Virus record (IMG/VR): IMGVR_UViG_3300020045_007777
Coordinates: 37,741 to 101,740 of that record
Strand: one strand, 5' to 3'
Source of the DNA: a virus
Lineage: Duplodnaviria; Heunggongvirae; Uroviricota; Caudoviricetes; Crassvirales
DNA length: 64,000 nucleotides
Under the pieces are notes generated by a model that saw only the letters and a list, made by a program, of their open reading frames with translations, did no database searches and had not been told where the DNA came from. The position numbers and the translations under genes are program-made. Positions within the stretch are counted from its first letter, which is position 1. The number at the start of each line of letters is the position of its first letter. Shown here piece by piece: positions 1-64,000 of this stretch.

Positions 1-973
1 AACATATGGATTAGTTCTATTATCAACACCTGGATTCATTCTATCTAATGTCATATAAGCTGGATTATTTTTATACCAGTCTTCAGGATTATTAAAACCA
101 TCTATAATAGGTGTACTACCATCATCATAAGCTTCAATTGGTGGTGGAACAAAATAAGGATCTATTGTTAATGGTTGACCATTATCATATGCAGTAACTG
201 GAGGAGCTACTATTGGACCACCTTTAGCAAAATCATTTGTATAATTGTTTTTAGCAATTACAGATTGTTTAAAGTTAGCTTCATCACGCCTTTTTTCATT
301 TTTTTGTTTCATAATAATACCTGAAACAACTGGATCCATTATTGATAATGCTTTTTCGCCAACATTTGTATCTTTTGACATTACATTAGAAATAGGATCT
401 AAAAAACCTTTAGCGAAATCACCACCTTTATCTCCACCAACAGCTTGACCAATACCTTTACCTAATTTTTCAGCAGCTCTACCTGCTTTTGCAAACATAC
501 CAATTACAGGTACACTACCCATAGCATCTTTAGTTCCTTCCCAAGCATTTGCTTGTTGAATCTCTTTAGCTGACATAGGTGTATTTGAAGTATTCATATT
601 GTTAGGTAAACCTGCACCCATACTTCCTAAAGCATTTACTGCATTCATTCCCATACCACTACCTGCAGAAGAACCCATCATAGAACCTGCAGTAGAAGCT
701 GTAGATGCTGCTTCACCCATACTACCAAGACCTCCAACCATACCACCTAAAAACATTTGATTTTGATCAGTTTGTTCAGGATTTTCTAATGATTTTACAT
801 GTTCTTGTGCATTTGCTAATCTTGTTAATAATTCTTCTTTAGTATTTTTTGATATTAAATCATTTCTACCCTCAAATTTTTTATTAATTAAATTAGATGC
901 TTCAGCAAAAGACTTACCTGCTATATAACCAGGAAGTTTAAACTTTGTTATTAATTCTTTACTTTTATTCATA
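1..973 (-). CDS. Gly/Met/Ala-rich virion-associated protein, N-terminal part (gene starts at 973 and runs off the window start)
   Basis: The reverse-complement ATG at 971-973 opens a frame with no stop through position 1. It translates to MNKSKELITKF... with low-complexity GGMVGGLGSMGEAASTASTAGSMMGSSAGSGMGMN. It sits in the structural operon. Confidence 0.5.
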
Positions 974-974
974 A

Positions 975-1787
975 TTAAATTTTTATTCTATCTGAAAATA
1001 TAAATTTTGTACCATTTATTTTATAAGAAGTTTCACCTTCTTCAACTGTATTCATTTGACCATTTTGTCCCATACCTTGAGGTATTCCACCTAAAGGATT
1101 TTCACTATGTGATCCACCAACATCAAAACTATCAAAATTAGAATTATATGTTTCATTCATATTACCACCATATTTAAAAGAACTATTTCCTTCTTTAGGA
1201 TTATTAGTTTGTAAATATTGTTTAGGAGTTAAATTATTATTTGATAAATTCATATCAGATGCAACTTTACCAGTCATATCAGACTGTTGTGGTAATTCAA
1301 AATTATTCATTATGGGTTGTCCATAAGACTGATCTATATTTACAGATTGTGTAGAATCTATTGTTTGTTGTTGTGAAACATCTATTGTTTGGGGTTCATT
1401 TGGAATTTCTTCTTGTATAGGTTCTTGTATAGGAGTTTGTAATGCTTGTGTATTATATAATTCATTTACAGAATCTAATATTGAAGAATAATTTTTAAAC
1501 TTTTCATTACCTTTTACAGTACCTGGTTCAGATTTACCAACAGTTGTATTAAATAAGTTATTTTTACCATTAGTTTTTTTAAACCAATTAGTATTCATTG
1601 CAGCTTCTTGAGCTTTTTGATTTGGATCAGGATCACCTTTTAGTTTTGCAAAATTAAAAACTTGCATATATTTTCCCCAAGATTGATTGGAAACACCTTT
1701 AGGTCTTATTGGATTAACCAAAGAAACCTCCTCTGACGTTGCAAAAGGAGGTTCGTTGCCTATAATTGGATTTGTTATTTCTTCCAT
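975..1787 (-). CDS. Q/N-rich hypothetical virion protein
   Basis: 270-aa ORF in the ORF track. It has a Q/N/S-rich low-complexity middle (QQQTIDSTQSVNIDQSYGQP) and is tightly packed with its neighbours. Confidence 0.5.
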   Translation of the reverse strand: MEEITNPIIGNEPPFATSEEVSLVNPIRPKGVSNQSWGKYMQVFNFAKLKGDPDPNQKAQEAAMNTNWFKKTNGKNNLFNTTVGKSEPGTVKGNEKFKNYSSILDSVNELYNTQALQTPIQEPIQEEIPNEPQTIDVSQQQTIDSTQSVNIDQSYGQPIMNNFELPQQSDMTGKVASDMNLSNNNLTPKQYLQTNNPKEGNSSFKYGGNMNETYNSNFDSFDVGGSHSENPLGGIPQGMGQNGQMNTVEEGETSYKINGTKFIFSDRIKI

Positions 1788-1855
1788 ATTATAAATATAG
1801 TATTTTATTTTAGTAAAGTCAAATTAATATTGTTTTATTTTATAATCTATTTGTA

Positions 1856-4800
1856 TTATGTTGTATAATACACAATTACATCATGCAATATTAATTTTTT
1901 ATTGTTAGTATTATTAAATTCTAATTCTAAAAATACCCAAGGATTTCTAATTCTATCCATAGAACCTTTTTGTCTTGGAAGAGTTGCTCTCCAAGTTCTA
2001 AATTTTCTTGATAAATTAGAATTAACAACTAATGGTATTACTTGAGAATCTTGATATTCATTCCATAATCTTACACTTGTTAAAGTTGATGCTGGTAAAT
2101 CTATATCATTTATATAAACTTCAGATTTATACTCAATATTATTAAATACACAATCTAAATCAGCTTCAGGATTAACTAATACTCTTATTTTACTAGAGTA
2201 ATTAATACCATAAAAATTATTATAATCTCCAGCATATTGTTTATATAATTGTCTATTATTAGGATTTGTAGTAATAAAATTATTTCCTTTACTTATATAT
2301 CTACTAGGTAAATAATCATAAAAAGAAGTAAATGTTTCACTACCTTCATTATATGCTAATGTAAATGATTTATTTTTTTGTAAAAATGTCATAAACATAT
2401 CATTATTAATATAATCAAATCCTGAAGTAACACCTAATTTTATAATAGGATTATCTATTTTAAGATCATCTAAGACAGTATTATTTGTAAAATAGGTATG
2501 TAATCCTTTTACATCTGATAATCCACCTATACCACCTTTAAATATGTTTAATGATTTATTTAAAGTATCATAGAAATAAAATGATGATGGAGAATTAACT
2601 ACAGACCATTTATTTAATGTTCCTGATTCAGTAGAAATATATTTATATTCAGCTAATACTGCTCCTGAACCTAATTCTACTGATATACCATCAGAACCTT
2701 GAGTTTGTACACGAGGTTGTATAGATAAAAACGCAGTTGCAGTATCTTGTAATGTATATATTTCATCTTTAAAATTATGTAAAGAATTTATTGGTCCATA
2801 TCTACCATCTAAAGTAATGACATTATTAGGTTGTAAATCAGTCCAACTATCAATAATTTCACCAGGAACTTTAACTTTACTTGATATAACATTTGTATCA
2901 AACGAATCAAGTCTTCTAAATTTATAATCTAAATCTCTTCTAATAATTAAATTACTATCTTGAGAATAAACTCTATTATATTCTTGATATTCATCATCTG
3001 TAGGTTGAAATCTATTATCCCAATTAGAAATAGATAAATCATTTCTATTTTTTAAATCAACAGTTGTTTCAACTCTAAATTCTACAATTTCAGTAACTTG
3101 TTCAGAACTATTAGAATAAACTTCAGTTTCAGTTTTAACTAACTTAGTGAATATAAAATTATTAACAAAAGTATCTCCAAAATGTAAAGCATTATATACA
3201 TTATTAGCAATAGGTTTATAATCACCTATCTCAACATAATTACTTCTTTTTTTAGATTCATAAGTATTACCTCCATAAATATTTCCAAGATATATTAAAT
3301 TTTTAGGTATTCTAAATTCACCAATTAAACCAACACCAGTGTCAGTAATTCCTGACTGGTTAAATAAATCTTCTAAAGATTTTCTATTTCTAGTTAATAA
3401 ACTGTTACCACCTAAAGCGAAAGTAATTGCTGGTGCTCCCCAACTATTTACAGAATTTAAAAATAAATCTGCAGACAATGGTTGTAATGAATTTTGATAA
3501 TACATATCAGCATTATTATTATACATTGTTCTACCTTGACCTAATGTTGTTATTTCAGGTACACCATATACTGTTTCGTCAGCTAAAGATTGATAATATT
3601 CACCTATATATCTTCTATATGTTTGAACAAAATTCATTCTTTGTCTATCATCACTTAAATCAGCATGTCCAAAGAATCCATGTAATTGTATTTTAGTTCT
3701 AGAACCTGTAATCATATCATGATTTCCAGGAAGAGTTGTTTTTACATCATAAGGATATATTGCATTTCTAATTTTAATCTCATCCGTAATTAGTTTAGTT
3801 TGATTATCTCTAACTTGTGACCAAGCTGCATTATAATCATTTTCTAAACCACCAACTATATTTAATCTTGTTTGTGCTAAATTTTGTATTATATTAAAAG
3901 TTATTTCAGGAGAATACATTTGCATCAATTTATTAAATTGATAAGTACCTGCACTCCATTGTCCTGCTTCAACTGCTTTAAATACTTCATTTCCAGCATC
4001 ACCTTGACTACCATCATGTTGTGGATGATATTCATCAAATCTATCAAGTCTATGGTAAGTTTGATTACCCCACATAGGATCTAAATATTCATCAAATCTT
4101 CTCATCATTGATGGAATTTTAAGTCCATTATGAACTTTCTCTTCTTGATCAGCTGTTACATTAGCGCCACTTTGATCTCCTACTACTTGCGATAACATTC
4201 CATTAAGTAATCCTTGACAAATAATAGTCCTATCTAAAATAGTTCTTTCAGCTCTTAATAATCTATATCCAACAGGTTTTAGACTTTCATCATAATTACC
4301 ATTTTCATCTAAAAAATTAGATTGATCATTTAACCATACATAAAATAAAGGTTTCAATGTTATTTCTAAAGATGCATAGTATCCATTTAAATTTGATTGA
4401 CTATTTAATACAATATTTTTAAAATCTGCAATCCATTTAGGTAAACTATTTTGACCATATTTATTATAAAATTGTATTGCTAATCTATATACTTCATTAT
4501 CTTTTAAAAATTTTTTATCAGCTTCATCTTGAGTAAAATTATTAATACCAATTTGATTTCTTAAAATTCTGTATTTAAGATAAGGTCCTTCACCACCAAG
4601 AATATTATTATTAAATTGACGATTATATAAATCATAATCTTTATTAATTGCTGAAAATTTATAATTAATTACAGGTGTATTAGTATTAATATTACCTGAA
4701 CCAACTGTAATAAAAGGTTCATTTGAATCAATTCCACCAGTTGTAGTTTCATATAAAGAATTATATATTCTAGTTGTAGTACTATTAGGTGCAAAACTAT

Positions 4801-5962
4801 ATGCTCTTGTATCTAAACTAGTAGCTTTACTATATGTATCTACATCATAATTTTGTTCTTTATAATTAGCAAAGAACATAATATTATTTTTAGTATTAAT
4901 ATGTTTAGGTATAATTATATCAGAACCTAAAAATAAAAATTCTTCAACTGATAATTGTTCTATAATATTACCATCATCATAATAAATAATTTCATTAATA
5001 GTACTTATATCTCTATCTAAAATTAATGATATTTCAGGTAAAGCATTATAAGAACTATATTTAACAGCATATAATCTTAAATTTGTATAAGTTTCATCTA
5101 AATTATCAATTTTAATAATAGGAATAGTTCCTACAACTTCATTTAAAGCTCCGCCTCCATTATTATCACCTTTATTTAAAGGTACTAATTCAGTTAATGG
5201 ACTAATTTTAGTTTGTGAACCATTAATACGATATAAATTATATGCATATTGTATCATACCTGAAGTATGAATACCTCCTTGTATTGTATCAATAATTTCA
5301 GGTTGATCTAAATCAAATGTACCTACAATTTGAATATTATTAACACTTAAATCAATTAAATTTTCAATATCTTGATTTTCAATAGATTGATGTATATTTA
5401 TAAATCTAGTTTGATGTTTACTATCAACCCAGTAAACTTTATCAATTATCTCATTTTCATAATTATTAATTGGTTGTATAGGGTTTAAAGTATTAAATCC
5501 TAAATTACGCATATATAATAATGTAATATCATAATTATTATCATCTACTTTCCATATACAATCAAATCCATTATTATCAGTTGTAAATAATATAATACTA
5601 TCTCTAATTAAAGCATGACCTATAATTATTTGATCACCTGAAATTTTATAATTATTTGGTGTAATTATATATTGAGATTCAATTTCATTTCTAGGTTGAG
5701 TAGATTGATTAGTTTTATATACTAATGATTTTAAAACATTATTAACTGTATAATTAATAGATAATGTGGATGCATTTATAGATGGTGTTGGTATAGATAC
5801 AATTAATTTATTACCTTTTTCATTAGTAATAGAACCTGTAGATTGTGAATTTGTAGCAATAATTCTAATATTTCTACCTTCAAAATAAAATTCATTAGGA
5901 AGTTTAGATTTAGAAATATCCTGATTCATTCCACGATATGTATGTTTAGTTGATTTTATCAT
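1856..5962 (-). CDS. Large virion structural protein (1368 aa; tail or host-interaction protein candidate)
   Basis: Uninterrupted 4.1-kb ORF. Its N/T/Y/S-rich beta-type composition is typical of tail or adsorption proteins. No catalytic motif was recognised. Confidence 0.55.
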   Translation of the reverse strand: MIKSTKHTYRGMNQDISKSKLPNEFYFEGRNIRIIATNSQSTGSITNEKGNKLIVSIPTPSINASTLSINYTVNNVLKSLVYKTNQSTQPRNEIESQYIITPNNYKISGDQIIIGHALIRDSIILFTTDNNGFDCIWKVDDNNYDITLLYMRNLGFNTLNPIQPINNYENEIIDKVYWVDSKHQTRFINIHQSIENQDIENLIDLSVNNIQIVGTFDLDQPEIIDTIQGGIHTSGMIQYAYNLYRINGSQTKISPLTELVPLNKGDNNGGGALNEVVGTIPIIKIDNLDETYTNLRLYAVKYSSYNALPEISLILDRDISTINEIIYYDDGNIIEQLSVEEFLFLGSDIIIPKHINTKNNIMFFANYKEQNYDVDTYSKATSLDTRAYSFAPNSTTTRIYNSLYETTTGGIDSNEPFITVGSGNINTNTPVINYKFSAINKDYDLYNRQFNNNILGGEGPYLKYRILRNQIGINNFTQDEADKKFLKDNEVYRLAIQFYNKYGQNSLPKWIADFKNIVLNSQSNLNGYYASLEITLKPLFYVWLNDQSNFLDENGNYDESLKPVGYRLLRAERTILDRTIICQGLLNGMLSQVVGDQSGANVTADQEEKVHNGLKIPSMMRRFDEYLDPMWGNQTYHRLDRFDEYHPQHDGSQGDAGNEVFKAVEAGQWSAGTYQFNKLMQMYSPEITFNIIQNLAQTRLNIVGGLENDYNAAWSQVRDNQTKLITDEIKIRNAIYPYDVKTTLPGNHDMITGSRTKIQLHGFFGHADLSDDRQRMNFVQTYRRYIGEYYQSLADETVYGVPEITTLGQGRTMYNNNADMYYQNSLQPLSADLFLNSVNSWGAPAITFALGGNSLLTRNRKSLEDLFNQSGITDTGVGLIGEFRIPKNLIYLGNIYGGNTYESKKRSNYVEIGDYKPIANNVYNALHFGDTFVNNFIFTKLVKTETEVYSNSSEQVTEIVEFRVETTVDLKNRNDLSISNWDNRFQPTDDEYQEYNRVYSQDSNLIIRRDLDYKFRRLDSFDTNVISSKVKVPGEIIDSWTDLQPNNVITLDGRYGPINSLHNFKDEIYTLQDTATAFLSIQPRVQTQGSDGISVELGSGAVLAEYKYISTESGTLNKWSVVNSPSSFYFYDTLNKSLNIFKGGIGGLSDVKGLHTYFTNNTVLDDLKIDNPIIKLGVTSGFDYINNDMFMTFLQKNKSFTLAYNEGSETFTSFYDYLPSRYISKGNNFITTNPNNRQLYKQYAGDYNNFYGINYSSKIRVLVNPEADLDCVFNNIEYKSEVYINDIDLPASTLTSVRLWNEYQDSQVIPLVVNSNLSRKFRTWRATLPRQKGSMDRIRNPWVFLELEFNNTNNKKLILHDVIVYYTT

Positions 5963-5965
5963 AAA

Positions 5966-6679
5966 TTATTTCTTAAAATATTCTTTTTTATTAAAGTTCT
6001 TCCAGCTTTCACTATGATGATCCATACCTTGAAATAATCTAATTATACCATTTTCAAGACTTTTTGCTTTATCCATAGTTAACATATTAAAACTATTTGA
6101 TGCTGCACCAACATACCAATAATATTGTTGTTTAATATCCTCATATACATCACGAGATACTTCACCTCTATATCTTGCAGGTTCAGCATATTGCCATAAT
6201 ATGTAATATTTTAATGCTTCTTTAAATTTAACATTATCAGGAACCATAGGAAAACCTTCTTCATCTGTAGCTATACCTTGATATGCCATTTTAATTTTAC
6301 CTTCATTAAATGAAGTATAAATATATCCATTATTAATAGAATAACTATGATCAGAAATACATCTTTTATCAGGACAATCTTCACTATGATATGAAGAATG
6401 ATATATATCAGAAGCATAAGTTAATGGTAAATATCCATTACAATCTTCAGTCATATATTTTGTACCATTTATTCTTATCATATCACAAGGTAAAGGACCT
6501 TTATTATTTGTTATTTCTATATTTTCAAACTTAGTTTCATAAGCAAATGGACTACCTACTAATGATAATAACTTAGTTAAATATAATGCAACATCTTCAG
6601 GTTGAATCCCTTCAACAAATGGATACCTAAGTATTTCTGAAAATATTGATTTAATTGATGTATATTGTGCGTTATGCAT
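5966..6679 (-). CDS. Hypothetical protein (structural module)
   Basis: 237-aa ORF. Its start is 4 nt from the upstream gene stop. Confidence 0.5.
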   Translation of the reverse strand: MHNAQYTSIKSIFSEILRYPFVEGIQPEDVALYLTKLLSLVGSPFAYETKFENIEITNNKGPLPCDMIRINGTKYMTEDCNGYLPLTYASDIYHSSYHSEDCPDKRCISDHSYSINNGYIYTSFNEGKIKMAYQGIATDEEGFPMVPDNVKFKEALKYYILWQYAEPARYRGEVSRDVYEDIKQQYYWYVGAASNSFNMLTMDKAKSLENGIIRLFQGMDHHSESWKNFNKKEYFKK

Positions 6680-7197
6680 TATGCTATTTTTAATTCGTTT
6701 GCGTTATATTTTTCTTTAGAATAATCATTTATTCTTTTTGCAATAGCTCTTTTAAAATCTCTAGTTGGTAAAAATAACATAGAACTTTTATTTTTAAAAG
6801 TAGCATTATATTTATTATATCTTATACTATAAACATATCCACCTGTATGAGTATTTTTATATCTAACTATAATTTTTTTCTCTTTAGCTTCTTCATCTTT
6901 ATTCCATAATTCAATAGTAGATTTCCAATCAGGAGGTGAACTATTAATTACAACATTATTAGGAAGCATTTTAACTCCTCTTTTAATTTTATGAATACCA
7001 ATAAATCCTGTTCTATGAGGTAATATAAATTCTTTAGCAGTATCTACAACTTCATCTACAATAAATTTATTTAAATCACTAATAACATTGTTATACATTT
7101 GAGCTGCAACTTTATATGGATAATTTTTAGTATAAAATTTATAATAATCTTTCATTCCATATTCTACAGGAACTTTTTTAGAACTTCTATTGATCAT
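6679..7197 (-). CDS. Hypothetical basic protein
   Basis: 172-aa ORF. The ATG overlaps the neighbour's stop. K/R-rich. Confidence 0.5.
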   Translation of the reverse strand: MINRSSKKVPVEYGMKDYYKFYTKNYPYKVAAQMYNNVISDLNKFIVDEVVDTAKEFILPHRTGFIGIHKIKRGVKMLPNNVVINSSPPDWKSTIELWNKDEEAKEKKIIVRYKNTHTGGYVYSIRYNKYNATFKNKSSMLFLPTRDFKRAIAKRINDYSKEKYNANELKIA

Positions 7198-7870
7198 CGC
7201 TATTATTTTGTTTATCTTCTTGAATTTGTTCTTTACTACCTATAAATAATTTAATTATTTCATCACGAATTAAATCAATTAAAAATGATTGTGCTGGATA
7301 AACTGAATCTTCGTCAAAACAACTTGTAGGTTTATCACAACCACAACAATCAAAATAATCTTCTAATTCTGTTGGATCTTCAAAAATACATCTTAAATAT
7401 AAACATTCAATTAATTTATGTTCATTATTTTTAGATATAAGATAAAGATATCCTTCACTATCTTGTACAACGTATATAGAGCTACTGTAAGGTTTATCTA
7501 AAATATATGATGCTTGTTCCCAAGATATAACTTTAAATGTCTTAGAAAGCATTACTGAAGGTTGTATAGATATTAAAGTATTTCTATTTCTAACTTCAAG
7601 TAATTTAGGTAAGGGTTGTTTACTTTTCATAATAGTACAACCTACTTCTAATCCACATAATCCTTTATCAACTTCTTCAAAACTTAAACAAACTGATTGA
7701 ATTAATATATTATCAAAATTTCTTGTTTTATCATCTAATAATTGACGAAGAAATTTAGCTCTTTTTAAATTATAAATATATAAAATATGACGATCATCAT
7801 ATTCTGAATCATCACCATATTTTTTTAAAAGTTCTTTAACGTCATAGACGATTTGAGATTTTGTAGCCAT
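7187..7870 (-). CDS. Hypothetical protein
   Basis: 227-aa ORF with a C-terminal CCGCDKPTSC cysteine cluster. Confidence 0.5.
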   Translation of the reverse strand: MATKSQIVYDVKELLKKYGDDSEYDDRHILYIYNLKRAKFLRQLLDDKTRNFDNILIQSVCLSFEEVDKGLCGLEVGCTIMKSKQPLPKLLEVRNRNTLISIQPSVMLSKTFKVISWEQASYILDKPYSSSIYVVQDSEGYLYLISKNNEHKLIECLYLRCIFEDPTELEDYFDCCGCDKPTSCFDEDSVYPAQSFLIDLIRDEIIKLFIGSKEQIQEDKQNNSDDQ

Positions 7871-7881
7871 TAATTATTTTA

Positions 7882-7912
7882 AATAAAAAACCCCCTCTTT
7901 TTATAGAGAGGG
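7882..7912 (-). terminator. Rho-independent terminator (hairpin CCCTCT/AGAGGG with T-tract on the minus strand)
   Basis: aaaaaaccccctctttttatagagaggg lies immediately downstream of the stop of the 7924-8865 gene. Confidence 0.45.
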
Positions 7913-7923
7913 TTCAATTAGTA

Positions 7924-8865
7924 TTATTTTTTTAGAAAATTTAAGTATTCTCTATTACTTAGAAAAAATTGTTGTCCACAATCTTCACATTGCATTAATC
8001 TTTTAACTGTACCTGCTTTAGTAACTACAGTTTTAATAAGTTTAACATTTTCAGATCCATCATTAGGACATGTAAATTTAGGTTTATTTAAAAGTATTCC
8101 ATGATGTATTTGATGTTCAGTATATAATCTTAATCTATTAAATACTTCTTCAGTTTGAACAACATCTATCATATTATAAGTTATCATTTCATCCATTGAA
8201 TGATTACGATCAGCTTTATTTCCAATATTAAACAAATCATATTGGATAATATCATCCCACATTTTCATACCTTGATGATTATATTTTCCTTCAAGTCCTA
8301 AAAATTTAGCAATATAATCAAGTTTATTTGAATTAAAGTTAAAATGTTGTTTAGCTTTTTTCAATGTATCATATTGAGTATATTTAGGTAATGCTAGAAT
8401 TCCATGTTTAATAGCTCTAGTCATTAAAAATGAAGTATCATATCTTTCAATATTATGACCAACTAATTCATCAGCTTCAGCCATAACTTTTATAAATTTT
8501 TCAACTAATTTTTTATCACAACCTTTATCCCAAGATAAAAAATTAACTAAATCCTCACCTTCCCATTTATAAGCTACTGATATAATAGCTCGTTCATGAA
8601 GTATATCATTAGGTTGTATATTTAAATTATAACCTACTCTCCAAGATTTAACAATATTATATGATGTTTCAATATCATAAAAAAGTCTTTTTATTTTTTT
8701 AGATTGAGCTTTAATAGACACACCTTTAATTTCTTTTCTAACATCTTTCAAAGCTTGTTTACATAGTTTAATATCACTATTCAATTTCTTTGATAATCTG
8801 TAAGCTCCCTCTTTCAAATATCCATTACGACATCTTAAAAATCCTTTAATTTCCTCTAAATTCAT
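7924..8865 (-). CDS. DEDD-family (DnaQ-like) 3'-5' exonuclease with C-terminal zinc ribbon
   Basis: Exo I FYDIETS, Exo II VGHNIERYDTSFL, Exo III YNMID, and a C-terminal CPNDGS...CEDCGQ. Confidence 0.6.
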   Translation of the reverse strand: MNLEEIKGFLRCRNGYLKEGAYRLSKKLNSDIKLCKQALKDVRKEIKGVSIKAQSKKIKRLFYDIETSYNIVKSWRVGYNLNIQPNDILHERAIISVAYKWEGEDLVNFLSWDKGCDKKLVEKFIKVMAEADELVGHNIERYDTSFLMTRAIKHGILALPKYTQYDTLKKAKQHFNFNSNKLDYIAKFLGLEGKYNHQGMKMWDDIIQYDLFNIGNKADRNHSMDEMITYNMIDVVQTEEVFNRLRLYTEHQIHHGILLNKPKFTCPNDGSENVKLIKTVVTKAGTVKRLMQCEDCGQQFFLSNREYLNFLKK

Positions 8866-9399
8866 TTAATTTTTTTTATGATGACTCCAAATAAATCCAT
8901 AAGCTGTTTTTTGTCTTTTATTACAACAAGCAACAATATTTTTAGCTTTGTTATTTTTATTATAAAATAATTCAGCTTCTTTAATATAACCCCATTCTTT
9001 AATAAATTTATTATCTAAATCATATTGATAACATTTTTTAGCTCGCGTTGATAATAATCCTGTTTTTTTAGTAATTCTTTTTTGAATTTCTGAAATACTT
9101 TTTATCCAATGAAAAGGTTTTTTATGTTTATTTTCATTATTTTCAATTAATTTTATAATATTACAATTATAACATAACAATTGAAATTTATAATCACTTA
9201 CATAATTATTTTTATATAATTTTTTATATAAATTTATACCTCTTGCTTGATTATCTTCAAGTCTATGTTTTTTACCATCACTATTTACATGATCTAAACA
9301 TAAAACTCTAATATCTTCAATATTGCAATTATTACAACAAGGTTTATCATTTTTAGAATAGTGTTTAAAAACTAATAATTTTATTTCTTCATTTGTCAT
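8866..9399 (-). CDS. HNH endonuclease
   Basis: CCNNCN...LCLDHVNSDGKKHR...N...LLCYNCN fits the HNH Cys-His box. Confidence 0.65.
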   Translation of the reverse strand: MTNEEIKLLVFKHYSKNDKPCCNNCNIEDIRVLCLDHVNSDGKKHRLEDNQARGINLYKKLYKNNYVSDYKFQLLCYNCNIIKLIENNENKHKKPFHWIKSISEIQKRITKKTGLLSTRAKKCYQYDLDNKFIKEWGYIKEAELFYNKNNKAKNIVACCNKRQKTAYGFIWSHHKKN

Positions 9400-9474
9400 A
9401 CATCTAATTATTGATACAAATATAATATATTAAATCATTAAAAACAAATAAATTAATATATATTTTGTAATCAT

Positions 9475-10104
9475 TTAAAATTTAAATAAATATCCTATTT
9501 GAATTGATTCATCTAAAATTCCATAAGATCCAATAATTATATCTCCTTTTTTATTTTGAATACCAACTGTTGGTGAAAAATTAAAATCATCTAATTTTAC
9601 ATTATTAGAAATTTGTGCTCCACCATATAAATTTAATTTAGATTTAGGAATTTCTATTGTAGTTTCAATAGTTCTAGGTTTAAGTGTATAATCATATTTA
9701 GTACTTAATAATTCTCCTTGAACTTGCATAGTTCCTTTAAGACTTACAAATTCATCTTCAAATGGTACAACATAAGTTCTTGTTTGACTTGCATTTAACA
9801 TCATATTTAAACGTTTAGTTTCAAGTTCAATACCACTATATCTTTTTTCTAAATCTATATATTCATCCATTAATTTTTTATTAATAGGATTTTCTGTAAC
9901 ATAGATACTATCTTTATATATAATACTATCTTTTACTGTTACAATAGGTTTTGGATTAACTATTAAAGGAGAAGAACCTGACTGAGCAGGAACTTCAACC
10001 TTAACAGTTTTATATTCTTTAGGAGCATTACATCTACCTATAAAGAATACATAAACTAATATTCCAAGACCTATTAATATTTTAAATATTAAGTCTTTAT
10101 TCAT
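9475..10104 (-). CDS. Membrane-anchored protein (single N-terminal TM), lysis-cassette associated
   Basis: The N-terminal hydrophobic segment ILIGLGILVYVFFIG is followed by a beta-rich domain. It lies next to the endolysin. Confidence 0.45.
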   Translation of the reverse strand: MNKDLIFKILIGLGILVYVFFIGRCNAPKEYKTVKVEVPAQSGSSPLIVNPKPIVTVKDSIIYKDSIYVTENPINKKLMDEYIDLEKRYSGIELETKRLNMMLNASQTRTYVVPFEDEFVSLKGTMQVQGELLSTKYDYTLKPRTIETTIEIPKSKLNLYGGAQISNNVKLDDFNFSPTVGIQNKKGDIIIGSYGILDESIQIGYLFKF

Positions 10105-10107
10105 AAT

Positions 10108-10572
10108 TTAATTTTTAATTTCAAAATGCATCCAATCATAATTTTTTTCTACACCTAATGATACAAATCCATTTTTATAGAAAATATCAATCATAGGTTT
10201 ATATTCTGGTCTTGCAAATCTAGCAGTTTTAGATGTTTCCTTAAGTAAATTTCTTTCAGGATCTAAATCTATTGCTATACCCCAAGAATGTCTTGAATAA
10301 TCTGAACCACCTCTCATAGCTCTAAAATTAAAACATCCTCCAAATAAATCAATACCTAATTCTACTATTTTTTCATATCCATAATGATTTAATAAATCTT
10401 GGAATACTTTTGTAAAATTATCAGCTACAAGTTTGTGACATCTCATAGTATTAACTTTAGTTTTTTTATCCCAAGCTAATCTCATAGGATATGGTAATTT
10501 AATAGAAACTAAATAAGCACCTTTATCTGTAGGTTTACCATATTTAGCAATAGCTTGTGCTGTTGTAATCAT
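10108..10572 (-). CDS. Endolysin, peptidase M15 family (L-alanyl-D-glutamate peptidase / VanY-like)
   Basis: [13 protein letters not shown] and DWMHFE match the Zn-binding H-x6-D and D-x-x-H signature of M15 peptidases. Confidence 0.75.
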
Positions 10573-10577
10573 AATTA

Positions 10578-10814
10578 TTAATTTAAATTAATATTTTGTT
10601 TTTTAAAACGTTTTTGAACTTTCTTAAGTTCTTTTGGATTTTCTATAATTAAAGATACCTCATCTAGATTTTTTTCAGATCTTAACATAATTAATTCAAT
10701 CTCTTTAATTTCTTGTTCATAATTTTTTGTAGGTTCTATTTTAACTAAATTTATTTTATTAGGTGTTAAACTTGTACATACAAATAACATTATTACTATT
10801 AAAATTCTTCTCAT
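10578..10814 (-). CDS. Small signal-peptide protein (o-spanin candidate)
   Basis: 78 aa with N-terminal [15 protein letters not shown] signal and a Cys near the cleavage region. The start overlaps the upstream gene stop (ATGA). The lipobox is non-canonical. Confidence 0.35.
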
Positions 10815-11239
10815 TGTTTAACTTGTTTAATTATTTCTCTAGTTCTTTTTTCATTATTTAAAGCTCTTTGTCTTAATATATTTAAATCTCTTTCAGCTTT
10901 ATCTGCTCTTTCTTTTTGATCTTTAATATATGTATTTTGAATATTATCAAATTTCATACTCCATTCAAGATCTTTAGCTTTTTCTGCAGCTCTAACTGTT
11001 TCAAAACATTGCTCACTTTTATCAAAACTAGATTTTCTTTCTTGACTTAATTCAGTTTGAGCTTTTATTTTTTCTTGAATAGCTGTAGATTCTCTTCCAC
11101 TAAAAACAAAGTAAGTTGTTATTAAAGCTGCACCTAAAAGAAAATTAATTACTACAGATAGAACCCAAACTCTATTTCCTGGTTTAGTATCTACAATTTT
11201 ATCAAACCATCCTTTAGCTTTATCTACTCCTTCTAGCAT
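10811..11239 (-). CDS. Single-TM coiled-coil protein (i-spanin or holin-like)
   Basis: The TM segment VWVLSVVINFLLGAALITTYFVF is followed by a charged coiled-coil tail. It sits next to the endolysin. Confidence 0.4.
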   Translation of the reverse strand: MLEGVDKAKGWFDKIVDTKPGNRVWVLSVVINFLLGAALITTYFVFSGRESTAIQEKIKAQTELSQERKSSFDKSEQCFETVRAAEKAKDLEWSMKFDNIQNTYIKDQKERADKAERDLNILRQRALNNEKRTREIIKQVKQ

Positions 11240-11255
11240 TATTATATTTATTATT

Positions 11256-11858
11256 TTATATTCCTTCTATTTTAAATTGTACTACTGTTCCAGCAGGAAC
11301 ACTTCTAAATCCTCCTACAGTTAAACCTGTAGTTACTATAGCCAGACTAAGTAATGTTGAGTTACCTCTAAAGAATCCATGTGTTAATTGTTTAAGATTA
11401 GCACTTAATGATTTCTTAAAGCTTGTAACTGCATCATTAGATGTTGTTGTATTTACAGTAGCTTTACTATCATCAAACCATACTTCAGTAAATATAGGAG
11501 TACCATTTGTTGTATTATCCATAGTAAGATTTATAGTTATCTCACTTGAAGCATTAACTGTAGCTGAACAGAAAAATTCTTTCTTACCAGAATTTATTAC
11601 TAGAGTACCATGAGGTAAAGCTTGCATTCTTTGAAATACTTTCTTCCATCTACCTGTAGTTACATTAGTAGCTTTAACAACATTGTTGTAAACTGTATCT
11701 TCTGTTTCTAGACTATTTACATCCCAGAAATATAAAGCTCCTAAGCCATCTCCCATAGCTAATTTTCCAATATTAATAACAATATTATTTGTACCTTTTA
11801 TTGTTTTTAAATCAGCTAAAGTATCTACACTTACTATATGTTTTAAATTATCTGCCAT
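11256..11858 (-). CDS. Hypothetical tail-associated protein
   Basis: 200-aa ORF directly downstream of the tail-fibre gene. Confidence 0.5.
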   Translation of the reverse strand: MADNLKHIVSVDTLADLKTIKGTNNIVINIGKLAMGDGLGALYFWDVNSLETEDTVYNNVVKATNVTTGRWKKVFQRMQALPHGTLVINSGKKEFFCSATVNASSEITINLTMDNTTNGTPIFTEVWFDDSKATVNTTTSNDAVTSFKKSLSANLKQLTHGFFRGNSTLLSLAIVTTGLTVGGFRSVPAGTVVQFKIEGI

Positions 11859-11877
11859 TAATTTTTAAAATTTTAAA

Positions 11878-14800
11878 TTAAACTGTTTCCCAAGAACTAA
11901 CTCCACCACTTAAAACAAGTCTTTTTAATAAACCATCTACTCTATCTCTTTGAATAATACCATGAGTTGAGATATCCATTTTAATATTACCTCCTACTTC
12001 TAAAATTTCACTTACAGGAATTACTCCAATACCCATGATACCACCAAATCTATTAAATGCAATTGGTTTAGGTGAATTGTCAGCAAAATTAGCTCCTTGA
12101 ATATTAATAATACTACTATTAGTTTGAATATTTATTCTGTTATCAAAAGCACTATTTTCAGAACTAAGTTGACCTGCGGCTGTTATATTACCAGTTACCA
12201 TTTGAAATCCTGTAAAACTATTACCTCCTGCTAAGTTAGCTTTACCATTTAAAGCTGTTTGAGTTGCTGTAGAAATAGGTTTGCTTAAGTCAGAAGTATT
12301 ATCTACATTTCCTAATCCTATTTCAGATTTACCTAATACTACAGTTCCTGTTAAACCATTTACAGATTGTACAGGACTCATTGGAGTAAGTAATTCAGAC
12401 CAGTTTCCTAATGTAGTTGCTGGTTCTTGTCTTAAGATAAATGATTTACTTAAATCAGTTCTAATAGCAACATCTCCTTGTTCAGCTACTAAAGCTAACA
12501 TAGCTGCTTGATTAGCTACTATAAATGTTTCAGATATAGCTAAAGCTGGTATCTGAGAATTAGGTATCTTACCTGCTGAGTTTAATGAAGCATATCCATT
12601 AACTTGACCTTTCTCACTTCTTGTTTGATACAAAGATAAGTTAGGAGAAGAAGCTTGTATCCATTCTTTAGTAGCAAGTATTTTTCCTGTGGTATCTGCA
12701 TTAATTTGAGCTATAGTCTGACTAGGAGCTTCTACTCTACCATCAAATCTAATTCTAAAAGCATCACTTCTTGTTATAGCTTCCCATGCACCTGATGGAG
12801 TAGTAATTGTTCCATTACCAACTACTAATAAAGGTCTGTCAGAACCTTCTTCTGTGTAATCTGTATTTGCTACACCTAAAGCTATTGTATTGAATGTTTT
12901 TGATATAAGAGCTGTACCTATTGCATGAGTAGCAATATCTGATACTCTATTGTTCATACCAGCAGTGAAATTAAATCCATTACCAATTGATGATTCAATT
13001 TCATTATAAGCTCCTATTGCCCAAGAAGTGTATCCTTCAATAACTTTATTGAAAGCTCCTATAGCTCCATTACCTAAAAATCCTGATACTTCATTAGCTG
13101 CTCCTATGGTAAAATTATAATATGAACCTTCTATTATATTACCACTTCCAAGTGCGCCACCTCCAAATATATTTCTTACTTTGTTCTCTGCACCAAATGA
13201 AAAAGAATAATCAGAAGAAACTCCATAATCATTATCTGTTGATTCAGAAGATACAAATGCTAAGTCAACACTACCATTTCCTATTGAGGTGTATTTTGTT
13301 GGGATATACCCTAAAAGTCTATATCCTATATTATCTCCTTCTGTTACTTTTTGAAGTTGAGATTGCTCAAAACCTTCATCATTAATAAAGTGTGAAAGTT
13401 TATTTTTAAAACTTTTTTTATATGGAATATAATCAGGACTACCTAATGAATAATATTCTTCTACTCCAATACCCTGAAAAGTAGTAAAATCATAATATTT
13501 AACTGTATATAGTTTAGCAGGAGTACCTGTTGTATATTCAGAATTTATATAAATTGTACCATCTGCATGAATACTATTATTGTTGGTAATAGAATAAGGT
13601 AAGCTCATTGTTTCTTCTAATTCTAAAGAAGCACAATTAATTCTACTTAAACTTTTATTGCTAGTAGCTATATTAGGACCGGTAGCTGTACCTACTAATA
13701 ACTTATCATTAAATACATTTATCCAATGTGGAACTGGGAAGTTTCCTGCTGTTGGATCATCTTCTAATCCAATCATACTTTGATTTTCTAATTCTCCTTT
13801 AAATAAATCAAACTTTAAAATACCAAGTTTATTTGCTCCTGCTGTTTCTTGCCATCTTGTAGCAATATATACCTTATCATTAGATATGGTAAAAGGATAA
13901 TTTGTAGATACTTTATATTGCAAGTTAGTATTAGGATAAGTAAATATATTTTCAGCTTGACTAAAATCAGTACTAACTCTAACTAAACTTGCAGGTGAAT
14001 TAATACCAGAAGTTACTAAAAAGAACATACTATCTTCATACATTACAAGATTAGTAGTAGTACCTACATAATCTACTAATTCTCCATAAATTTTATCTTG
14101 TAAATCAAAAGGATTTACTTTTAAATATTGAATACCTACTGAATAAGGACTTCGAGGTCTAGTTACAAAATATACAAAACCTCTATGATATTCCATACTA
14201 TGTAATGCACTAGGAATATTAGTGGTTTTAAATATTTCATCAAAGTCTGTAAGTTCATAAGATGTATAAGTAAGTTCATTGTTTATAATTCTACAACCTT
14301 TTAAAGTAAGTCCAAATAATTCTCCATTTTCAGAATCTTTTTGACCATGAATAAATATAGTGTTTTCATCAATTACTATAACAGCGTTAGTAGTCCAAGC
14401 ATTAACAAGATTTCCTATATCTAATGTTCTAAATGTATCTGTAATATAAGTTAAATTTTTTCCAAGATTAGCTACACTATAAGTATTAGAGATAAAGAAA
14501 TCTTTTGGTAAGGATTCTCCATATACAATATTAGGAGTAACATTACTTAATAATTGAAAATCTGCATTAGTAGTTTGTCCAGAACCTTGTCCAAAAGTAC
14601 CACCCTCCCCTAAATACAAATAAGATATTAGGTTATTAACATCAGTTCCTATTTGGAATATGGTATAACCTTCTGATTGACTTTGAATTACATAAGGAGG
14701 ATTATGAGTATTTACATATTGAGAAATAGTTTGTCCTCCTAAAGAAGTAATAGATATAATATCTGTACTTTCTAAATCCTCATAACTGTCTGCGTTCGGA

Positions 14801-15117
14801 GAATAAGAAGTAATGTATTTTAAATTACTACCATTTTCATCTATAACAAGAACACCTTTACCCGTATTAATTACTTTATAGATATCTATCTTTTTAACTA
14901 ATCCAAAAACATCAACAGCTTCTTGTCTATAAAATTGTATCCATAAACTTTCAGTTTCATCAATTACATAACCTAAAGCATTAATCTGTTCTATTGTTTC
15001 AGAAGTAATACCTTCACTATCTAATATTCTAAATGTTAGAAACTTATCAATATTATCTTGATCAAAGGAACCTCCTCCACTATTTATATTACCTAAGTTA
15101 TTTTCTATATAAGCCAT
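11878..15117 (-). CDS. Tail fibre / tailspike protein
   Basis: 1079 aa with repeated IG-x-x-N-x-V beta-helix-like motifs (FGGGALGSGNIIEG, IGAANEVSGFLGNGAIGAFNKV) and a C-terminal GLGNVDNTSDLSKPIS motif seen in phage fibre proteins. Confidence 0.7.
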   Translation of the reverse strand: MAYIENNLGNINSGGGSFDQDNIDKFLTFRILDSEGITSETIEQINALGYVIDETESLWIQFYRQEAVDVFGLVKKIDIYKVINTGKGVLVIDENGSNLKYITSYSPNADSYEDLESTDIISITSLGGQTISQYVNTHNPPYVIQSQSEGYTIFQIGTDVNNLISYLYLGEGGTFGQGSGQTTNADFQLLSNVTPNIVYGESLPKDFFISNTYSVANLGKNLTYITDTFRTLDIGNLVNAWTTNAVIVIDENTIFIHGQKDSENGELFGLTLKGCRIINNELTYTSYELTDFDEIFKTTNIPSALHSMEYHRGFVYFVTRPRSPYSVGIQYLKVNPFDLQDKIYGELVDYVGTTTNLVMYEDSMFFLVTSGINSPASLVRVSTDFSQAENIFTYPNTNLQYKVSTNYPFTISNDKVYIATRWQETAGANKLGILKFDLFKGELENQSMIGLEDDPTAGNFPVPHWINVFNDKLLVGTATGPNIATSNKSLSRINCASLELEETMSLPYSITNNNSIHADGTIYINSEYTTGTPAKLYTVKYYDFTTFQGIGVEEYYSLGSPDYIPYKKSFKNKLSHFINDEGFEQSQLQKVTEGDNIGYRLLGYIPTKYTSIGNGSVDLAFVSSESTDNDYGVSSDYSFSFGAENKVRNIFGGGALGSGNIIEGSYYNFTIGAANEVSGFLGNGAIGAFNKVIEGYTSWAIGAYNEIESSIGNGFNFTAGMNNRVSDIATHAIGTALISKTFNTIALGVANTDYTEEGSDRPLLVVGNGTITTPSGAWEAITRSDAFRIRFDGRVEAPSQTIAQINADTTGKILATKEWIQASSPNLSLYQTRSEKGQVNGYASLNSAGKIPNSQIPALAISETFIVANQAAMLALVAEQGDVAIRTDLSKSFILRQEPATTLGNWSELLTPMSPVQSVNGLTGTVVLGKSEIGLGNVDNTSDLSKPISTATQTALNGKANLAGGNSFTGFQMVTGNITAAGQLSSENSAFDNRINIQTNSSIINIQGANFADNSPKPIAFNRFGGIMGIGVIPVSEILEVGGNIKMDISTHGIIQRDRVDGLLKRLVLSGGVSSWETV

Positions 15118-15118
15118 A

Positions 15119-15532
15119 TTAATTTCCTCCTCCTTCGTTTATTGTTAAATACTCTACTACAATATTTGAATTAGCTTTTACTGTGAAAGTATAAGGTGTT
15201 TGATTTAATGTTGTCACTTCATGTCTTAGAACAGTTCCTGTAGGAAATATGACAGTTTCACCATCTATAGTTCTACTTATTGTTCCTTCTAATACCATAA
15301 TATTAATTGAATGATATGTATTAATTGGATATGTAACTACTTCATTTATTTCAGGTTGATAGTTATCTGTTATTAATATGTCATAAGCAGGACCACCATT
15401 TGCACATGAACCAACAGCTAAAACTAAATCTACAAAAAGTTGCATATCTTCTGCTTTTAATTTTGTACAATCTTGAAATTTTCCTTTTAAATAATTAGCA
15501 GTTTGATTTATTTCGTTGCATTGTATTGCCAT
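15119..15532 (-). CDS. Hypothetical structural protein
   Basis: 137-aa ORF. It is coupled to its neighbours with a 1-2 nt spacing or overlap. Confidence 0.5.
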   Translation of the reverse strand: MAIQCNEINQTANYLKGKFQDCTKLKAEDMQLFVDLVLAVGSCANGGPAYDILITDNYQPEINEVVTYPINTYHSINIMVLEGTISRTIDGETVIFPTGTVLRHEVTTLNQTPYTFTVKANSNIVVEYLTINEGGGN

Positions 15533-15533
15533 G

Positions 15534-15848
15534 TTATATTGTTGTTATTGTTATTATTGCTGTACTTTCTCTATTTAAAGAGTCTTTTAATGTATATTCA
15601 AAATTAGCACTATTTAAAACTCCATTAGGTATAAATATTAATCTTGTAGTTCCATTAGAATCTATTTCAATATTTCCATTTATTAAAGTTGTAGTACTTA
15701 AATTATCTATATATGTTGGTTCTAATCCCATATCATCTTCAATAGTAGGATAAAGATATGTTAATTGAGATTGGTCTGAAATAGTATAAACTTTATTTTT
15801 AGCAAGTAAAGTTTTAACGGGATTTATATTTATTGTAAATGTTTTCAT
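15534..15848 (-). CDS. Hypothetical structural protein
   Basis: 104-aa ORF in the tail gene string. Confidence 0.5.
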   Translation of the reverse strand: MKTFTININPVKTLLAKNKVYTISDQSQLTYLYPTIEDDMGLEPTYIDNLSTTTLINGNIEIDSNGTTRLIFIPNGVLNSANFEYTLKDSLNRESTAIITITTI

Positions 15849-16492
15849 TATGCGTATATTTGAGATCCCGTATCTGAAATTGTAAAATTAAAACTAAAAC
15901 TTTCACCATTAATATCTGCTTTAGTTCCTGTTATTTGTAATAAACCAGAATTAATGTCTGTAAATAAAATTTCTTGATTTATAGTAATATTAATTCCATT
16001 AAATGTAAATGTACCATTTACAGGTAAAGATAATACTTTAAGTTTATATGGTGGATTTCCTTCAGGATCTGAATAAGGTGGAGTTGTATTTGTTGTAAAA
16101 TCATCTTGAGTAAAAACATAAGTAGAATCATATTCAATATCTATTTCGTTATTACCAATTATAGGTGGTAAATTTTCTTTAGCACTTACATTTATTATCA
16201 TTGTAGCCATATTACTAAATTTTTTATTTGAATTATTATCACTTGTTTTAAAATTAATTTCTTCTGTATATTCTTTATCACTTAATCTTAAATAAGTAAA
16301 ATAATTAATATCTTCTAATTTAAATGTAAAATTAACTTTATTTACAGCTTTATTTTTAAATTTAAAAATACCATATATTGGAAGATTTAAAATCATAACT
16401 TCTAAAGGTTTATCACCTTCTTTATCAAAATAATCAGTTATGAATGTTTCTTTATTAAAAGTAATATAATTATTTGATTTTTCTAAATTCAT
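15848..16492 (-). CDS. Hypothetical structural protein
   Basis: 214-aa ORF, N/T-rich. Confidence 0.5.
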   Translation of the reverse strand: MNLEKSNNYITFNKETFITDYFDKEGDKPLEVMILNLPIYGIFKFKNKAVNKVNFTFKLEDINYFTYLRLSDKEYTEEINFKTSDNNSNKKFSNMATMIINVSAKENLPPIIGNNEIDIEYDSTYVFTQDDFTTNTTPPYSDPEGNPPYKLKVLSLPVNGTFTFNGINITINQEILFTDINSGLLQITGTKADINGESFSFNFTISDTGSQIYA

Positions 16493-17175
16493 ATTACATT
16501 AATTGTTATAGTTGTTGTTTCTGAATATACTGGAGGTACTGAACTATCACTTACTTGAATTTCAAAACTATCAGTTTCTTCTTCAAGAAAACTTTGATAT
16601 TTAATAAATATATTAGAATTATTTAAATCATTTAAGTTAATAGTTTGATTTATATAAGCTGTATTATCATTTATTTGTAATGCACCATTTTCAGGTAATG
16701 AAATAATTTTTAAAAATTTAATAGGTGTATCTCCTTTATAACATCCTGTAAAATCAGATAATTCAATCCATCTAAATATTAAATTTCTATCATAATCTAT
16801 TTCTAATTTACAAATTTCAGGTTTAGGAATTGAATCAATTGGTTCTTCAGGTTCATTAATTACTGGTGCAGTATTAATTACTACTAATGGACTGTTATTT
16901 GGATTACAATCTTTACATCCAACTATATTTGTGTATATACTTCTTTGTTCTCTATATTTACAAATATTATCATCACTATTTTGTATAAAAATAGCAAGAT
17001 TTTGTAATTGTTGAGTTATTTTATGATTTATACAATTTGGACAATCATAAAGAAATTCGTTTATTATATCTAGTATGTATAGTTTTCTTAATTTTAATTT
17101 TCCATAAATACTAGCTTTTGTTAAACTCTTATATAAACTTCCAATTAATACTTTAAAGCTAGTTATTTGATTCAT
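16489..17175 (-). CDS. Cysteine-rich hypothetical protein
   Basis: 228 aa with CPNCINH, CKYRE and GCKDCNPNNS clusters. Confidence 0.5.
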   Translation of the reverse strand: MNQITSFKVLIGSLYKSLTKASIYGKLKLRKLYILDIINEFLYDCPNCINHKITQQLQNLAIFIQNSDDNICKYREQRSIYTNIVGCKDCNPNNSPLVVINTAPVINEPEEPIDSIPKPEICKLEIDYDRNLIFRWIELSDFTGCYKGDTPIKFLKIISLPENGALQINDNTAYINQTINLNDLNNSNIFIKYQSFLEEETDSFEIQVSDSSVPPVYSETTTITINVI

Positions 17176-17768
17176 TATATTAAAATTAAAGAGTCATTTA
17201 AAATACCATAATTTAATCCATTTAAATAAGTAGGATTAATTAAATCTTTACATGTTTTACATTTTATATTACCACCTAACATTTTACTTATTTTTTTATA
17301 TAAATAAATTGCTTCTTCATAATATCCTAATGATAAAGCATTACAAATACCTTTTAAAATTAAATTGATATTAATTACATTATCATAATCATTATCACAA
17401 TTATTACAAGAATTTAATTTTAAAATTTCATTTAATAAATAAGTTTTAATATTATTTAAATTTGCTGCAATACCAATAATATTATTTTGACAATTAACAC
17501 AACCTTCTTCTTCATAATCAGAAGTTATTTCTAAAAACCATATTCCACTAAATGCATCAATATTTATATCTGATATATTTACAATAAATATTTCTTTATT
17601 ATTAACTTGTTCTAATTTGAATGATAAATCAATTGCTTGTGAATAATCTTTAAATGTTTTTTCATTCCATAAAAGAACATTTGTTATATTTGAACCTAAA
17701 TTAGTTTCTATATCAACATTTAAATTTTGTGTATCATTAGAAATTGATAAGTTATTTATATATATCAT
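17175..17768 (-). CDS. Cysteine-rich hypothetical protein
   Basis: 197 aa with CVNCQNN, CNNCDNDYDN and CKTCKD clusters. Confidence 0.5.
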   Translation of the reverse strand: MIYINNLSISNDTQNLNVDIETNLGSNITNVLLWNEKTFKDYSQAIDLSFKLEQVNNKEIFIVNISDINIDAFSGIWFLEITSDYEEEGCVNCQNNIIGIAANLNNIKTYLLNEILKLNSCNNCDNDYDNVININLILKGICNALSLGYYEEAIYLYKKISKMLGGNIKCKTCKDLINPTYLNGLNYGILNDSLILI

Positions 17769-17773
17769 ATTTT

Positions 17774-17813
17774 TTTAAATAAAAAAAGGGAGAGAGTTTG
17801 GAACTCTACTCCC
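17774..17813 (-). terminator. Rho-independent terminator downstream of the 336-aa structural gene
   Basis: The hairpin GGGAGAGAGTT/AACTCTACTCCC is preceded on the plus strand by aaaaaaa, which is a T-tract on the minus strand. Confidence 0.5.
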
Positions 17814-17837
17814 TTAATTGGTTAGTTATTTTTTATA

Positions 17838-18848
17838 TTATGCTACTGGTAAATTAGCTGGAACAACTACATTTGGTGCAACTGTTCTTAACTTAGCTAA
17901 AAGTGCATTAATATTACCATTACTTGCTAAATTTGTAAAAGGCATTACAACAATTAGCTCTTTAAATTGTCTTTCAACATTTACTCCTTCACGATCTTTA
18001 TGAAATGCAATAACTACTGTATTATAGTTAGCTGTTCCATTAGCTAGAGATGTAACATTAAAGTTATTAGGGAATCCCATTTCTCTACCATAATCAGCAT
18101 TTTCATATCCTCTCCAAGAATATTCTGTTTGTGCAACTTGTTTACCTGTACCTACACCAGCTTTGACACCTTGTGTATTTTCAACAGTTAAAATTCCAGT
18201 ATAAGATGTTCCTGCTTCAGCAAGTGTAGCTGGAGAATTATCTTTAATTGATGTTTCAATATTAAAATAAACTGGATCTCCACTATCTTTACCTAAGTAA
18301 AATGATTGTACTTGACCTGTAAATACCAATGTTGAACCAACAACTGTTACTTGAATTTCTCTAAATTCATTATCACGTTTAAGTGATGCATTAATATTAT
18401 CTCTCAGTTGAGCTAAAATATCTGCATAAGTTAATGTGTTATTAACTGGAGTTACTACGAAACCATGAATATGTCTAAAATTCTCTGGAGAACCTATACC
18501 ATCATATTTACGAATTGATACACGATAAGTTGCATTTGCAATAGGTGTACCAGTAAATCCACTTACAACTGTAATTTGAGCTTGCTCTGCTTGATAAGGA
18601 GCTACTTTAATAAAATCAATTTGTTTAGGATCAATTGTATCAGAAAAATCTACTCCTGTAAGAGATCCATCTTTTTTATGAACAATTTTAAAAGGTTGAT
18701 TAGCTACAATTGCAGATCCTTTCGCATCTACAACTGCTACTTCACCAATTGTTGCTCCTGTAACAAAAGTTGAATTAGTTGTTTCTGAAGCTACTGCTGT
18801 AGCAATCATTAATTTACCTACATTTTTTGGTGAAACTATACTCGCCAT
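17838..18848 (-). CDS. Abundant virion structural protein candidate
   Basis: 336 aa, T/V/G/A-rich beta protein. It is followed by a strong terminator, as major structural genes typically are. Confidence 0.5.
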   Translation of the reverse strand: MASIVSPKNVGKLMIATAVASETTNSTFVTGATIGEVAVVDAKGSAIVANQPFKIVHKKDGSLTGVDFSDTIDPKQIDFIKVAPYQAEQAQITVVSGFTGTPIANATYRVSIRKYDGIGSPENFRHIHGFVVTPVNNTLTYADILAQLRDNINASLKRDNEFREIQVTVVGSTLVFTGQVQSFYLGKDSGDPVYFNIETSIKDNSPATLAEAGTSYTGILTVENTQGVKAGVGTGKQVAQTEYSWRGYENADYGREMGFPNNFNVTSLANGTANYNTVVIAFHKDREGVNVERQFKELIVVMPFTNLASNGNINALLAKLRTVAPNVVVPANLPVA

Positions 18849-18859
18849 ATTTTTAATTT

Positions 18860-19600
18860 TTAGTTATTTCTATTATTTAATTGAACTTTATTTTGTAAAT
18901 TATTTTCTTTATAATCTCGTATTGCAAGTTCTACAGCACGATCTAATATTTCTGGATGAATTTCTTTATTAAGTTTACAAGTTTGTTCTTGTGTAATTCC
19001 ATCAATTGATAAATTCATTCCAATATATTCTGGATTAGTTTGTAAGTTTGTTAGTACAATTGGTTCAGGATATTTTAAATATCTTAAATGATATGTTAAT
19101 ATATTTTCTGAACTAACTATTTCAACAATTGGATTATTATTTTGAGAAGAATAATCTAATCTCCAAGCTAATTTTTTATATGGTTTTTTAAAAGGATTTT
19201 TAACCTTTTCATTAAATTCATCTAAAGTAATTGGTATAATATCTAATTCAAGATCACAATTACCTTTTTTAAATTTTCCTTTTTCATATTTTATTAAAAA
19301 TACATTATTAGGAATATTAAAAAATTTAGAATTTAAACTAGTGCTTATATTTTGTGAATTAATAGTAGATATATCAGATTTAAAATCAATTATTAATTCT
19401 TTTAAATCTGTACGTCTTTTATCTGAACCATCAAATCCTTTTTGATATTTATTTAAAGGTCCATTATATTCTTTAACAATCTCTAATTGAGCTTTTGTTA
19501 AATAAACAGACATTTCATAAGTATTAATTCCAGGTGCAGAATTAGAAGAAATATTATTATAAAGAATATTAAATTGTGAAATAAATTCAGTCGTTGTCAT
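18860..19600 (-). CDS. Hypothetical protein (head/neck module)
   Basis: 246-aa ORF. Confidence 0.5.
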   Translation of the reverse strand: MTTTEFISQFNILYNNISSNSAPGINTYEMSVYLTKAQLEIVKEYNGPLNKYQKGFDGSDKRRTDLKELIIDFKSDISTINSQNISTSLNSKFFNIPNNVFLIKYEKGKFKKGNCDLELDIIPITLDEFNEKVKNPFKKPYKKLAWRLDYSSQNNNPIVEIVSSENILTYHLRYLKYPEPIVLTNLQTNPEYIGMNLSIDGITQEQTCKLNKEIHPEILDRAVELAIRDYKENNLQNKVQLNNRNN

Positions 19601-19602
19601 TA

Positions 19603-20463
19603 TTATTTAGTATTTTCAACTCTCGCTTGAATCAGATCACGAACTTCTTGATTTTTAGGATCAATTAAATAATTAACAGCATTTGGTAATGTAGCAATTT
19701 CTCCTTGTTTAGCCAACGTAAGTCCATCAATTGTTTCGTATTTACCATTCTTTTTAAGAATAATTCCTGCATTTTCAGCTAAAGCAATTAACGTTTTTGT
19801 TTCAAAATTAGGATCTTCAACTAATGCCAAGAAATCTTTAGTTCTTGTATCAACTAAAGTTTCAACTTCAGTATTGATAAATTTCATTGTTGAATTTTCT
19901 GATACTTTTTTACCAGACATTAAATAAATAATAGAAATTAATGTATCTCTGTTATCTTCAATTCTATAATATTCTTTCCAAGCTGTCTTAATAAGATCAA
20001 GTTTTTTAGATCGATCTTTAAGTTCTTCACCTGTTCTTGTAATAAAAAATTGATATGTTCCTTTATTTTTCTTTTTATAATCTTCTAAAGATGGTGCAAT
20101 TACATCATCCCATGCTAAAAGAATTTTATATTTTAAATAATCTTCAGGTACTGATAAATCTAAAATTGTATCTAATTTTTCTAATGCTACATATTGTGTT
20201 TTCCAAAAATCACTATATATAGAAAGATTAACTCCTCTAAAGTGATCATTTTCAAAAAACTCTTTTTCATCATTACTTAGAACATTTTTAAGACCACCAT
20301 TTCTTAATAGAGGTACACAAAACTTACGTGTTGTTCCCTCAATCATTCCACCTGATAGAATATGTGAATCAGATACATCTGCAGCTAATCCTTTATTTCT
20401 TTTTATAAATTTTATTGTTACTCTTTCTTCTGGTAACGTAAATCCTTTTTTAACTTCTCCCAT
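19603..20463 (-). CDS. Hypothetical protein downstream of the capsid gene
   Basis: 286-aa ORF. Confidence 0.5.
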   Translation of the reverse strand: MGEVKKGFTLPEERVTIKFIKRNKGLAADVSDSHILSGGMIEGTTRKFCVPLLRNGGLKNVLSNDEKEFFENDHFRGVNLSIYSDFWKTQYVALEKLDTILDLSVPEDYLKYKILLAWDDVIAPSLEDYKKKNKGTYQFFITRTGEELKDRSKKLDLIKTAWKEYYRIEDNRDTLISIIYLMSGKKVSENSTMKFINTEVETLVDTRTKDFLALVEDPNFETKTLIALAENAGIILKKNGKYETIDGLTLAKQGEIATLPNAVNYLIDPKNQEVRDLIQARVENTK

Positions 20464-20491
20464 TGTTTAAAAAATTTGTTATTTTAATTTT

Positions 20492-20520
20492 AAAAAAACC
20501 CAGGGACTTTCGTCCCTAGG
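20492..20520 (-). terminator. Rho-independent terminator after the capsid gene
   Basis: The hairpin AGGGAC-TTTC-GTCCCT has an adjacent A-run on the plus strand, which is a T-run on the minus strand. Confidence 0.5.
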
Positions 20521-20531
20521 ATTTATTTTAT

Positions 20532-22052
20532 TTATGACTGATATATAATACTTGGTATTAATGATGCAGTTCTTGATGGATCTTTTACCATAGCACCTTG
20601 CATAGCGTAAGCTGTGATTGTAGCACTATCTTCCATTCTACCCATATTTCCAGATCCTCTTTCACCAGTGAAAGGATTTCTAAAACCAGCTTGGTAACCA
20701 CGAATTTCTTCCATATCACGTACAGCTACTTTTTGGATATTAGGCTCTTCAGTTGAACCAATATAAAGAATATCATATCTATAAGATTCAGCAACACCAC
20801 CATCTGGATGAGGTACTTTATTTCTTACTTTATCATCATACATTGGATCTACCTCAACCATTACTTTAATAGAGTTAGCAAACTCATATTCTGTAAATTG
20901 GTAACCTGCTTTAAAAGCATTTGAATGAAGTGGTGAACTTACTTTTTGAACAACAGCTGGGTTGTTTTGAGAAAGTTCTCTCCAAGCTTGTCCTTCACGA
21001 TTAATTGCTTGACTAAATTGTTTAGCTCCACGTTCACCTGTACGAAGTACAAATACTCTTTCTTTAAAGTCTAACTTACCTTCTGAAAGTTCATGCAACA
21101 TATCTTCCAAAATTCTCAAAGAGAAAATGTTATATGTAACAATATTTGAAACTTCCATTTGTTCTCTAATACCAGAACCAGATTCAATTTTAAATCCTGA
21201 TTTACCAACATTCAAGAAAGTACCATCTTCAGCTCTGTTTGATTTACCAAACATAATATTGTATGCTTTCAATCTTGACAAGTGTTGCTCAAATCTCCAA
21301 TAGATTTCTTGCATCCATGTATTAGATGTTCTTAGTTTACCAGCATTATCAAGTGATTCAATTTTAGCATAGAATACATCTGTAGCATTCAATTTGCAAT
21401 TAATCATATTACCTGGTACAGTTGTTTCAACACGAAGTTGTGACATTGTATTTTTCAATGTATATGGAGAACTGAAATTAATATCAGCACCTTTAATAGA
21501 CATTGTTCTTTCAACTGGAGCACCTTCAATAGAGAATCTTTCTCCTGTTAAAAGTTCAGAACCTGGTACACCTTGATATGTTTCAGGACCACCCCATACT
21601 TCTGCAGTATATACATAAGGTCCATTAGGTCCTTCTGGTTTACCATCAGATAACATACGATATTGATACACATCAGGTTTACTACCTGCAATTACGTGAA
21701 CGTCTGTAAAATATTTTTCAGCGAATACTAGTTCAATTTCAGTACGATTAGCACCTACATTATCAGTATCTTCTGTTACTACAGCTCCTTCAAATCTTGC
21801 TTCAATAAGTGGAATATTACGTTCATGCGAACCAACCATTTTCCAAATGAAATCTCCTTCATCTTCAAGATATTTAACAGGGAACATGTTAAGTACAGTA
21901 TCAAGATTTTTCATTCCTGCTTGTGCTAACAATATACCTGTAATCTGAGATGCAACCATCGGTCTAGTAGCATAGATCTGACCTAAGTGATTTCTAGTTG
22001 TTAATCCTGACCAATATTGTCCTTTAGTCATTACAAATTTACCTACACTCAT
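20532..22052 (-). CDS. Major capsid protein (HK97-fold candidate)
   Basis: 506 aa. It follows the portal and scaffold genes in the canonical order and is followed by a terminator. Its composition is typical of major capsid proteins. Confidence 0.65.
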   Translation of the reverse strand: MSVGKFVMTKGQYWSGLTTRNHLGQIYATRPMVASQITGILLAQAGMKNLDTVLNMFPVKYLEDEGDFIWKMVGSHERNIPLIEARFEGAVVTEDTDNVGANRTEIELVFAEKYFTDVHVIAGSKPDVYQYRMLSDGKPEGPNGPYVYTAEVWGGPETYQGVPGSELLTGERFSIEGAPVERTMSIKGADINFSSPYTLKNTMSQLRVETTVPGNMINCKLNATDVFYAKIESLDNAGKLRTSNTWMQEIYWRFEQHLSRLKAYNIMFGKSNRAEDGTFLNVGKSGFKIESGSGIREQMEVSNIVTYNIFSLRILEDMLHELSEGKLDFKERVFVLRTGERGAKQFSQAINREGQAWRELSQNNPAVVQKVSSPLHSNAFKAGYQFTEYEFANSIKVMVEVDPMYDDKVRNKVPHPDGGVAESYRYDILYIGSTEEPNIQKVAVRDMEEIRGYQAGFRNPFTGERGSGNMGRMEDSATITAYAMQGAMVKDPSRTASLIPSIIYQS

Positions 22053-22085
22053 AATTTAATTTAGTTATTTATTTTTAATTTTAAT

Positions 22086-23216
22086 TTAGTAAACTAGTTT
22101 ATCACCTATTTCAAAATCTGAAGAATTAGGATCATCAAGGAATGATTCATTCCCACCAGCTAAAACATGTTTATTATTTTTTAATATTTTGTCAAAATCA
22201 GTAGACATTTTTTTAGTTTCCTGTTTTGCAAACATACTGAAATCTGTAAATCCTTTAGATAACGTAAAGACAGTATATAATTTTTGTGAAAATTCTTTAT
22301 TTTCTCTTTGCTCTTTCATAAGAGCGTTTTCTTCGACACCTGTTACAGGATTCTTACTAACTGGTGTCATCATAGATTTTAAAACTTCTTTTCTATGTAC
22401 ATCATTTAATTTTAAACCTGGAATAGGTTCTTCTGATTCTAATATTCTTTTTTCAAGAGCTTTCAAATCATCAGCTTTTTGTTTTACAAGTTTAGCTTTT
22501 TCATTCTTTTCAAATTCAACTTGTTCATTAAATCTTTCTTTAACACCTTGTTTAATATTTTCTAATGCTTCTTTAGCATCTTCAATATCATCATCAGCTT
22601 CAATACTTCTATTAGTAAACTTTGTTGCTTTTTCTTCAGTGTATCCTTTATTAATAAAATCTTGATAAATAAGATCAAATCTTAATTGTTGATTTTCTTG
22701 AATAACATCTTCAGTAATTGAATCAAGTTCTTGTTCAGTTTGTTTTTGTTGTTTAAATGTCTCAACATTAACTCCTGCTCTAAAAGCTTCTACAGCTTCT
22801 TTTTGTAAATCTGATAAATCAGCTAATTCTTTTGCTTTAACTTCTGCTATAATAAGATCTGCAATTCCTTGCTCATCTTTAACATCATCAAGCTTTGATG
22901 AATCTACAGAGGTGAGAACACCTTTTTCCATTAACATTGACGCCAAGGATTTGTATAAAGGGGGAGAAGAATTATCAACGTCATCATTATGATTGGCGTC
23001 ATCATCCTCTGTATTCCCGACTACTCCCTCTGGATTTACACCCTCGTCGTTATTATCATCATTATTTTGTTCATCATCTTGATTATCATTATCATCATCA
23101 AGATCTGTATTTTTTAGTTCATAATCATTTGGATCAGGTTGATTATTATTTTGATCTTCATCTTCATAAAAATCATCACCTAGAAACAAATTCATTCCTA
23201 ATTCATCTTCGTTCAT
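22086..23216 (-). CDS. Scaffolding protein
   Basis: 376 aa with a highly acidic D/N/E N-terminus and a long coiled-coil, K/E-rich body. It lies between the portal and capsid genes. Confidence 0.55.
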   Translation of the reverse strand: MNEDELGMNLFLGDDFYEDEDQNNNQPDPNDYELKNTDLDDDNDNQDDEQNNDDNNDEGVNPEGVVGNTEDDDANHNDDVDNSSPPLYKSLASMLMEKGVLTSVDSSKLDDVKDEQGIADLIIAEVKAKELADLSDLQKEAVEAFRAGVNVETFKQQKQTEQELDSITEDVIQENQQLRFDLIYQDFINKGYTEEKATKFTNRSIEADDDIEDAKEALENIKQGVKERFNEQVEFEKNEKAKLVKQKADDLKALEKRILESEEPIPGLKLNDVHRKEVLKSMMTPVSKNPVTGVEENALMKEQRENKEFSQKLYTVFTLSKGFTDFSMFAKQETKKMSTDFDKILKNNKHVLAGGNESFLDDPNSSDFEIGDKLVY

Positions 23217-23301
23217 ATTTCCCCTTTTTAAATATTTAACAAATATAGTATAAAATATAAAATTTTAATCAAAAAATTACAAATCCTATATGGCTAACAC
23301 A

Positions 23302-25680
23302 TTATGTTGTACTAGCCTTTTTTTGTTTAGATACTGCAATTTTCTTATCTTCTTTTTCCATTTTATCTTTATGCATAGTCATAGCATCTTGCATAGCTTT
23401 CATCTTAATCATTATATCATCTTTATGTTTTTGATAATCAAAATCACTTGGTTCATCAGATGAATCATCTGTAACACCTAAAGCCATTTGTTTATCATTA
23501 GATTGTATAATTGCTTTTTGAATTTCAGTTTCTGCTTTAGTATCTATTTCATATACTTTCAATTCTCTTTCAGCCAATTTATCAGCTTGTTCAGCTTCTA
23601 TTTGAGCTATAGCAGTTTTATTTCTATCTTCTTCAATTTTAGCATTTCTTTCATTCATCTCATCTTCAGCATTTTCAATTTTTTTACGAATATCTGCTAA
23701 TGATTGTGAACTTAATAAATCTATAACTGTTGTATAAGAACCACCATTTTGTAAAAATGCTTGGGCTAATGTTTCTAAAGTATCTCTTACTTTTTTAACA
23801 CTACTTCCAGTAGTTACCATTAATCCATAATCTGCTTCATTAATTTCATTACCATCAATATCTAAAATTAATATAGATCCATCATCAGTAATAGATTGAA
23901 GTTTTTTCTTATTATCTCTTAATGCTATTTTAGCTGTTTCTAAAAATACACTTAAACATCTTTTCTTAACATCTTCATGTTTCATAAACCACCATTCAGT
24001 GATATGAGATGATTGTGTAACAGCTCTTTCAGTACCACCTACAGTTTCTTTATTAGATACGTTACCTTCACGTTGTTTAGATATACCTGCAATTTCACCC
24101 ATTTCCATTTTAACAAACTCTAATAAGTTTATATGTTGTTGAATGTAATTACCTGTTTCCAAATCAATAGCTCTAATATTAGTACCATTCATTTGACCTG
24201 AAAGTTTACCTTGAGATGCTCCTGCATTTCCTTCTTTAAAACCATCAATAACTCCAATACCTAATTTAGTTGCTTGAGCAATCCATTTTTCTGGTTCCCA
24301 ACCATCTGGTACTAAAGACATATCAAGTAAAAGAATTTTACCAAGATTTTTAGCAATTGCTAAATTAAGTCTATCCCATAATACATCATATAAATATTGA
24401 TAATTTTTCATTTTATCAACTAATGATACAGAACGACCTTGATTAGTATTATAAACTTCTCCTATAATTCCTGGATGACAAACAGAAGGATTACTCATTC
24501 TATTATATTGTACAGGTTTAGGACGCATTCTTATATATATATCTTTAGCAATCTTAGTACCTTCCCACCATTCATTAACCCAATAGGTAGTTACTTCTTC
24601 ACCTAAATCTTCATTAGGTATATATTCTTCTGATACATATTTATAATCTTTTTCACCATATTCATCATAAAATTTTAATTTGAATATTTTCTTTTGTGAA
24701 CGCCAATATACTCTAAGTATTCTTAAATTACCTGATGAATCAATATAATCAGATGTAAACTGATGTCCATTAATTTCAGCTAAATTTAAATAACTATTAA
24801 TAACATCTTCACCATTATCTCTCAATAATAAATGATTTTCATCATCAGTAGTATATTTTCCTTGACCATTAGCATTACTAGTAGAATAATCTGTAATTTG
24901 ATCTAATTCAGAACCTTTAAGTTCATCATAAAAAGTATCTATAATTTGTCCAGGTGACCAATGATCTTCAATTACAATTAAATCAGAATCTTCAATTTTA
25001 GATGAATTACCTGATCTAACAGAGTGAACCTTTAAATTATTTAAAATTTCAAATGTAGGTTCTCCTGATACTATATCACATTGATAAATTTCTTCAGCAT
25101 TAATAAAAGCTTGTTTAAGACCTTCATTAAATTTAGATTTAAAATTTAATTCTTCATAATAGTGTTTCATCAAATGATTAACCATTCGTTCACGACTATC
25201 TTGAAATTCATATTTTAAATATTTATTAAATTTTATAAGTTCTTTATTAGCTTCTTCTTCAGATAATCCTTGTTGTATTAATGATACTAATTTTTCTCTT
25301 ATAATAGTAGCTTTTTCTTTTTCCTTTTTAGATATTGCATCTGGATTAGTTACTGTAAAAAACCAATCAAATGGTCTATTAATTTCTTCTCCAACTAATA
25401 CATCTATTTTAGGAACCATTATAGGGTGATGTGGAATTTGTCTTGTAATAAATTCAGCATCAATACCTTGTGGATTTAATGTATTAGCAATATCTGTTGG
25501 TGATACTATACCATTATATAAGTTAAGATTAATTACTCTATTTCTTAAAGTTTGTCTTACTCGTTCATTATTATAAAAAGAATACTTATCAGCATGATCA
25601 ACATTATTTTTTCTCCATTCTTTACCTTTCTGTGAAAAAGATAATTTTTGGCGAGGCATTTTAGATATTACTGTTGACAT
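23302..25680 (-). CDS. Portal protein candidate
   Basis: 792 aa between the terminase and scaffold genes, with a C-terminal charged helical region. Confidence 0.5.
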   Translation of the reverse strand: MSTVISKMPRQKLSFSQKGKEWRKNNVDHADKYSFYNNERVRQTLRNRVINLNLYNGIVSPTDIANTLNPQGIDAEFITRQIPHHPIMVPKIDVLVGEEINRPFDWFFTVTNPDAISKKEKEKATIIREKLVSLIQQGLSEEEANKELIKFNKYLKYEFQDSRERMVNHLMKHYYEELNFKSKFNEGLKQAFINAEEIYQCDIVSGEPTFEILNNLKVHSVRSGNSSKIEDSDLIVIEDHWSPGQIIDTFYDELKGSELDQITDYSTSNANGQGKYTTDDENHLLLRDNGEDVINSYLNLAEINGHQFTSDYIDSSGNLRILRVYWRSQKKIFKLKFYDEYGEKDYKYVSEEYIPNEDLGEEVTTYWVNEWWEGTKIAKDIYIRMRPKPVQYNRMSNPSVCHPGIIGEVYNTNQGRSVSLVDKMKNYQYLYDVLWDRLNLAIAKNLGKILLLDMSLVPDGWEPEKWIAQATKLGIGVIDGFKEGNAGASQGKLSGQMNGTNIRAIDLETGNYIQQHINLLEFVKMEMGEIAGISKQREGNVSNKETVGGTERAVTQSSHITEWWFMKHEDVKKRCLSVFLETAKIALRDNKKKLQSITDDGSILILDIDGNEINEADYGLMVTTGSSVKKVRDTLETLAQAFLQNGGSYTTVIDLLSSQSLADIRKKIENAEDEMNERNAKIEEDRNKTAIAQIEAEQADKLAERELKVYEIDTKAETEIQKAIIQSNDKQMALGVTDDSSDEPSDFDYQKHKDDIMIKMKAMQDAMTMHKDKMEKEDKKIAVSKQKKASTT

Positions 25681-25763
25681 ATTTTAATTTTATTAATTTG
25701 TAAATATACTTAATTAATGAAAAATTTATTAATAATTTTAAACTCTTAAAATGGCTAACATGT

Positions 25764-28067
25764 TTAATCATCTAATATACTTATATTTTGTTCATCAAAT
25801 ATACTTTTATATTTTTCTTTTATATTTCCTGTTTTATTTCCATATACTCCTTCAAAGAATTTACTATCAGCCCAAGATTTTTTAGTTTTAACAACTTCTT
25901 TTCTTAAAGACAATCTTTGACGTAATCTATCTTCTCTAAATATAAATAACATATTACCTGCAGAAACCCTATCAAAGTTACCATCCTCATTCCATTTCAT
26001 ACATTCTTCAATATATCCTAATGATCTAATAGTGTGTAAGTTAAGTTTTCTATTTTCAGTTCCATCTTCATTATTATAAGCTTCTGATAATTGCCAAGTA
26101 ACTTGTAATTGTCTACCCCAAGCATTAATAGGTTTTGTAGATCTTGTTCCTTTAGGATTAGACATAGATGGTTTTAACATATCCATATCTTTTAATATTT
26201 CAGGAGTATCTGCTAAATAATGTAAAGCATTCTTATGTTTAAAATAAGTATGCAAACCTTTTAAGTTATTTTCATAATTAGCTTGACAATTATAAAACAT
26301 ACATAATTTTAATGCAATTTCATAACATTGTTCAGCTTTAGCATATCTACCTGTATATTCAGCAACAATTCTATCTGTAAGTAAATCCATTACTAATATA
26401 CTAAATAAAGATTTACCTTCATCAGCATCAATTGGATCAATCCCTGCAATATATCTACCTGACTGTATTCTACCATCAGCACCTCTTTTAGGTAATTCAA
26501 ATATCTCTACAGCACCTTGTCTATTTTTATCAACTTCATGAGTCCTAAGAGGTTTTAAATCTGCATTAGGTTTCCATATAACTCCTAATACTGGATCATA
26601 TATTAAATCTCCAACATAATGTTGTCCAATAAATCTAGCTTCTTCTGGTTTAATACTTTGTAAATAATCACTTAAATCTGCAACAGGAAATATTGTACCT
26701 TCTACACGCATAATAGCTTCTTGTGGTGTAATAGGTTTTTCTGCTCTAGCTTGTGTTAATGGTGCTGGATCATTTGAATTACTAGCAATCTTATGTCTAT
26801 TTTCAATGATCTCAAACATAGCTTTGATTACATCAGGTTCACCAGTTATTTCATCATAACATCTATGTCTATTCATATAAGCTCCCCAAAAGAATCCACA
26901 TTTAGCACCACCTTGAACATTCTTATCATAAACATTATCAACTGAATATATGTTATATGCATCTGGTTCATAGAATAGTTTTCTAGAACCTTCAAAAGAA
27001 GCTCCTTCTGTACCACCTGTACCACCTGCCATCATAAATCCAAATGATGAACTACCTGATTCAACAGCTTCTCTATTTACACCCCATGCAGTTATTAAAT
27101 CTGGGAATAAACCATCTTCTTCATATTGAATAAAAGGTCCACGAATACCCCTAGCTTTCTCAGGATTATCTTTTAATGATATTCCATTCACTGAAGATAA
27201 TAATCCTTTACGTAATCCATCTTCAGAATAACCAAATTGTATCTCCATAGATCTGATAGAGTCTGTAAGTTTTAAAGATGGTAGTGGAGTATTTTTTGCA
27301 ATATAATCTAAATTATCTACAACTTTACCAAATACACCTTTATCCCCTAATAAGAAAGTTTTTTCAGAAGCTAAGTGAAAATTAACATTACCCGTACCAG
27401 GAAATATATACATATTACAAGGAGATATAGCAGCTGCTTTAAATGACCAACCACAACCCCTCATTTTAAGTAATTTACCATGTTGACCTTCTTTTCTAGC
27501 TTGATCTACATAATGAAAAAATAAATAATCTCCTAACCAAGGTTTTGGAAATTCACTTTTTCTTTCAGCCTGTTGTCTTTTCTTTTTCTTATTATTATTT
27601 TCATTTTCTTCAACTAACCATATTTTAGTATAATTCCAATAAAAATATAAATAACCTGGAATCCATTCACCATCATAAGGTCTTACATATCCTTCTTTCC
27701 ATCTTCTCCCTTCTTCTTTCCAGAATAAAGCATATTCAGATTTAGGATTTCTACTTGGAGTTAAATTAGTATATCTACCATTATTTTTTTCAAAGAATAT
27801 AGCACGTTCTCTAAAAAAATCCATATCTTCAAGAATATGAGGTTTAGTTATATCAACTATAATTCTATCATCATCAAATGTTTTATTTTCATCATCATCA
27901 TTTAAATCAGAATATTTAGGTCTATCTTTTGCATACCCTCTAATTTCTTCAGGTTGAATTAAATGTTTAATAAAAGGAATAGTTTCAATATATTCTAATA
28001 TCTCGTCTCGTATTTTTTTAGGAATTTGATCTATAATATCACTTTGATATTTATTCATATTTATCAT
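25764..28067 (-). CDS. Terminase large subunit candidate
   Basis: 767 aa. The C-terminal YIAGIDPIDADEGKS...MDLLTDRIV resembles the RNase-H-like terminase nuclease motif. It sits upstream of the portal gene. The N-terminal ATPase motifs are atypical. Confidence 0.55.
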   Translation of the reverse strand: MINMNKYQSDIIDQIPKKIRDEILEYIETIPFIKHLIQPEEIRGYAKDRPKYSDLNDDDENKTFDDDRIIVDITKPHILEDMDFFRERAIFFEKNNGRYTNLTPSRNPKSEYALFWKEEGRRWKEGYVRPYDGEWIPGYLYFYWNYTKIWLVEENENNNKKKKRQQAERKSEFPKPWLGDYLFFHYVDQARKEGQHGKLLKMRGCGWSFKAAAISPCNMYIFPGTGNVNFHLASEKTFLLGDKGVFGKVVDNLDYIAKNTPLPSLKLTDSIRSMEIQFGYSEDGLRKGLLSSVNGISLKDNPEKARGIRGPFIQYEEDGLFPDLITAWGVNREAVESGSSSFGFMMAGGTGGTEGASFEGSRKLFYEPDAYNIYSVDNVYDKNVQGGAKCGFFWGAYMNRHRCYDEITGEPDVIKAMFEIIENRHKIASNSNDPAPLTQARAEKPITPQEAIMRVEGTIFPVADLSDYLQSIKPEEARFIGQHYVGDLIYDPVLGVIWKPNADLKPLRTHEVDKNRQGAVEIFELPKRGADGRIQSGRYIAGIDPIDADEGKSLFSILVMDLLTDRIVAEYTGRYAKAEQCYEIALKLCMFYNCQANYENNLKGLHTYFKHKNALHYLADTPEILKDMDMLKPSMSNPKGTRSTKPINAWGRQLQVTWQLSEAYNNEDGTENRKLNLHTIRSLGYIEECMKWNEDGNFDRVSAGNMLFIFREDRLRQRLSLRKEVVKTKKSWADSKFFEGVYGNKTGNIKEKYKSIFDEQNISILDD

Positions 28068-28082
28068 AGTAGTAATTTAAAA

Positions 28083-28625
28083 TTAAAATATTCCATCTTC
28101 AAATATATTCTTATCTTTAGAACCAACTTTACTAGATTGTTCAACTTGTTGTTTAACAACACTAGTTTGTAATTTTTCTAATGATGATACAATATTAGGC
28201 ATTTGTGCTAAACCTTTACTTACTTTTTCTATATCAGCAATACTTAAACTATCTGATTCAACAATAGTTCTCATCTTATTAGAAAGTGTATTTGCAATAA
28301 ATAAACTATTATCTAAAATTGTTGATGATACAGTTGTACTTCTTTTCTTATAATATTCAATAGCTTCATCTACTAATTTAGATCTTTTCCATTTTTTAAT
28401 ATCTAAACCTACATCACTTGCTACTTCTTCTTCACGTTGTTTATCATTTATAAGATATTGAAAATCTGATTTAATATCAGTATAATGCCATATAAATGCT
28501 AATTCCTTAATAGCCAATTCTTTATCTTTAGACTTATCAGAGTCTATAATATTCTTGAATGGTATTAAGGAATAAGCTTCTTCGGAAATAGTTAATTTCC
28601 AATCTTTCATTTCAAATAATTTCAT
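28083..28625 (-). CDS. Hypothetical protein
   Basis: 180-aa ORF. Confidence 0.5.
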   Translation of the reverse strand: MKLFEMKDWKLTISEEAYSLIPFKNIIDSDKSKDKELAIKELAFIWHYTDIKSDFQYLINDKQREEEVASDVGLDIKKWKRSKLVDEAIEYYKKRSTTVSSTILDNSLFIANTLSNKMRTIVESDSLSIADIEKVSKGLAQMPNIVSSLEKLQTSVVKQQVEQSSKVGSKDKNIFEDGIF

Positions 28626-28876
28626 TTAAATCCTATTTTATTTGTTTCAGTTTGTGGACGTATTTTATTAATCCAATCTTTATAGTTACCTACAATTTTA
28701 TATTGTTTACCATACATATCCTCAATCAGTGTTACATTTTTAAAATAAGTCCCACGATCTGTTATCATAGGACTTATTGTATAAACTGCTTCTTTAGGTA
28801 GATCAACAGGAATAATTACATTACTTATTAAATCTCCTTCATCATTTTCAAAAGTTGTGTATCTTAATACAATCAT
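28622..28876 (-). CDS. Hypothetical protein
   Basis: 84-aa ORF, translationally coupled to its neighbours. Confidence 0.45.
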   Translation of the reverse strand: MIVLRYTTFENDEGDLISNVIIPVDLPKEAVYTISPMITDRGTYFKNVTLIEDMYGKQYKIVGNYKDWINKIRPQTETNKIGFK

Positions 28877-29403
28877 TAATACATTTTAATTTTACTAGAA
28901 TCAGTTATAACCAATGGTGCTACATCAGTTTCTTTTTCAGCAAACTTCATACCTTTTTTAGTTACATTTTGCATTTCTTTTTCTTTAGCTTCTTGTTCTA
29001 ATGTAAACTCAGCTAAAGTTTTAAATGATTTAGTAACTTCAGGTAAAGCATCATAATCAGGAATTGTTCCTTCTATCTCTCTAGAATTAATTTTAATATA
29101 AACAGTTTCATTTCCTGGTACACTAAAAAATGGAATTACAATTTGCTCTGACATCATATCTTGACCACCAATACCTGCTCTAATTGTAGATTGTTTTTTA
29201 ACTGTTTGAATAAAATTATTCATATTAAGCAATACATAATCACCTACATTTAAATTAATTACTCCTGGACCAATTGCAACTACTTGTTGTATTTCTTTAA
29301 TTTCAGGTGCTTGTTTCATTAACAAACCATTATCTTCTTTCTTTACTAAATTACTTGTTACAAGAATATATGAATCTCTTGGTATAAAATTAATCTTCTC
29401 CAT
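28876..29403 (-). CDS. GroES-like (co-chaperonin fold) protein
   Basis: IPRDSYILV and QVVAIGPGV...VGDYVLLN resemble GroES/gp31 motifs. Confidence 0.4.
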   Translation of the reverse strand: MEKINFIPRDSYILVTSNLVKKEDNGLLMKQAPEIKEIQQVVAIGPGVINLNVGDYVLLNMNNFIQTVKKQSTIRAGIGGQDMMSEQIVIPFFSVPGNETVYIKINSREIEGTIPDYDALPEVTKSFKTLAEFTLEQEAKEKEMQNVTKKGMKFAEKETDVAPLVITDSSKIKMY

Positions 29404-29683
29404 TTTCTATTTTATTTAATTTTTGTTGTTTTAAAAGAGTTATAGCTCTTAGTTTTTTTATTACATTCCACGTTGTAAACATTTTACCTAAATATTTAAA
29501 ATAAAATGTTGTTTTTAATTCATCAAACTCTTCTTCAGTTTGAATTGTTTTTAAAGGTAAACTACTTATAGTTTCTCTATAAAATTTAAATTGACTATTA
29601 AATATTTCTTCAACTACACTTTCAGGAAGACTATATTTTCTAGCTACTTCTTTTATTTTATATTTAAATTTTATATTAACCAT
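29390..29683 (-). CDS. Hypothetical protein
   Basis: 97-aa ORF. Confidence 0.45.
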   Translation of the reverse strand: MVNIKFKYKIKEVARKYSLPESVVEEIFNSQFKFYRETISSLPLKTIQTEEEFDELKTTFYFKYLGKMFTTWNVIKKLRAITLLKQQKLNKIENGED

Positions 29684-30059
29684 CTATTTCAAATTTATAT
29701 ATTAATGAAAATGAATTACTTTTATTTAAATCAATTATAGGAATAAAAGATTTATTAATCTTATTATCAACTATAACTTTATCTTTACGTAAAACTGTCA
29801 TCATATTTCTTAATACTTGATCTTGTGATATATTTAATTCTTCTTTAATCTTTGTTTTAGTATCATAGTCAAATGTTAACTTCCAAGCTAAATCATCATT
29901 ACTAATTTCTTTTTTAAATTCAAAATAATAATATAAAAATAAAGCTGTAACATTAATACTTTGAGTATTCATTTTATGTAAAGGTTGTGTAAGAACTAAC
30001 CAATGTTTAAAGAAGTTTTTACTAGTAGTTTTGATTAAAGCTTGTTTTGTATTACTCAT
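29676..30059 (-). CDS. Hypothetical protein
   Basis: 127-aa ORF. Confidence 0.45.
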   Translation of the reverse strand: MSNTKQALIKTTSKNFFKHWLVLTQPLHKMNTQSINVTALFLYYYFEFKKEISNDDLAWKLTFDYDTKTKIKEELNISQDQVLRNMMTVLRKDKVIVDNKINKSFIPIIDLNKSNSFSLIYKFEIDG

Positions 30060-30399
30060 CTATAATATCTTTATTTTTATATTTATTTAACCAATGAAAT
30101 ATAGTAGGATGTATTTCAGTTTCATTTAAACTATTTTTACATAATACACAAAACTCATTATTATATTCATCAATTTTAATTGTTAGTTCTTTACAATGTG
30201 CACAGCATATAACAGGTTCACTATCATAGTCTATTTTATTGTTCTTAAGTTTATTATCTAAATTCATAATAACTTCTGTATCAATTATAGGAAATGGACT
30301 CATACTATTTATTTGTTTAAAATAATTATTGAGTTTTTCCATTTCCTCTGTTCTAATTTTATTATCTTTCATATACTCTAATAGTGAGTTGCCATTCAT
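30052..30399 (-). CDS. Zinc-ribbon protein
   Basis: CCAHCKEL...CVLCKN Cys4 arrangement. Confidence 0.45.
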   Translation of the reverse strand: MNGNSLLEYMKDNKIRTEEMEKLNNYFKQINSMSPFPIIDTEVIMNLDNKLKNNKIDYDSEPVICCAHCKELTIKIDEYNNEFCVLCKNSLNETEIHPTIFHWLNKYKNKDIIDE

Positions 30400-30544
30400 T
30401 ATTTACCATTTGTTCTTCTTTAATATCAACAGTATGTTTTAAATCTTCTAATAATAATTTTATATTACTAAGAATATTATCTTTACGTTTGATTAAATCT
30501 TCTTTAGATTTAAAACTATTTTGATATTCTATTCCATTCATCAT
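30362..30544 (-). CDS. Small hypothetical protein
   Basis: 60-aa ORF overlapping its neighbour. Confidence 0.35.
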   Translation of the reverse strand: MMNGIEYQNSFKSKEDLIKRKDNILSNIKLLLEDLKHTVDIKEEQMVNNEWQLTIRVYER

Positions 30545-30561
30545 TCCAATATATAAAATTA

Positions 30562-31221
30562 TTATTTTTCATCTTCTAAATATTTAATTATATCTGTTAA
30601 TATAGAATTTCTATGATTAGCTGTTAATGTTTTAAATCCTACTAATCCAGAATCTTTTAATTTAAGTATTTTAAATAAACAAGAATTTTTATTAATAGAT
30701 TTATCTATTTGTTCTTTAGAACCACAAAATATCATTTTAGATCCTTCACCAAGTCTTGTAAGAATAGTTCTGAAATCATTATAATCCATATCTTGAAATT
30801 CATCTACAATAACTACAGACTTCATAAATGTTACACCTTTAGCTACTTCAATTGGCATAATTTTAATTAAACCTTCTTTCTGCATTTTATCAGTTTGTTC
30901 TTTACCTTGACAAACTTCTAAGTTTTGAATAATGGGATATGTATATGGAGCCATCTTTTCTTCTAATGTTCCTGGAAGAGCTGCTAAGTTATTTTTAAGC
31001 ATTGGTCTTGTAATCCATATATTATCAAATTGTTTCTTTCTAAAAGCTTTAATTGCTGTATGTACAGCTGCTAGAGATTTACCTGAACCAAAGTCACCAA
31101 GTAAGAAGTTAACATCATATTCATAAAACAATTTTACAAATTCTTTTTGTTCTTCATTTAAATCTACCTTAAGATTTGGTTCATTCTTTAAAGGTCTTTT
31201 TTCAGTATTAGGTGTAGCCAT
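30562..31221 (-). CDS. PhoH-like P-loop ATPase
   Basis: Walker A LLGDFGSGKSLAAV and Walker B VVIVDEFQDMD. The size and layout match PhoH family proteins. Confidence 0.6.
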   Translation of the reverse strand: MATPNTEKRPLKNEPNLKVDLNEEQKEFVKLFYEYDVNFLLGDFGSGKSLAAVHTAIKAFRKKQFDNIWITRPMLKNNLAALPGTLEEKMAPYTYPIIQNLEVCQGKEQTDKMQKEGLIKIMPIEVAKGVTFMKSVVIVDEFQDMDYNDFRTILTRLGEGSKMIFCGSKEQIDKSINKNSCLFKILKLKDSGLVGFKTLTANHRNSILTDIIKYLEDEK

Positions 31222-31505
31222 TAATCTATATTATTATTAATTTTATATTGTTCCCATTGTTCTTTAGACATAATATCTGGAAACCTATTTATATTACAAC
31301 TTTCTTTATTAAATATTTTACCTGGATAATCACAACCACATATAACACATTGCCTTTGAAGAGCACAGTCATTTTTACATAACTCTGCTCTATAGGCTAT
31401 TTGTTCTTGTTCATGTTGTGGTAGACCTACAACATTATTAAATATCATTCTACTATATCCACCAAAATAATTACTTAGATTCTTCAGTGTTATTTTCTTG
31501 CTCAT
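31221..31505 (-). CDS. Cysteine-rich small protein
   Basis: CKNDCALQRQCVICGCDYPGK. Confidence 0.45.
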   Translation of the reverse strand: MSKKITLKNLSNYFGGYSRMIFNNVVGLPQHEQEQIAYRAELCKNDCALQRQCVICGCDYPGKIFNKESCNINRFPDIMSKEQWEQYKINNNID

Positions 31506-31695
31506 TATTTAATTTACTTAAATGTTGAAAGTAATCTTTCATACCAAAATAAAACTTTTCTCTTTCTAATTGAAATGAACCTTCAGATCTTTTAGAATTA
31601 TTAAAAGGTCTTTTTAATGAATTACCAAATTGATCAATTACTCCACGTTTAAGTTTTCTACTTAAACTTTGTCCTTTATTTTTTCCTTTACCCAT
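31471..31695 (-). CDS. Small basic protein
   Basis: 74 aa, K/R/G-rich N-terminus. Confidence 0.35.
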   Translation of the reverse strand: MGKGKNKGQSLSRKLKRGVIDQFGNSLKRPFNNSKRSEGSFQLEREKFYFGMKDYFQHLSKLNNEQENNTEESK

Positions 31696-31858
31696 TATCT
31701 ATAATAAAAATTAAAATTAATTAATAATAAACCAATTGTTATTTTTAACATTTCATATTCTTCATCAGTTTCATCTTCAATCCATTCTTGCATTTCACAA
31801 TGAAATCCTATACATATTTGTTTAGGTGATAAAATTTCTAATTCAAATCCCCACATAA

Positions 31859-32131
31859 TTATTTAGATTTAGTAGTTTTTTTAATTTTCAAAGCTTTAAG
31901 TTCTTCTTCTTTATTATCTAAAGTAACACTTAAAAGTCTACGTTCTCTTTCAGTAATTTCAAGTTCTTTTTTAACTTCATCTTTACTAAACTTTTGATAC
32001 AATCCATAAAATGTAGTACCTAACAAACCTACAATAGTACCAAACATAGTTATATCTATATAACCAAAAAAGAATGCAGCTAATGCACCTACAACACTTA
32101 ACACTAATCCTCCTGCAAATATATTTTTCAT
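31859..32131 (-). CDS. Small membrane protein with coiled-coil tail
   Basis: Two hydrophobic segments followed by a charged helix. Confidence 0.45.
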   Translation of the reverse strand: MKNIFAGGLVLSVVGALAAFFFGYIDITMFGTIVGLLGTTFYGLYQKFSKDEVKKELEITERERRLLSVTLDNKEEELKALKIKKTTKSK

Positions 32132-32135
32132 ATTA

Positions 32136-32360
32136 TTATTTTTTATTTTTAGAATCTAAATCATACTTAGCTTGAGATTTACCTATTGGTTTACTTATTG
32201 GTTCAGGATCACCTTTTTGAGATTCCATATTAGAATTAATTGATTTTAATAGATTTAAAGCATTAAAAATAAGTGCTGAATCTTGTAATCCAAATACTCC
32301 TTTTTGTGCACTAGCATTAAGTGCTTGTTCAATAATGTTAATTGCTTGAACTAATTCCAT
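32136..32360 (-). CDS. Small hypothetical protein
   Basis: 74-aa ORF. Confidence 0.4.
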   Translation of the reverse strand: MELVQAINIIEQALNASAQKGVFGLQDSALIFNALNLLKSINSNMESQKGDPEPISKPIGKSQAKYDLDSKNKK

Positions 32361-32458
32361 ATCTTATTTATTTAAAATTATAATCAAATATAATATATAT
32401 AATTGAGAAATCCAAATATTATTTAAAATATTTATAAAATAAAAAAGCCTGAGTTTCC

Positions 32459-32995
32459 TCAGACTTTAGAATTATGTTGATATATCCTATTACTTAATCC
32501 TGCAGATTTAATATAATAAGTTATTTCTGCTTTACTAAAACCATATTTAATAACATATGGATCATAAGATATTCTTTTATTTTTATTTAATTGTAAATGA
32601 TTCTTAATATCATTTAACATATTAGTTCTTCTTATTTTAAGTTCATCACCTTTTAATACAGTAATTATTTTTTTTCTATTTTGAGTAGTATGAATATTAC
32701 TTTTAAATAATTCATTATTTAATTGTCTTGCTTTAAAACTACCCATTCCAGAGTCATATATTTTTAATTCATTATCTAAATTAATATCTGATAAATCAAA
32801 CCATTCATTTGAAGAATCAGTTTTATAATTTTTAAATTTTTCATGTAATACTTTTTCAATTTGATCTTTTAAATCAAATACATATAAAAATTTTAATGTT
32901 CTAGCATTACTTGTTTGTAAATCTTTTATCCTTTGTAATGGATATTTACTTTTACCTATTTTTACATAGGTATCATCTGTTATTAAATATATCAT
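32459..32995 (-). CDS. T5orf172 (GIY-YIG-like) domain protein
   Basis: IYLITDDTYVKIGKS...RIKDLQTSNARTL...EKVLHEKF...EWFDL matches the T5orf172/MUG113 domain pattern. Confidence 0.6.
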   Translation of the reverse strand: MIYLITDDTYVKIGKSKYPLQRIKDLQTSNARTLKFLYVFDLKDQIEKVLHEKFKNYKTDSSNEWFDLSDINLDNELKIYDSGMGSFKARQLNNELFKSNIHTTQNRKKIITVLKGDELKIRRTNMLNDIKNHLQLNKNKRISYDPYVIKYGFSKAEITYYIKSAGLSNRIYQHNSKV

Positions 32996-33339
32996 ATAAT
33001 TTATTTTTTTTATATAATCTATCTAACAACAAGATACAAGAATCCCTATATGTGTTTTATCACATAACCGTCATTTTGATTTCATCTTGTTATTAAGCAG
33101 TGCATTTCTACCTAGATTTAACTACAATTAAGTACTTTAGCTTTACGAGAGCATATGTTAAATCAACTTAATAACTTGAATCATCGGGAACAGTGAAATT
33201 CAAGCATCTATCTACACCCTTAGATACTGGCGCCATTTTAGGTTGTCCAGCAGTGCGTCTTCTTAGATAGATTATTTTAATATTGTAAATATAATACATT
33301 TATTTTAAAAATCCTAATAAAGTTACAAATCTTATATAG

Positions 33340-33540
33340 CTAACTGTTGATTAAAATAGCTCTTAATATCTGTTTTGCAAGCTCAAAATCTTCTTCTTGA
33401 CCACTAACTGTTAAACCTCTTAACTTATTATACATATCTTTATCTATAATATTTGCTAATGTCATATCAGTTAATTTAATTCTAAAATTAGATTTATCTC
33501 TTTCATTATTCCATACTTCATCACTTAAACTACTTATCAT
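33340..33540 (-). CDS. Small-protein family member A1 (C-terminal LAxxIL motif)
   Basis: 66 aa, ending SGQEEDFELAKQILRAI. Confidence 0.5.
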   Translation of the reverse strand: MISSLSDEVWNNERDKSNFRIKLTDMTLANIIDKDMYNKLRGLTVSGQEEDFELAKQILRAILINS

Positions 33541-33718
33541 TCTTATAAATATTTATCATTTCATATGCTAATTGTAACATGTATTCATCTTCTGAATGTA
33601 TAAATTTATATATTTTATCTAATTCTTCATTAGAATGTTTATTTAAAGCACAAAGATTTTGTAATTCCATTATAAGATTATATCTCATTTGCATTTGATT
33701 CATCTTGTATTCTCTCAT
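33530..33718 (-). CDS. Small-protein family member A2
   Basis: 62 aa, ending SEDEYMLQLAYEMINIY. Confidence 0.5.
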   Translation of the reverse strand: MREYKMNQMQMRYNLIMELQNLCALNKHSNEELDKIYKFIHSEDEYMLQLAYEMINIYKNDK

Positions 33719-33905
33719 CTTTTCGTTTACTAATTATTAATTGTTTAGCTAATTCCATTAATTCTAATTCACCAGAATCTAACATATTATAAATATTATC
33801 ATATTCTTCTTTAGTGAAACTATACCTCATATTATAAAGTTCAGGATAATATTGTTTAAATAATAAGAACTTTTTAATATCATAATTTATTTTATCATAT
33901 TTCAT
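33678..33905 (-). CDS. Small-protein family member A3
   Basis: 75 aa, with SGELELMELAKQLIISK. Confidence 0.5.
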   Translation of the reverse strand: MKYDKINYDIKKFLLFKQYYPELYNMRYSFTKEEYDNIYNMLDSGELELMELAKQLIISKRKDERIQDESNANEI

Positions 33906-34191
33906 CTGTTATAATATCATGTTTAGTTTTAATTATTTCTACAGCTAAACTATAATCTTCATTTAGTTCTGAATGTAATAATGTATTAATATTTTTCTTT
34001 TCTATATCTGTAAACTGTGTTGATACTCTCAATATATCAGTATAAATATTTAATCTTACTGCTTTATCAAATTCATATTGTCCTTTATATCCAGTATATA
34101 TTTTAAATTGTCTTTGTTGTTCTTTTGATATTTTTTCTATCATTAAATCTTTTAATAAAGATTTTAAATCTTCTTTTTTTATATTATTCAT
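33895..34191 (-). CDS. Small-protein family member A4
   Basis: 98 aa, with NEDYSLAVEIIKTKH. Confidence 0.5.
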   Translation of the reverse strand: MNNIKKEDLKSLLKDLMIEKISKEQQRQFKIYTGYKGQYEFDKAVRLNIYTDILRVSTQFTDIEKKNINTLLHSELNEDYSLAVEIIKTKHDIITDEI

Positions 34192-34492
34192 ATGTCTTTA
34201 ATATTTCTTCTGCTAATGTATTATCTTCATCTAAATTACTATTAATTAAATTATATGTACAAATATATTGTTCTTTTGTCATATCACTATTTACAAATAC
34301 TTTAGTTAAATTTTCTTTCATTTCTTTTATAAAACGTGTTTTTGAAAATGTTTCATCAAAAAGTTGATCATCATTATAAAATGGATTTCTCATATTCATT
34401 AATTTAGTTGGATCTTGCACCATTATTCCATGACTAGCAAGAGTGTGAAAATCATAATTACTTATATGATTAATATTTATTAAACTATTCAT
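34184..34492 (-). CDS. Small-protein family member A5
   Basis: 102 aa, with DEDNTLAEEILKTYE. Confidence 0.5.
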   Translation of the reverse strand: MNSLININHISNYDFHTLASHGIMVQDPTKLMNMRNPFYNDDQLFDETFSKTRFIKEMKENLTKVFVNSDMTKEQYICTYNLINSNLDEDNTLAEEILKTYE

Positions 34493-34799
34493 TGTTATTT
34501 ATTTTAAGTAGTTCATAAACTACATTTATATCTTCTTCTATACCTGATTCTATTAAAGGTAATAGTTTGTTATTATTTATATTATTATTTTGTAGATATA
34601 ATTTGACTACAGCTACTTTCATTTGATATTTCAATTCATAAAAACATTCATATAAATCTTTACTTATTGCAAAATCATTTAAATCTTTTATTTGTTCAGT
34701 ATATTTAATTTGACCTAAATCAATTATTATATATTCTTTATGTTTTGATTCAGGATATACTCTATCCATAACATATTTTACATCATATTTATTTTCCAT
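34485..34799 (-). CDS. Small-protein family member A6
   Basis: 104 aa, with EEDINVVYELLKINN. Confidence 0.5.
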   Translation of the reverse strand: MENKYDVKYVMDRVYPESKHKEYIIIDLGQIKYTEQIKDLNDFAISKDLYECFYELKYQMKVAVVKLYLQNNNINNNKLLPLIESGIEEDINVVYELLKINNNE

Positions 34800-35121
34800 C
34801 TTTAAATTGTGATTTAAGTATTTCTAATGCTAATGTGAGATTATATAGATCATTTGTCTTAATTAAATCTTGTATATAATCTGTATTTAATTCAGGACTA
34901 ATATGTAACATTCCTAATATTGTTAAATATATCCTGTATGATTCTGATTCATTTTCATCAAATGGTTTATATAAATGATAATGTTGTGATTCTATTTGTT
35001 CTTGTATACCTTTTCCCATATTTATATAGCTAAGTGTTAAATATACATATAATAAATGACTTTTCAAAATTTTTTTTAAAATTTTTTTTTGAATTTTACT
35101 GTAAGTGTGACATAAACCCAC
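34789..35121 (-). CDS. Small-protein family member A7
   Basis: 110 aa, with YIQDLIKTNDLYNLTLALEILKSQ. It is the first gene of the leftward operon. Confidence 0.5.
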   Translation of the reverse strand: MGLCHTYSKIQKKILKKILKSHLLYVYLTLSYINMGKGIQEQIESQHYHLYKPFDENESESYRIYLTILGMLHISPELNTDYIQDLIKTNDLYNLTLALEILKSQFKDGK

Positions 35122-35206
35122 AAACCCACCCCACTCTTTTTTAAGATTGGCGATACCCCGTGGCTTTCACGGAACGTCTAAGTATTAATTATAAAAACAA
35201 AGTATT
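35122..35206. promoter_or_regulatory. Divergent promoter region between the leftward and rightward operons
   Basis: Both gene blocks start here. It contains unusually GC-rich elements (cccacaaacccaccccactc, ggcgataccccgtggctttcacggaacg) in an otherwise AT-rich genome. Confidence 0.4.
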
Positions 35207-35572
35207 ATGTCAAAAGTAAACACATTATTCGTAGCAAGCGTTAAATCATTCAATGGTTCTAACGAAAGACCAGCAGAAGCTGACAAAAATGGTATTATGC
35301 CAGTTATTCTGGATGTAGTAGCAGGGTCTTGTCCTAACAAGAGAGTATTATCTGGTACAGTAGCAGAACGTGCTGACCTAACTAAAGGTAAAGCTTATCT
35401 TGTTAAAGCTGAAGAAATTGAAGCAGATGAATATGGACGTCAGTTCAGATTTACTGCTGTTAAAGAACTTGACTTCTCTGAGTTACTTCAAGCTACTCAA
35501 CACTTTGGCGTTGCCAAGATGATTGATGTAACTGAAGCTGTACCTGCTGAAAATGCTGAGTTCACAGAGTAA
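35207..35572 (+). CDS. Hypothetical early protein, compositionally distinct (GC-richer)
   Basis: 121-aa ORF. Its codon usage is visibly GC-richer than the rest of the genome. It is the first gene of the rightward block and is followed by a strong terminator. Confidence 0.6.
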   Translation: MSKVNTLFVASVKSFNGSNERPAEADKNGIMPVILDVVAGSCPNKRVLSGTVAERADLTKGKAYLVKAEEIEADEYGRQFRFTAVKELDFSELLQATQHFGVAKMIDVTEAVPAENAEFTE

Positions 35573-35585
35573 GTTATTACCAACT

Positions 35586-35612
35586 GATAGGAGCCCTTCG
35601 GGGCTTCTTTCT
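35586..35612 (+). terminator. Rho-independent terminator with UUCG tetraloop
   Basis: GGAGCCC-TTCG-GGGCTTC followed by TTTCTTT. Confidence 0.65.
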
Positions 35613-35793
35613 TTATGTACACACAGTGTCTTGGTAATAATATAGTCTACTGTTCTGGTAATAATGATGACTACTTAAATTTAAATCAATATGAAAGCTT
35701 TATTTATTCTTATGATATTATTTATATTTATTGTGTTCTTTATAATGATATGTGATGAAGATTAATATTATATTTTAAACTTAAACAATACTT

Positions 35794-35982
35794 ATGTTAA
35801 CTAAAGAAACTAAACAATTACTGTATAATATATGGTTAGTAATATCTGTTGTATATATAATAGGTATAACTATAATTCACACAATTGGTACAATTGAATT
35901 AAATATCAATTGGATTATTTGTACTATAATAGGTTGTATTAACCTGTTAGGATGCGTTATTACTGGGATTTTGTTTGATTGA
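35794..35982 (+). CDS. Small membrane protein
   Basis: 62 aa with two hydrophobic segments. Confidence 0.4.
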   Translation: MLTKETKQLLYNIWLVISVVYIIGITIIHTIGTIELNINWIICTIIGCINLLGCVITGILFD

Positions 35983-36085
35983 TGTATGTGGTTGTATGTG
36001 TCTAATCATCAACTATCATCTCATTCACTCAATCAATATCAAAAACACTCAAAACATTCAATATTATAGCTAATACTTAAACATT

Positions 36086-36268
36086 ATGAATATACTTGAA
36101 GATAATGGTAGTAACCATGGAGCCATAGCTTGTAACATTTGTTTTAAATATATTTCAAAGAATGAAATAGAATTTAAAGATGATTATGAACATATTTGTG
36201 ATGATTGTGAAGATAAAATAAATCTTGATGATAAATATCATAATGAAACAATAAAATTGTTACAATGA
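36086..36268 (+). CDS. Small zinc-ribbon protein
   Basis: CNICF...CDDCEDK. Confidence 0.4.
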   Translation: MNILEDNGSNHGAIACNICFKYISKNEIEFKDDYEHICDDCEDKINLDDKYHNETIKLLQ

Positions 36269-36507
36269 AAATAATTAAACTAACACAATCATATTCTACA
36301 ACAATTAAATTTAGTAAAGATACTGATGTATTAGAAGCTATTAAATATTGTAAAGAATATTCAATTAAACACAATTGTAAAGTATTAATGCAATTAAAAG
36401 AACATACTAAACCTATTACATCTAATACAGATGTAGAAGAGTTAGCTAAATCATTCTTTAATAAAACATTTAATAAATATCATTGGGCTAATCAATTTAA
36501 CAATTAA
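36265..36507 (+). CDS. Hypothetical protein
   Basis: 80-aa ORF, ATGA-coupled to its neighbour. Confidence 0.45.
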   Translation: MKIIKLTQSYSTTIKFSKDTDVLEAIKYCKEYSIKHNCKVLMQLKEHTKPITSNTDVEELAKSFFNKTFNKYHWANQFNN

Positions 36508-36525
36508 CTACTAAAACTAAACATT

Positions 36526-36795
36526 ATGTCTAAACCAATAACAATACAAGAATTAGAAGTTCTTACAAATCAAGTTCAATTATCAGGAAATATAATAAAA
36601 TCTATTAATGATGCATTAGAATTAAATGCTAAAACTTATGGTTATATTGGTGCTGAAATAATGTTTTTACCATTAGTTGGACAAAATCATAATCATATAA
36701 TAAGATCTTCAATTACAAAACAAGTTCAAATTCTATATAATGAATTTACAGTTTCACATGATACTGCATCATTATTTATTAGATACAATAATTAA
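36526..36795 (+). CDS. Hypothetical protein
   Basis: 89-aa ORF. Confidence 0.45.
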   Translation: MSKPITIQELEVLTNQVQLSGNIIKSINDALELNAKTYGYIGAEIMFLPLVGQNHNHIIRSSITKQVQILYNEFTVSHDTASLFIRYNN

Positions 36796-36813
36796 TCAAA
36801 CAACCCTAAAGTT

Positions 36814-37167
36814 ATGGCTTATTATAAACCTAAAAATAACATTATTAATACATATAATAATGAAAGTATTGCATTTAATGTAAACAAAGAAACTAAAGAT
36901 ACATATTCAGTTGATATATTTCAACAAATAAATATTGAAACAAATGAAATATTAGAATGTAAATGTGAAGTTGTAAAAAACTGGACTTATGGTGTAAAAC
37001 CTAAAGTTAAAGTAATTGAAGGTAAGAAATATAGAGAAGTATTATTAAAATCATCATCTTTAAAAGAATGTTATGATTTTATTGACTTAATTATTCAAAC
37101 TGAAGGTTATTGGGATAAACATCCAACAGAATCATTTAAAGAAATATTTATTGAACCAGTTATATAA
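36814..37167 (+). CDS. Hypothetical protein
   Basis: 117-aa ORF. Confidence 0.5.
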   Translation: MAYYKPKNNIINTYNNESIAFNVNKETKDTYSVDIFQQINIETNEILECKCEVVKNWTYGVKPKVKVIEGKKYREVLLKSSSLKECYDFIDLIIQTEGYWDKHPTESFKEIFIEPVI

Positions 37168-37568
37168 TACTCTTGAAATATATTATCTTAATATAAACAT
37201 CCTGTCAATGGCTCTGTAATAAAACCTAAACGTTCTTACCAATATATTAATATAACTATTTTTAATTAATTAACAATGGTAAAATGTTTTGAGGGAAACC
37301 ATTAATATATTAACTGATCAAAACTAAGTTGTAGGTATTCTTAGTTTTAAATTATAAATAAACTCTCATCTAATTAAAGATGATACACATTATTATCATT
37401 GACTATACATAATGTAATTTGTATTGTGAAGAAATATTAAATTATTCGCAAGATTTATCTTGTACGCTCTAATAATGTAGTATAAATACTAGTGTTTCTA
37501 GTTAGTATCATTTGACAGTATACAGTCTTATGAGAGTTTATTTTTATTAACTAATTAAATTAATTATT

Positions 37569-38096
37569 ATGTCTAAAGTTATATTAAAAAAATTAGGTCA
37601 TATTCAATATCCAGTGGGTACAGATATAAAAGGAACAATGATAGCTGTTAAAAATATGGCTGATGCTATTAAAGAATTATATCCATTACATGAAAATATG
37701 AAATATGGATTTAATTTATTTGTTAGAGGTTCAAGTGGTGCAATTATTGGAGGATTAATATGTGAATATTTATCTAATTATCCAATTAGAATTTGTCATA
37801 TTAAGAAAGAAGGTGAGTCATCTCATTTTAATAGTTCATATTTGACAAATCGTGAAGCTGCTAAAAATATCATTATTGATGATTTTATTTCAACAGGTGA
37901 AACTGTTAATATTATTTATCAAAAAATGATAGACAGTGAAATTAACAATGTTGATTTATTAATTGTAAGTGGTACTATATATGAATCATATTTACAATTT
38001 AAACCATTAAATATTATTTGTGAAGATTATTATCCTAGTGATAAATCAATGAATTATATTGATCAAACAGAAACAATGTTAGAAATACCATTATAA
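37569..38096 (+). CDS. Phosphoribosyltransferase (PRTase type I)-like protein
   Basis: NIIIDDFISTGETV matches the PRPP-binding motif (hydrophobic x4, D-D, x3, T-G-x-T). Confidence 0.55.
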   Translation: MSKVILKKLGHIQYPVGTDIKGTMIAVKNMADAIKELYPLHENMKYGFNLFVRGSSGAIIGGLICEYLSNYPIRICHIKKEGESSHFNSSYLTNREAAKNIIIDDFISTGETVNIIYQKMIDSEINNVDLLIVSGTIYESYLQFKPLNIICEDYYPSDKSMNYIDQTETMLEIPL

Positions 38097-38446
38097 TGAA
38101 AAAACTATTTTCTATATTAATGTTGATTGTATCAATTACATTAGTAGCACAAGAAAAACCTCATAATAACAGTAAAGGATTAAATACTAATACACCAACA
38201 AGTAAATTTGTTCAAGGTGCATTTACAGGTACAATCTTATATGTTGTTTCAAATGAGTTACAAAGAGGAGATAATAAATGGATTTCACATACTATAAGTA
38301 TTGCTGGATCTATTTTATTTGAAGCATTAACAAACAAAAATACTAATCTTGAATTAGCTGGATTTAATGCTGGAGGAGCTGTAACTGTCAATTTAACATT
38401 TGAAATATTTAAAGCAAAGAAATGTTATAGACATAATTATCAATAA
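38096..38446 (+). CDS. Secreted small protein
   Basis: Signal peptide MKKLFSILMLIVSITLVAQE. Confidence 0.5.
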   Translation: MKKLFSILMLIVSITLVAQEKPHNNSKGLNTNTPTSKFVQGAFTGTILYVVSNELQRGDNKWISHTISIAGSILFEALTNKNTNLELAGFNAGGAVTVNLTFEIFKAKKCYRHNYQ

Positions 38447-38449
38447 AAT

Positions 38450-39070
38450 AATAAACTTCTAATACAGGTCACATAGCCCTGAAATAAGAATTGCCAGAAT
38501 CACTGCTATGGCAAGTGAATAGTAGTAAAAGTGATAAATACTTCACAAACTTATTAAGACTGGTTCATTCCAGAGCTATTAGAAGTTTATTTTAAATAAC
38601 TATTGTAATAGACAAGCATGATTAAGTTCAGAAGAGCTATAAACTGAAGGGCTGTTTCAGTATTACAATAGTTTATTTTATAATATTAAAACTCTCATAT
38701 ATAAATCAATAACCTTATAATTGAAATTGCGATAACCAAGCACAAACTATAAGCATTGAGAGTTTTTAAAATATTAAATCACTTGCTTGAAGATAAACAA
38801 TAGGAGCAACGTATTAAGTTGAAACTTTCGAGTATAATTCAACCCTATAAACTGTACTAGCAGTTGTGTTTATTGTAAAGTTATTATATAAAACAGGAGC
38901 TTCCTTGAAAGAATAGATAAACTATTTTATATAATATTCCACTAGAATTTGGACAAGTGATTTTATAATATTAAAACTCTTATGTATGAAGCAACAAATT
39001 AAATTCTTGTACAAGTCTAACTAATCACTATGTGCAATCAATAAGAGTTTTATTTTAAATCAATTATTAA
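38450..39070. repeat. Repeat- and hairpin-dense non-coding island
   Basis: 15-bp perfect inverted repeat 38450-38464 / 38577-38591. Nested inverted repeat 38600-38611 / 38660-38671. Two copies of ATTTTATAATATTAAAACTCT[C/T]AT[A/G]TAT at 38675-38701 and 38960-38986, each with an imperfect inverted partner about 70 nt downstream. Confidence 0.5.
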
Positions 39071-39235
39071 CAATTAAATTAGTATTATGATACCAATAGA
39101 ATACTTTTTCATTAGTACGTCAATACTCATTATTGCCCTAATGTGTCTGTTTTCACCTAATGTTTGTATGATTATTCATAGACAATGGTTTGAATGGAAA
39201 AAGAAATAAATAATTAACAATTTCAATCTAAACTT

Positions 39236-39922
39236 ATGAAGACAGAGAAGAAAACACAAGTAGTAATGTTGACTATAGAAAAAGAAAGTGATATTGTACT
39301 TGTAAACACAATAACTTTAAAAAAATCTATATCTATATATCCTGAACAATTAAAAGGATTCATAGAAAGAGGAAGTAAGTATCAACATCTTTATTTCTTA
39401 TCAGATGATGAGATTAAAGAAGGAGATTGGGTATTTAGAAGTGACTTAAATATTGTATTTAAAACAGATTTTGCAACAAAGGCATATATTTCACATCCTA
39501 ATATTATGGGAACTGAAGGAGTAATGATTAAATATTGTAAAAAGATTATAGCATCAACTGATGAATTATCTGATGGTACAGGATTAGGTATTAGATTATT
39601 ACCAAGACCTTCAAATTCTTTTATACAAAAGTATGTAGAAGAATATAATAAAGGTAATATTATTACTGAAGTTATGGTTGAATATGAACAGAAATATGAA
39701 ACTACTCAAGAAGGTTTAGCAGGATTTCCAGAAGATACTATTACTTGGTGGGTAGACAAACTTAAAACTAAACCTGACAATACTATTATTATTTCATCTG
39801 TTGAAGAAACTTGGGATGATTTAGCTGAAAAATTTAGTAAAGAATCAAATCATTTTACTATTGATGTTTTTATACAGTGGTTAAAAGAAAATAATTATCA
39901 AGTACCAAAACAAATTAAATAA
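39236..39922 (+). CDS. Hypothetical protein
   Basis: 228-aa ORF. Confidence 0.5.
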   Translation: MKTEKKTQVVMLTIEKESDIVLVNTITLKKSISIYPEQLKGFIERGSKYQHLYFLSDDEIKEGDWVFRSDLNIVFKTDFATKAYISHPNIMGTEGVMIKYCKKIIASTDELSDGTGLGIRLLPRPSNSFIQKYVEEYNKGNIITEVMVEYEQKYETTQEGLAGFPEDTITWWVDKLKTKPDNTIIISSVEETWDDLAEKFSKESNHFTIDVFIQWLKENNYQVPKQIK

Positions 39923-39923
39923 A

Positions 39924-40229
39924 ATGTTAGATTTAAATAAATTAAAAATATCAAATTATGATATTAAAAAAAGAATAGGTTTAGCATATACTTTTAATAA
40001 AAGATCAAGTGCAATAGAATTTAGTAATTTTTGCAAAGCTAATAATATAAAATGGTCAAATGGTTGGGAAGTTGAATGGGATATGAGATTTAATGAAGAA
40101 AATCATACAGATGAATGGATTTGTATAGAAAATCATGGAACAGAAATTAATCCTCGATTTGTATTAAGAAGAGGTACTTTTAGTCAGTTCAACTTTAAAG
40201 AACTTAAACTAATTAAATATAATTATTAA
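39924..40229 (+). CDS. Hypothetical protein
   Basis: 101-aa ORF. Confidence 0.45.
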   Translation: MLDLNKLKISNYDIKKRIGLAYTFNKRSSAIEFSNFCKANNIKWSNGWEVEWDMRFNEENHTDEWICIENHGTEINPRFVLRRGTFSQFNFKELKLIKYNY

Positions 40230-40457
40230 AAAACAAATTAAATAAAATAATATTAAATAGACACAAACCGCGATAGAAGTACAATATCCCAAGAAACTAT
40301 TTAATATTATTTAAAAATATATATTATGACATATTTTGATCACATTAGCTTAGAAGATGATTCAACTAATGAATCATTATATATTAAACAAATTCAAGAT
40401 AATAATTTATCTGAAATAGAAAATCAAACAAGAATATAACAATTAAAACTATTAATC

Positions 40458-40817
40458 ATGCAAAAAAGATTATATTACATTCCATCATTAAACTGTTTAG
40501 TATATGTTTATGATGTGACAATTAGAGGTATTATTAAATTTAGTACTGCTGAGTACTTAAATGATATATTTACTACAACACGTCGTTTTACATGTTCAGC
40601 AAGTTTCTTTAAAAAGAAATACAACCCTATCAGATTAGATGCTAGAAATTATTCTAAGTATCTTAATAAAAAAAATGTTAATAATACATTACGTACTATT
40701 GAAAAAAAAGATGACTATAAAGGTGATCCAGGTAAGCATTTTATTGATGCTAGATTTGATACAATTGAGAAAACAGATATTTCTCAATCAAGAAACTTAT
40801 TTAATCATTTTAGATAA
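40458..40817 (+). CDS. Hypothetical protein
   Basis: 119-aa ORF. Confidence 0.45.
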   Translation: MQKRLYYIPSLNCLVYVYDVTIRGIIKFSTAEYLNDIFTTTRRFTCSASFFKKKYNPIRLDARNYSKYLNKKNVNNTLRTIEKKDDYKGDPGKHFIDARFDTIEKTDISQSRNLFNHFR

Positions 40818-40823
40818 TAAATT

Positions 40824-41366
40824 ATGAATCAAGTTAAGGAATTATTTGAATATATATTTAATGCTATTAAAATATGGATTATAGTACAACCTTGGCAACA
40901 AGGTTTAAGAGTAAGAAATGGAAAAAGTATTAAATTATTAAATGGTGGTATATATTTTAGAATTCCTTATTTTGATAGTATATTTGTTCAAGAAATAAGA
41001 TTAAGAACTATATTATTACCAATACAAACTTTAACTTCTAAAGATTTAAAAACAATTACTATATCAAGTTGTATAGGATATTCAATAACATCATTAGAAC
41101 AATTATATAAAACATTACATCATCCTGAAACAACATTGCAGAATATAGCAATGAGTCAAATATCTGAATTTATATTTAAAAATAATTTAAATGATATAAC
41201 TCCTGAAATTATAGAAAATAATATAATTTCAAAATTAAATAATGAAAATTATGGTATTAAATTTGAGTATTTTAAAATAACAAGTTTTGCTGTAGTTAGA
41301 ACATATAGATTAATTCAGGATAATGGATATGTTTACGAAGGATTATCAATGGATAATAAAAAATAA
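40824..41366 (+). CDS. Hypothetical protein
   Basis: 180-aa ORF. Confidence 0.5.
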   Translation: MNQVKELFEYIFNAIKIWIIVQPWQQGLRVRNGKSIKLLNGGIYFRIPYFDSIFVQEIRLRTILLPIQTLTSKDLKTITISSCIGYSITSLEQLYKTLHHPETTLQNIAMSQISEFIFKNNLNDITPEIIENNIISKLNNENYGIKFEYFKITSFAVVRTYRLIQDNGYVYEGLSMDNKK

Positions 41367-41385
41367 CAATTAATTAAATTATATT

Positions 41386-41568
41386 ATGTCAAACAATTTA
41401 TTTACAAAAGAAGAAAAGAAAGCTGCAAAAAGAGATCACAAAGAATTACGTAAAATGAATCCAGAAGGATTTATTCAAATACGTAATCAGATGCGCTCTG
41501 CATTGATTGATGGTTTAAGCAAATTTAGAATTAGATTTGATTTAAAACAAGTATTATTATTTAGATAA
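41386..41568 (+). CDS. Small basic protein
   Basis: 60-aa ORF. Confidence 0.4.
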   Translation: MSNNLFTKEEKKAAKRDHKELRKMNPEGFIQIRNQMRSALIDGLSKFRIRFDLKQVLLFR

Positions 41569-41692
41569 TACAAACTTAATAATTATTGTAATAGATTAAC
41601 TTCAAGTAAAGTTAATGAAATAAATGTAACGTGAGTAACAATACAGATGAGATATTACAATAATTATTTATTAACTAACTAAAACTATTATT

Positions 41693-41863
41693 ATGTTACC
41701 AACAATTATATTATTTCTTGCTATATTATTTACAGCAGGATATATTAATAATACAATTAAATATTATTATAAAACAGGTACTATTGAACATGGAAGATAT
41801 ATAGCTCTTTCTATGTTTATTATGTCTGGATTATGGTCGTATTTATTCTATTTATTACATTAA
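41693..41863 (+). CDS. Small membrane protein (56 aa, below ORF-track cutoff)
   Basis: ATG at 41693. It translates to MLPTIILFLAILFTAGYINN...SMFIMSGLWSYLFYLLH with two hydrophobic segments. Confidence 0.3.
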   Translation: MLPTIILFLAILFTAGYINNTIKYYYKTGTIEHGRYIALSMFIMSGLWSYLFYLLH

Positions 41864-42031
41864 ATACATATTATAACAATATAAAGATACACATTGTACG
41901 TGTAATTAATACTGCACTGTAATATGAAACGTAAGGAATAGTAATACTCAAGGTGCAGTATTTTATTAAATTATAAAGCATCATTGATTATTATATTATT
42001 TTGCACACTAAATAATTAATATGATTTGATG

Positions 42032-42598
42032 CTACTTATAATATTTAGTCATATCTCTAGTTTTAGGAGATTTAATATAATTACATGTTTGATCTTTTAA
42101 AACAATAGTATATCCTTTATAACTTTTTCTTTTTTTATATAATATATCATATAAAATAGAATTATGACACTTAATATATATAGAACAATCTTTAACACAT
42201 TCAAATGATTTAATAAATACATTATTTGTATCATATAAATCAATAGGAATTAATGTTTTAGTATTTCTAATTTTAAGTTTAGTCGCTTCAGAACATTTAA
42301 AACCATTTTCATCTGGTTCATAAATATTATAACCATAATCTCTATGAGCTGAATTAAATTGTTTCATATATTCAACTTCTTTATCTTTTCTTATATTGTT
42401 TTCACATTCTTCTAATATGTAAAAAGAAAATTTATCTTTTCCATATTTATCATAAGCACGTTGTAAATGAATAGAATGGTGAATACCTTTTTTTAATTGA
42501 TAAAAATGTTCATATTTTCTTTTAATATGAGATTTTGAAGAACCAATGTAAACTTTATTGTTTACAAGATTTTTAATAGCATAAATTACTGATTGCAT
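42032..42598 (-). CDS. GIY-YIG homing endonuclease
   Basis: VIYAIKN...KVYIGSS...R...H...LQRAYDKYG...FSFYILEEC...GYN fits the I-TevI-like GIY-YIG core. It is antisense to the surrounding operon. Confidence 0.8.
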   Translation of the reverse strand: MQSVIYAIKNLVNNKVYIGSSKSHIKRKYEHFYQLKKGIHHSIHLQRAYDKYGKDKFSFYILEECENNIRKDKEVEYMKQFNSAHRDYGYNIYEPDENGFKCSEATKLKIRNTKTLIPIDLYDTNNVFIKSFECVKDCSIYIKCHNSILYDILYKKRKSYKGYTIVLKDQTCNYIKSPKTRDMTKYYK

Positions 42599-42871
42599 AA
42601 TATAAATTTTTTATAAATATACAATATTAAATGATTAAAGTCAAGTAATTTTGCTGTTTAATAGTAATCAGTAATTATTACTTTATTAATTAACTAATAG
42701 CAATTTATGCGTACAAGAATAAAAAAAGGTATATTAGTGACCTCAACAACTGATGATATAAAATTTGTAGCTAAGATACTACGAGTTGTTATAACTTACA
42801 AACCAAATATATTTGGTAATCAAATAATCAAAAAAGAATTACAAATTAAAAACTAATTAAAATTTAAAATT

Positions 42872-43219
42872 ATGTCAACAACTAAAGCATTAAAACTGTT
42901 AAACGATAATAAAACAGTTAAAGAAAGAGCAAACGCTTATTTCAGTTCAATCAAAAGAGATATTTTTGATGAAGAAATTAAGCCAATTGAAAAAAAGATT
43001 GAAAAGATTGATTCAGATCTTTTTGATTTAGAAGATTTTACTTTGGATACTAATTTAAATAAAGGTAATCAAAGAATGACAAAAGAAGATTGTCAAAAAA
43101 GATTTAAAGATATCATGGATAAAACCTATGAGAAAAAACTTCTTGAACTTGAATTAGAAGTTAAAAAAGATGTTTATTCTCAATACTTCGGAGAGGAGGT
43201 ATATGATGAGCAAGAATAA
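42872..43219 (+). CDS. Hypothetical coiled-coil protein
   Basis: 115-aa ORF, K/E-rich. Confidence 0.45.
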   Translation: MSTTKALKLLNDNKTVKERANAYFSSIKRDIFDEEIKPIEKKIEKIDSDLFDLEDFTLDTNLNKGNQRMTKEDCQKRFKDIMDKTYEKKLLELELEVKKDVYSQYFGEEVYDEQE

Positions 43220-43727
43220 ATCAATTTATATTTCAATTCCTTTATTAGAACATAAAAGAGGAATTGTGAGAGAAATGATTAATGAATTAATTGATAATTA
43301 TAAAGATTTATCTTATCGATTTTGGTTACCTAATACAACTTATTATGAAGAACATTTAAAAAATTCTGATTATTTTGGAATTTTATTAGAAGGACAAAGT
43401 TGGAAAAATAATATAAGTAATTTACCAGTAGGTTGTTATAAAGAATATCTTAGAGCTAGAGAATTAGGTAAACGTATATTTTTAATATATAAATCTAATA
43501 ATGGTTGGTATATTTATGATACAGAATTATCTAATACAACAATTGAAGGTATTGCTGGTACAACTAAATCTATTAATAAATATATTGAAATTGATAATTT
43601 TTGTATAAATCAAACAAATCCTTGTATGGAAATTTCATTACCGTTACCATCTGATCATTGTCATTCAAAAAATGATATTGTTAATGAAACAGTTGATAGA
43701 AGAATACTTTTACAGTATAATAAATAA
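43203..43727 (+). CDS. Nucleoside 2-deoxyribosyltransferase-like (Rossmann) protein
   Basis: ORF 43170-43727; probable start at the internal MMSKNK. SIYISIPL...YFGILLEG...PVGCYKEYLRARELGKRIFLIY resembles the Rcl/NDT fold pattern. The similarity is weak. Confidence 0.35.
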   Translation: MMSKNKSIYISIPLLEHKRGIVREMINELIDNYKDLSYRFWLPNTTYYEEHLKNSDYFGILLEGQSWKNNISNLPVGCYKEYLRARELGKRIFLIYKSNNGWYIYDTELSNTTIEGIAGTTKSINKYIEIDNFCINQTNPCMEISLPLPSDHCHSKNDIVNETVDRRILLQYNK

Positions 43728-43896
43728 TATCCAACAAAGACAAAAGTCTGGGAAGAAAGTGAAATAATACGTCTTGGATTCACTATTATTTATAAATGCC
43801 TTATATAGTGGCATAATTAACTATTGGAGCTGAGTTATAGAGGTATAATTATTTTATACCTCATTTAACTTGGATTAAAATTCTAAAATAATAAAT

Positions 43897-44259
43897 ATGA
43901 TATATTCAAATTTAAATAATTATATAGATTTTTTATATAAACAAGCTATTAATAATATAACTGAATATATTGAAATGAAATATATTCAAAATATAAGTAA
44001 ATCTGAATTAAATAATACAGATGAAATATTAAAAGTAATTGATGATAAACTCATTGAAGATTATTTAAAGAAAAGAGGTTATACTATGAATTATATTTTA
44101 CAAAAAAGAGTTATGGTTAAAGATTTTACTTGTGTATATGTTTATAAAAATTATATAGAAATATGGCATGATAAAATTGATAATAATAAATCTATATTTA
44201 TTAAAGAAAATTATTTAACAAGTTTACCTATAACTTTAAATTATATGGAAACTATTTAA
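43897..44259 (+). CDS. Hypothetical protein
   Basis: 120-aa ORF. Confidence 0.45.
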   Translation: MIYSNLNNYIDFLYKQAINNITEYIEMKYIQNISKSELNNTDEILKVIDDKLIEDYLKKRGYTMNYILQKRVMVKDFTCVYVYKNYIEIWHDKIDNNKSIFIKENYLTSLPITLNYMETI

Positions 44260-44878
44260 AATTAAAAGTGAAAAAGGCATTGTAGTAACTAATGTCCATC
44301 CCAGAATGCCTGATATTCTAGTATTCTAGATAGACCCGAAAATAAATATAAGTTATCTGAAAGATGTAACACAGAGCAGCATTTGGTTAGACAGGTGTAA
44401 GCTACCTGTAAGTCCCTCATATATTTATTAGTGAAGCTGTAAGATGGATTTTTTAAAATAAAAGGGGACGACTGGTTTTGACAGCAAATATGAATTATAC
44501 AATTCAGTGAGAGAGATAACTCTAAACTAAGGTGAATATATTTAAATGGAAACGTTGAAAATACTCAAGTAAAAGCTAACATGACTGTAGTACATAACAT
44601 CTTAAATGGTGGTACTGGACTAAAATCAAATGATTTGGTAACAATTGAAACTGATTTGTTAGTAGCTGCCTAAGCTATATTAGGAAAACCTGAAGAGGTC
44701 GTTATCATTAGATTATAAAATGAATTAGATTCATAACCATACTTACAGATTTTTCTATTAGATTAAATAGAATGGTGGAGTTGACTATAACTAGTCGACC
44801 TTTCTCCAACCCAAAGGAATTTAAATAAAAGGGTAAACTGTATAAAATTGTATAAGGAAGTTTGTTTGGACGGGAGTT

Positions 44879-45606
44879 TGGAAGAGATGGACTCCATAAT
44901 ATAGTAATATATTATTAGAAATTGCTTGAATTGCTGGAACGCTAAGTGGAAACATATGCCAATCAGCAGCTAAGCCACAAGGAAGATTGTGGAAAGTTCA
45001 GAGACTAAGGACACTAAGGTGAGCCTACAGCGAGCAACTCCTACATTAAGTTGAGGATGAAGATATAGTCCGATCCTTTAGTGAAAACTAGAGTTGAAAA
45101 ATAGTCTTTCATAGGCTAATTTTCTTTTTATTTGGTTAGTTGAATATTTACCATTTTTTATAGTAACTTTATCATGATATTTTATAATAGTATTTATACG
45201 ATGTATTTTTTTAGGATGTTTAGATTTTAATAATTTACATATTTTAATACATTGTTGACTACTTGAACAAGATAAAGTATAACCTATAGAATGATTGACT
45301 TTTTTACTTGGTTTTGTAGATATATATGTTTTTATTGAATGATTTATCAAAAGATAATCTTGTATTTCATATAAAATTTGTATATATGTATTTGTAAAAT
45401 CTATTTTTATAGATTTATATTTATCATTTTTACTATGTTTTACCATAGTAATTGATCCGTCTGCATCAAAAAAGCCTGAAATGTAATCTAAATTCATAAT
45501 ATTTATATTTAAGATGTGTGGTTAATATCAACCATGTCTAATATACAATATTATTTATTAAAAGTCAAGTAAATATTAAATTAATTTATAATAAAAAAAT
45601 ATTATG
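44879..45606 (+). mobile_element. Group I intron inserted in the tmRNA T-loop
   Basis: P1: exon GGAGUU (44873-78) pairs with IGS GACUCC (44890-95), with a U-G pair at the 5' splice site. P7 strands GACUA (45003-07) and AGAUAUAGUCC (45061-71) match the group I core consensus (cf. Tetrahymena CAGACUA...AAGAUAUAGUC). The 3' terminal G is at 45606. The intron carries an antisense LAGLIDADG ORF. Confidence 0.65.
45078..45497 (-). CDS. LAGLIDADG homing endonuclease (single-motif)
   Basis: YISGFFDADGSI at the N-terminus. 139 aa. It lies inside the intron in opposite orientation. Confidence 0.8.
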   Translation of the reverse strand: MNLDYISGFFDADGSITMVKHSKNDKYKSIKIDFTNTYIQILYEIQDYLLINHSIKTYISTKPSKKVNHSIGYTLSCSSSQQCIKICKLLKSKHPKKIHRINTIIKYHDKVTIKNGKYSTNQIKRKLAYERLFFNSSFH

Positions 45607-45694
45607 CGATTCTCCCCGTCTCCACAAGATATAGACTGAGGGGTTGGTCTGGTTTTGATTAATAAATGATGACTGCTAGGAAAGACTAGCAACT

Positions 45695-45768
45695 GGTCTT
45701 ATAGCTCAGCTGGTTAGAGCGTCACACTCATAATGTGAAAGTCCCTGGTTCGAGCCCAGGTAGGACCA
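45695..45768 (+). tRNA. tRNA-Met (anticodon CAT; could alternatively be a lysidine-modified Ile2)
   Basis: Cloverleaf: acceptor GGTCTTA/TAGGACC, D-arm GCTC-AGCTGGTTA-GAGC, anticodon stem TCACA/TGTGA with loop CTCATAA, T-arm CCTGG-TTCGAGC-CCAGG, discriminator A. CCA is not encoded. Confidence 0.85.
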
Positions 45769-45800
45769 CTAATTATTTAGACATAATTAGAATTAGTTAA

Positions 45801-46814
45801 TTGGAAAATGTGAGTGAATTAAGTAGCTCACATTTTTATAAAAATTTAAATAGTAACAATATGAAATCAATTTTTAAAGTATTAGGTTTTAAAGAACCTA
45901 CATTAGTTGCTGAAGTAATTGCAACAGAATTAGTTAAATCTAATTATCCTAAAGAAGTTTTAGAAATTCATCATGAATTTGAAATAGCTTCAGAAAAATT
46001 ATTAGAAGAAGCTAATAATATTATTAATACTCAACCAAAAGTAAACAAATCTAAAATTGAAAGATTAAGTAAATTTGGATTTCAACAAGTTAAAGAAGTT
46101 AAAGATTCTGTAAAAATTCTTGAAGTTACTAAAATGTCTGAAGAAACAATTAACATTGTTAATTATTTTAAAAGAGAATATCCTTTTCAAAAATTTATTA
46201 CAGAAGAACAAGTTGAATATATTTGTCATAAATATAATTTAGTTTGTGGTGATGTATCAAGATTTAGAGGATTTGTTCCAGATAAAAATCTTAAAGAAAT
46301 TGAAAATTTTAAACTTAAATCTAAAGATGATATGTCTCCAAAATTAGGGGAATTTTATATTATTAAAAATGATTTTACTTTAATTAATATTAAAGATGTT
46401 GAAAAAGAAGGTTATAAATTTTATGGAAATAAAAATTTAGATTGGTTATTAAATAAATATTTACCAAATAATAATTATTCATATTTAGGAACTAGTTCAT
46501 CTTCTAGTGAAACAAATATTCCTGGATGGGGTAAAACATTTCAATATAGAATCAATAATTTAGAAGATTTTGATATTAAAAAAGCAATTGAATTTAATAC
46601 TCAAACTTTAAAAATTTGTGCTCCTGTTAAAGATATGGATATTTCAGGTTTAGAACTTAAAAATGGTTATAAACTTGAAGCTAAAAAACATATTCCAGAT
46701 CCAATTGTTTTACAACCAGTTAAAGGAGGTTATTTAATTCTTACAATGTGGGCTGATGAAACATTTGATCCATATACTGAACCAATATTAAGAAATGATG
46801 AAATGTTAAATTAA
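45801..46814 (+). CDS. Hypothetical protein
   Basis: 337-aa ORF (alternative start at the MKSIF Met near 45861). Confidence 0.5.
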   Translation: MENVSELSSSHFYKNLNSNNMKSIFKVLGFKEPTLVAEVIATELVKSNYPKEVLEIHHEFEIASEKLLEEANNIINTQPKVNKSKIERLSKFGFQQVKEVKDSVKILEVTKMSEETINIVNYFKREYPFQKFITEEQVEYICHKYNLVCGDVSRFRGFVPDKNLKEIENFKLKSKDDMSPKLGEFYIIKNDFTLINIKDVEKEGYKFYGNKNLDWLLNKYLPNNNYSYLGTSSSSSETNIPGWGKTFQYRINNLEDFDIKKAIEFNTQTLKICAPVKDMDISGLELKNGYKLEAKKHIPDPIVLQPVKGGYLILTMWADETFDPYTEPILRNDEMLN

Positions 46815-46815
46815 T

Positions 46816-47604
46816 ATGAAAAAATATAGATTAATTAAAGAATATCCAGGTAGTCCTGAATTAGGGACTATTGAAATACCTATTGGAAATATTCATCAAA
46901 TGAGTAATGGTAACTATGGTTATAAAATTTCATCAACACCAGAATTCTGGGAAGAAATTGTTGAAAAAGATTATGAAATATTAAGTTATATTACAATATC
47001 TAATGCAATTTGGACAAAAAGTAAAAATAATAAAGATATTTGGCAAAATGATATTGATGGTTGTACCTTTTTATTAGTTAAACTATTAGAATCAAATTTA
47101 AAAGCTCAAATTCACTCTGTTAAAAGATTATCTGATAATGAAATATTTACTATTGGTGATAAAATACGTGGTCATATATTAGAGGAAATTTTCATTGCAC
47201 CTTCAAATAAAAATGATATTGTATTATCTTGTAAAGATTTAAGAAGAGCTTTATATTTAATAGAAGATAAACATTTAAAAATTGATAGTAAAGTTTTATT
47301 TAAAACTGAAGATGGTGTAGATATTTTTGATTATTCAAAAGATCATTTTTATTATGTTAAAAAAGAAAGTTTTAAATTATGTGAAAATTTAAAAGTAATT
47401 AATTCAAATGTAACTTTCAAATACGAACCAAAAAAAGAACTATATTTTTCAACAAAAGAAAAAGCTGAACAATATATTTTAATGAATAAACCTTGTTTAT
47501 CTTTAAATGAAGTAAAATTTATAATAAATACACATAGAAATAAAACTAATGGTTTAATAGAAATAGAAAAATTAGTAAAACTTAAAATAAATGACAAAAC
47601 ATGA
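46816..47604 (+). CDS. Hypothetical protein
   Basis: 262-aa ORF. Confidence 0.5.
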   Translation: MKKYRLIKEYPGSPELGTIEIPIGNIHQMSNGNYGYKISSTPEFWEEIVEKDYEILSYITISNAIWTKSKNNKDIWQNDIDGCTFLLVKLLESNLKAQIHSVKRLSDNEIFTIGDKIRGHILEEIFIAPSNKNDIVLSCKDLRRALYLIEDKHLKIDSKVLFKTEDGVDIFDYSKDHFYYVKKESFKLCENLKVINSNVTFKYEPKKELYFSTKEKAEQYILMNKPCLSLNEVKFIINTHRNKTNGLIEIEKLVKLKINDKT

Positions 47605-47698
47605 AGAAACTTATTTAGATGACATGGAAGAAGATTGGATGAACTTTGAAACAGTTTCATCTTAAAAAATAATATATAAATCAATTAAATATTAAACA

Positions 47699-47977
47699 AT
47701 GGGAAATTTTTTATTTCATCAAAAACCTCATGCTAAAAAGCATACGAGAAGAACTTTTGCTGGTAACTTTATTAGTGACGAGAAAAAGTTAATTATTGGT
47801 ATTACAGGTAATCATGAAAATGATAGATTTGTAAGATCAATAGGAAAAGAAATTGCAACTGATAGAGCATCAGAGCCTAAAAACTATTTGCAACAACAAG
47901 GTAAACAAATTATCTTAGAAAACATTACAGCTGAAAAAGCTAAAGAAGTTTTCTTTGAAACTATTAAAACACTTTAA
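47699..47977 (+). CDS. Hypothetical protein
   Basis: 92-aa ORF. Confidence 0.45.
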   Translation: MGNFLFHQKPHAKKHTRRTFAGNFISDEKKLIIGITGNHENDRFVRSIGKEIATDRASEPKNYLQQQGKQIILENITAEKAKEVFFETIKTL

Positions 47978-47979
47978 TT

Positions 47980-48216
47980 ATGTTTGGAAGTAAAGTTACA
48001 GCATCTAGTCTAGGACTAAAAAAAGGTAAAATTCTTGGAATATTTACCAAAACTAAAGAAGATTTAAATGTTTTAATTCAAGAAGAACAAAACTATGTTT
48101 CAACTCTTCGTGATGAAAAGAAACGTATTGAATCTGAAATTGATACAGTAAATGATTCTATTGAAGAATCTGCACTTATCGTCGACAACATTAACAAAAT
48201 TTTGAACACTAAATAA
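47980..48216 (+). CDS. Hypothetical coiled-coil protein
   Basis: 78-aa ORF. Confidence 0.45.
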   Translation: MFGSKVTASSLGLKKGKILGIFTKTKEDLNVLIQEEQNYVSTLRDEKKRIESEIDTVNDSIEESALIVDNINKILNTK

Positions 48217-48223
48217 CAAAACC

Positions 48224-48457
48224 ATGTCATCTAAAAAAAGTACACCTACACCAATCACAACTGCATTATTAAATGCTAAAAACAATAATAATGGAACTAT
48301 TACATTTAATTTTGCTGATGGAACAAAACAACATCAGAGTATAAATAAAGAAATGTTCTTTGATGAAAAGAAAAATCCATTAGATTTGTATAAGGTTGTA
48401 CAGCATATAAATGATATATGCCATGATTTAAAAGCAGTAGATTATGAAATCAACTAG
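48224..48457 (+). CDS. Hypothetical protein
   Basis: 77-aa ORF. Confidence 0.45.
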   Translation: MSSKKSTPTPITTALLNAKNNNNGTITFNFADGTKQHQSINKEMFFDEKKNPLDLYKVVQHINDICHDLKAVDYEIN

Positions 48458-48662
48458 ATTATTTCAAAGTATAAGAGATAATTTATTTATATTTATAATT
48501 TATCTACTTATATTATGTGTTATATCTGTTCCAGGTATAGCATTGCTTAAAGGACCAATTATTGCTAAATTATTAGGCTCAATGATTTTAGTATTTGTAG
48601 TTTGGTTATTTCTCAAATTTCCAGATTTTTATAAATTTCTAAAAAAGAAAGAAAATGTTTAG
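48444..48662 (+). CDS. Small membrane protein
   Basis: Two TM segments. Confidence 0.45.
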   Translation: MKSTRLFQSIRDNLFIFIIYLLILCVISVPGIALLKGPIIAKLLGSMILVFVVWLFLKFPDFYKFLKKKENV

Positions 48663-49026
48663 TATTTGGTACGCAATTGGATTTTATCCATTAAGTTTAT
48701 TTGCAATTATATTTATTATATGGTTATTTACAAAAAAATCAATTATATTTTGTGAAAATCATAATTTATATAAAGGTGATGATGATGGAAGTATATTATT
48801 TTTTTTAAAGTATATACATCATCCAGATATATTAAAAGAACTTATTGTTGATAAACCTATAAGTTTTTTTGTAGGTTTTATTGCATCTATTCTTGCATTA
48901 ATAGTTTTATTAATAATATCAGGAATTATAATAGTGATTTTATCACTATTAGGACCAATTATTTTAATACCTATTTTTATAGTTATTAAAACATTATTAC
49001 AGGTTAAAAAAGAAAACAAAAGTTAA
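48655..49026 (+). CDS. Membrane protein
   Basis: 123 aa, multiple hydrophobic segments. Confidence 0.45.
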   Translation: MFSIWYAIGFYPLSLFAIIFIIWLFTKKSIIFCENHNLYKGDDDGSILFFLKYIHHPDILKELIVDKPISFFVGFIASILALIVLLIISGIIIVILSLLGPIILIPIFIVIKTLLQVKKENKS

Positions 49027-49047
49027 ATTAAAGTTAAAATTATTAAA

Positions 49048-49851
49048 ATGAAAAAATTATTTAGTATCTTTGCACTAGTTGCATTAGTATCGTTATCATC
49101 TTGTACAACAACAGATTCTGGAAATAGAACTGTAAGAGTTAGTTGGGGTGGTGAAACAGACATGACTGAAGTTTATGATGAAGGTGTTCATTATGGATTT
49201 AGTTGGTTATTTGACAAAAATGTTGAATACAATGCAAAAGAGCAAACAATGACTATCAAAAAAGTATATAATGATGCTAAAGACATGGAAGTTCCTGTTG
49301 AAGTAACATTATATTTCAAACCAATTGGTAGTTCATTAAATAAATTACATAAATTTACTGGAGAAGATTATAAAACTATTAAACTTACTCCATTATTTTT
49401 AGGTGCTGTTAAAGAAGTTATACCACAATATACTGCTCAACAATTAAATAAAACAGATCGTGCTGCTGCTGAAGCAAAAATTAAAGCTATTTTAGATAAA
49501 GATTTATTATCAATTTATACTGAATGTGTACGAGTTGCTATTACAGATGTAGATATTCCAAATGGAATTTCACAAGCATCTGAAGCTACTGCGGTACAAG
49601 AAGCTAATAATATTCTTGCATCGAAAAAAGAAGCTGAAAAAGTTGCATTAGCTGCTGCTAAAATTGCAGAAGCAAAAGGTAATTTTGAAGCTGCACAATA
49701 TGATGCTAAAACTAAAGATGTGATGTCACAACCAAAAATGCTAGAATTATATAGAGCTGAAACAGCTCGTATATGGGCTGAAAAAGGTGTATCACCTTAT
49801 GGTGAACATAATGTATTTGGTGCATCACCAAATTTGATTAAATCATTGTAA
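49048..49851 (+). CDS. Lipoprotein
   Basis: Signal peptide with lipobox LSSC (MKKLFSIFALVALVSLSSCTT). 267 aa. Confidence 0.55.
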   Translation: MKKLFSIFALVALVSLSSCTTTDSGNRTVRVSWGGETDMTEVYDEGVHYGFSWLFDKNVEYNAKEQTMTIKKVYNDAKDMEVPVEVTLYFKPIGSSLNKLHKFTGEDYKTIKLTPLFLGAVKEVIPQYTAQQLNKTDRAAAEAKIKAILDKDLLSIYTECVRVAITDVDIPNGISQASEATAVQEANNILASKKEAEKVALAAAKIAEAKGNFEAAQYDAKTKDVMSQPKMLELYRAETARIWAEKGVSPYGEHNVFGASPNLIKSL

Positions 49852-49985
49852 TATGCCTAAATCTGAATTATCCAAAATAAAAAAAGAAGTTAAAATACTG
49901 TCAACTTTTATTAAAAGTGATAAAGAAGGTTTAAACTTTAATCAAGAGCTTAAGTTAAAATCTAAGCAAAAATAAATAATATAGC

Positions 49986-50015
49986 AAACTCCATAATTAA
50001 TTTTATGGAGTTTTT
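49986..50015 (+). terminator. Rho-independent terminator (11-bp perfect stem)
   Basis: AAACTCCATAA-TTAATT-TTATGGAGTTT followed by TT, just upstream of the polymerase gene. Confidence 0.5.
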
Positions 50016-50034
50016 AAATGACTTTTGATTATAA

Positions 50035-52041
50035 ATGAATAAAACAGTATGGATATATGACTTAGAAACTTATCCAAATATGTTCTTAGCAACTTTTAAG
50101 AATGTTAAAACAGGAGAATGGAGAGAATTTGAAATAAGTGATAGAATTAATGAACTTAATGAATTACGTCAATTTCTTTATAATGAAGTAGGAGGTTTAA
50201 TAGGTTTTAATGTTGTTAATTTTGATTATCCAGTATTACATCATACTGTATTAAAAAATAACCAACCATTAACTTCTTATAATATTTATAAAGAAGTAGA
50301 AAGAATTATTAATACTAAATATTCTAGTGTATGGGATAATCAAGTTATTATTCCACAATTAGATTTATTTAGAATATGGCATTATGATAATAAAAATAAA
50401 TCTACTAGTCTTAAATGGTTAGAATTTGCTATGCGAATGGAAAATGTACAAGAATTACCTTATAAAGTAGGTAGTATTCTTACATTTGATCAAATGGATG
50501 AGATTAAAAAATATTGTCGTAATGATATTAATGCAACTGAAATGTTTTATAAGAAAAGTCTAAAGCATATTGCTATTAGAGATTTTTATACAAAACAAGA
50601 AGGTATTAATATGATGAATGCTTCAGAGATTAGAATGTCTAAAGATATTTTTGGTAAATATTTATCTGAAGAAATGAATATAGAACAGAAGTTATTAAAT
50701 AAAATGCGTACTGATAGAGATTTAGTTAATATAAATGAAGTAATATTTGATTATATTAAATTTAAAGATCCTATTAATATAGATATTTTAAATAAATTTA
50801 ATAACTCAGTATGGTATGAAGAAAGAGATGCTGAAGAAGGTATTAAATTTCAAGTACCATATAAAAATGTAATTAGAGATTATGCAGAAGGTGGATTACA
50901 TTCTTTTGGTAAACCAGGTATATATGAAAGTGATGATGAATGGCTATTAGTAGATGTTGATTATGCTAGTTATTATCCTCATTTATCATTTAGAAATAAA
51001 TTACATCCTGCACATATACCTGAACAAGTATTTAGTAGAATATATGAAGGATTTTATAAAGATAGAAAGAAATATGATAAAAAAGATCCTAGAAACTATG
51101 TATTAAAAATTATTTTAAATGGTAGTTATGGATTAAGTAAAGATAAATTTTCATTTCTATATGATCCTAAATGGCAACTTGCAATTTGTATTAATGGTCA
51201 ATTAATATTAACATTATTAACTGAAAGAATAATGGAATATGTACCAGAAGCAACTATTATATTTGAAAATACTGATGGTGCTATGTATAGAATTAAAAGA
51301 AGTTCTTATGAACAATTACAAAAAGCTTGTAATGAAATAGCTGATATTGTTAATATACCATTAGAAACACAAGAATGTGAAAAAATTATTATTAGAGATG
51401 TAAATAATTATATTAATGTTATTTCTAAATCTAATATTAAATTTAAAGGTGTATTTGAAATTGATAGAGATTATCATAAAAATCATTCAAAAAGAATTAA
51501 TACAATAGCATTAGGTGAATATTTTATTAATAATATTCCTATAGAACATACTATTTTAAATCATTTAAAAGGTAATTCTACAAGTATTATTAAAGAATGG
51601 GATTATGAAAATGATGAACCTATATTTTATGAACATCATGGAATATATGATTATTGTATTGGTGCTAAAATGAAAGGTGGAAATGAATTGTATAAAAGAA
51701 CAATTCAAAATTTTAAAGTTGTAGATGAAGAAATTGGTAAAATGAATAGATATTTTATATCCAACAGTGGATATGAATTAATTAAGAAATTACCACCAAT
51801 GGAAAAAAATTATTTAACTGCAACTGATAAATATAAATTAAAAATTGATAATTCACAAATGAATATATTTGATATTATTGATGATATTAAAATAGAACCT
51901 GAAGATAGAGAAGAAAATCTTGAAGCTGGTTATAAATGTGAATTATTTAATATATATGAAGATAGAAAATATGATATTAATTATAAATATTATATTGATG
52001 ATTGTAATAAAATTATTAACATTATAGAAAATAATGGATGA
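50035..52041 (+). CDS. Family B DNA polymerase (compact, 668 aa)
   Basis: Exo I YDLET, Exo II NFDYPVL, Exo III YCRND. Polymerase motif A DVDYASYYPHLSF, motif B KIILNGSYG, motif C-like ENTDGAMY. Confidence 0.8.
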   Translation: MNKTVWIYDLETYPNMFLATFKNVKTGEWREFEISDRINELNELRQFLYNEVGGLIGFNVVNFDYPVLHHTVLKNNQPLTSYNIYKEVERIINTKYSSVWDNQVIIPQLDLFRIWHYDNKNKSTSLKWLEFAMRMENVQELPYKVGSILTFDQMDEIKKYCRNDINATEMFYKKSLKHIAIRDFYTKQEGINMMNASEIRMSKDIFGKYLSEEMNIEQKLLNKMRTDRDLVNINEVIFDYIKFKDPINIDILNKFNNSVWYEERDAEEGIKFQVPYKNVIRDYAEGGLHSFGKPGIYESDDEWLLVDVDYASYYPHLSFRNKLHPAHIPEQVFSRIYEGFYKDRKKYDKKDPRNYVLKIILNGSYGLSKDKFSFLYDPKWQLAICINGQLILTLLTERIMEYVPEATIIFENTDGAMYRIKRSSYEQLQKACNEIADIVNIPLETQECEKIIIRDVNNYINVISKSNIKFKGVFEIDRDYHKNHSKRINTIALGEYFINNIPIEHTILNHLKGNSTSIIKEWDYENDEPIFYEHHGIYDYCIGAKMKGGNELYKRTIQNFKVVDEEIGKMNRYFISNSGYELIKKLPPMEKNYLTATDKYKLKIDNSQMNIFDIIDDIKIEPEDREENLEAGYKCELFNIYEDRKYDINYKYYIDDCNKIINIIENNG

Positions 52042-52133
52042 TAAATTAGAAAAAAAGTTTTATACAGAATTAGTTTCTGAATCATATAAAACAACAGATA
52101 TTAATAAAATATCTGAAAAAATTAAAAAGAGTA

Positions 52134-52358
52134 TTAATGTAAATATAACCAGAATTCCTCAAATTTATGTTGATTATTTTGTATTTTCTTAATTTCGGGT
52201 TTATGTGTTGTTTCAGGTTTTTCAGGAGTTTTCTTGTCTATAAATCTTTGAATTAAAGTACTACCACCTTCTCTTAAATGAAACGTTAATGCTCCATTTT
52301 CATTAGTGATAACTTTAATCATTCTTTTGGATTCTAGATCTAAATATGTATTTAACAT
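52134..52358 (-). CDS. Hypothetical antisense ORF between the polymerase and helicase genes (doubtful)
   Basis: 74-aa ORF antisense to the local operon. It lies in the gap that separates the helicase Walker A region from an upstream in-frame short ORF. Confidence 0.3.
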   Translation of the reverse strand: MLNTYLDLESKRMIKVITNENGALTFHLREGGSTLIQRFIDKKTPEKPETTHKPEIKKIQNNQHKFEEFWLYLH

Positions 52359-52515
52359 ATCAGAATCATAAACAATCTTTCTTGTATTATTTTCATAACT
52401 ATATAATTTATATAAAGCTAATATTTCATCAAAAGATAATCCAGGTATTGAAAAAAGTAAATATTATATATTAACTGCTTCTAGTAAAGTAGGTAAAACT
52501 CAAATTACAGATTTT

Positions 52516-53427
52516 ATGTTTGTATATAATGCATTTAGACAAATTAAAGAAAGAAATTTACCTATAAAACTTGTAATTAAATATTTTTCATTAGAGATGT
52601 CTAAAGAAGAAAAAGTAGTTCAATTTTTATCAAATTTATTATTTATAAAAACTGATGGAAAAATTATTATATCACCTACAAATTTAAGAAGTACTCGTAA
52701 AGCTGTTGATGATGGTATATTAAAACATTTACAATCTGAAAAAAAATATATTGATGAATTTTTATCATGTGTTGAATTTATAGATAATATTAGAAATCCA
52801 TTTGGTATTTTTAATTTCATGCGTGAATATGCTTTAAATAATGGTGTTCAACATAAAAAAGTTATTAGTATTAATGGTGTACCAACAGAAGTTGATGATT
52901 ACTATGAAGAAACTGATCCTGAAGAATATGTAATACCAATTGTAGATCATGCTAAATTATTATCACCTGAAAAAGGTGGAACTATTGGACAAGCTATTGG
53001 AGATTTATCAAGTAGATATTTTATTCAATTAAGAAATAAATATTTTCAATCTCCTGTTTTAATACAACAACAAGCTGCTGCTCAAGAATCTGTAGATAAT
53101 ATGAAAGCAAATAGACTTAGACCAACATTAGATGGTTTAGGTGAGAATAAAACAACTCAACAGGATGCAAATGTTATATTTGGATTATTTAGTCCTTTTA
53201 GACATCATATTCCTGAATATGAAGGATATGATATTAAATTTTTTAAAGATAATATTAGATTCTTAGAAATATTAGGTGGAAGAGAAGGTGGTGCTGGTAC
53301 TATTGCTGCATTATATTTTAATGGTGCTGTAAATTATTTTAAAGAATTACCATCACCTAATGATCAAAATGGAATTGAAATAACAAAAAAAGTTGTATTA
53401 AACAATAGACAAAATGAATGGAAATAA
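52516..53427 (+). CDS. DnaB-like replicative helicase (RecA-fold domain); annotated ATG start probably not the true N-terminus
   Basis: H1a FSLEMS, Walker-B-like IPIVDHAKLL, and IFGLFSPF. The Walker A ILTASSKVGKT is encoded in-frame upstream at 52462-52494. The open frame begins at 52399 with no ATG before 52516. Confidence 0.65.
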   Translation: MFVYNAFRQIKERNLPIKLVIKYFSLEMSKEEKVVQFLSNLLFIKTDGKIIISPTNLRSTRKAVDDGILKHLQSEKKYIDEFLSCVEFIDNIRNPFGIFNFMREYALNNGVQHKKVISINGVPTEVDDYYEETDPEEYVIPIVDHAKLLSPEKGGTIGQAIGDLSSRYFIQLRNKYFQSPVLIQQQAAAQESVDNMKANRLRPTLDGLGENKTTQQDANVIFGLFSPFRHHIPEYEGYDIKFFKDNIRFLEILGGREGGAGTIAALYFNGAVNYFKELPSPNDQNGIEITKKVVLNNRQNEWK

Positions 53428-53674
53428 TGAAAATAGAATAGGAATTAGTAGTTCACCACATGAATTTACTAAAGTTTTTAAAGGTCAATATAATGGAATT
53501 AGATTTCTATTAATGCATAATAAACTTTATGAAAATGATTATGGAGAAACTGATTATTCTATAGAAATAACTTGGTTAGATTTTCTTGATGAAGAACGCC
53601 AATTAGTTGTTAATCAAGCTATTATTAAATTATTTAATAATAAAGTTGAACAAAAAGTAATTATAAAAGATTAA
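53414..53674 (+). CDS. Small hypothetical protein
   Basis: 86-aa ORF. Confidence 0.45.
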   Translation: MNGNNENRIGISSSPHEFTKVFKGQYNGIRFLLMHNKLYENDYGETDYSIEITWLDFLDEERQLVVNQAIIKLFNNKVEQKVIIKD

Positions 53675-53684
53675 AACTGAATAA

Positions 53685-54134
53685 ATGAAACATAGAATAA
53701 CTATAAATAAACTTAATTATTGGAGAAATGGAAATGGTATTACAAATAAATGTTTGAATTTAAAATATTATATTAATAATACTTTATCTACAGAAATTAA
53801 TGTACAACATAATGATGAAATAACAATATTTAGCAAAACTGAAACTTATGTTAAAAATTCTGTATTTTATTTTAATGACAATAAATATAATAATAATTTT
53901 ATTTATAAAATATTCTATGAATCAGGATTTGGTATTAATCGCAGAAGATTAGATTTAGGTAGAAGAAAGTTTAAATATAAAAATTGTAGATCATGTGTAA
54001 TACCTGAAAAAGCTTTTGAATTATTACAAAGTAATGATGATCTTATTAAAAATATAGGACTTGAATTAATATCATTAAAAATATGTGAACATCTTAAATT
54101 AAATAAATTATATGATCTCATTGAATACATCTAA
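53685..54134 (+). CDS. Small-protein family member B1
   Basis: C-terminal FELLQSNDDLIKNIGLELISLKI. Confidence 0.5.
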   Translation: MKHRITINKLNYWRNGNGITNKCLNLKYYINNTLSTEINVQHNDEITIFSKTETYVKNSVFYFNDNKYNNNFIYKIFYESGFGINRRRLDLGRRKFKYKNCRSCVIPEKAFELLQSNDDLIKNIGLELISLKICEHLKLNKLYDLIEYI

Positions 54135-54471
54135 GAAATATCTTTGTAGATTTGTTATGAATAATAGTTTAGAATATAATACTATATTTTTAAAAATTTA
54201 TTTTAAAGGTAGTTATTATTATATTGTATGGAAAAGAGATATGAAAAAATGGTCTATGACTAATTCTAATACTTTTAGTAAAATAAATAAAAAAGTTTAT
54301 ATAAGAAATTATCAATCATTGCATACATTAAATTTAAATTATAAATTAAGTGTTGTAGAATTAGGAGATAATTTTTTTGATATGATACAATCTGATGATA
54401 CATATACTAGACAAATAGCTAGAGTTATTATATCTAATCAATTAGAAAATAATAAAGAAATTAAATTATGA
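54112..54471 (+). CDS. Small-protein family member B2
   Basis: C-terminal FDMIQSDDTYTRQIARVIISNQL. Confidence 0.5.
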   Translation: MISLNTSKKYLCRFVMNNSLEYNTIFLKIYFKGSYYYIVWKRDMKKWSMTNSNTFSKINKKVYIRNYQSLHTLNLNYKLSVVELGDNFFDMIQSDDTYTRQIARVIISNQLENNKEIKL

Positions 54472-54761
54472 ATTGTTATATAAGTTTAGTTGAAGAAAAA
54501 GAACAAAGTTTTTATGCTAATAGAATAAGATATAAATTTTATAAAATATTTTATAAAAATAATTATTATTATATAAATATTAATTCTAATAAAATAACTA
54601 TTCATAAATATTCATCTGAAATTCAAAATTTAAATCTCATTAAAAGATGGGGAAAAGTAAATTTAGAAGAAGGTATAATTAATTTATTAGAAAATTCTTC
54701 ATTAGAAGAAGATAGAATATTATTCTTAGAATTATTAAAAATTAAATTGAATGACATATAA
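54468..54761 (+). CDS. Small-protein family member B3
   Basis: C-terminal INLLENSSLEEDRILFLELLKIKL. Confidence 0.5.
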   Translation: MNCYISLVEEKEQSFYANRIRYKFYKIFYKNNYYYININSNKITIHKYSSEIQNLNLIKRWGKVNLEEGIINLLENSSLEEDRILFLELLKIKLNDI

Positions 54762-55056
54762 TTATATACAAACAATTAGAAATAATGATATTAAAGTATT
54801 TGAAATATGTATTCAATTAGCAAAATTTAGTTATTGTATAATTATATTATATGATGAAATATTAGATATTGATAATAGAAGATTTCAAATACAATTTCAG
54901 GATAGAATGCCTTGGTATATAGATTTAGAAAGATTCAGTCGAGTTGAAGGTTCTGTAGAAATTAATGATAATATATTTGAATTATTAAAATCAAAAGATA
55001 AATTAACACAAATTTTAGGAATAGAATTATTTAAGCAAACTATAAATTATGAGTGA
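54751..55056 (+). CDS. Small-protein family member B4
   Basis: C-terminal FELLKSKDKLTQILGIELFKQTI. Confidence 0.5.
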   Translation: MTYNYIQTIRNNDIKVFEICIQLAKFSYCIIILYDEILDIDNRRFQIQFQDRMPWYIDLERFSRVEGSVEINDNIFELLKSKDKLTQILGIELFKQTINYE

Positions 55057-55549
55057 AATATGGAAAGATATATTAAATTATAATGGTATATATCAAATTA
55101 GTAATATTGGTAGAGTTAAAAGTTATAAAAATAATAAAATAACAATACTTAAAAATTATACTAATAATAAAGGTTATCCTGAAGTAAATTTAAAATATAA
55201 TTCTAAGAAAAAACATTTAATGATTCATAGATTAATTGCTATTTATTTTATTGATAATCCTGAAAATTTACCAGAAGTTAATCATAAAGATGGTAATAAA
55301 TTAAATTATAAAATAAATAACTTAGAATGGTGTACACATGCTGAAAATATTCAACATGCATATGACACTGGATTACAAAAATTACAATTAGGTGAAAAAA
55401 ATTCATCAGCAAAACTTACAGAACAACAAGTTTTAGATATAAGAAAAATAGATAAATCAATTAGTTCTGCTATAATTGCAAAACAATATAATATGGGTAA
55501 AACTGCAATTAAATCTATACGAGCAAGAAAAACCTGGAAACACATTTAA
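55049..55549 (+). CDS. HNH homing endonuclease (NUMOD4 + HNH_3 architecture)
   Basis: WKDILNYNGIYQISNIGRVKS is the NUMOD4-like part. EVNHKDGNKLNYKINNLEWCTHAEN is the HNH part. Confidence 0.8.
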   Translation: MSEIWKDILNYNGIYQISNIGRVKSYKNNKITILKNYTNNKGYPEVNLKYNSKKKHLMIHRLIAIYFIDNPENLPEVNHKDGNKLNYKINNLEWCTHAENIQHAYDTGLQKLQLGEKNSSAKLTEQQVLDIRKIDKSISSAIIAKQYNMGKTAIKSIRARKTWKHI

Positions 55550-55560
55550 AATTAATAAAT

Positions 55561-56520
55561 ATGAAAAATAAGATCATCCTTTGTGGAAAACATGGTAGAC
55601 CTTCAACGAGAGAAGTTTATGCTTCTATGAATTCTGGAATTTTAGTACAGAGAAGACAAATTTTTAGTAAAACAAGACAATTACTAAGACAATATTATAG
55701 AGTATTTAGAAATAATGACTCTAAAACAATGTATAAAGAACCTACTATTAGTACTTTAGGTGCTATTATAGTTCGTTGGGGAACTAGAGAAGAAATTGAA
55801 ACTGATAAAACATCTATTGTTTATAATCAGAGTAAAGCTATTGCTATTGCAACAGATAAAAGACAATCTAGAGAAACTTTTATTGCAAATAATGTAAGTA
55901 CACCAGTATTGGTTACTCCACAAAATTTTCAAGATAGTTATCTACCAATAATTGCTCGACCATTAGTTCATTCTAAAGGTAAAAACTTTGTTACTCTAGC
56001 AACTAGAGCAGCATTTGTAGAGCATTATACAAGAAATAACCAAGGTTGGTATTATTCTCAATTCATTAATAAAGAAAGAGAATTTAGAATTCATTGTGCA
56101 CACAGTAAAGTGTTAGCTGTAATGGAAAAGTCTAATCCTAATAATGGAAATATTGCTTGGAATAGAGCTCAAAATGATACTGAACCATTTGAATATGTTA
56201 AATGGTCACAAGTTGATGATGAGAATTTAAAATGTGTATTAGAAGAAGCTTTAAAAGCTACTGCTGCTATTGGACTAGATATGAGTGGAGTAGATGTTAT
56301 GTTATGTGGAGGTACAGCTTATGTACTAGAGGTTAATACTGCTCCCACTTTAAACACATCACCATATGTAGCTTCAAGATGGGGAATGTATTTTGATTGG
56401 TTATTTAGAGTTGATACAAGACGTGAACATTGGGACTTTTCAGAATTTAAAAAAGGTTCTAGTATGATATGGAAGAATTTTCAATTAACTGAAACTAAAG
56501 AAGTTAAAGAAACAGTTTAA
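55561..56520 (+). CDS. ATP-grasp fold enzyme (RimK-like ligase)
   Basis: IIARPLVHSKGKNFV...YYSQFINKEREFRIHC...GVDVMLCGGTAYVLEVNTAP matches the ATP-grasp K-loop / Q-E-x-I / E-x-N pattern. Confidence 0.5.
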   Translation: MKNKIILCGKHGRPSTREVYASMNSGILVQRRQIFSKTRQLLRQYYRVFRNNDSKTMYKEPTISTLGAIIVRWGTREEIETDKTSIVYNQSKAIAIATDKRQSRETFIANNVSTPVLVTPQNFQDSYLPIIARPLVHSKGKNFVTLATRAAFVEHYTRNNQGWYYSQFINKEREFRIHCAHSKVLAVMEKSNPNNGNIAWNRAQNDTEPFEYVKWSQVDDENLKCVLEEALKATAAIGLDMSGVDVMLCGGTAYVLEVNTAPTLNTSPYVASRWGMYFDWLFRVDTRREHWDFSEFKKGSSMIWKNFQLTETKEVKETV

Positions 56521-56521
56521 T

Positions 56522-56884
56522 ATGAATAATTATAGAGCTGGAAGTGAATTATATAGAGCTTTTGTATATATTTATAGAACACCTATAACAAATACTATTA
56601 TTTATAGTAGATTTGCTATTAATAAATTAGATATAAACTTACAATATGATCATAATAAAAAAACTTATAAAACAGAGAAGTGGGGTTTAAATGAAAATAC
56701 TATTTTAAAAAATATAAAATCACATCAAGATAATAAAACAGAATGTCATTGGATTGAAATAAATCATTTTAAACTTGAAAATAGAGTTATTGATTTAATT
56801 AGATGTGAAGATGAAAATTCTAGAATTGTAGGTTATGAAATATTAAGATTAAAAATAGAAGAACTAAATTTAGTAAAAAAATGA
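56522..56884 (+). CDS. Small-protein family member B5
   Basis: C-terminal IDLIRCEDENSRIVGYEILRLKI. Confidence 0.5.
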   Translation: MNNYRAGSELYRAFVYIYRTPITNTIIYSRFAINKLDINLQYDHNKKTYKTEKWGLNENTILKNIKSHQDNKTECHWIEINHFKLENRVIDLIRCEDENSRIVGYEILRLKIEELNLVKK

Positions 56885-57159
56885 AAAGAATAACAATATT
56901 AATCGTCTTATTGATGATATTTATAACTTGTTTATTTGATTGTAAAGAATCAGTTAGTAGTGAAGAATCTACTTATTATGCTAAGTATAAATCAGGTCAA
57001 TTAGTTTATGTTCAAAATGAACCATTTATTATTAAACATCATGATGAAAAAAGAAATACTTATTGGATGTATAAAATTAATTGTACATCACCAAGTTGCG
57101 GATATGATATATCTGAAAAAGAAATAAGTTTAAAACCAACAAATTATGAAAAAAACTAA
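56881..57159 (+). CDS. Small signal-peptide protein
   Basis: MKRITILIVLLMIFITCLF N-terminus. Confidence 0.45.
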   Translation: MKRITILIVLLMIFITCLFDCKESVSSEESTYYAKYKSGQLVYVQNEPFIIKHHDEKRNTYWMYKINCTSPSCGYDISEKEISLKPTNYEKN

Positions 57160-57442
57160 TACAGCATGTTGTGCATTAGCACAATTAAGTGGTTTAGATA
57201 ATGACACTCCTGTTGAAGAAATAATGAGTGAGTTACTTAAACTTAAAGAAGAAAGTGCACAAGAATTTATTCCAGGTGATACATCAGGATTAGGACAAAA
57301 AGCTATTTTTGTAATTACTACTCCTACTGAAGAAAGTTTAGAAAATAAATTAAAAGTGATTGGATTTAAAGAAATTCATCAATTTGAAAGAAGAAATGGT
57401 TATCCTGAAGGATTATTAAAAATGTATATTATAAATATTTAA
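57146..57442 (+). CDS. Hypothetical protein
   Basis: 98-aa ORF. Confidence 0.45.
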   Translation: MKKTNTACCALAQLSGLDNDTPVEEIMSELLKLKEESAQEFIPGDTSGLGQKAIFVITTPTEESLENKLKVIGFKEIHQFERRNGYPEGLLKMYIINI

Positions 57443-57452
57443 ATTAAAGATT

Positions 57453-57785
57453 ATGAACACAGAAAAAGGAATTTTAAAAGTATTATTACAAGGTATTCAA
57501 CCAGGTTTAAAAATGAAAGATTTAGTTGAAATGGATATGGGTGCATTTTCAGAAGAAATTACTGAAGATGATGATTTAAGAATTATTACTAGAACATTTG
57601 TATCAAATGATGAAAGTATGAATAAATCAATTACACTATATATTCCTAAACAACAAAAACCTGATCAAAATGAAATCAATAAGTTCAATGTTGAAATACA
57701 GTCTGCTGTCAGTAAAGAGGACTATCAAAGAGCAGCTCAAATTAGAGATGAGCGAGATAGATATATTCAAAGTAGAAGTATCTGA
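57453..57785 (+). CDS. Hypothetical protein with C-terminal UVR-like motif
   Basis: EDYQRAAQIRDERDRY resembles the UvrB/UvrC UVR motif. Confidence 0.4.
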   Translation: MNTEKGILKVLLQGIQPGLKMKDLVEMDMGAFSEEITEDDDLRIITRTFVSNDESMNKSITLYIPKQQKPDQNEINKFNVEIQSAVSKEDYQRAAQIRDERDRYIQSRSI

Positions 57786-58068
57786 TCAAAACCATCATTT
57801 TTATTCTCAAACTGGTGAAAAAAAAGATACTTATAATTCTAAAATAATTATAATACCTAAATTAGGTATAGATTTATTATATTTACCTAGAGAAAGAGAT
57901 ATTATTCCTAAATTTAATAAATATATTATAAATGCTTATATGCATACAAATAATATTTCTTATTATTACATTAAAATAGAACCTAATATTCAAAAAATGT
58001 TAATAAATGATGATGAATATGGTAAAAGAATTGCTACTCAAGTAATATTAAATAAATTAAAATTATGA
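57670..58068 (+). CDS. Small-protein family member B6 (start uncertain; internal Met at 57748 is more likely)
   Basis: C-terminal KMLINDDEYGKRIATQVILNKL. The first 115 nt overlap the upstream gene. Confidence 0.45.
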   Translation: MKSISSMLKYSLLSVKRTIKEQLKLEMSEIDIFKVEVSDQNHHFYSQTGEKKDTYNSKIIIIPKLGIDLLYLPRERDIIPKFNKYIINAYMHTNNISYYYIKIEPNIQKMLINDDEYGKRIATQVILNKLKL

Positions 58069-58580
58069 AATATTTAGTAACATATCATATTTGGAAAGGT
58101 AATAAAAATGAACCTTATTATAATTTTAAAATATCATGTAATCCATTAAGATTTTATTTTGATAAATGGGAATGTAAACCTGCACCTCAAAATATATATA
58201 ATTCAAAAGTAATTAGTATTGAAATTGAAGATACTTTATTAATGATTATAAATAAATCTAAAGAAAATTATTATGGATTTAATACAATATGGTATAGTGG
58301 TGCTGGTAATAATCAAATGATAAGAAGAAGTGCTCAAGTATTTAAATCTCAATCAACAGATGAAAATTATGTATTAGCCTATGAAATATTAAAAATAAAA
58401 GTGATTGATGCAATTGCAAGACAAAATTCAGAACGACGTAGTAAAAGCTTGGCAGAAAAACGACAAAAAGGGTACAGTAATATTAGCGACGGGCAGCGGA
58501 AAGTCCAAGATATTTATAAATATACTCAAAAAAGAAAAGGGACAATGGTTACTAGTCGTACCAACAGAAAAACTACGTGA
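58065..58580 (+). CDS. Small-protein family member B7 (3' end uncertain)
   Basis: Contains STDENYVLAYEILKIKVID. Its last ~58 codons overlap the helicase gene and are low-complexity basic. Confidence 0.45.
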   Translation: MKYLVTYHIWKGNKNEPYYNFKISCNPLRFYFDKWECKPAPQNIYNSKVISIEIEDTLLMIINKSKENYYGFNTIWYSGAGNNQMIRRSAQVFKSQSTDENYVLAYEILKIKVIDAIARQNSERRSKSLAEKRQKGYSNISDGQRKVQDIYKYTQKRKGTMVTSRTNRKTT

Positions 58581-59511
58581 TAGAAATTGGAAAGAAGAAT
58601 TTATTAAATGGAATTGTTTAGATTTATATAATAATAATTTACATATTTGTTGTTATGCAAGTTTAAGTAAAATAGATTTAAATAAGTATAATGGTGTAGC
58701 TTTAGATGAATGTCATAATACTACAATTAATAATGTACAAGTATTTAAAGAACATTATAAAAGATTGCATATTCTTTGCCTAACTGCAACAGAACCTAAA
58801 GATGAAATTAAAAGACATGTTTTATATAATATGTTAGAATGTAAAGTTATTTATAATTTAACATTAAAAGAAGCCATTAAAATAGGTATTGTTGCTCCTT
58901 TACAGATATTTATTCATGAATTACAATTAAGTGATATCAAAAATATCAAACAAACGTATAAGGATAAAAGTACAGGTAAACAAAGAGAATTTTATAAATC
59001 TGAAAAAGATAATTATTCATATATTGATAGGAAAATTAATAATAAAAAGTTTCCTACACAATTTGATTATTTATTCAGAGCTAAATTTATATATGACTCT
59101 GTAACTAAGACAGAATATGCAAAAAATCTTTTAAATAAAATTCCAGATGATAAAAGAGTTTTAGTTTTTTCTCAAAGTATTAAACAAATTGAGAAAATAA
59201 TGAAAGAAACTTATCATTCTAAAACAAATGATCATTATTATAATTTATTTATTGATGAAAAATTAAATAAATTAGGAGTGGTTGAATCTCTTAATGAAGG
59301 AGAAAATATTAAAAATTTAGATATTGGACTTATTGTTCAATGTAATTCTAATCCTAAAAATTTATTTCAAAGAATAGGAAGAATTATAAGAAAACGTGAT
59401 AATCATATTGCTCAAATACATATTCTTATGTTAATGAATACTGTAGATGAAAAATGGATTAATAAAATGTTAGAAGAATATGAAGATATTATAACAAGAA
59501 TAAAAATATAA
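58405..59511 (+). CDS. SF2 (DExH-type) DNA helicase
   Basis: Motif I ILATGSGKS, motif II ALDECHN, motif III LTATEP, motif VI QRIGRIIR. Confidence 0.7.
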   Translation: MMQLQDKIQNDVVKAWQKNDKKGTVILATGSGKSKIFINILKKEKGQWLLVVPTEKLRDRNWKEEFIKWNCLDLYNNNLHICCYASLSKIDLNKYNGVALDECHNTTINNVQVFKEHYKRLHILCLTATEPKDEIKRHVLYNMLECKVIYNLTLKEAIKIGIVAPLQIFIHELQLSDIKNIKQTYKDKSTGKQREFYKSEKDNYSYIDRKINNKKFPTQFDYLFRAKFIYDSVTKTEYAKNLLNKIPDDKRVLVFSQSIKQIEKIMKETYHSKTNDHYYNLFIDEKLNKLGVVESLNEGENIKNLDIGLIVQCNSNPKNLFQRIGRIIRKRDNHIAQIHILMLMNTVDEKWINKMLEEYEDIITRIKI

Positions 59512-59513
59512 AA

Positions 59514-60347
59514 ATGAAAGATATAGCAAAATTAGAAGAATTACCTAAAAAATTAGGAATGTTTAGAAGTTTAAGTGGTGTTGATAGAAGTTGGTCATAT
59601 GGTCATGGCTCAACTGATTATCATAAAGTAAATGGATATTTTCCATATACTCACGCAATAAGAATTATAAAACATTATATGGGTAAATCATTTAATGATG
59701 CTTTTACTCATTTTTGTAAAATTGTTCCTAAATATCAACAACATCAATTTTTTGAAAGATTTAAAGAAAAAACATATAAACATGGTAGATATATTGAATG
59801 TTATATAGATGAAAATGGAAATATACAATCTCATAAAAATTTAAATGAATGTAAAGGTCCTTATACTTTTAAATCTAAAGATTATAAAGAAAGATGGGTT
59901 AAAAAAATTGAATATTATACATTTAATGAATTATTAGGATTAAAACATAAATCAGTATGGTATAAAGCACCTAAAATATATAATAATATTTATGAAATTC
60001 CTTGGAGAGATAAATCTATATATAAAAAAGAAATTATTTCAGGTGAAATATTATCATTTGATAATAAATATGATTCTAAATTAATTCAACTTAAATCTGA
60101 AAAAAGACAATCTGATAAAAAAAATATTAAAGAATTAAAATTAGCAAGAAAAGTTAAACAATATTCTTTTTTAACTACATCAGAAAAATTAAAAAAAGCT
60201 TCTAAAGAAAAAGATATTATTACACGAGATCGTTTTGGTTTTGATGATGATAGTTTTAAAGGTGAAGCTTATCATGGTCAAAAACGGAAAAAAAGAAAAA
60301 ATGATAATAATACTGAAACTTTACAATCTTTGTTTGAAATTATGTAG
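59514..60347 (+). CDS. Hypothetical protein
   Basis: 277 aa, K-rich C-terminus. Confidence 0.5.
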   Translation: MKDIAKLEELPKKLGMFRSLSGVDRSWSYGHGSTDYHKVNGYFPYTHAIRIIKHYMGKSFNDAFTHFCKIVPKYQQHQFFERFKEKTYKHGRYIECYIDENGNIQSHKNLNECKGPYTFKSKDYKERWVKKIEYYTFNELLGLKHKSVWYKAPKIYNNIYEIPWRDKSIYKKEIISGEILSFDNKYDSKLIQLKSEKRQSDKKNIKELKLARKVKQYSFLTTSEKLKKASKEKDIITRDRFGFDDDSFKGEAYHGQKRKKRKNDNNTETLQSLFEIM

Positions 60348-60425
60348 ATTTAATAATCCTGCATTTATAGAACAAATTTTATTGTACTTATATATTGTAA
60401 GTACACAATTTTAAATTAAATAAAT

Positions 60426-60698
60426 ATGGCAACAGCTGTTGTAACACCTAGAATAAAAACTGTTTCAAGAACTAAAGCAGTTGAAATGATTGATAATAAT
60501 GCAGGTAAATTTTTTACTGTAACATTTTCAACAAAAACTAAACTAGAAAGAACTATCAATGGTTTAGTTAAAAAAGATAATAAAACTCGTACTGGATATA
60601 TTCGTATGTATAGTACTCAAGATGGGGGTTATCGTAGTGTAGATCCAAGAACTATTAGTGCTTTGAAAATTAATGGTACTGTATTGAAAGTAAAATAA
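60426..60698 (+). CDS. Hypothetical protein
   Basis: 90-aa ORF. Confidence 0.45.
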   Translation: MATAVVTPRIKTVSRTKAVEMIDNNAGKFFTVTFSTKTKLERTINGLVKKDNKTRTGYIRMYSTQDGGYRSVDPRTISALKINGTVLKVK

Positions 60699-61027
60699 TG
60701 ACATCAGAAAGATTTGATGAACTTGTAGAAGAAACTCTTAGTGAAATAAGAGATGTATTAGTTGTTAAAGGTAAAGAATATAGACGTAATGGAAACCCTT
60801 TTCATAATTTTGAAGAGGGTTCTAAACGCACTGGTTTAAGTCGTGAAAAAGTATTAGATGGAATGTTATTAAAACATGAAATTTCTATTTCTGATATTAC
60901 TAATGATTTAGATCAAAATATTTTACCCAAATTAACAACTATTAATGAAAAATTTGGAGATAATATTATCTATCTTTTGTTAAAAAAGATTAGTATAATT
61001 GATAGAATAGAAAATAATGGACAATGA
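60698..61027 (+). CDS. Hypothetical protein
   Basis: 109-aa ORF. Confidence 0.45.
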   Translation: MTSERFDELVEETLSEIRDVLVVKGKEYRRNGNPFHNFEEGSKRTGLSREKVLDGMLLKHEISISDITNDLDQNILPKLTTINEKFGDNIIYLLLKKISIIDRIENNGQ

Positions 61028-61208
61028 ATTAAAAACAGGATTTTATAAAGATGAATTAAAAGAAGATTTATGTTTAGAACCTGAAGATTGGACAAAAAAA
61101 GATTGGATAACTATTAAAGAAATATTTGGATTAGATATTCAAAATGTTACTAGAATTGTTATTCCAGCTAAAACAAAAATATCATATTTTATAGACAATG
61201 AAGAATAA
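61017..61208 (+). CDS. Small hypothetical protein
   Basis: 63-aa ORF. Confidence 0.4.
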   Translation: MDNELKTGFYKDELKEDLCLEPEDWTKKDWITIKEIFGLDIQNVTRIVIPAKTKISYFIDNEE

Positions 61209-61983
61209 AAAATTTGTAATAGGAGATATACATGGAAACTATATAGGTTTAATACAATGTCTTGAAAGAAGTAATTTTGATTATAAAAATGATACTTTAA
61301 TTTCTTTAGGAGATGTAGTTGATGGTCATAGTCAATCATTTGAAGTAGTTGAAGAATTACTTAAAATAAAGAATTTAATTGCTGTAAAAGGTAATCATGA
61401 TGATTGGTTTAATACTTGGTTAGAAACTGGTAAAAATCCTTCTAATTGGCAACAAGGTCAAAAAGCTACAGGAATGAGTTATTTAGAGAAATCTAGACCT
61501 GGAACAGAATGGTATATGTATGATGGTTCAGAAGTATATCATTCTATTAGAACTAATGATATTCCAGATAGACATATTGAATTCTTTAATAATCAATTAC
61601 CTTATTATATTGATGATAAGAATAATTTATTTATTCATGGAGGATTTAATAGACATTATAAATTAGAAGAACAGGATGAATTTTTATTCTGGTGGGATAG
61701 AGATCTATGGAGTCAAGCATTATCATTTAAAGGTATGTCTGCTGTTGAAGGTATTAAACAACCTAAATTTAAAATGGTTGAAGACTTTAAAGAAATATTT
61801 ATTGGACATACATCAACTCAATTTTGGAATGAAAATGAACCTATGAATGCTGCTAATATATGGAATTTAGATACTGGTGGCGGCTGGTTTGGTAAAGTAT
61901 CAATAATGAATGTTGATACTAAAGAATTTTGGCAAAGTGATACAGGAAAAGAATTATATCCTGAATTTAAAGGAAGAAGTTAA
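61198..61983 (+). CDS. Calcineurin-like metallophosphatase (lambda PPase / ApaH-like Ser/Thr phosphatase)
   Basis: GDIHGN, GDVVDGHS and GNHD match the GDxHG / GDxVDRG / GNHE signature. Confidence 0.75.
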   Translation: MKNKKFVIGDIHGNYIGLIQCLERSNFDYKNDTLISLGDVVDGHSQSFEVVEELLKIKNLIAVKGNHDDWFNTWLETGKNPSNWQQGQKATGMSYLEKSRPGTEWYMYDGSEVYHSIRTNDIPDRHIEFFNNQLPYYIDDKNNLFIHGGFNRHYKLEEQDEFLFWWDRDLWSQALSFKGMSAVEGIKQPKFKMVEDFKEIFIGHTSTQFWNENEPMNAANIWNLDTGGGWFGKVSIMNVDTKEFWQSDTGKELYPEFKGRS

Positions 61984-62732
61984 TGAAAAATAAAATACAA
62001 TTATTAGGATTTTATGGTAGTGATGAAACAGTAGCGCTTTCAGCGTGGACATCAACTTCTAGAGAATTAAATGATAAAAAGAGAGAAAGAATTCCTAATC
62101 TATTAGAACAACTATGGTCTAATAAACATGAAACTCCATTTGAAAAAGTAAATATTCACTTTTTAGTTGATACTGAAATAGCTAGTCATATTCATTTACT
62201 TAAACATAGAATTAGTTCTATGAATGGTGAATCTGCTAGATATAAAGAATTAAAAGAAGATAAAATGTATCTTCCTGAAGATTTTAAAGGTATTAAATTA
62301 TCAAATGATTTACAATTTCATGATGAAGATTCAGATGATGAAGTTTCTTGGAAAAAAGATAAATCAGATTGGTATAATGTTTTAAAAGATTTTACAGAAA
62401 TGAGTAATTATTTATATCATAACTGTATTAATGATTTAACACCTGTTTTAGGTCGTAAAAGAGCTAAAGAGAGTGCTAGATTCTTTAAGACATATAACAG
62501 TCAAATACAAGCCGATATACAATTTAATATGAGAAGTTTTGCTAATTTTATTAAACTTAGAAATAGTGAACACGCTCAATTAGAAATTAGAGAAATTGCA
62601 CAAGAAATGTGGAATTTAGTACAAAATGAAACTAATGGAAAGTTTCAAACTATACTTAAAGTCATTGATGATAGAATCAAATTTGAAGAAAAGTGTGAAA
62701 AATATAAAGAATTAATTTTAAATTTAGAATAA
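61983..62732 (+). CDS. thyX: ThyX-like flavin-dependent thymidylate synthase
   Basis: KHRISSMNGESARY matches the ThyX signature R/K-H-R-x7-S. Size 249 aa. Confidence 0.55.
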   Translation: MKNKIQLLGFYGSDETVALSAWTSTSRELNDKKRERIPNLLEQLWSNKHETPFEKVNIHFLVDTEIASHIHLLKHRISSMNGESARYKELKEDKMYLPEDFKGIKLSNDLQFHDEDSDDEVSWKKDKSDWYNVLKDFTEMSNYLYHNCINDLTPVLGRKRAKESARFFKTYNSQIQADIQFNMRSFANFIKLRNSEHAQLEIREIAQEMWNLVQNETNGKFQTILKVIDDRIKFEEKCEKYKELILNLE

Positions 62733-62932
62733 TGAAAATACTTAAAATAGTTTACATGAATGATGCTGATTTTGTTGAAAATGATGGTCTTGATGAAATA
62801 GAAGGAATGAGAGAAATGACTAAAGAATTACCTGATTGCTTTGATTTTAAAGAAGAAGGTGATGAATATACTCTTACTATTAAACGTACTCCTACTGATG
62901 ATGAAGATAAACAGTTGGAACATTTAGTATAA
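62732..62932 (+). CDS. Small acidic protein
   Basis: 66 aa, D/E-rich. Confidence 0.4.
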   Translation: MKILKIVYMNDADFVENDGLDEIEGMREMTKELPDCFDFKEEGDEYTLTIKRTPTDDEDKQLEHLV

Positions 62933-62962
62933 GAATTTAAAATTAATAATGAAAGGGATTAA

Positions 62963-64000
62963 ATGCAGTTAGATAAAAAAATTTTAACACCTTGGGGTGA
63001 AATAGGGTATATTACTTTTAAAAGAACATATGCTCGAAGATTAGATGAAACAGATCCAAATTCTTTAACAGAAGAATTTGAAGATGTTGTAAAAAGAGAA
63101 ATAAAAGCTTGTAAAGAACAATTAGGTATAAATTTTACAGAAGAAGAAAAAGAATTTTATTTTAATAGTAGAATGAATTTAAAATGGTCTGTTGCTGGAA
63201 GATTTATGTGGCAATTAGGAACAAAAACTGTTGAAAAATTAGGATTACCTTCTTTACAAAATTGTGCAGCAACTGTTGTAGATCAACCTATTAGACCATT
63301 TACTTGGGCGTTTGAAATGTTAATGTTAGGCTCAGGTGTAGGTTTTAATATACAAAGAGAAAACGTATATCAAATGCCTAAATTAAAAGGACCTATTGAA
63401 ATTAAAAGAATTGATAACAATGATGTTGATTTTATAGTTCCTGATAATAGAGAAGGTTGGGTTAAATTATTGGGTAAAGTTTTAAAATCACATTATTATA
63501 GTGGTGAAGGATTTACTTATTCTTGTCAAAATATTAGAGGTAAAGGTGCTCCAATTAAAGGTTTTGGTGGAACAGCTTCAGGACCTGAAGAATTACATAT
63601 AGGTATTCAACAAATTCATGAAATATTAAATAGTAGAGCTAATAAAAAACTTAGACCTATTAATTGTTTAGATATTATGAATATAATTGGAGAAATTGTA
63701 GTTTCAGGAAATGTACGAAGATCTGCTCAAATTGCTATTGGTGATTATGATGATTTTGATTATCTTAGAGCTAAAAGATGGGATTTAGGACCAATACCTA
63801 ATTGGAGAGCAAATTCTAATAATTCTGTTGTTTGTGATAATACAACAAGATTACCAAAAGAATTTTGGGAAACATATGAACAAGGTGAACCTTATGGTTT
63901 AATTAATCTTAAATTAGCTAGATCTGTAGGAAGGACAGGTGATACAAGATATCCTGATCCAAATGTTCAAATATTTAATCCATGTGCTGAACAAGGTCTT
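62963..64000 (+). CDS. Ribonucleotide reductase catalytic subunit, N-terminal part (class II-like NPCxEQ active site); continues beyond the window
   Basis: ATG at 62963. The open frame runs to the window end and includes FNPCAEQGL near 63980 (the RNR thiyl-radical Cys loop N-x-C-x-E). Confidence 0.6.
   Translation, partial: MQLDKKILTPWGEIGYITFKRTYARRLDETDPNSLTEEFEDVVKREIKACKEQLGINFTEEEKEFYFNSRMNLKWSVAGRFMWQLGTKTVEKLGLPSLQNCAATVVDQPIRPFTWAFEMLMLGSGVGFNIQRENVYQMPKLKGPIEIKRIDNNDVDFIVPDNREGWVKLLGKVLKSHYYSGEGFTYSCQNIRGKGAPIKGFGGTASGPEELHIGIQQIHEILNSRANKKLRPINCLDIMNIIGEIVVSGNVRRSAQIAIGDYDDFDYLRAKRWDLGPIPNWRANSNNSVVCDNTTRLPKEFWETYEQGEPYGLINLKLARSVGRTGDTRYPDPNVQIFNPCAEQGL

Follow-up and report, generated by a model that had tools for sequence, protein, structure and literature searches.

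Crassvirales are among the most abundant phage groups, and most of their small genes have no known role. Two kinds of described phage loci come closest to the genes considered herein. The T4 internal proteins IPI, IPII and IPIII are encoded at polymorphic loci and carry a conserved capsid-targeting sequence, an N-terminal peptide of roughly 10 residues that is cut by the prohead protease. The SPO1 host-takeover module and anti-CRISPR loci encode unrelated proteins that are expressed early. In the window analysed herein, a stretch of 64,000 nucleotides from a Crassvirales genome, seven tightly packed, overlapping minus-strand ORFs (33340-35019, array A) lie right after the divergent promoter region, and the module that they have in common recurs in seven plus-strand genes (53685-58580, array B).

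The resemblance to both kinds of loci is partial. With the T4 internal proteins, these genes share a short conserved terminal module on hypervariable small proteins, a clustered arrangement and variation between close strains. However, the T4 tag is a short peptide, whereas the module found here is a predicted folded hairpin of 35 residues that occurs at either protein end. With takeover and anti-defence clusters, array A shares small, tandem, packed, promoter-proximal genes that turn over rapidly between close strains and have no database annotation, but here 14 genes have one common module, and the promoter belongs to a class that precedes structural operons. Homology to a characterised anti-defence or takeover protein was found neither in PHROGs nor with Foldseek against BFVD and PDB, and a literature search did not find such a family described. 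The 14 genes, about 7% of the 64-kb window, form a previously undescribed family, in an accessory array of a hypervariable kind already known from phages. Whether array A, as one half of this family of small modular phage proteins, belongs to a polymorphic accessory toolkit is a reading to which, taken as a whole, we give about an even chance.

The assignment of the genome to Crassvirales is supported by its major capsid protein (MCP), which matches crAss001 gp32 (7QOF; E 2e-135), by its muzzle protein, which matches PF25731 (E 1e-205), and by matches of the portal, TerL and MCP to PHROG families. TerL is 38-40% identical to those of crAss001, DAC15 and IAS virus. The seven consecutive tandem genes of the initial annotation are all present on the minus strand, and only the start of member 1 had to be corrected (Table 1). 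By sequence, this start is most likely ATG 35019 rather than GTG 35121 (110 aa), because a conserved promoter-like block immediately precedes it and the frame also begins MGKGIQ in a close strain. Neighbouring ORFs overlap by 8-11 nt, with a single junction of 41 nt, a pattern that suggests translational coupling. An alternative start of member 6 at ATG 33688 (52 aa) may be used and would bring back the 11-nt overlap. In relatives, the array ends with a possible counterpart of member 7 (ending ..LAI) followed by a conserved non-coding gap. An exact 12-mer, TTAGCTATATAA, present at both array ends was considered as a cassette boundary; its near matches in the window are at chance count, and it is more likely a promoter-region sequence in common.

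Array A had been described as the first genes after a leftward promoter and as early genes. Its position was borne out, and in relatives at 77-80% TerL identity the motif genes are also the first after the divergent switch. The promoter candidate is part of a block that relatives retain (TTTGGAATTGTCATTTATTAT..CTTAGCTATA). The early timing found no support in the promoter sequence: the candidate is of a host (Bacteroidota-like) type, and promoters of this class also precede the leftward arm's structural operons, at 15-25 nt upstream. Furthermore, g108 and g110 of the crAss-like phage phi14:2 are middle genes read by the host RNA polymerase (bioRxiv 10.1101/2020.03.07.982082). On the genome map, these are the first leftward genes and are positionally equivalent to array A. 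By analogy, we infer that array A is a middle unit rather than an immediate-early one.

Table 1. Coordinates of the array genes and of the promoter candidate in the window (SF2 and MCP as in the text; motif positions are nucleotides unless given as residues).
Feature	Position	Strand	Description
Promoter candidate	35038..35068	-	Host-type (Bacteroidota-like), TTTG-N20-TATATTTA; 19 nt upstream of first array A gene
Array A member 1	34789..35019	-	76 aa from ATG 35019 (most likely start); motif 34801-34902; leave-one-out shuffle p<0.001
Array A member 2	34485..34799	-	104 aa; weakest motif copy (..LLPLIESGIEEDINVVYELLK) at 34491-34592
Array A member 3	34184..34492	-	102 aa; motif 34187-34285; N-terminal part hypervariable between strains
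Array A member 4	33895..34191	-	98 aa; motif 33916-34017; residues 2-50 homologous, by sequence, to MCP segment
Array A member 5	33678..33905	-	75 aa; motif 33720-33821; 100% identical in strain L059
Array A member 6	33530..33718	-	62 aa; motif 33539-33640; identical protein called in public assemblies (P0005)
Array A member 7	33340..33540	-	66 aa; motif 33349-33450; shuffle p=0.005
Array B first block, four overlapping genes	53685..54134, 54112..54471, 54468..54761, 54751..55056	+	Beta-rich N-terminal part, then C-terminal hairpin
Array B member 5	56522..56884	+	120 aa; profile match and AlphaFold hairpin
Array B member 6	57670..58068	+	132-aa ORF; weak motif copy, shuffle p=0.04
Array B member 7	58065..58580	+	171-aa ORF; motif residues 79-114, then basic tail

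The C-terminal motif attributed to all seven array A genes is present in each of them, with the consensus [ST]xEE..I..[LM][LI]xSxDxE...LAxEI[IL]K. It spans about 32-35 residues, more than first listed, and comprises a first helix ([ST]xEE..I..[LM][LI]), a turn (xSxD) and a second helix (xE...LAxEI[IL]KxK). In an alignment of 48 sequences, the most conserved positions are S (44/48), L (38/48), D and I (35/48 each), and A and E (33/48 each). With a genome of approximately 25% G+C, which encodes proteins rich in K, N, I, L, E and D, such a motif could be a by-product of AT-rich codon composition rather than the mark of a real family, and the copies at 34485 and 57670, two of 14, are indeed not individually significant. 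Several results argue against this explanation. When a profile of the other six array A members was searched against 669 six-frame segments of the window, six of the seven members were recovered as the top non-training match, with E values of 1e-4 to 4e-7 and one of 0.003; member 2 was missed by its six-member profile. In addition, each of the 14 proteins was compared with 1000 composition-matched shuffles using a 13-member leave-one-out profile, and ten of them, including five from array A, outscored all of their shuffles. The p value of member 2 was about 0.10, and those of array A member 7 and array B member 6 are given in Table 1. The motif is thus individually significant in six of the seven array A members. 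Member 2, the weakest, reached E 5.5e-5 with the iterated family profile, a profile that includes it, and its motif-coding stretch is 100% identical in strain L059. The iterated profile matched only the 14 segments in the window, each on the coding strand of its own arm, and the motif is kept in relatives at 77-80% TerL identity as well as in unrelated contigs of 30-37% G+C. A compositional artefact is effectively refuted by the leave-one-out, iterated-profile and shuffle tests, and we regard it as extremely improbable. Recurrence of the motif as a DNA element, for example a site of recombination or a regulatory repeat, was also considered and discarded: the motif-coding stretches are not DNA repeats, which places the conservation, and hence selection, at the peptide level.

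The profile built from the two sets of seven also established the second array as real and joined both into one 14-member family. Array B lies inside the replication module, where it is interleaved with helicase, ATP-grasp and SF2-helicase genes. Its member 6 corresponds to a public gene call of 106 aa (P0003) that starts at about 57748. Member 7 is directly upstream of, and overlaps, an SF2 helicase ORF, a position kept in the relatives L004 and L006, and motif genes are kept around the ATP-grasp gene in L004, L005 and L006. Compared with L001, in which the flanks are 99-100% identical, array B shows members of 82%, 72% and 97% identity, one replaced member, two extra genes and no HNH gene.

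In AlphaFold models, the motif forms a helix-turn-helix hairpin that follows N-terminal parts unrelated to each other, those of array A being helical and those of array B rich in beta structure. For member 4 of array A (pLDDT 85), helices were predicted at residues 6-56, 62-72 and 77-90, with a pLDDT of about 93 for the hairpin formed by the last two. For member 5 of array B, strands are followed by helices 87-93 and 98-114, with a hairpin pLDDT of 75-83 and a low-confidence N-terminal model (pLDDT 50-66). Both architectures are predicted to contain the hairpin. The module is predicted to be a doubly N-capped hairpin, packed against whichever helix or strand comes before it. Conservation is highest at positions of the hydrophobic core and at two S/T-x-x-E/D helix N-caps, so it could be purely structural, and the data do not call for one binding partner shared by all members; the conserved "interaction helix" of the initial annotation was weakened accordingly.

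A second part of that annotation, the likeness to PBS-lyase/HEAT-like repeats, was reduced to one of shape. Like HEAT and PBS-lyase HEAT-like repeats (PF03130, PF13646), the predicted module is a helix-turn-helix hairpin of about 30-35 residues with an acidic turn (xSxD here, xDxD in HEAT) and a second helix in which a small residue is followed by hydrophobics (LAxEIL here, VRxxAAxAL in HEAT). However, the window proteins carry one hairpin copy each and form no solenoid from tandem repetition. With hmmscan against Pfam-A, no HEAT family was reported for the 14 window proteins (E<=1) or for nine relatives (E<=0.1), and NCBIfam gave no HEAT or other significant match. In PHROGs, no significant family was found for the members apart from the MCP match of member 4, the next best being Ren-like (E 0.066). 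A PDB sequence search with the motif profile returned just designed helical repeats and chance matches, and no Foldseek match in PDB or BFVD had an E value below 0.8. The member 4 model yielded only generic three-helix bundles (E>2), its best, non-significant fold neighbours being the staphylococcal protein A Z domain and affibodies (E 2-9), small helical protein-binding modules that are unrelated to it in sequence and alike in shape only. The hairpin shape in the models is compatible with, but not diagnostic of, a HEAT-like repeat.

Comparison of close strains bore out the rapid diversification of the array and its division into divergent N-terminal regions and a conserved C-terminal module. 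Against the near-identical strain L059, members 1-4 are 74-89% identical in protein, with changes concentrated in the N-terminal parts. At the nucleotide level, their N-terminal halves are 61-80% identical, compared with 93-100% for the motif parts and 98-100% for the flanks. With few codons in each estimate, dN/dS of the N-terminal parts of members 1-4 was 0.44, 0.44, 2.1 and 1.1, and that of the motif parts of members 1-3 was 0.15, 0 and 0.40, the value of member 4 being undefined (dS 0). Judged from these substitutions, the hairpin is under purifying selection. Between genomes that are otherwise nearly identical, variable parts have been swapped, replaced, duplicated and lost. Because dS is raised (0.1-0.2), recombination with diverged alleles, and not positive selection, may account for the strain differences. 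Among related phages, the array is kept in the same place with one to six copies, and array B gains, loses and replaces members.

The origin of one variable part can be traced by sequence comparison, in that residues 2-50 of member 4 share homology with part of the MCP that the phage itself encodes. This region matched phrog_11589 (MCP) with E 1.9e-5 and PF23898 with E 3.8e-5, the latter below the curated cut-off, and hhalign gave a probability of 84-89% (E 3e-6 to 7e-6), compared with 1.9% or less for seven control families. The N-terminus of member 1 is also weakly similar to MCP residues 292-317 (P=0.005). Capture of a capsid-protein segment illustrates how the arrays acquire new variable parts.

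If the accessory-toolkit reading is right, the constant hairpin would be a portable module, and specificity would come from the variable part. The hairpin may form the folding core, provide a handle for docking or oligomerisation with a single shared partner, or do both. Such a toolkit would be aimed at fast-changing targets, most plausibly host factors, with array A read as the first unit of the leftward arm from a host-RNA-polymerase-type promoter and array B located within the replication module. A role in anti-defence or host takeover, as first proposed, is a plausible reading. On the other side, classic anti-defence genes would not usually show middle-type expression, and Pfam, NCBIfam, PHROGs, PDB sequences and Foldseek link no member to a known function. 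The same genes could instead be ordinary paralogs with a phage-internal role, that is, small regulators or accessory factors of transcription, replication or assembly in which the hairpin is only a folding core and weak constraint together with recombination, not an arms race, accounts for the variation. The core and capping nature of the conserved positions is in line with this, as are the fact that two of the four variable members have dN/dS values under 1, the raised dS, which indicates recombination, the interleaving of array B with replication genes, and the constant positions of the terminal array A member before the non-coding gap and of the member upstream of the SF2 helicase. Nevertheless, replacement, gain and loss of members between genomes with 99-100% identical flanks would be unusual for core regulators, and copy numbers of one to seven among close relatives also speak against such a role, which we consider rather unlikely.

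Another alternative is that the proteins are packaged cargo, with the hairpin as a virion-targeting tag. The variable proteins would be placed in the capsid or tail, be ejected together with the DNA and thus act ahead of phage gene expression. A conserved short terminal module on a hypervariable body mirrors, by analogy, the T4 internal-protein loci; array A belongs to the leftward, structural arm and shares its promoter class with the structural operons; and member 4 contains a capsid-protein-derived segment. Moreover, crassviruses keep many proteins as cargo inside the capsid and tail (PMC10172136). However, array B and the motif genes of two unrelated contigs, L061 and L062, are located in replication rather than structural modules, the module is found at either end of the protein across contigs, and scanning of phi14:2, for which transcript and proteome data including a virion mass-spectrometry annotation exist, revealed no motif genes. 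Packaging therefore appears improbable. In this family, the separable constant module and hypervariable parts provide an experimental handle on Crassvirales accessory genes. Should all hairpins dock to one partner, the target of a whole class of small phage proteins could be read from a single pull-down.

In the clade at 56-62% TerL identity, no motif matches lay within 10 kb of TerL, and no match to the region was returned by blastn against 50,697 phage records. Protein searches with the 14-member alignment, the 48-sequence motif alignment and the motif region of the cellular protein P0024 returned just the source contig, near-identical strains or nothing, and a pattern scan with the 121-aa neighbour gene returned nothing. 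Contig L062 encodes at least eight small genes with the module (E<0.02), mostly near the N-terminus. In both L061 and L062, ClpS genes directly precede motif genes; a ClpS gene was sought in the window and its relatives, and none was found.

A further proposal, which we hold to be a long shot, is that the hairpin serves as a portable docking handle common to many phage lineages, bringing interchangeable "bait" domains to one hub, for instance a phage machine or a host protease-adaptor system, the latter being named because motif genes directly follow phage ClpS genes in the two unrelated contigs. One bait would then be a decoy copy of the phage's own capsid segment, and the family would amount to a kit of adaptors, encoded by the phage and quickly re-programmable, instead of unrelated inhibitors. 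Because the module also turns up in further large phage contigs and in a cellular protein with BRCT and LRR domains, it may be a widespread building block. This protein, P0024, was matched once, at a borderline E of 9.6e-4, and no relatives of it were found in 185,579 species genomes. It differs from the array members in being a large multidomain cellular protein, a metagenomic sequence of 739 aa with the layout BRCT-motif-BRCT-motif-LRR. Its hairpin copies are VIELLESGDNQNIVLALELLKGG and LLALLHSHDEANVTIALEMLDGG, and a stretch that looks HEAT-like by eye follows the motif (..DEIPEIRKTAKKLL..). P0020 likewise carries two copies of the module, which are non-adjacent in both proteins.

Array A comprises seven consecutive small minus-strand ORFs, as the initial annotation described, whose neighbours overlap by 8–11 nt, with one junction of 41 nt. 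The GTG start proposed for member 1 at 35121 is unlikely; ATG at 35019 (76 aa) is the most likely start, because it follows a promoter-like block conserved in relatives and a close strain shares the MGKGIQ start. The shared C-terminal motif rises above composition, with most members passing leave-one-out and shuffle tests. When each was left out of the array-A profile, six of the seven were the best non-training match among 669 six-frame segments. When leave-one-out profiles built from 13 members were used, five array-A proteins outscored every one of their 1000 shuffled versions; in this test, the member at 33340 gave p = 0.005, and that at 34485 was the weak one (p about 0.10). A composition artefact was excluded as the source of the motif, and no corresponding DNA repeats were found. 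The module is longer than first described, reading [ST]xEE..I..[LM][LI]-x-S-x-D-x-E-...-L-A-x-E-I-[IL]-K-x-K, with S kept in 44 and D in 35 of 48 aligned sequences. The same profile detects the anticipated second set of seven genes on the plus strand (array B) and no further motif genes in the window.

The motif family is modular, combining a constant helical hairpin under purifying selection with variable parts that turn over rapidly. Comparison with a nearly identical strain, represented by contigs L059 and L001 from one ENA sample, bears out the earlier view of rapidly diversifying genes with divergent N-termini. The flanks of array A are 98–100% identical in nucleotide sequence, and members 5–7 match at 97–100% across most 60-nt windows, a single one falling to 95%, and at 98–100% in protein. 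In members 1–4, the N-terminal halves show 61–80% nucleotide identity versus 93–100% in the motif-coding parts, with whole proteins at 89%, 88%, 74% and 75%. Based on small counts, dN/dS for these four members is 0.44, 0.44, 2.1 and 1.1 in the N-terminal parts, and 0.15, 0, 0.40 and undefined (dS of 0 in member 4) in the motif parts. Their dS is raised, which makes recombination with diverged alleles likely. In array B, flanked by proteins with 99–100% identity, members 1, 2 and 4 share 82%, 72% and 97% protein identity, and one member has been replaced. The strain also has two additional members and no HNH gene; where the window has the latter, L001 encodes a different, 111-aa motif protein. 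In relatives with 77–80% identity in the large terminase (TerL), motif genes again come first after the divergent switch on the TerL strand, in 1 to 6 copies. Around the ATP-grasp gene, too, relatives have 4–6 motif genes. In a clade at 56–62% TerL identity, the sequence up to 10 kb from TerL gave no motif match, and no motif genes were found in the crAss-like phage phi14:2.

An AlphaFold model of member 4, computed with five orthologues as input (pLDDT 85), places helices at residues 62–72 and 77–90 after a helix at 6–56, so that the motif is predicted to be a helix-turn-helix packed on the preceding helix. The model of array-B member 5 differs, having a low-confidence beta-rich N-terminal part followed by a strand and helices 87–93 and 98–114 (pLDDT 75–83), which predicts unrelated N-terminal parts in the two arrays and a common hairpin. 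Searches of Pfam, NCBIfam, PHROGs and PDB sequences gave no significant match to the family, and Foldseek against PDB and BFVD returned nothing under E 0.8, the nearest shapes being generic three-helix bundles; the earlier "HEAT-like" label therefore goes no further than a similarity of shape. When 1.84 billion representative proteins were searched with the profile, 22 matched at E<=1e-3, nearly all being 60–190-aa ORFs with the motif near one end, and one a 739-aa cellular protein arranged as BRCT-[motif]-BRCT-[motif]-LRR. Two small matches lie on other large phage-like contigs: L061 (130 kb), with three motif genes, and L062 (69 kb, 37% G+C), with at least eight small ones (E<0.02), most carrying the motif near the N-terminus. 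The module is portable, occurring at either protein end and in other phage lineages. On each of these two unrelated contigs (L061:10116-10603 and L062:3771-4629), the gene right after a phage ClpS homologue (PF02617) carries the motif; no ClpS gene occurs in the window.

Conserved motif residues fall at hydrophobic core positions and in two S/T-x-x-E/D capping boxes, a pattern that would be expected of a structural role. The hairpin may serve as a constant folding and/or docking module, with specificity arising from the variable parts, whose turnover suggests that the targets themselves vary and are most plausibly host factors. As rival explanations, the proteins could be packaged cargo with the hairpin as a targeting tag, or ordinary internal regulators in which it forms a conserved folding core.

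A segment of about 48 residues in member 4 and its orthologues is homologous to the phage's own major capsid protein (MCP). Residues 2–50 of member 4 align with MCP residues 307–354, equivalent to crAss001 gp32 residues 304–351, with support from Pfam (E 3.8e-5, short of the curated cut-off), PHROG (E 1.9e-5) and an hhalign probability of 84–89%, where seven control families reach at most 1.9%. The TGxxGxxQF core is kept in orthologues from relatives. In addition, the member 1 N-terminus weakly matches the adjacent MCP segment 292–317 (P=0.005).

The window (G+C about 25%) has two divergent arms switching near 35,150, the leftward one encoding the large terminase, portal, MCP and crassvirus muzzle protein. 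Its MCP matches crAss001 gp32 (PDB 7QOF) at E 2e-135. Because TerL is only 38–40% identical to that of cultured crAss-like phages, and the region has no DNA match among 50,697 phage records, the window, from a 101,740-bp contig, belongs to an uncultured Crassvirales lineage. Bacteroidota primary-sigma promoters carry TTTG at -33 and TAnnTTTG at -7, a pattern fitted by TTTG-N17-22-TATATTT[GA], found 15–25 nt upstream of ATG in five leftward units. No rightward gene was found to have a sense-oriented copy immediately ahead of it, which suggests that the arms are transcribed differently. The "early" assignment of array A finds no support here: in phi14:2 the first leftward-arm genes, g108 and g110, have middle promoters (bioRxiv 10.1101/2020.03.07.982082), and array A would by analogy be a middle unit, not immediate-early. 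Two copies of a 22-nt direct repeat, 86% identical and with an exact core that reads TTAGCTATATAA on the minus strand, lie precisely at the two ends of array A; they probably reflect resemblance between the promoter regions there, not a scar left by a cassette.

Coordinates of features in and around the two arrays
Feature	Position	Strand	Context
Array A	33340-35121	-	seven ORFs
Member 4	33895-34191	-	array A
Array B	53685-55056, 56522-56884, 57670-58580	+	seven genes
MCP gene	20532-22052	-	leftward arm
22-nt direct repeat	33332-33353, 35022-35043		ends of array A
Host-type promoter motif	35038-35068	-	array A
Host-type promoter motif	32385-32416	-	unit starting after 32385
Host-type promoter motif	23240-23273	-	unit starting after 23240
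Host-type promoter motif	9417-9448	-	unit starting after 9417
Host-type promoter motif	1792-1823	-	unit starting after 1792
Hairpin element	~35125-35190		between array A and 121-aa gene
Non-coding unit	~33000-33330	-	just downstream of array A
T5orf172/MUG113-domain gene	32459-32995	-	adjoins non-coding unit
NUMOD4/HNH homing-endonuclease gene	55049-55549	+	inside array B
First rightward gene, 121 aa	35207-35572	+	
Terminator-like hairpin	35589-35608		3' of 121-aa gene
tRNA-Met gene	45695-45769	+	rightward arm

Between array A and the 121-aa gene, six related phages have a 5–7-bp hairpin at a common position but with differing stems (CCGTG/CACGG, GATACC/GGTATC, TAGTCC/GGACTA, CATCC/GGATG, GGGG/CCCC). 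It is followed by a conserved G-rich stretch, AAAGAGTGGGGTGGGTTTG (genome G+C 25%); five of the six phages have this unchanged, and the sixth is missing one G. The element matches no Rfam family; it may act as a promoter, as an origin or in regulation. On the other side of array A, about 300 nt form a conserved non-coding unit, with its own TAnnTTTG-type promoter, a hairpin and T-run terminator in relatives, and compensatory changes at 27 of 46 predicted pairs across six phages; it diverges strongly (51–74% identity) from the otherwise near-identical L059. Highly transcribed long non-coding regions have reportedly been seen in phi14:2. The T5orf172/MUG113 domain family is often tied to mobile homing-endonuclease-like genes, and the adjoining gene of this family is a recent insertion, because it is absent from L059. 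The 121-aa gene, without Pfam or PHROG match, exceeds its surroundings in G+C, is followed by a strong terminator-like hairpin, and in relatives, too, stands first on the side opposite the array. Further along this arm lies a single tRNA-Met gene (anticodon CAT).

Follow-up and report, generated by a model that had tools for sequence, protein, structure and literature searches.

A probably mobile group I intron interrupting a crAss-like phage tmRNA gene, with a LAGLIDADG gene on the opposite strand

Introduction

The intron-form tmRNA, in which a group I intron interrupts the TΨC-loop, was first seen in Clostridium botulinum (PMC11915505). The catalogue in that study comprises 883 sequences with introns at four loop subsites, 36 of them with LAGLIDADG genes, and T-loop tmRNA introns with such genes placed after P9 have already been published. 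In Bacteroidota chromosomes, position-3 and position-8 introns number 9 and 14 instances, respectively, among 459,935 genomes. Neither a 2014 review of bacterial group I introns nor a 2025 tmRNA database paper mentions antisense endonuclease genes. In nuclear rDNA, some introns carry antisense endonuclease genes driven by a promoter of their own, for example I-DirII and the genes of the L2066 introns (PMC3073962, PMC9548176), and given I-DirII the arrangement is not without precedent. Collaborative homing and invasion of introns by endonuclease genes have been proposed from the cyanophage psbA intron with the free-standing F-CphI, and from mobE and I-TevIII in T4 (PMC3984707).

Here, we analyze a 64,000-nt stretch of viral DNA (the window; positions 37,741 to 101,740 of IMG/VR record IMGVR_UViG_3300020045_007777). 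We conclude that it most probably holds a mobile group I intron, inserted in the tmRNA gene of a crAss-like phage, which spreads by homing and carries its endonuclease gene antisense, behind a promoter of its own.

Results

A group I intron splits the T-loop of a phage tmRNA gene

No tmRNA is found by ARAGORN in the unspliced window, and with the Rfam tmRNA model the split gene gives no match up to E = 10. In an exhaustive in-silico splicing search, only one junction, joining 44878 to 45607, is accepted by ARAGORN as a tmRNA, with a spliced length of 434 nt. This identifies tmRNA as the host gene of the intron, as a previous sequence-only reading of this DNA had assumed, and gives an interrupted gene of 1162 bp (Table 1). 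Exon 1 contains the 5' acceptor strand GGGGACG, the tag frame, the pseudoknot region, the T-stem 5' strand GGGAG, and the first two T-loop residues (TT). Exon 2 contains T-loop nt 3-7 (CGATT), the T-stem 3' strand CTCCC, the acceptor 3' strand CGTCTCC, the discriminator A, and then C, with CCA incompletely encoded. The two acceptor strands form a G3·U70 pair. Insertion is between T-loop nt 2 and 3 (GGGAG-TT^CGATT-CTCCC), which is position 3 in the numbering of PMC11915505.

The probable tag frame is open from GGA at 44548, where we place the resume codon. The tag called by ARAGORN covers only the last 8 codons, ETDLLVAA (44647-44673), and the frame ends in LLVAA and a stop, i.e. with the Ala-Ala-stop of intron-form tmRNA. 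The motif ANM(T/Q)VVHNILNG shows amino-acid conservation with synonymous differences when compared with Cellulophaga phage phi14:2, and it is included in the ARAGORN tags of several relatives.

The genome is that of a crAss-like phage, and its host is probably a member of the Bacteroidota, the phylum infected by its relatives (Cellulophaga, Flavobacterium, and Bacteroides phages). Phage phi14:2 shares 59% identity with the window in the major head protein. It has the same tmRNA (79.5% identity over the 5' part of exon 1), with an empty site in the T-arm GGGGG-TTCGAAT-CCCCC. The same tag motif occurs in 45 viral contigs, of which 38 carry the tmRNA without interruption and 3 carry the intron together with the antisense gene; 4 could be assigned to neither group. 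Intron-less homologues, which had been suggested as a way of defining the homing site, are therefore available in phi14:2 and in 38 of the 45 contigs. This patchy distribution, together with the empty site in phi14:2, suggests mobility.

Run on the whole window at the default gathering setting, Rfam reports only a tRNA. The intron is missed because of the speed filters, which also miss an obviously homologous intron in a related phage locus (L001), and we therefore used an nhmmer profile of the ribozyme to collect related loci. In a comparison with RF00028 (Intron_gpI), the intron matches over the full length of the model (1-253), and its 94.2 bits exceed the gathering score, which is 50 (E = 1.3e-24). 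The group I intron that the sequence-only reading had placed at these positions is thereby confirmed, and its proposed details also stand: exon GGAGUU pairs with guide GACUCC, the segments 45003-45007 and 45061-45071 supply the two strands of P7, and the intron ends in G45606, as fixed by the unique junction. P1 consists of the U44878·G44890 wobble at the 5' splice site and five Watson-Crick pairs. P3 encloses P4 (44932-37/44963-68), P5 (44941-42/44958-59), P6 and P6a (44969-44997), the 5' strand of P7, and P7.1, while P7 encloses P7.1 (45009-26), the 3' strand of P3, and P8 (45039-57). The sequence flanking P7, AGAUAUAGUC, fits the Rfam consensus. Subgroup IA3, reported for tmRNA introns, is marked by extra P7.1/P7.2 elements between P7 and P3'. 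Of these, our intron has a single hairpin (P7.1), with partial covariation support.

Table 1. Features of the interrupted tmRNA gene and its surroundings (window coordinates)
Feature	Position	Strand	Basis or detail
tmRNA exon 1	44464-44878	+	ARAGORN tmRNA only on in-silico spliced sequence
Probable tag reading frame, 41 codons and stop	44548-44673	+	GNVENTQVKANMTVVHNILNGGTGLKSNDLVTIETDLLVAA, then stop; open from GGA 44548
Group I intron, 728 nt	44879-45606	+	Rfam RF00028, 94.2 bits; unique ARAGORN-validated junction
P1	44873-44895	+	Exon GGAGUU (44873-78) with guide GACUCC (44890-95); loop 44879-44889
P10 5' strand, AGAGAUG	44883-44889	+	6/7 pairs with start of exon 2, CGAUUCU (45607-45613)
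P2 hairpin, 8 bp, GUAA loop	44896-44915	+	Compensatory changes in 8/8 pairs, 22 introns
P3	44922-45037	+	44922-28 with 45031-37; covariance-model alignment and covariation
P7 pseudoknot helix	45003-45070	+	GACUA (45003-07) with UAGUC (45066-70); Rfam alignment agrees
P9 hairpin, 7 bp, GAAA loop	45076-45093	+	Rfam alignment; covariation in four-sequence alignment
LAGLIDADG homing-endonuclease gene, 139 aa	45078-45497	-	Pfam; single motif YISGFFDADGS
Small palindrome/hairpin, GGTTGATATTAACC	45520-45533	-	Sequence; between promoter-like element and ATG
Promoter-like element	45538-45568	-	TTG (45568-66), 20 nt, TATATTAG (45545-38); best sigma-70-like match
tmRNA exon 2	45607-45625	+	ARAGORN on spliced sequence
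tRNA-Met (CAT), context only	45695-45769	+	tRNA search; directly downstream, outside intron

The LAGLIDADG gene is antisense to the ribozyme and predicted to encode an active enzyme

The endonuclease gene occupies the part of the intron that follows P9 and leads up to the 3' splice site. It is encoded on the strand complementary to the ribozyme, and its last four codons and stop fall within P9, read from that strand. The minus-strand ORF, which had already been recognized as an antisense LAGLIDADG gene, passes two Pfam cut-offs, LAGLIDADG_3 (29.4, cut-off 22.5) and LAGLIDADG_1 (27.2, cut-off 23.1). It had also been stated that the intron region is much less AT-rich than the genome. This holds for the tmRNA exons and the ribozyme half (44300-45100, G+C 0.31-0.39), but not for the endonuclease half (45100-45600, 0.19-0.21), which resembles the rest of this 21% G+C genome.

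An AlphaFold2 (AF2) model of the protein (pLDDT 91.8) contains the elements H3-13, E14-19, E29-36, H39-53, E58-62, E72-77, and H80-89, which correspond to the alpha-beta-beta-alpha-beta-beta-alpha fold of LAGLIDADG enzymes. Its top fold matches in the PDB are I-CreI and I-Vdi141I (Foldseek probability 1.00, TM about 0.55-0.6); a sequence search of the PDB gave no significant match (E about 0.04). Homologues form at least 170 clusters at 54-78% identity. No close homologue is present in 50,697 GenBank phage records, where the only related gene, from Sphingobium phage Lacusarx, is 29% identical. In 41 aligned sequences, the whole motif is invariant, including D11, G14, and D13, the catalytic Asp. 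The dN/dS of the gene is 0.12-0.36. The Pfam scores, fold, and selection pattern argue against a spurious ORF. Together with the invariant catalytic Asp, they point to an enzyme that is predicted to be active.

Across related loci, this endonuclease family is placed at the 3' ends of tmRNA genes, in four layouts. The gene is antisense inside the intron in 16 loci, and sense inside the intron in 4, two of which are bacterial. It is free-standing beside ORF-less introns of 194-225 nt in 4 loci (L018, L019, L024, and L029), and free-standing beside an intact tmRNA in 1. An assembly inversion artefact was considered and rejected, because the antisense layout recurs in 16 independent contigs. In the antisense loci (15 checked), the gene end overlaps the ribozyme by 10-22 nt, with one exception in which it reads through for 65 nt. 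The description of the antisense orientation as unusual is thus apt against the bacterial and phage literature that we searched, but not within this intron family, where 16/20 intron-borne copies are antisense. A free-standing gene, which had been named as part of an alternative, is not what we find in the window; free-standing genes do occur in five related loci, which makes these informative on the origin of the element.

Some loci are less complete or less clear. In L023 and L026, the endonuclease gene is present and neither ribozyme nor tmRNA was detected, and in L002 the 5' half of the tmRNA was not found. For L024, two insertion subsites can be argued: a junction after loop nt 6 satisfies ARAGORN, whereas the P1 resembles that of a position-3 intron, and insertion there would require the intron to end in A. 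Next to the free-standing genes of L004 and L024, at their start, remnants of tmRNA 3' ends are found; the search for relic exons allowed 3 mismatches, which is far too permissive, and only these two matches are meaningful. In a neighbor-joining tree, midpoint-rooted and built without resampling support, L004 is nested within the intronic clade. With its relic exon, this copy seems to descend from an intronic ancestor.

LAGLIDADG proteins can be maturases. The gene might accordingly be a decaying passenger or a splicing helper in a genuine intron that is no longer mobile, and indeed the bI3 maturase is among the fold matches and the intron occurs in only 3/45 members of the tag-motif family, a count that could also reflect loss. 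We consider this unlikely. The ORF is intact in every antisense locus, and a decaying gene is at odds with the dN/dS values, the invariant motif, and the abundance and tight conservation of the family, while the best fold matches are active homodimeric nucleases. In addition, ORF-less versions of the ribozyme exist in the four loci listed above and in Dulem virus 41, so the core has no obvious need for a protein.

A promoter-like element precedes the endonuclease gene

The promoter-like element, the best sigma-70-like match in 44200-45900, is located 40 nt upstream of the endonuclease ATG and within 70 nt of the 3' splice site. A TTG-N19-21-TAnnTTTG pair, which fits the published Bacteroidota sigma-A consensus, is kept at 13 diverged loci, one of which is L004, where the gene is free-standing; the -7 box of the window, TATATTAG, has one mismatch to TAnnTTTG. 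In the window itself the motif is not enriched (30 relaxed matches vs 25.6 in shuffles of this AT-rich sequence), and the case for a promoter is therefore made by conservation across loci. On this basis, the gene is probably transcribed from its own Bacteroidota-type promoter. A palindrome similar to the one between this element and the ATG, GGGTTATAT..AACCC, is found in L001, L005, L015, L016, and L004, and is absent from other loci.

Could the gene have no promoter of its own, its orientation being a neutral accident of inversion and the conserved motif an element of the ribozyme or 3' splice site read on the other strand? The lack of enrichment in the window would fit, as would the distance of less than 70 nt to the 3' splice site, a region where group I introns can have P9.x/P9.0, and the coexistence of sense and antisense copies indicates that inversions do happen. 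However, the same TTG...TAnnTTTG pair is found with the same spacing upstream of L004, where there is neither ribozyme nor splice site, and an antisense ORF without a promoter could not stay under purifying selection across 16 loci. We therefore regard this explanation as improbable and favor a dedicated promoter. No terminator is evident 3' of the endonuclease stop codon on the minus strand. A minus-strand transcript would run antisense into the ribozyme and tmRNA, and could interfere with tmRNA production.

Covariation among related introns supports the ribozyme core and its pairing with the exons

A MAFFT alignment of 22 related introns was compared with 500 shuffles and with slid controls. 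In the alignment, 84% of cells are paired and 35 pairs show double changes, values that were reached by 0/500 shuffles, and the slid controls collapse. Compensatory changes are seen in 5/7 pairs of P3, 4/6 of P4, and 6/6 of P6a, whereas the 5/5 pairs of P7 are invariant and paired in 22/22 introns. The columns of P1, P8, and P9 are out of register in many rows, with apparent pairing of 41-70%. The low scores of P8 and P9 are due to these register slips only, and P9 covaries in a separate four-sequence alignment. When P1 was checked directly, 20/22 mapped introns showed the U·G wobble with 4-5 Watson-Crick pairs. The P1-P9 model proposed for checking against a group I covariance model thus holds, with a full-length RF00028 match and a P3-P7 core that folds with covariation.

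The guide co-varies with the T-stem. It is GACCC where the stem is GAGGG or GTGGG, and GGTCG or GGTTGA in position-8 introns. Good P10 pairings are also present in relatives, with 6/7 pairs in L001, L016, and L030, and 7/7 in L019. It is very improbable that the intron stays unspliced, leaving a tmRNA that is dead or assembled in two pieces from separate transcripts: two-piece tmRNAs exist in nature (PMC11915505), the split gene is invisible to the Rfam tmRNA model, and CCA is not encoded, but the catalytic core is conserved in full and shows compensatory changes, P1 and P10 are placed exactly to rejoin a canonical 7-nt T-loop, guide and exon co-vary across loci, the tag frame is conserved at the protein level, and the known two-piece forms are circularly permuted, which the present gene is not.

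Discussion

The element in the window shares its host gene and loop with the intron-form tmRNA of PMC11915505, where position 3 was reported only from the class Bacteroidia. Ours is in a crAss-like phage, with a host range consistent with this. The placement of the LAGLIDADG gene after P9 is one of the two sites reported there, and the rules of U(-1)·G and a terminal G both hold. Other features differ. Supplementary Table 2 of that study has no virus rows, whereas our copy is viral; the endonuclease is encoded antisense here, while the study leaves orientation aside; the intron measures 728 nt, whereas the study puts none above 700 bp; and the whole gene has 1162 bp, compared with a longest of 1152 bp. 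Both the antisense layout and the phage reservoir appear to be unreported.

I-DirII and L2066 offer a parallel for orientation. As in the window, a group I intron in a non-translated structural RNA gene carries an antisense endonuclease gene. That gene is driven by its own promoter there, and by a putative bacterial one of sigma-A type here. Those genes, however, reside in eukaryotic nuclear rDNA, encode His-Cys box enzymes, and have a Pol II promoter, a spliceosomal intron, and poly(A), unlike a LAGLIDADG gene in a phage tmRNA. The element is best regarded as an analogue, not a member, of the I-DirII type. The T4 introns, group I introns of subgroup IA, are also found in a phage, and their endonuclease genes are controlled separately from the host gene, by promoters of their own within the intron. 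Unlike the gene in the window, these are sense-oriented genes of the GIY-YIG and HNH families, located in protein-coding genes. The window protein is about as large as I-CreI and I-Vdi141I and, like them, has a single LAGLIDADG motif, features that imply action as a homodimer on a site that is nearly palindromic. Their identity to it is 16-19%, and they are encoded in sense orientation in 23S rRNA introns.

We propose the following mechanism. Transcription of the plus strand would give a precursor tmRNA in which the ribozyme (P1-P9, 44873-45093), with the structure described above, folds. Splicing would take place at U44878 and G45606, with the guide holding both exons through P1 and P10. It would join GGGAGUU to CGAUUCUCCC, restoring the 7-nt T-loop UUCGAUU in a 434-nt tmRNA. 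Independently, host RNA polymerase would transcribe the endonuclease gene toward the ribozyme, from the putative promoter next to the 3' splice site. The 139-aa single-motif enzyme is expected to act as a homodimer and to cleave intron-less tmRNA DNA, and, judging from location and symmetry, its likely target is the natural inverted repeat of the T-arm, GGGAG-TTCGATT-CTCCC. Repair from an intron-bearing copy would then spread intron and gene together.

As to origin, the endonuclease gene may first have been free-standing, just downstream of the tmRNA, and later have entered the intron in either orientation, a route that has been proposed as the invasion of mobile introns. The layouts themselves are observed, and free-standing to intronic is the direction we propose; the change may instead have run the other way, as it seems to have done in L004. 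Four loci (L018, L019, L024, and L029) match collaborative homing, with a free-standing endonuclease gene beside an ORF-less intron at its presumed target, and the further stages predicted by that model are matched by loci that have the same enzyme family inside the intron. The window differs in that its gene is already intronic. Furthermore, both orientations of capture are seen in the family, and cleavage at the insertion site is presumed.

Until now, T-loop introns of tmRNA have been catalogued for cellular genomes only, without attention to the arrangement of endonuclease genes. For the rarest subsites (3 and 8), the crAss-like phage loci in one scan of viral contigs at least equal those of all sequenced bacteria. 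In practical terms the stakes are modest. The family might be the source of a small meganuclease scaffold, of 139 aa, whose target is defined and universally conserved. Split tmRNA genes also bear on annotation, because default Rfam and ARAGORN runs miss them.

A wider reading, which we put forward tentatively and regard as speculative, is that intron and endonuclease together give the phage a weapon with built-in immunity, and make phages a reservoir for the rare bacterial copies. If so, the enzyme would cut the intron-less ssrA (tmRNA) gene of the host, whose T-arm is of the same sequence class; the T-arm GAGGG-TTCGAAT-CCCTC is identical in Marinoscillum luteum and the phage locus L001. Such cleavage would harm the chromosome of the host or put its trans-translation out of action, and the phage tmRNA, with its unusual 41-aa tag and protected by its intron, would take its place. 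Now and then, repair that uses phage DNA would introduce the position-3 and position-8 introns into Bacteroidota chromosomes, and antisense transcription from a host-type promoter would time the endonuclease independently of tmRNA maturation.

In these phages, the endonuclease gene usually lies backwards behind an apparent host-type promoter, a bacterial-world counterpart of the antisense genes of nuclear rDNA. The same enzyme family is found at several subsites a few bases apart, and the series of layouts suggests that the T-arm, with its natural inverted repeat, offers a homodimeric nuclease a ready-made target. With one enzyme family spanning every stage of the endonuclease-invasion and collaborative-homing models, in either orientation, the loci together make up a natural series of unusual completeness, on which ideas about the assembly of mobile introns can be tested.

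Results

A group I intron splits the tmRNA gene of a crAss-like phage

The tmRNA gene lies in two pieces at 44464-45625; its start was read from the sequence as GGGGACGACTGGTTTTGAC, and the parts GGACGGGAGTT and CGATTCTCCCCGTCTCCAC are 728 nt apart. Each T or C near the ribozyme start was joined in silico to each position after a downstream G, only joins rebuilding a 5-bp/7-nt T-arm were retained, and these were then judged by ARAGORN. Among all candidate joins, a single junction (44878|45607) was accepted as tmRNA. This places the intron at 44879-45606, in agreement with the sequence-only reading, and the insertion point falls between T-loop nucleotides 2 and 3 (position 3 in the numbering of PMC11915505). 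The spliced tmRNA is 434 nt long, with a GGGAG-TTCGATT-CTCCC T-arm and a GGGGACG/CGTCTCC acceptor containing a G3·U70 pair.

The tag of the phage tmRNA is probably unusually long, 41 aa in the window, where ARAGORN calls the last 8 codons only; the commonest length in the published tmRNA database is 10 aa (PMC11915505). Its ANM(T/Q)VVHNILNG motif is kept as protein, with synonymous nucleotide differences, in 45 or more viral contigs as well as in Cellulophaga phage phi14:2, and several relatives' called tags take it in. A tRNA-Met (CAT) follows the tmRNA, with a terminator-like hairpin in between, and tRNA genes cluster beside tmRNA in several related loci too.

The ribozyme is complete and conserved, and is sited so that splicing would restore a canonical T-loop. 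Searched over the whole window at default threshold, Rfam reported the neighboring tRNA-Met only and did not pick up the intron; with laxer filters and a 1.5-kb region, Intron_gpI gave a full-length match at 44853-45093 (94.2 bits, E = 1.3e-24; gathering score 50), which confirms the proposed group I intron. Helices were assigned from the Rfam alignment and consensus folding. When 22 related introns, taken from independent contigs, were aligned with MAFFT, 84% of the cells proved to be paired and 35 of 59 pairs to have both-sided changes, values matched by none of 500 shuffles; shifting the partners one to three columns lowers pairing to 33-51%. P7 is invariant, and the low scores of P1, P8, and P9 arise because MAFFT left those helices out of register; a four-sequence alignment shows clean P9 covariation. 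P1 consists of a U·G wobble plus four or five Watson-Crick pairs in 20 of the 22 mapped introns (L019 has three and the P1 of L024 is unclear), and the guide sequence and T-stem change together across loci. Both the U·G splice pair and the P7 recognized earlier from the sequence thus stand. The region had also been described as much less AT-rich than the genome, which is true of the tmRNA exons and the ribozyme half (G+C 0.31-0.39) and untrue of the remaining intron, as A+T-rich as the genome. An intron of the same ribozyme lineage (126 bits with the ribozyme profile, core ∼72% identical) interrupts the polymerase/primase gene of another crAss-like phage, Dulem virus 41, and is devoid of an endonuclease gene; the ribozyme family is therefore not limited to tmRNA genes.

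Coordinates and layouts of the intron, its gene, and related loci (window positions unless a locus is named)
Feature	Location	Remarks
P1	44873-78 with 44890-95	U44878·G44890 wobble, five Watson-Crick pairs
P10	44883-89 with 45607-13	first nucleotides of exon 2, 6/7 pairs
P2	44896-915	GUAA loop
P3	44922-28/45031-37	
P4-P6a	44932-97	
P7	45003-07/45066-70	
P7.1	45009-26	hairpin
P8	45039-57	
P9	45076-93	GAAA loop
Endonuclease ORF	45078-45497	minus strand
Palindrome GGTTGATATTAACC	45520-45533	between promoter-like element and endonuclease ATG
Sigma-70-like site	45568-45540	minus strand, TTGACT-17-TATATT
tRNA-Met	region 45626-45769	∼70 nt beyond tmRNA
Terminator-like hairpin	45693-45672	minus strand
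Long tag or its motif	44548-44673; L033 1290-1400; loci L036-L080	
phi14:2 tmRNA	L033 1201-1670 = KC821624.1 4031-4500	absent from GenBank annotation
Dulem virus 41 intron	L035 1470-1669 (PP511520.1)	
Antisense in intron, position 3	window, L001, L005-L010, L012, L015-L017	n = 12
Antisense in intron, positions 7 or 8	L002, L003, L021, L025	n = 4
Sense in intron, position 3	viral L020, L022; bacterial L030 (Marinoscillum luteum), L028 (Saprospiraceae MAG)	n = 4
Free-standing, just downstream of tmRNA with 194-225-nt ORF-less intron	L018, L019, L024 (convergent); L029 (same strand)	n = 4
Free-standing, convergent, beside uninterrupted tmRNA	L004	n = 1
Sense ORF reaching very end of intron	L028 400-480; L030 2885-2895; L020 2895-2902	
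Flank of free-standing gene	L024 2440-2480	T-arm-like hairpin and ATCACCTCCACCA
Flanks of free-standing genes	L018 1090-1099; L019 122-131	gene's own strand, TCACCTCCAC or TCATCTCCAC
177-aa ORF, HNH-like motif	L040 2546-3079	minus strand; adjoins tmRNA 3111-3490, same strand

The antisense LAGLIDADG gene is intact and under selection

The minus-strand ORF encodes 139 aa with one motif, YISGFFDADGS, and passes the Pfam cut-offs for both LAGLIDADG_3 and LAGLIDADG_1, so that the opposite-strand gene noticed from sequence alone is as described. At least 170 homologous clusters (54-78% identity) were found, nearly all ∼139 aa long and many on ∼100-kb contigs; no close homologue was found in GenBank phage isolates. 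The LAGLIDADG motif and acidic residues are unchanged in all 41 sequences compared, and pairwise dN/dS is 0.12-0.36. A sequence-level search against solved structures gave no significant similarity; an AlphaFold model (pLDDT 91.8) shows the alpha-beta-beta-alpha-beta-beta-alpha core, as expected, and its top PDB fold matches are the homodimeric I-CreI and I-Vdi141I. The stop codon and last four codons lie within the P9 hairpin, and a gene/ribozyme overlap of 10-22 nt recurs in other antisense loci.

Within 44200-45900, the top sigma-70-like site lies on the minus strand. When the 135 nt before the gene were aligned for 13 diverged endonuclease copies, a conserved pair emerged, TTG and TAnnTTTG separated by 19-21 nt (TTG-N20-TATATTAG in the window), which equals the consensus reported for the primary sigma factor of Bacteroidota (-33 TTTG, -7 TAnnTTTG; PMC7366714). 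Its presence upstream of L004, a free-standing copy with no surrounding intron, argues against it being a ribozyme element. The motif is not enriched in the window over shuffled sequence, and the case for a promoter therefore comes from conservation. The endonuclease is apparently self-promoted, from this predicted minus-strand promoter. The nearby palindrome has a counterpart, GGGTTATAT..AACCC, at the equivalent place in five relatives (L001, L005, L015, L016, and L004), and its half-sites loosely resemble those of the T-arm (GGGTT...). It could be an RNA hairpin or an autorepression operator of the kind reported for I-TevI.

Close relatives carry intron-less alleles

PHROG matches identify genes for a major head protein, portal, large terminase, DNA polymerase, and helicase. 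With its phi14:2 (Crassvirales) counterpart the head protein shares 59% identity, compared with 46-48% for gut crAss-like phages. The genes are arranged in two divergent blocks: the minus-strand block (1-33000) contains those for structure and packaging, the plus-strand block (37500-64000) those for replication together with the tmRNA and tRNA; the endonuclease gene is thus among very few minus-strand genes in the plus block.

Intron-less homologous tmRNA genes, which the sequence-only reading had proposed to look for, exist in close relatives. In phi14:2, a cultured crAss-like phage, the tmRNA is intact (470 nt), its 5' half is 79.5% identical to that of the window, and its empty site reads GGGGG-TT^CGAAT-CCCCC; GenBank has small hypothetical-protein CDSs (gp012-gp014) drawn over it. 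In a sampling independent of introns, in which homologous phage tmRNAs were found via the conserved tag-coding motif, 38 of 45 contigs have an uninterrupted gene, three an intron with antisense endonuclease, and four could not be assigned.

The endonuclease family is constantly tied to tmRNA 3' ends

Relatives were sought with the endonuclease in viral contigs and in one genome per prokaryotic species, mapping ribozymes by profile and exon junctions by ARAGORN. The intron's terminal G comes from the TAG stop in three of the four sense copies (...TAG^CGA...). Past its gene start, L004 retains CCCCTATGCTCCAC, a relic with the same sequence as the 3' exon of L022, a viral sense locus. In a neighbor-joining enzyme tree, effectively unrooted and without resampling support, a 139-aa clade is all antisense, with position-3 and position-8 hosts interleaved and L004 nested within, and a looser 134-aa clade mixes all layouts.

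Short sequences resembling tmRNA 3' ends flank free-standing genes near the gene start (L024, L018, and L019), which suggests that a cassette of tmRNA end plus endonuclease gene was rearranged or inverted in the past. In another viral contig, L040, a repeat copy of the tmRNA's T-arm and acceptor end (GGGAG-TTCGAGC-CTCTC CGCCTCCAC) comes after the HNH-like ORF; the same hotspot thus seems to be used by an endonuclease of another family, with the target duplicated.

Discussion

The observation is real and its original interpretation holds, and the intron is not a new category of element. T-loop group I introns in tmRNA are already well documented, with 883 sequences at four subsites and LAGLIDADG genes in 36, after P9 or in P7.1 (PMC11915505). 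There, position 3 is found only in class Bacteroidia and position 8 only in Saprospiraceae, with 9 and 14 genome instances, respectively, among 459,935 prokaryotic genomes; Supplementary Table 2 has no virus rows, and gene orientation is not discussed. That study reports no intron >700 bp and a longest tmRNA gene of 1152 bp, both exceeded here (728 nt and 1162 bp). Neither antisense genes nor tmRNA come up in a review from 2014 on bacterial group I introns (PMC3984707). Nuclear rDNA introns with antisense self-promoted endonuclease genes, I-DirII and the L2066 introns (PMC3073962, PMC9548176), are analogues only, from a different kingdom and enzyme family. What appears to be new is a phage-borne position-3 tmRNA intron and an inverted LAGLIDADG gene, apparently with its own predicted promoter.

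We propose that the tmRNA precursor would self-splice, while the host polymerase would make a separate minus-strand transcript for the endonuclease. A dimer of the enzyme would cut intron-less tmRNA genes in the T-arm, whose DNA is an inverted repeat of 17 bp by nature and would suit a homodimer well, and repair would transfer intron and gene as one. Insertion at any neighboring subsite would destroy the target; this would account for the presence of several subsites within a few bases of one another. The endonuclease may have started out beside tmRNA 3' ends as an independent gene and entered the intron afterwards, in either orientation. At least L004 seems to have passed from intron-borne to free-standing via ribozyme loss. 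Copies in this family run all the way from free-standing to intron-borne, a further feature that appears to be new.

Follow-up and report, generated by a model that had tools for sequence, protein, structure and literature searches.

Two arrays of small proteins in a crAss-like phage genome share a predicted helical hairpin

In phage T4, the internal proteins IPI, IPII and IPIII begin with a stretch of about 10 residues that targets them to the capsid and is cleaved by the prohead protease; at least one of these proteins (IPI*) is an anti-restriction protein. The ankyrin/PRANC proteins of poxviruses, which are F-box-like, combine a variable, target-binding N-terminal part with a short helical motif at the C-terminus, which is constant and connects all members to one host machine. 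Genes for graspetide precursors are obligatorily linked to a dedicated ATP-grasp macrocyclase, and the precursors possess a non-helical core with ring-forming Thr/Ser and Asp/Glu residues. SHOCT is a module of ~30 residues and two helices, found mostly within 50 residues of the C-terminus, in which a Gly and a Glu are strongly conserved (PMC3581485).

The DNA analyzed here, referred to as the window, is a stretch of 64,000 nucleotides from a phage of the Crassvirales. An initial annotation had proposed seven plus-strand ORFs of one small-protein family, namely array B; all seven are present, with the C-terminal peptides quoted for them. Four are contiguous, namely B1 (53685-54134; 149 aa), B2 (54112-54471; 119 aa), B3 (54468-54761; 97 aa) and B4 (54751-55056; 101 aa), and encode the hairpin described below at 54015-54083, 54376-54444, 54678-54749 and 54976-55044, respectively. 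B5 (56522-56884; 120 aa) encodes it at 56789-56857, and B7 (58065-58580; 171 aa) at 58341-58409. The longest ORF for B6 is 57670-58068; because the source gene call (P0013) has 106 aa, B6 probably starts at the ATG at 57748 rather than at 57670, i.e., it spans 57748-58068, with the hairpin encoded at 57991-58059. In each ORF the motif lies 0-17 residues from the C-terminus, except in B7, where it is internal and followed by a basic tail of 56 aa. This tail overlaps an SF2 helicase gene (start 58405/58408; phrog_16 at 5.8e-28), and the B7 ortholog in L001 (11768-12097) likewise overlaps its helicase gene. Three non-family ORFs (56881-57159, 57146-57442 and 57453-57785) also lie within array B. 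Array A, on the minus strand at 33340-35121, consists of seven members (33340-33540, 33530-33718, 33678-33905, 33895-34191, 34184-34492, 34485-34799 and 34789-35121), the last of which probably starts at the ATG at 35019.

The 14 ORFs of the two arrays are real genes of a phage-restricted multigene family. That arrays A and B form one family, with at least 14 paralogs in 64 kb, had been proposed from inspection, and is borne out by profile-profile comparison and by hidden Markov models (HMMs). Homology between the arrays, on which the proposal hinges, is supported by hhalign, which aligns the array B profile with the array A profile in register over 30 columns (P=2.1e-4). MAFFT, run without guidance, aligned the motif of all 14 ORFs in register, and 12 of the 14 members outscore all ~190 other ORFs of the window in leave-one-out HMMs. 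When the 202 ORFs of the window were scored with an HMM built from relatives' sequences alone, ranks 1-10 were all family members. An out-group HMM, built from 13 members from other phage lineages only, with no sequence from the window or its clade, ranked 13 of the 14 above every other ORF of the window (ranks 1-13 of 202), 10 of them with E<=0.05, and detected members of both arrays. Five array A members score 18.9-32.5 bits with this model; in array B the scores are 18.2 bits for B7 (rank 6), 13.8 for B5 (E 3e-4), 11.9 for B4, 9.8 for B3, 7.0 for B2 (E 0.047) and a weak 2.8 for B1 (rank 13 of 202). B4 reaches 20.4 bits with the relatives-only HMM, and B1 and B5 reach 13.8 and 8.5 bits, respectively, with the leave-one-out HMMs; P0010 and P0017 are homologs of B5. 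The weakest member is B6 (as 57670-58068), which is missed by the leave-one-out and out-group HMMs and is tied to the family only via B2, by 37.5% identity over 56 aa. Fourteen copies in 64 kb are a real expansion, as had been claimed. Relatives carry 3-5 copies at the array B position and 2-5 at the array A position, with orthologous arrays at the latter in L028 and L041-L050. An artefact of AT-richness was also considered, and was rejected because ~1.2 Mb of equally AT-rich relatives at the array A position and the whole phi14:2 genome yield essentially no matches.

The shared module comprises ~35-45 residues, with the broad consensus I-T-x-E-E-Y-x-x-I-x-x-M-I-x-S-x-D-x-E-N-x-x-[LV]-A-x-E-I-I-K-x-K. 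The predicted fold is a short helix that leads through a Ser/Asp-capped turn into an amphipathic helix, a shape that is loosely HEAT-like or SHOCT-like. Because its conserved polar residues are found at the expected helix N-cap positions, the module looks like a small folding or interaction unit rather than a catalytic site. AF2 models of low to moderate confidence (pLDDT 65 and 72), computed from 8-sequence alignments, show five beta strands followed by helices 68-75 and 80-95 for B3 (pLDDT 65), and an all-helical protein for 33895-34191, whose C-terminal three helices have pLDDT 79-92.

Like SHOCT and SHOCT_2 (PF09851, PF20612; Eberhardt et al. 2013, PMC3581485), the hairpin is a short two-helix module, mainly C-terminal, attached to varied N-terminal parts and occasionally N-terminal or duplicated. 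In Pfam, SHOCT_2 gives weak matches in 3 of 28 members over the stretch I-T-x-E-E-Y-x-x-I-x-x-L-L (E 0.006-0.013), far below its gathering threshold (e.g., 16.1 bits for one match vs 24), and no window member lies above the listing limit. Unlike SHOCT, the hairpin has no conserved glycine and contains an extra, better conserved helix, S-x-D-x-E-N-x-x-L-A-x-E-I-I-K; the Glu of T-x-E-E is common in array A and in the out-group, and absent in array B. The family also differs from SHOCT in consisting of small phage proteins only, which are amplified into arrays. HEAT-like repeats (HEAT_2, PF13646; AlkD-type DNA_alkylation, PF08713) share the alpha-alpha hairpin pattern L-L-x-S/D-x-D-x-E-x-x-x-L-A-x-x-I-L. 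Artificial concatemers of out-group units match DNA_alkylation at 4.8e-7, those of out-group and L104 units match HEAT_2 at 0.0067 and 6.4e-5, and the L104 concatemer also matches RIX1 and IBN_N; no natural member matches the HEAT models, however, and concatenated window units match nothing. In contrast to HEAT proteins, each member contains a single unit (P0027 has two) and no tandem solenoid. The HEAT resemblance is a likeness of shape, and homology is not implied.

A modular binding domain, with an N-terminal specificity region that differs in each copy, had also been suggested. The architecture is modular, in that the hairpin is constant while the N-terminal halves vary, and the binding and specificity roles are putative. 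These halves are not all unrelated, since several array B members are full-length paralogs with a common beta-rich N-terminal part. Identities are 28% over 78 aa for B2/B3, 27% over 81 aa for B3/B5 and 26% over 92 aa for B1/B3, and the paralogy of B2 and B3 is visible in a 79% DNA repeat (54183-54224 vs 54533-54574). Both the full-length alignments and this DNA-level paralogy speak for an ordinary tandem-duplication family without a common partner, i.e., fast-diverging full-length paralogs that act independently, in which the hairpin, with its helix caps and hydrophobic core, is under the strongest structural constraint. Alignment inspection identifies the conserved polar residues (Thr-x-Glu-Glu, Ser-x-Asp-x-Glu) as typical helix N-caps, and both AF2 models show the hairpin packed against the remainder of the chain; the hairpin could simply be the slowest-evolving structural core. 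We consider this explanation possible, albeit less probable than the one preferred below, as it sits poorly with three observations. The N-terminal folds predicted for the two arrays differ, with beta strands predominating in array B and helices in array A, yet the module is the same. In L104, a 69-kb contig, ~10 carriers lie within 10 kb; most of them have the module at the N-terminus, and one, P0027, carries it twice; being N-terminal in another phage lineage and once duplicated, the module is portable. Lastly, phi14:2 g109 matches the N-terminal part of 33895-34191 but lacks the hairpin. Taken together, these comparisons show that the movement of the module is uncoupled from that of the remaining protein.

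The turnover of whole members is apparent in the sister strain L093, whose flanks are 97-99% identical to the window in DNA. L093 has an extra member of 102 aa; its B3 slot is occupied by a member only 40% identical, and B4 is 97% identical. Its B1 allele, P0005, is 81% identical, with nearly all differences within the N-terminal 85 residues. The first 10 codons of B2 derive from a cassette that is deleted in the window and present in L093. The family members look like swappable accessory cassettes. Nei-Gojobori estimates, which are based on small counts from these two near-identical strains, give dS 0-0.05 and dN <=0.006 for the flanking genes; for the N-terminal 60%, dN and dS are 0.17 and 0.21 in B1 and 0.34 and 0.28 in B2, while dN for the C-terminal 40% is 0.007 (B1) and 0.086 (B2). 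The N-terminal halves diverge ~10-fold faster than the flanking genes, and the hairpin is constant. Because dS is raised along with dN in the variable halves (dN/dS 0.8-1.2), the pattern points to allele exchange or relaxed constraint, and not to proven positive selection.

The boundaries of the cassettes that differ between the window and L093 coincide with gene junctions, and one deletion made use of a short repeat that is present at the starts of two genes. Bacteroidota favor A-rich leaders, and the overlapping or abutting genes put each motif just upstream of the next start codon. These features would be expected if conservation acted on the nucleic acid instead of the protein, with the A-rich 3' ends either acting as leaders from which translation of the following gene is initiated, or providing joints at which cassettes recombine. 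We deem this extremely improbable, for the motif-coding DNA is only ~70% identical between copies while substitutions at the protein level are conservative, and out-group members keep the peptide motif at 33-42% GC. The motif, moreover, can be N-terminal and is also present in the genes that end the arrays, and anywhere from 0 to 59 codons separate it from the stop codon.

Array B had been described as interleaved with an HNH nuclease gene and an ATP-grasp gene. The positions hold, but the two are neighbors only and not parts of one system, because the HNH gene replaces a family cassette relative to L093, and phi14:2, which has no member of the family, carries a homolog of the ATP-grasp gene. 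The first gene (55049-55549, plus strand) encodes an HNH homing endonuclease with NUMOD4 (45.4 bits vs a Pfam cut-off of 23.4) and HNH_3 (29.9 vs 24.8) domains, matching phrog_59 at 1.5e-51; the same slot in L093 holds a 111-aa family member. The second (55561-56520, plus strand) is a conserved neighbor encoding a RimK-like ATP-grasp ligase (Pfam RimK, 23.3 bits vs a cut-off of 21; phrog_2599 at 1.7e-20), homologous to phi14:2 g038 (E 1e-10). All NCBIfam equivalog models fall far below their cut-offs for this protein, i.e., it is only generically RimK-like. The location of this gene within array B in the window, L001-L003 and L093, the RimK-like nature of the enzyme, and the conserved Ser, Asp, Glu and Lys of the motif would fit a role of the small proteins as substrates of the ligase, either through C-terminal amino-acid extension or through side-chain cross-linking as in graspetide-type maturation. 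This is very unlikely, in our view. The distance to array A is 20 kb, the ligase homolog of phi14:2 occurs without any family member, and no ATP-grasp gene is annotated beside the out-group members in the stretches fetched from L098, L104 and L106. Furthermore, the last residues of the proteins show no conservation, the prediction for the motif is an amphipathic helix and not a loop-forming core, and the graspetide-type ligase models are unmatched. A classification as graspetide-type precursors is likewise unsupported, since array A and, in the stretches fetched, the out-group members are not beside an ATP-grasp gene, the enzyme is generic, and the motif is predicted to be helical.

As the family genes overlap or abut, they are presumably read as operons. 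Their timing was assessed by analogy with phi14:2, a relative without the family, for which a transcriptome (bioRxiv 10.1101/2020.03.07.982082) and a gene map are available. By this analogy, array B would belong to the replicative module that the virion RNA polymerase transcribes early, and array A would head a leftward middle/late unit transcribed by the host RNA polymerase. The out-group neighborhoods are of the phage replication or early type, with DNA ligase and UDG in one case, and a Sak4-like AAA_24 protein and ClpS in another. The leftward operon headed by array A also holds structural genes, and in 33895-34191 and its orthologs an N-terminal segment resembles part of the major capsid protein of the same phage (residues ~305-350; Pfam Crass_capsid 3.8e-5 and 2.9e-6; phrog_11589 8.8e-5; hhalign P 3.3e-4). 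Since crAss-like phages eject virion proteins, e.g., the virion RNA polymerase of phi14:2 (bioRxiv 10.1101/2020.03.07.982082), the hairpin might be a signal that directs the small proteins into the capsid, from which they would then be ejected into the host, comparable to the capsid-targeting sequence of the T4 internal proteins. We regard this as improbable: array B is part of the replicative module, and the early timing of that module in phi14:2 is wrong for packaging; the proteomics-based annotation of phi14:2 lists none of the small leftward genes, g109 included, as encoding a virion protein; and the capsid resemblance is limited to one subgroup and is below Pfam's threshold. The polymorphic IP locus of T4 is similar to the hairpin family in encoding dissimilar small proteins with one short terminal module at a hypervariable locus, whose gene content differs between close phages. 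The family differs from the T4 proteins in that its module is a helical hairpin of ~35 residues, mostly C-terminal, and in that half of the copies are in a presumed early module.

This is a rare phage gene family that had not been described before. An exhaustive hmmsearch of 1.84e9 proteins with a 42-column profile returned 29 matching clusters at E<=1e-3, all of 62-187 aa, with the motif at the extreme C-terminus in 28 of the 29; none could be assigned to a Pfam or PHROG family. Neither the 14 window members nor the 28-member set has a significant family-wide match in PHROGs or Pfam, where matches below 1e-3 are confined to stray single members, namely Crass_capsid and phrog_11589 for the 33895-34191 group, and DUF285 and Styelin for one member each. 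Known anti-defense or host-takeover families in PHROGs and Pfam likewise give no significant match, and no homology to such proteins was found.

The explanation we prefer, with moderate confidence, is that these are accessory small proteins of the host-takeover, anti-defense or exclusion type, each with a variable effector part and a constant hairpin handle. The variable part would engage differing targets, and the hairpin would be the common handle that docks on one shared partner, or else a shared folding or association core. New specificities would arise through gain, loss and replacement of cassettes, and through recombination that swaps N-terminal halves. Binding by the hairpin and a function of the family in an arms race are inferred, as is the timing of expression. 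A more specific and rather doubtful version holds that the hairpin is a portable plug that docks many unrelated small effectors onto one hub, with new specificities generated by swapping the variable half, and with one subgroup bearing a capsid-like variable half, e.g., as a decoy for a capsid-sensing host defense. The candidate hub would be a host machine, such as a protease/chaperone adaptor system or RNA polymerase, or the hairpins might stack on each other. If true, bacterial viruses would have their own equivalent of the F-box/PRANC logic seen in viruses of eukaryotes. The poxvirus ankyrin/PRANC proteins, and other viral multigene families, are alike in the logic of their layout, and their copy number and content also vary between strains; the likeness is by layout only, with no sequence relation, and bacteria, to our knowledge, have no ubiquitin system. 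As a minor observation, the ClpS gene in L104 is directly upstream of that for the two-hairpin protein, which is the sole, and anecdotal, pointer to a hub.

The window has a GC content of 25% and consists of two divergent modules, one on the minus strand (1-35121) and one on the plus strand, from 35207 onward. Among GenBank phages, its only DNA-level relative is the Cellulophaga phage phi14:2 (Crassvirales, Steigviridae), with 75% identity confined to part of the DNA polymerase region. Array B lies within the plus-strand replicative module, flanked by a DnaB-like helicase gene (52516-53427) and an SF2 helicase gene (58408-59511). The seven ORFs that the initial annotation had placed in this array, here B1 to B7 (53685-54134, 54112-54471, 54468-54761, 54751-55056, 56522-56884, 57670-58068 and 58065-58580), are all present, with the terminal peptides quoted for them. 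The same ending is also found on seven minus-strand ORFs (33340-35121), referred to as array A. In both arrays, neighboring family genes abut or overlap by 4-23 nt, and both are thus operon-like. The family, recognizable by a short module, makes up about 14% of the window's genes.

The shared C-terminal signature was recovered by an unguided MAFFT alignment, in which the motifs of all 14 members fall in register, with the consensus I-x-x-L-x-x-S-x-D-x-E-x-x-x-L-A-x-E-I-L-K-x-K. The motif ends 0-17 residues before the C-terminus, except in B7, where a basic tail of 56 residues follows. Roughly 175 nt of the tail's coding sequence (58405-58580) are shared, in a different frame, with the beginning of the SF2 helicase gene; likewise, in L001, a contig of a relative, the B7 ortholog (11768-12097) overlaps the helicase gene (12036-13127) by ~60 nt.

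To determine whether this resemblance exceeds chance, four tests were carried out, ordered by rising independence. In leave-one-out HMM searches, 12 of the 14 members outscored every other ORF of the window. A model built only from the motifs of related metagenomic phages, excluding any window sequence, placed family members at ranks 1-10 of 202. A third model, built from 13 out-group members, i.e., family members from other phage lineages, detected members of both arrays: 13 of the 14 took ranks 1-13, and ten, five from each array, had E<=0.05. Lastly, an exhaustive hmmsearch of 1.84 billion representative proteins with a 42-column profile returned 29 proteins at E<=1e-3, all of 62-187 aa, with the match at the extreme C-terminus in 28. 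These tests indicate that the family exceeds chance; its 14 members form two oppositely oriented clusters, seven on each strand. Homology between the arrays, on which the proposal of a single family depended, is supported by profile-profile comparison of B with A (P=2.1e-4, 30 columns in register). The weakest member is B6, which fails in the leave-one-out and out-group-only models but shares 37.5% identity with B2 over 56 residues; its start is probably at 57748.

Two other origins of the motif were rejected. Base composition does not explain it, because essentially no motif matches occur either in the complete phi14:2 genome or in ~1.2 Mb from the surroundings of the terminase and PhoH genes of equally AT-rich relatives (terminase 56-60% identical to that of the window). 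Members are present at the array-A position in all close relatives (terminase at least 77% identical), and at the array-B position in three relatives. Nor is the motif a DNA repeat, as the DNA encoding it is only ~70% identical between copies; that the recurrent ending is conserved at the nucleic-acid level is, with this degree of divergence, the less likely reading.

A word-indexed search of 5.8 billion proteins recovered nothing beyond the contig of the window itself and relatives very close to it, and the out-group was reached only with the exhaustive search. Scans of all members against PHROGs and Pfam gave no family-level match, the 14-member profile found nothing among PDB sequences with an E-value below 0.047, and tblastn against 50,697 GenBank phages, with two window and two out-group members as queries, gave no true match. 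By these scans and the four-query tblastn, Pfam, PHROGs, the PDB and GenBank phages contain no representative of the family, which comprises 29 clusters among 1.84 billion proteins. Hypervariable cassette arrays in phages, in which diverse small proteins carry a short terminal helical module, are of a known kind; the novelty lies in this family and in its amplification.

The out-group sharpens the consensus of the module, a predicted helical hairpin of ~35 residues, to I-T-x-E-E-Y-x-x-I-x-x-M-I-x-S-x-D-x-E-N-x-x-[LV]-A-x-E-I-I-K-x-K, in which the Ser is nearly invariant. The AF2 model of B3 (pLDDT 65) has five beta strands followed by helices 68-75 and 80-95, while that of the array-A protein 33895-34191 is entirely helical, with pLDDT 79-92 for the three C-terminal helices. 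Judging from the alignment and these models, the Thr-x-Glu-Glu and Ser-x-Asp-x-Glu positions would fall at the expected helix N-caps. Two known folds are loosely similar. One is SHOCT, a small module of two helices, usually C-terminal and of unknown function (PMC3581485); SHOCT_2 gave sub-threshold matches in 3 of 28 family members. HEAT-like models were matched by artificial concatemers of out-group units but not by those of window units. The family can be assigned to neither.

The initial annotation had proposed a modular architecture in which each copy carries a different N-terminal region. In L104, a contig of another, unrelated phage lineage (Logan SRR22868769; 69 kb, 37% GC), the family has undergone its own expansion, with about ten module-bearing proteins in 10 kb (3031-13240); the module is N-terminal in most of these carriers, and one protein, P0027, has two copies. 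In phi14:2, g109 (47152-47343) matches the N-terminal part of 33895-34191 and stops without the hairpin. In the window, a beta-rich N-terminal part is common to the array-B members, and array-A members are helical. Therefore, the module has been joined to different partners, as proposed, but the N-terminal regions are not all distinct, since several array-B members share theirs. Immediately upstream of the gene for P0027 is a ClpS homolog. In L003, a relative's contig, the B5 ortholog (11232-11468) retains the N-terminal part and ends, at 78 aa, ahead of the hairpin, and may represent a copy that is truncated or in decay.

In 33895-34191 (minus strand) and its orthologs, the N-terminal ~45 residues are similar to a stretch of the major capsid protein of the phage itself (residues ~305-350; gene 20532-22052, minus strand), with the common pattern R-x-F-x-x-x-T-G-x-x-G-x-x-Q-F-x-x-A. 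Scores were E 3.8e-5 and 2.9e-6 for Pfam Crass_capsid (below threshold), 8.8e-5 for phrog_11589, and P 3.3e-4 by hhalign, and these proteins were the top non-capsid matches of a local capsid HMM. The resemblance could suggest that the hairpin is a capsid-targeting signal, which we consider less likely. The capsid-like part is also present in phi14:2 g109, without a hairpin.

The interleaving of array B with an HNH nuclease and an ATP-grasp gene was also confirmed, as a homing endonuclease (NUMOD4/HNH_3; 55049-55549) and a RimK-like ligase homologous to phi14:2 g038 (55561-56520) are encoded on the plus strand within the array. The link is positional, because the family is missing from phi14:2, and members in the out-group adjoin other genes, namely DNA ligase and UDG, or ClpS and AAA_24. 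The proximity would fit family members being substrates of the ligase, but for the same reasons this is less likely. The array also contains three non-member plus-strand ORFs (56881-57159, 57146-57442 and 57453-57785). Residues 81-100 of the last match a UVR motif of UvrB/UvrC type, just below threshold (Pfam 20.9 bits, cut-off 21.5), and this ORF is conserved in L001 and L003.

Comparison with the sister strain L093 reveals cassette turnover. At the DNA level, the two strains are 97-99% identical in the genes for DnaB, the 86-aa protein and the ATP-grasp enzyme, and yet L093 has an additional 102-aa member following B1, a member only 40% identical in place of B3, and a 111-aa member at the position of the HNH endonuclease. 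The first ten codons of B2 (MISLNTSKKY, 54112-54141) match the start of the L093-only 102-aa cassette, and the remainder matches the next gene (L093 2762-3070 and 3048-3389), consistent with a hybrid start produced by deletion of that cassette through recombination at a short K-K-Y-coding repeat. By Nei-Gojobori estimates, dN is at most 0.006 and dS 0-0.05 in the flanking genes. The N-terminal 60% has dN 0.17 and dS 0.21 in B1, and 0.34 and 0.28 in B2; the C-terminal 40% has 0.007 and 0.064 in B1, and 0.086 and 0.169 in B2. The rise of dS alongside dN makes allele exchange and positive selection in place equally likely. Nearby, a 313-bp segment (52138-52450) is inverted relative to L093 (98.7% identical, opposite strand), and ~570 bp present in L093 are missing, which deprives the DnaB-like gene of its first ~62 codons and leaves it N-terminally truncated (303 vs 365 aa). 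Either a genuine rearrangement or faulty assembly could account for these changes.

The main source of host-takeover and anti-defense functions still to be discovered is the small early proteins of phages, most of them singletons that offer no handle for study. To our knowledge, the accessory genes of marine and environmental crAss-like relatives infecting Bacteroidota are almost without functional annotation. Most likely, family members are accessory proteins, of host-takeover or anti-defense type, each of which would combine a variable working part with a constant hairpin handle. This handle may dock to a shared partner, or serve as a folding core only. In phi14:2, the rightward replicative module is transcribed early by the virion RNA polymerase, and the leftward unit, whose middle promoters lie at g108 and g110, is middle/late and transcribed by the host polymerase (bioRxiv 10.1101/2020.03.07.982082). 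By analogy with this scheme, array B is probably expressed early and array A in the middle phase. Unlike singletons, the hairpin family offers a constant/variable architecture and, between strains that are nearly identical, turnover of cassettes; the 42-column profile provides a search key for such cassettes in metagenomes, and one defined hairpin peptide could be used as bait for a common partner. If the hairpin is a docking plug, it would represent a new organizing principle for phage effectors; if it is a folding core only, the family is still a clean case of clade-specific expansion.

Several further features were observed. The longest version of the array-A ORF 34789-35121 (minus strand) begins with GTG, a sigma-70-like promoter match (35067-35040) falls within it, and its first ATG is at 35019, so that the true product may be 76 rather than 110 aa; matches in the sigma-70-type promoter scan did not exceed shuffled expectation. 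Between array A and the first plus-strand gene, the intergenic stretch (35105-35206) is unusually rich in GC by the standard of this genome; it includes a small hairpin, CGTGGCTTTCACG, and the region has no Rfam match and a folding z-score of just -0.8. That first gene (35207-35572) encodes a 121-aa product rich in Ala, Val and Glu, with no PHROG match and no related locus found in IMG/VR, and ends in a strong terminator-like hairpin (35589-35608). Several likely mobile endonuclease genes, judged by eye to be of GIY-YIG-like, LAGLIDADG-like and T5orf172-like types, are either oriented against the module genes or inserted between them (42032-42598, 45078-45497 and 32459-32995, all minus strand). 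In L003, a GIY-YIG-type ORF splits the DnaB-like gene (6469-8640).
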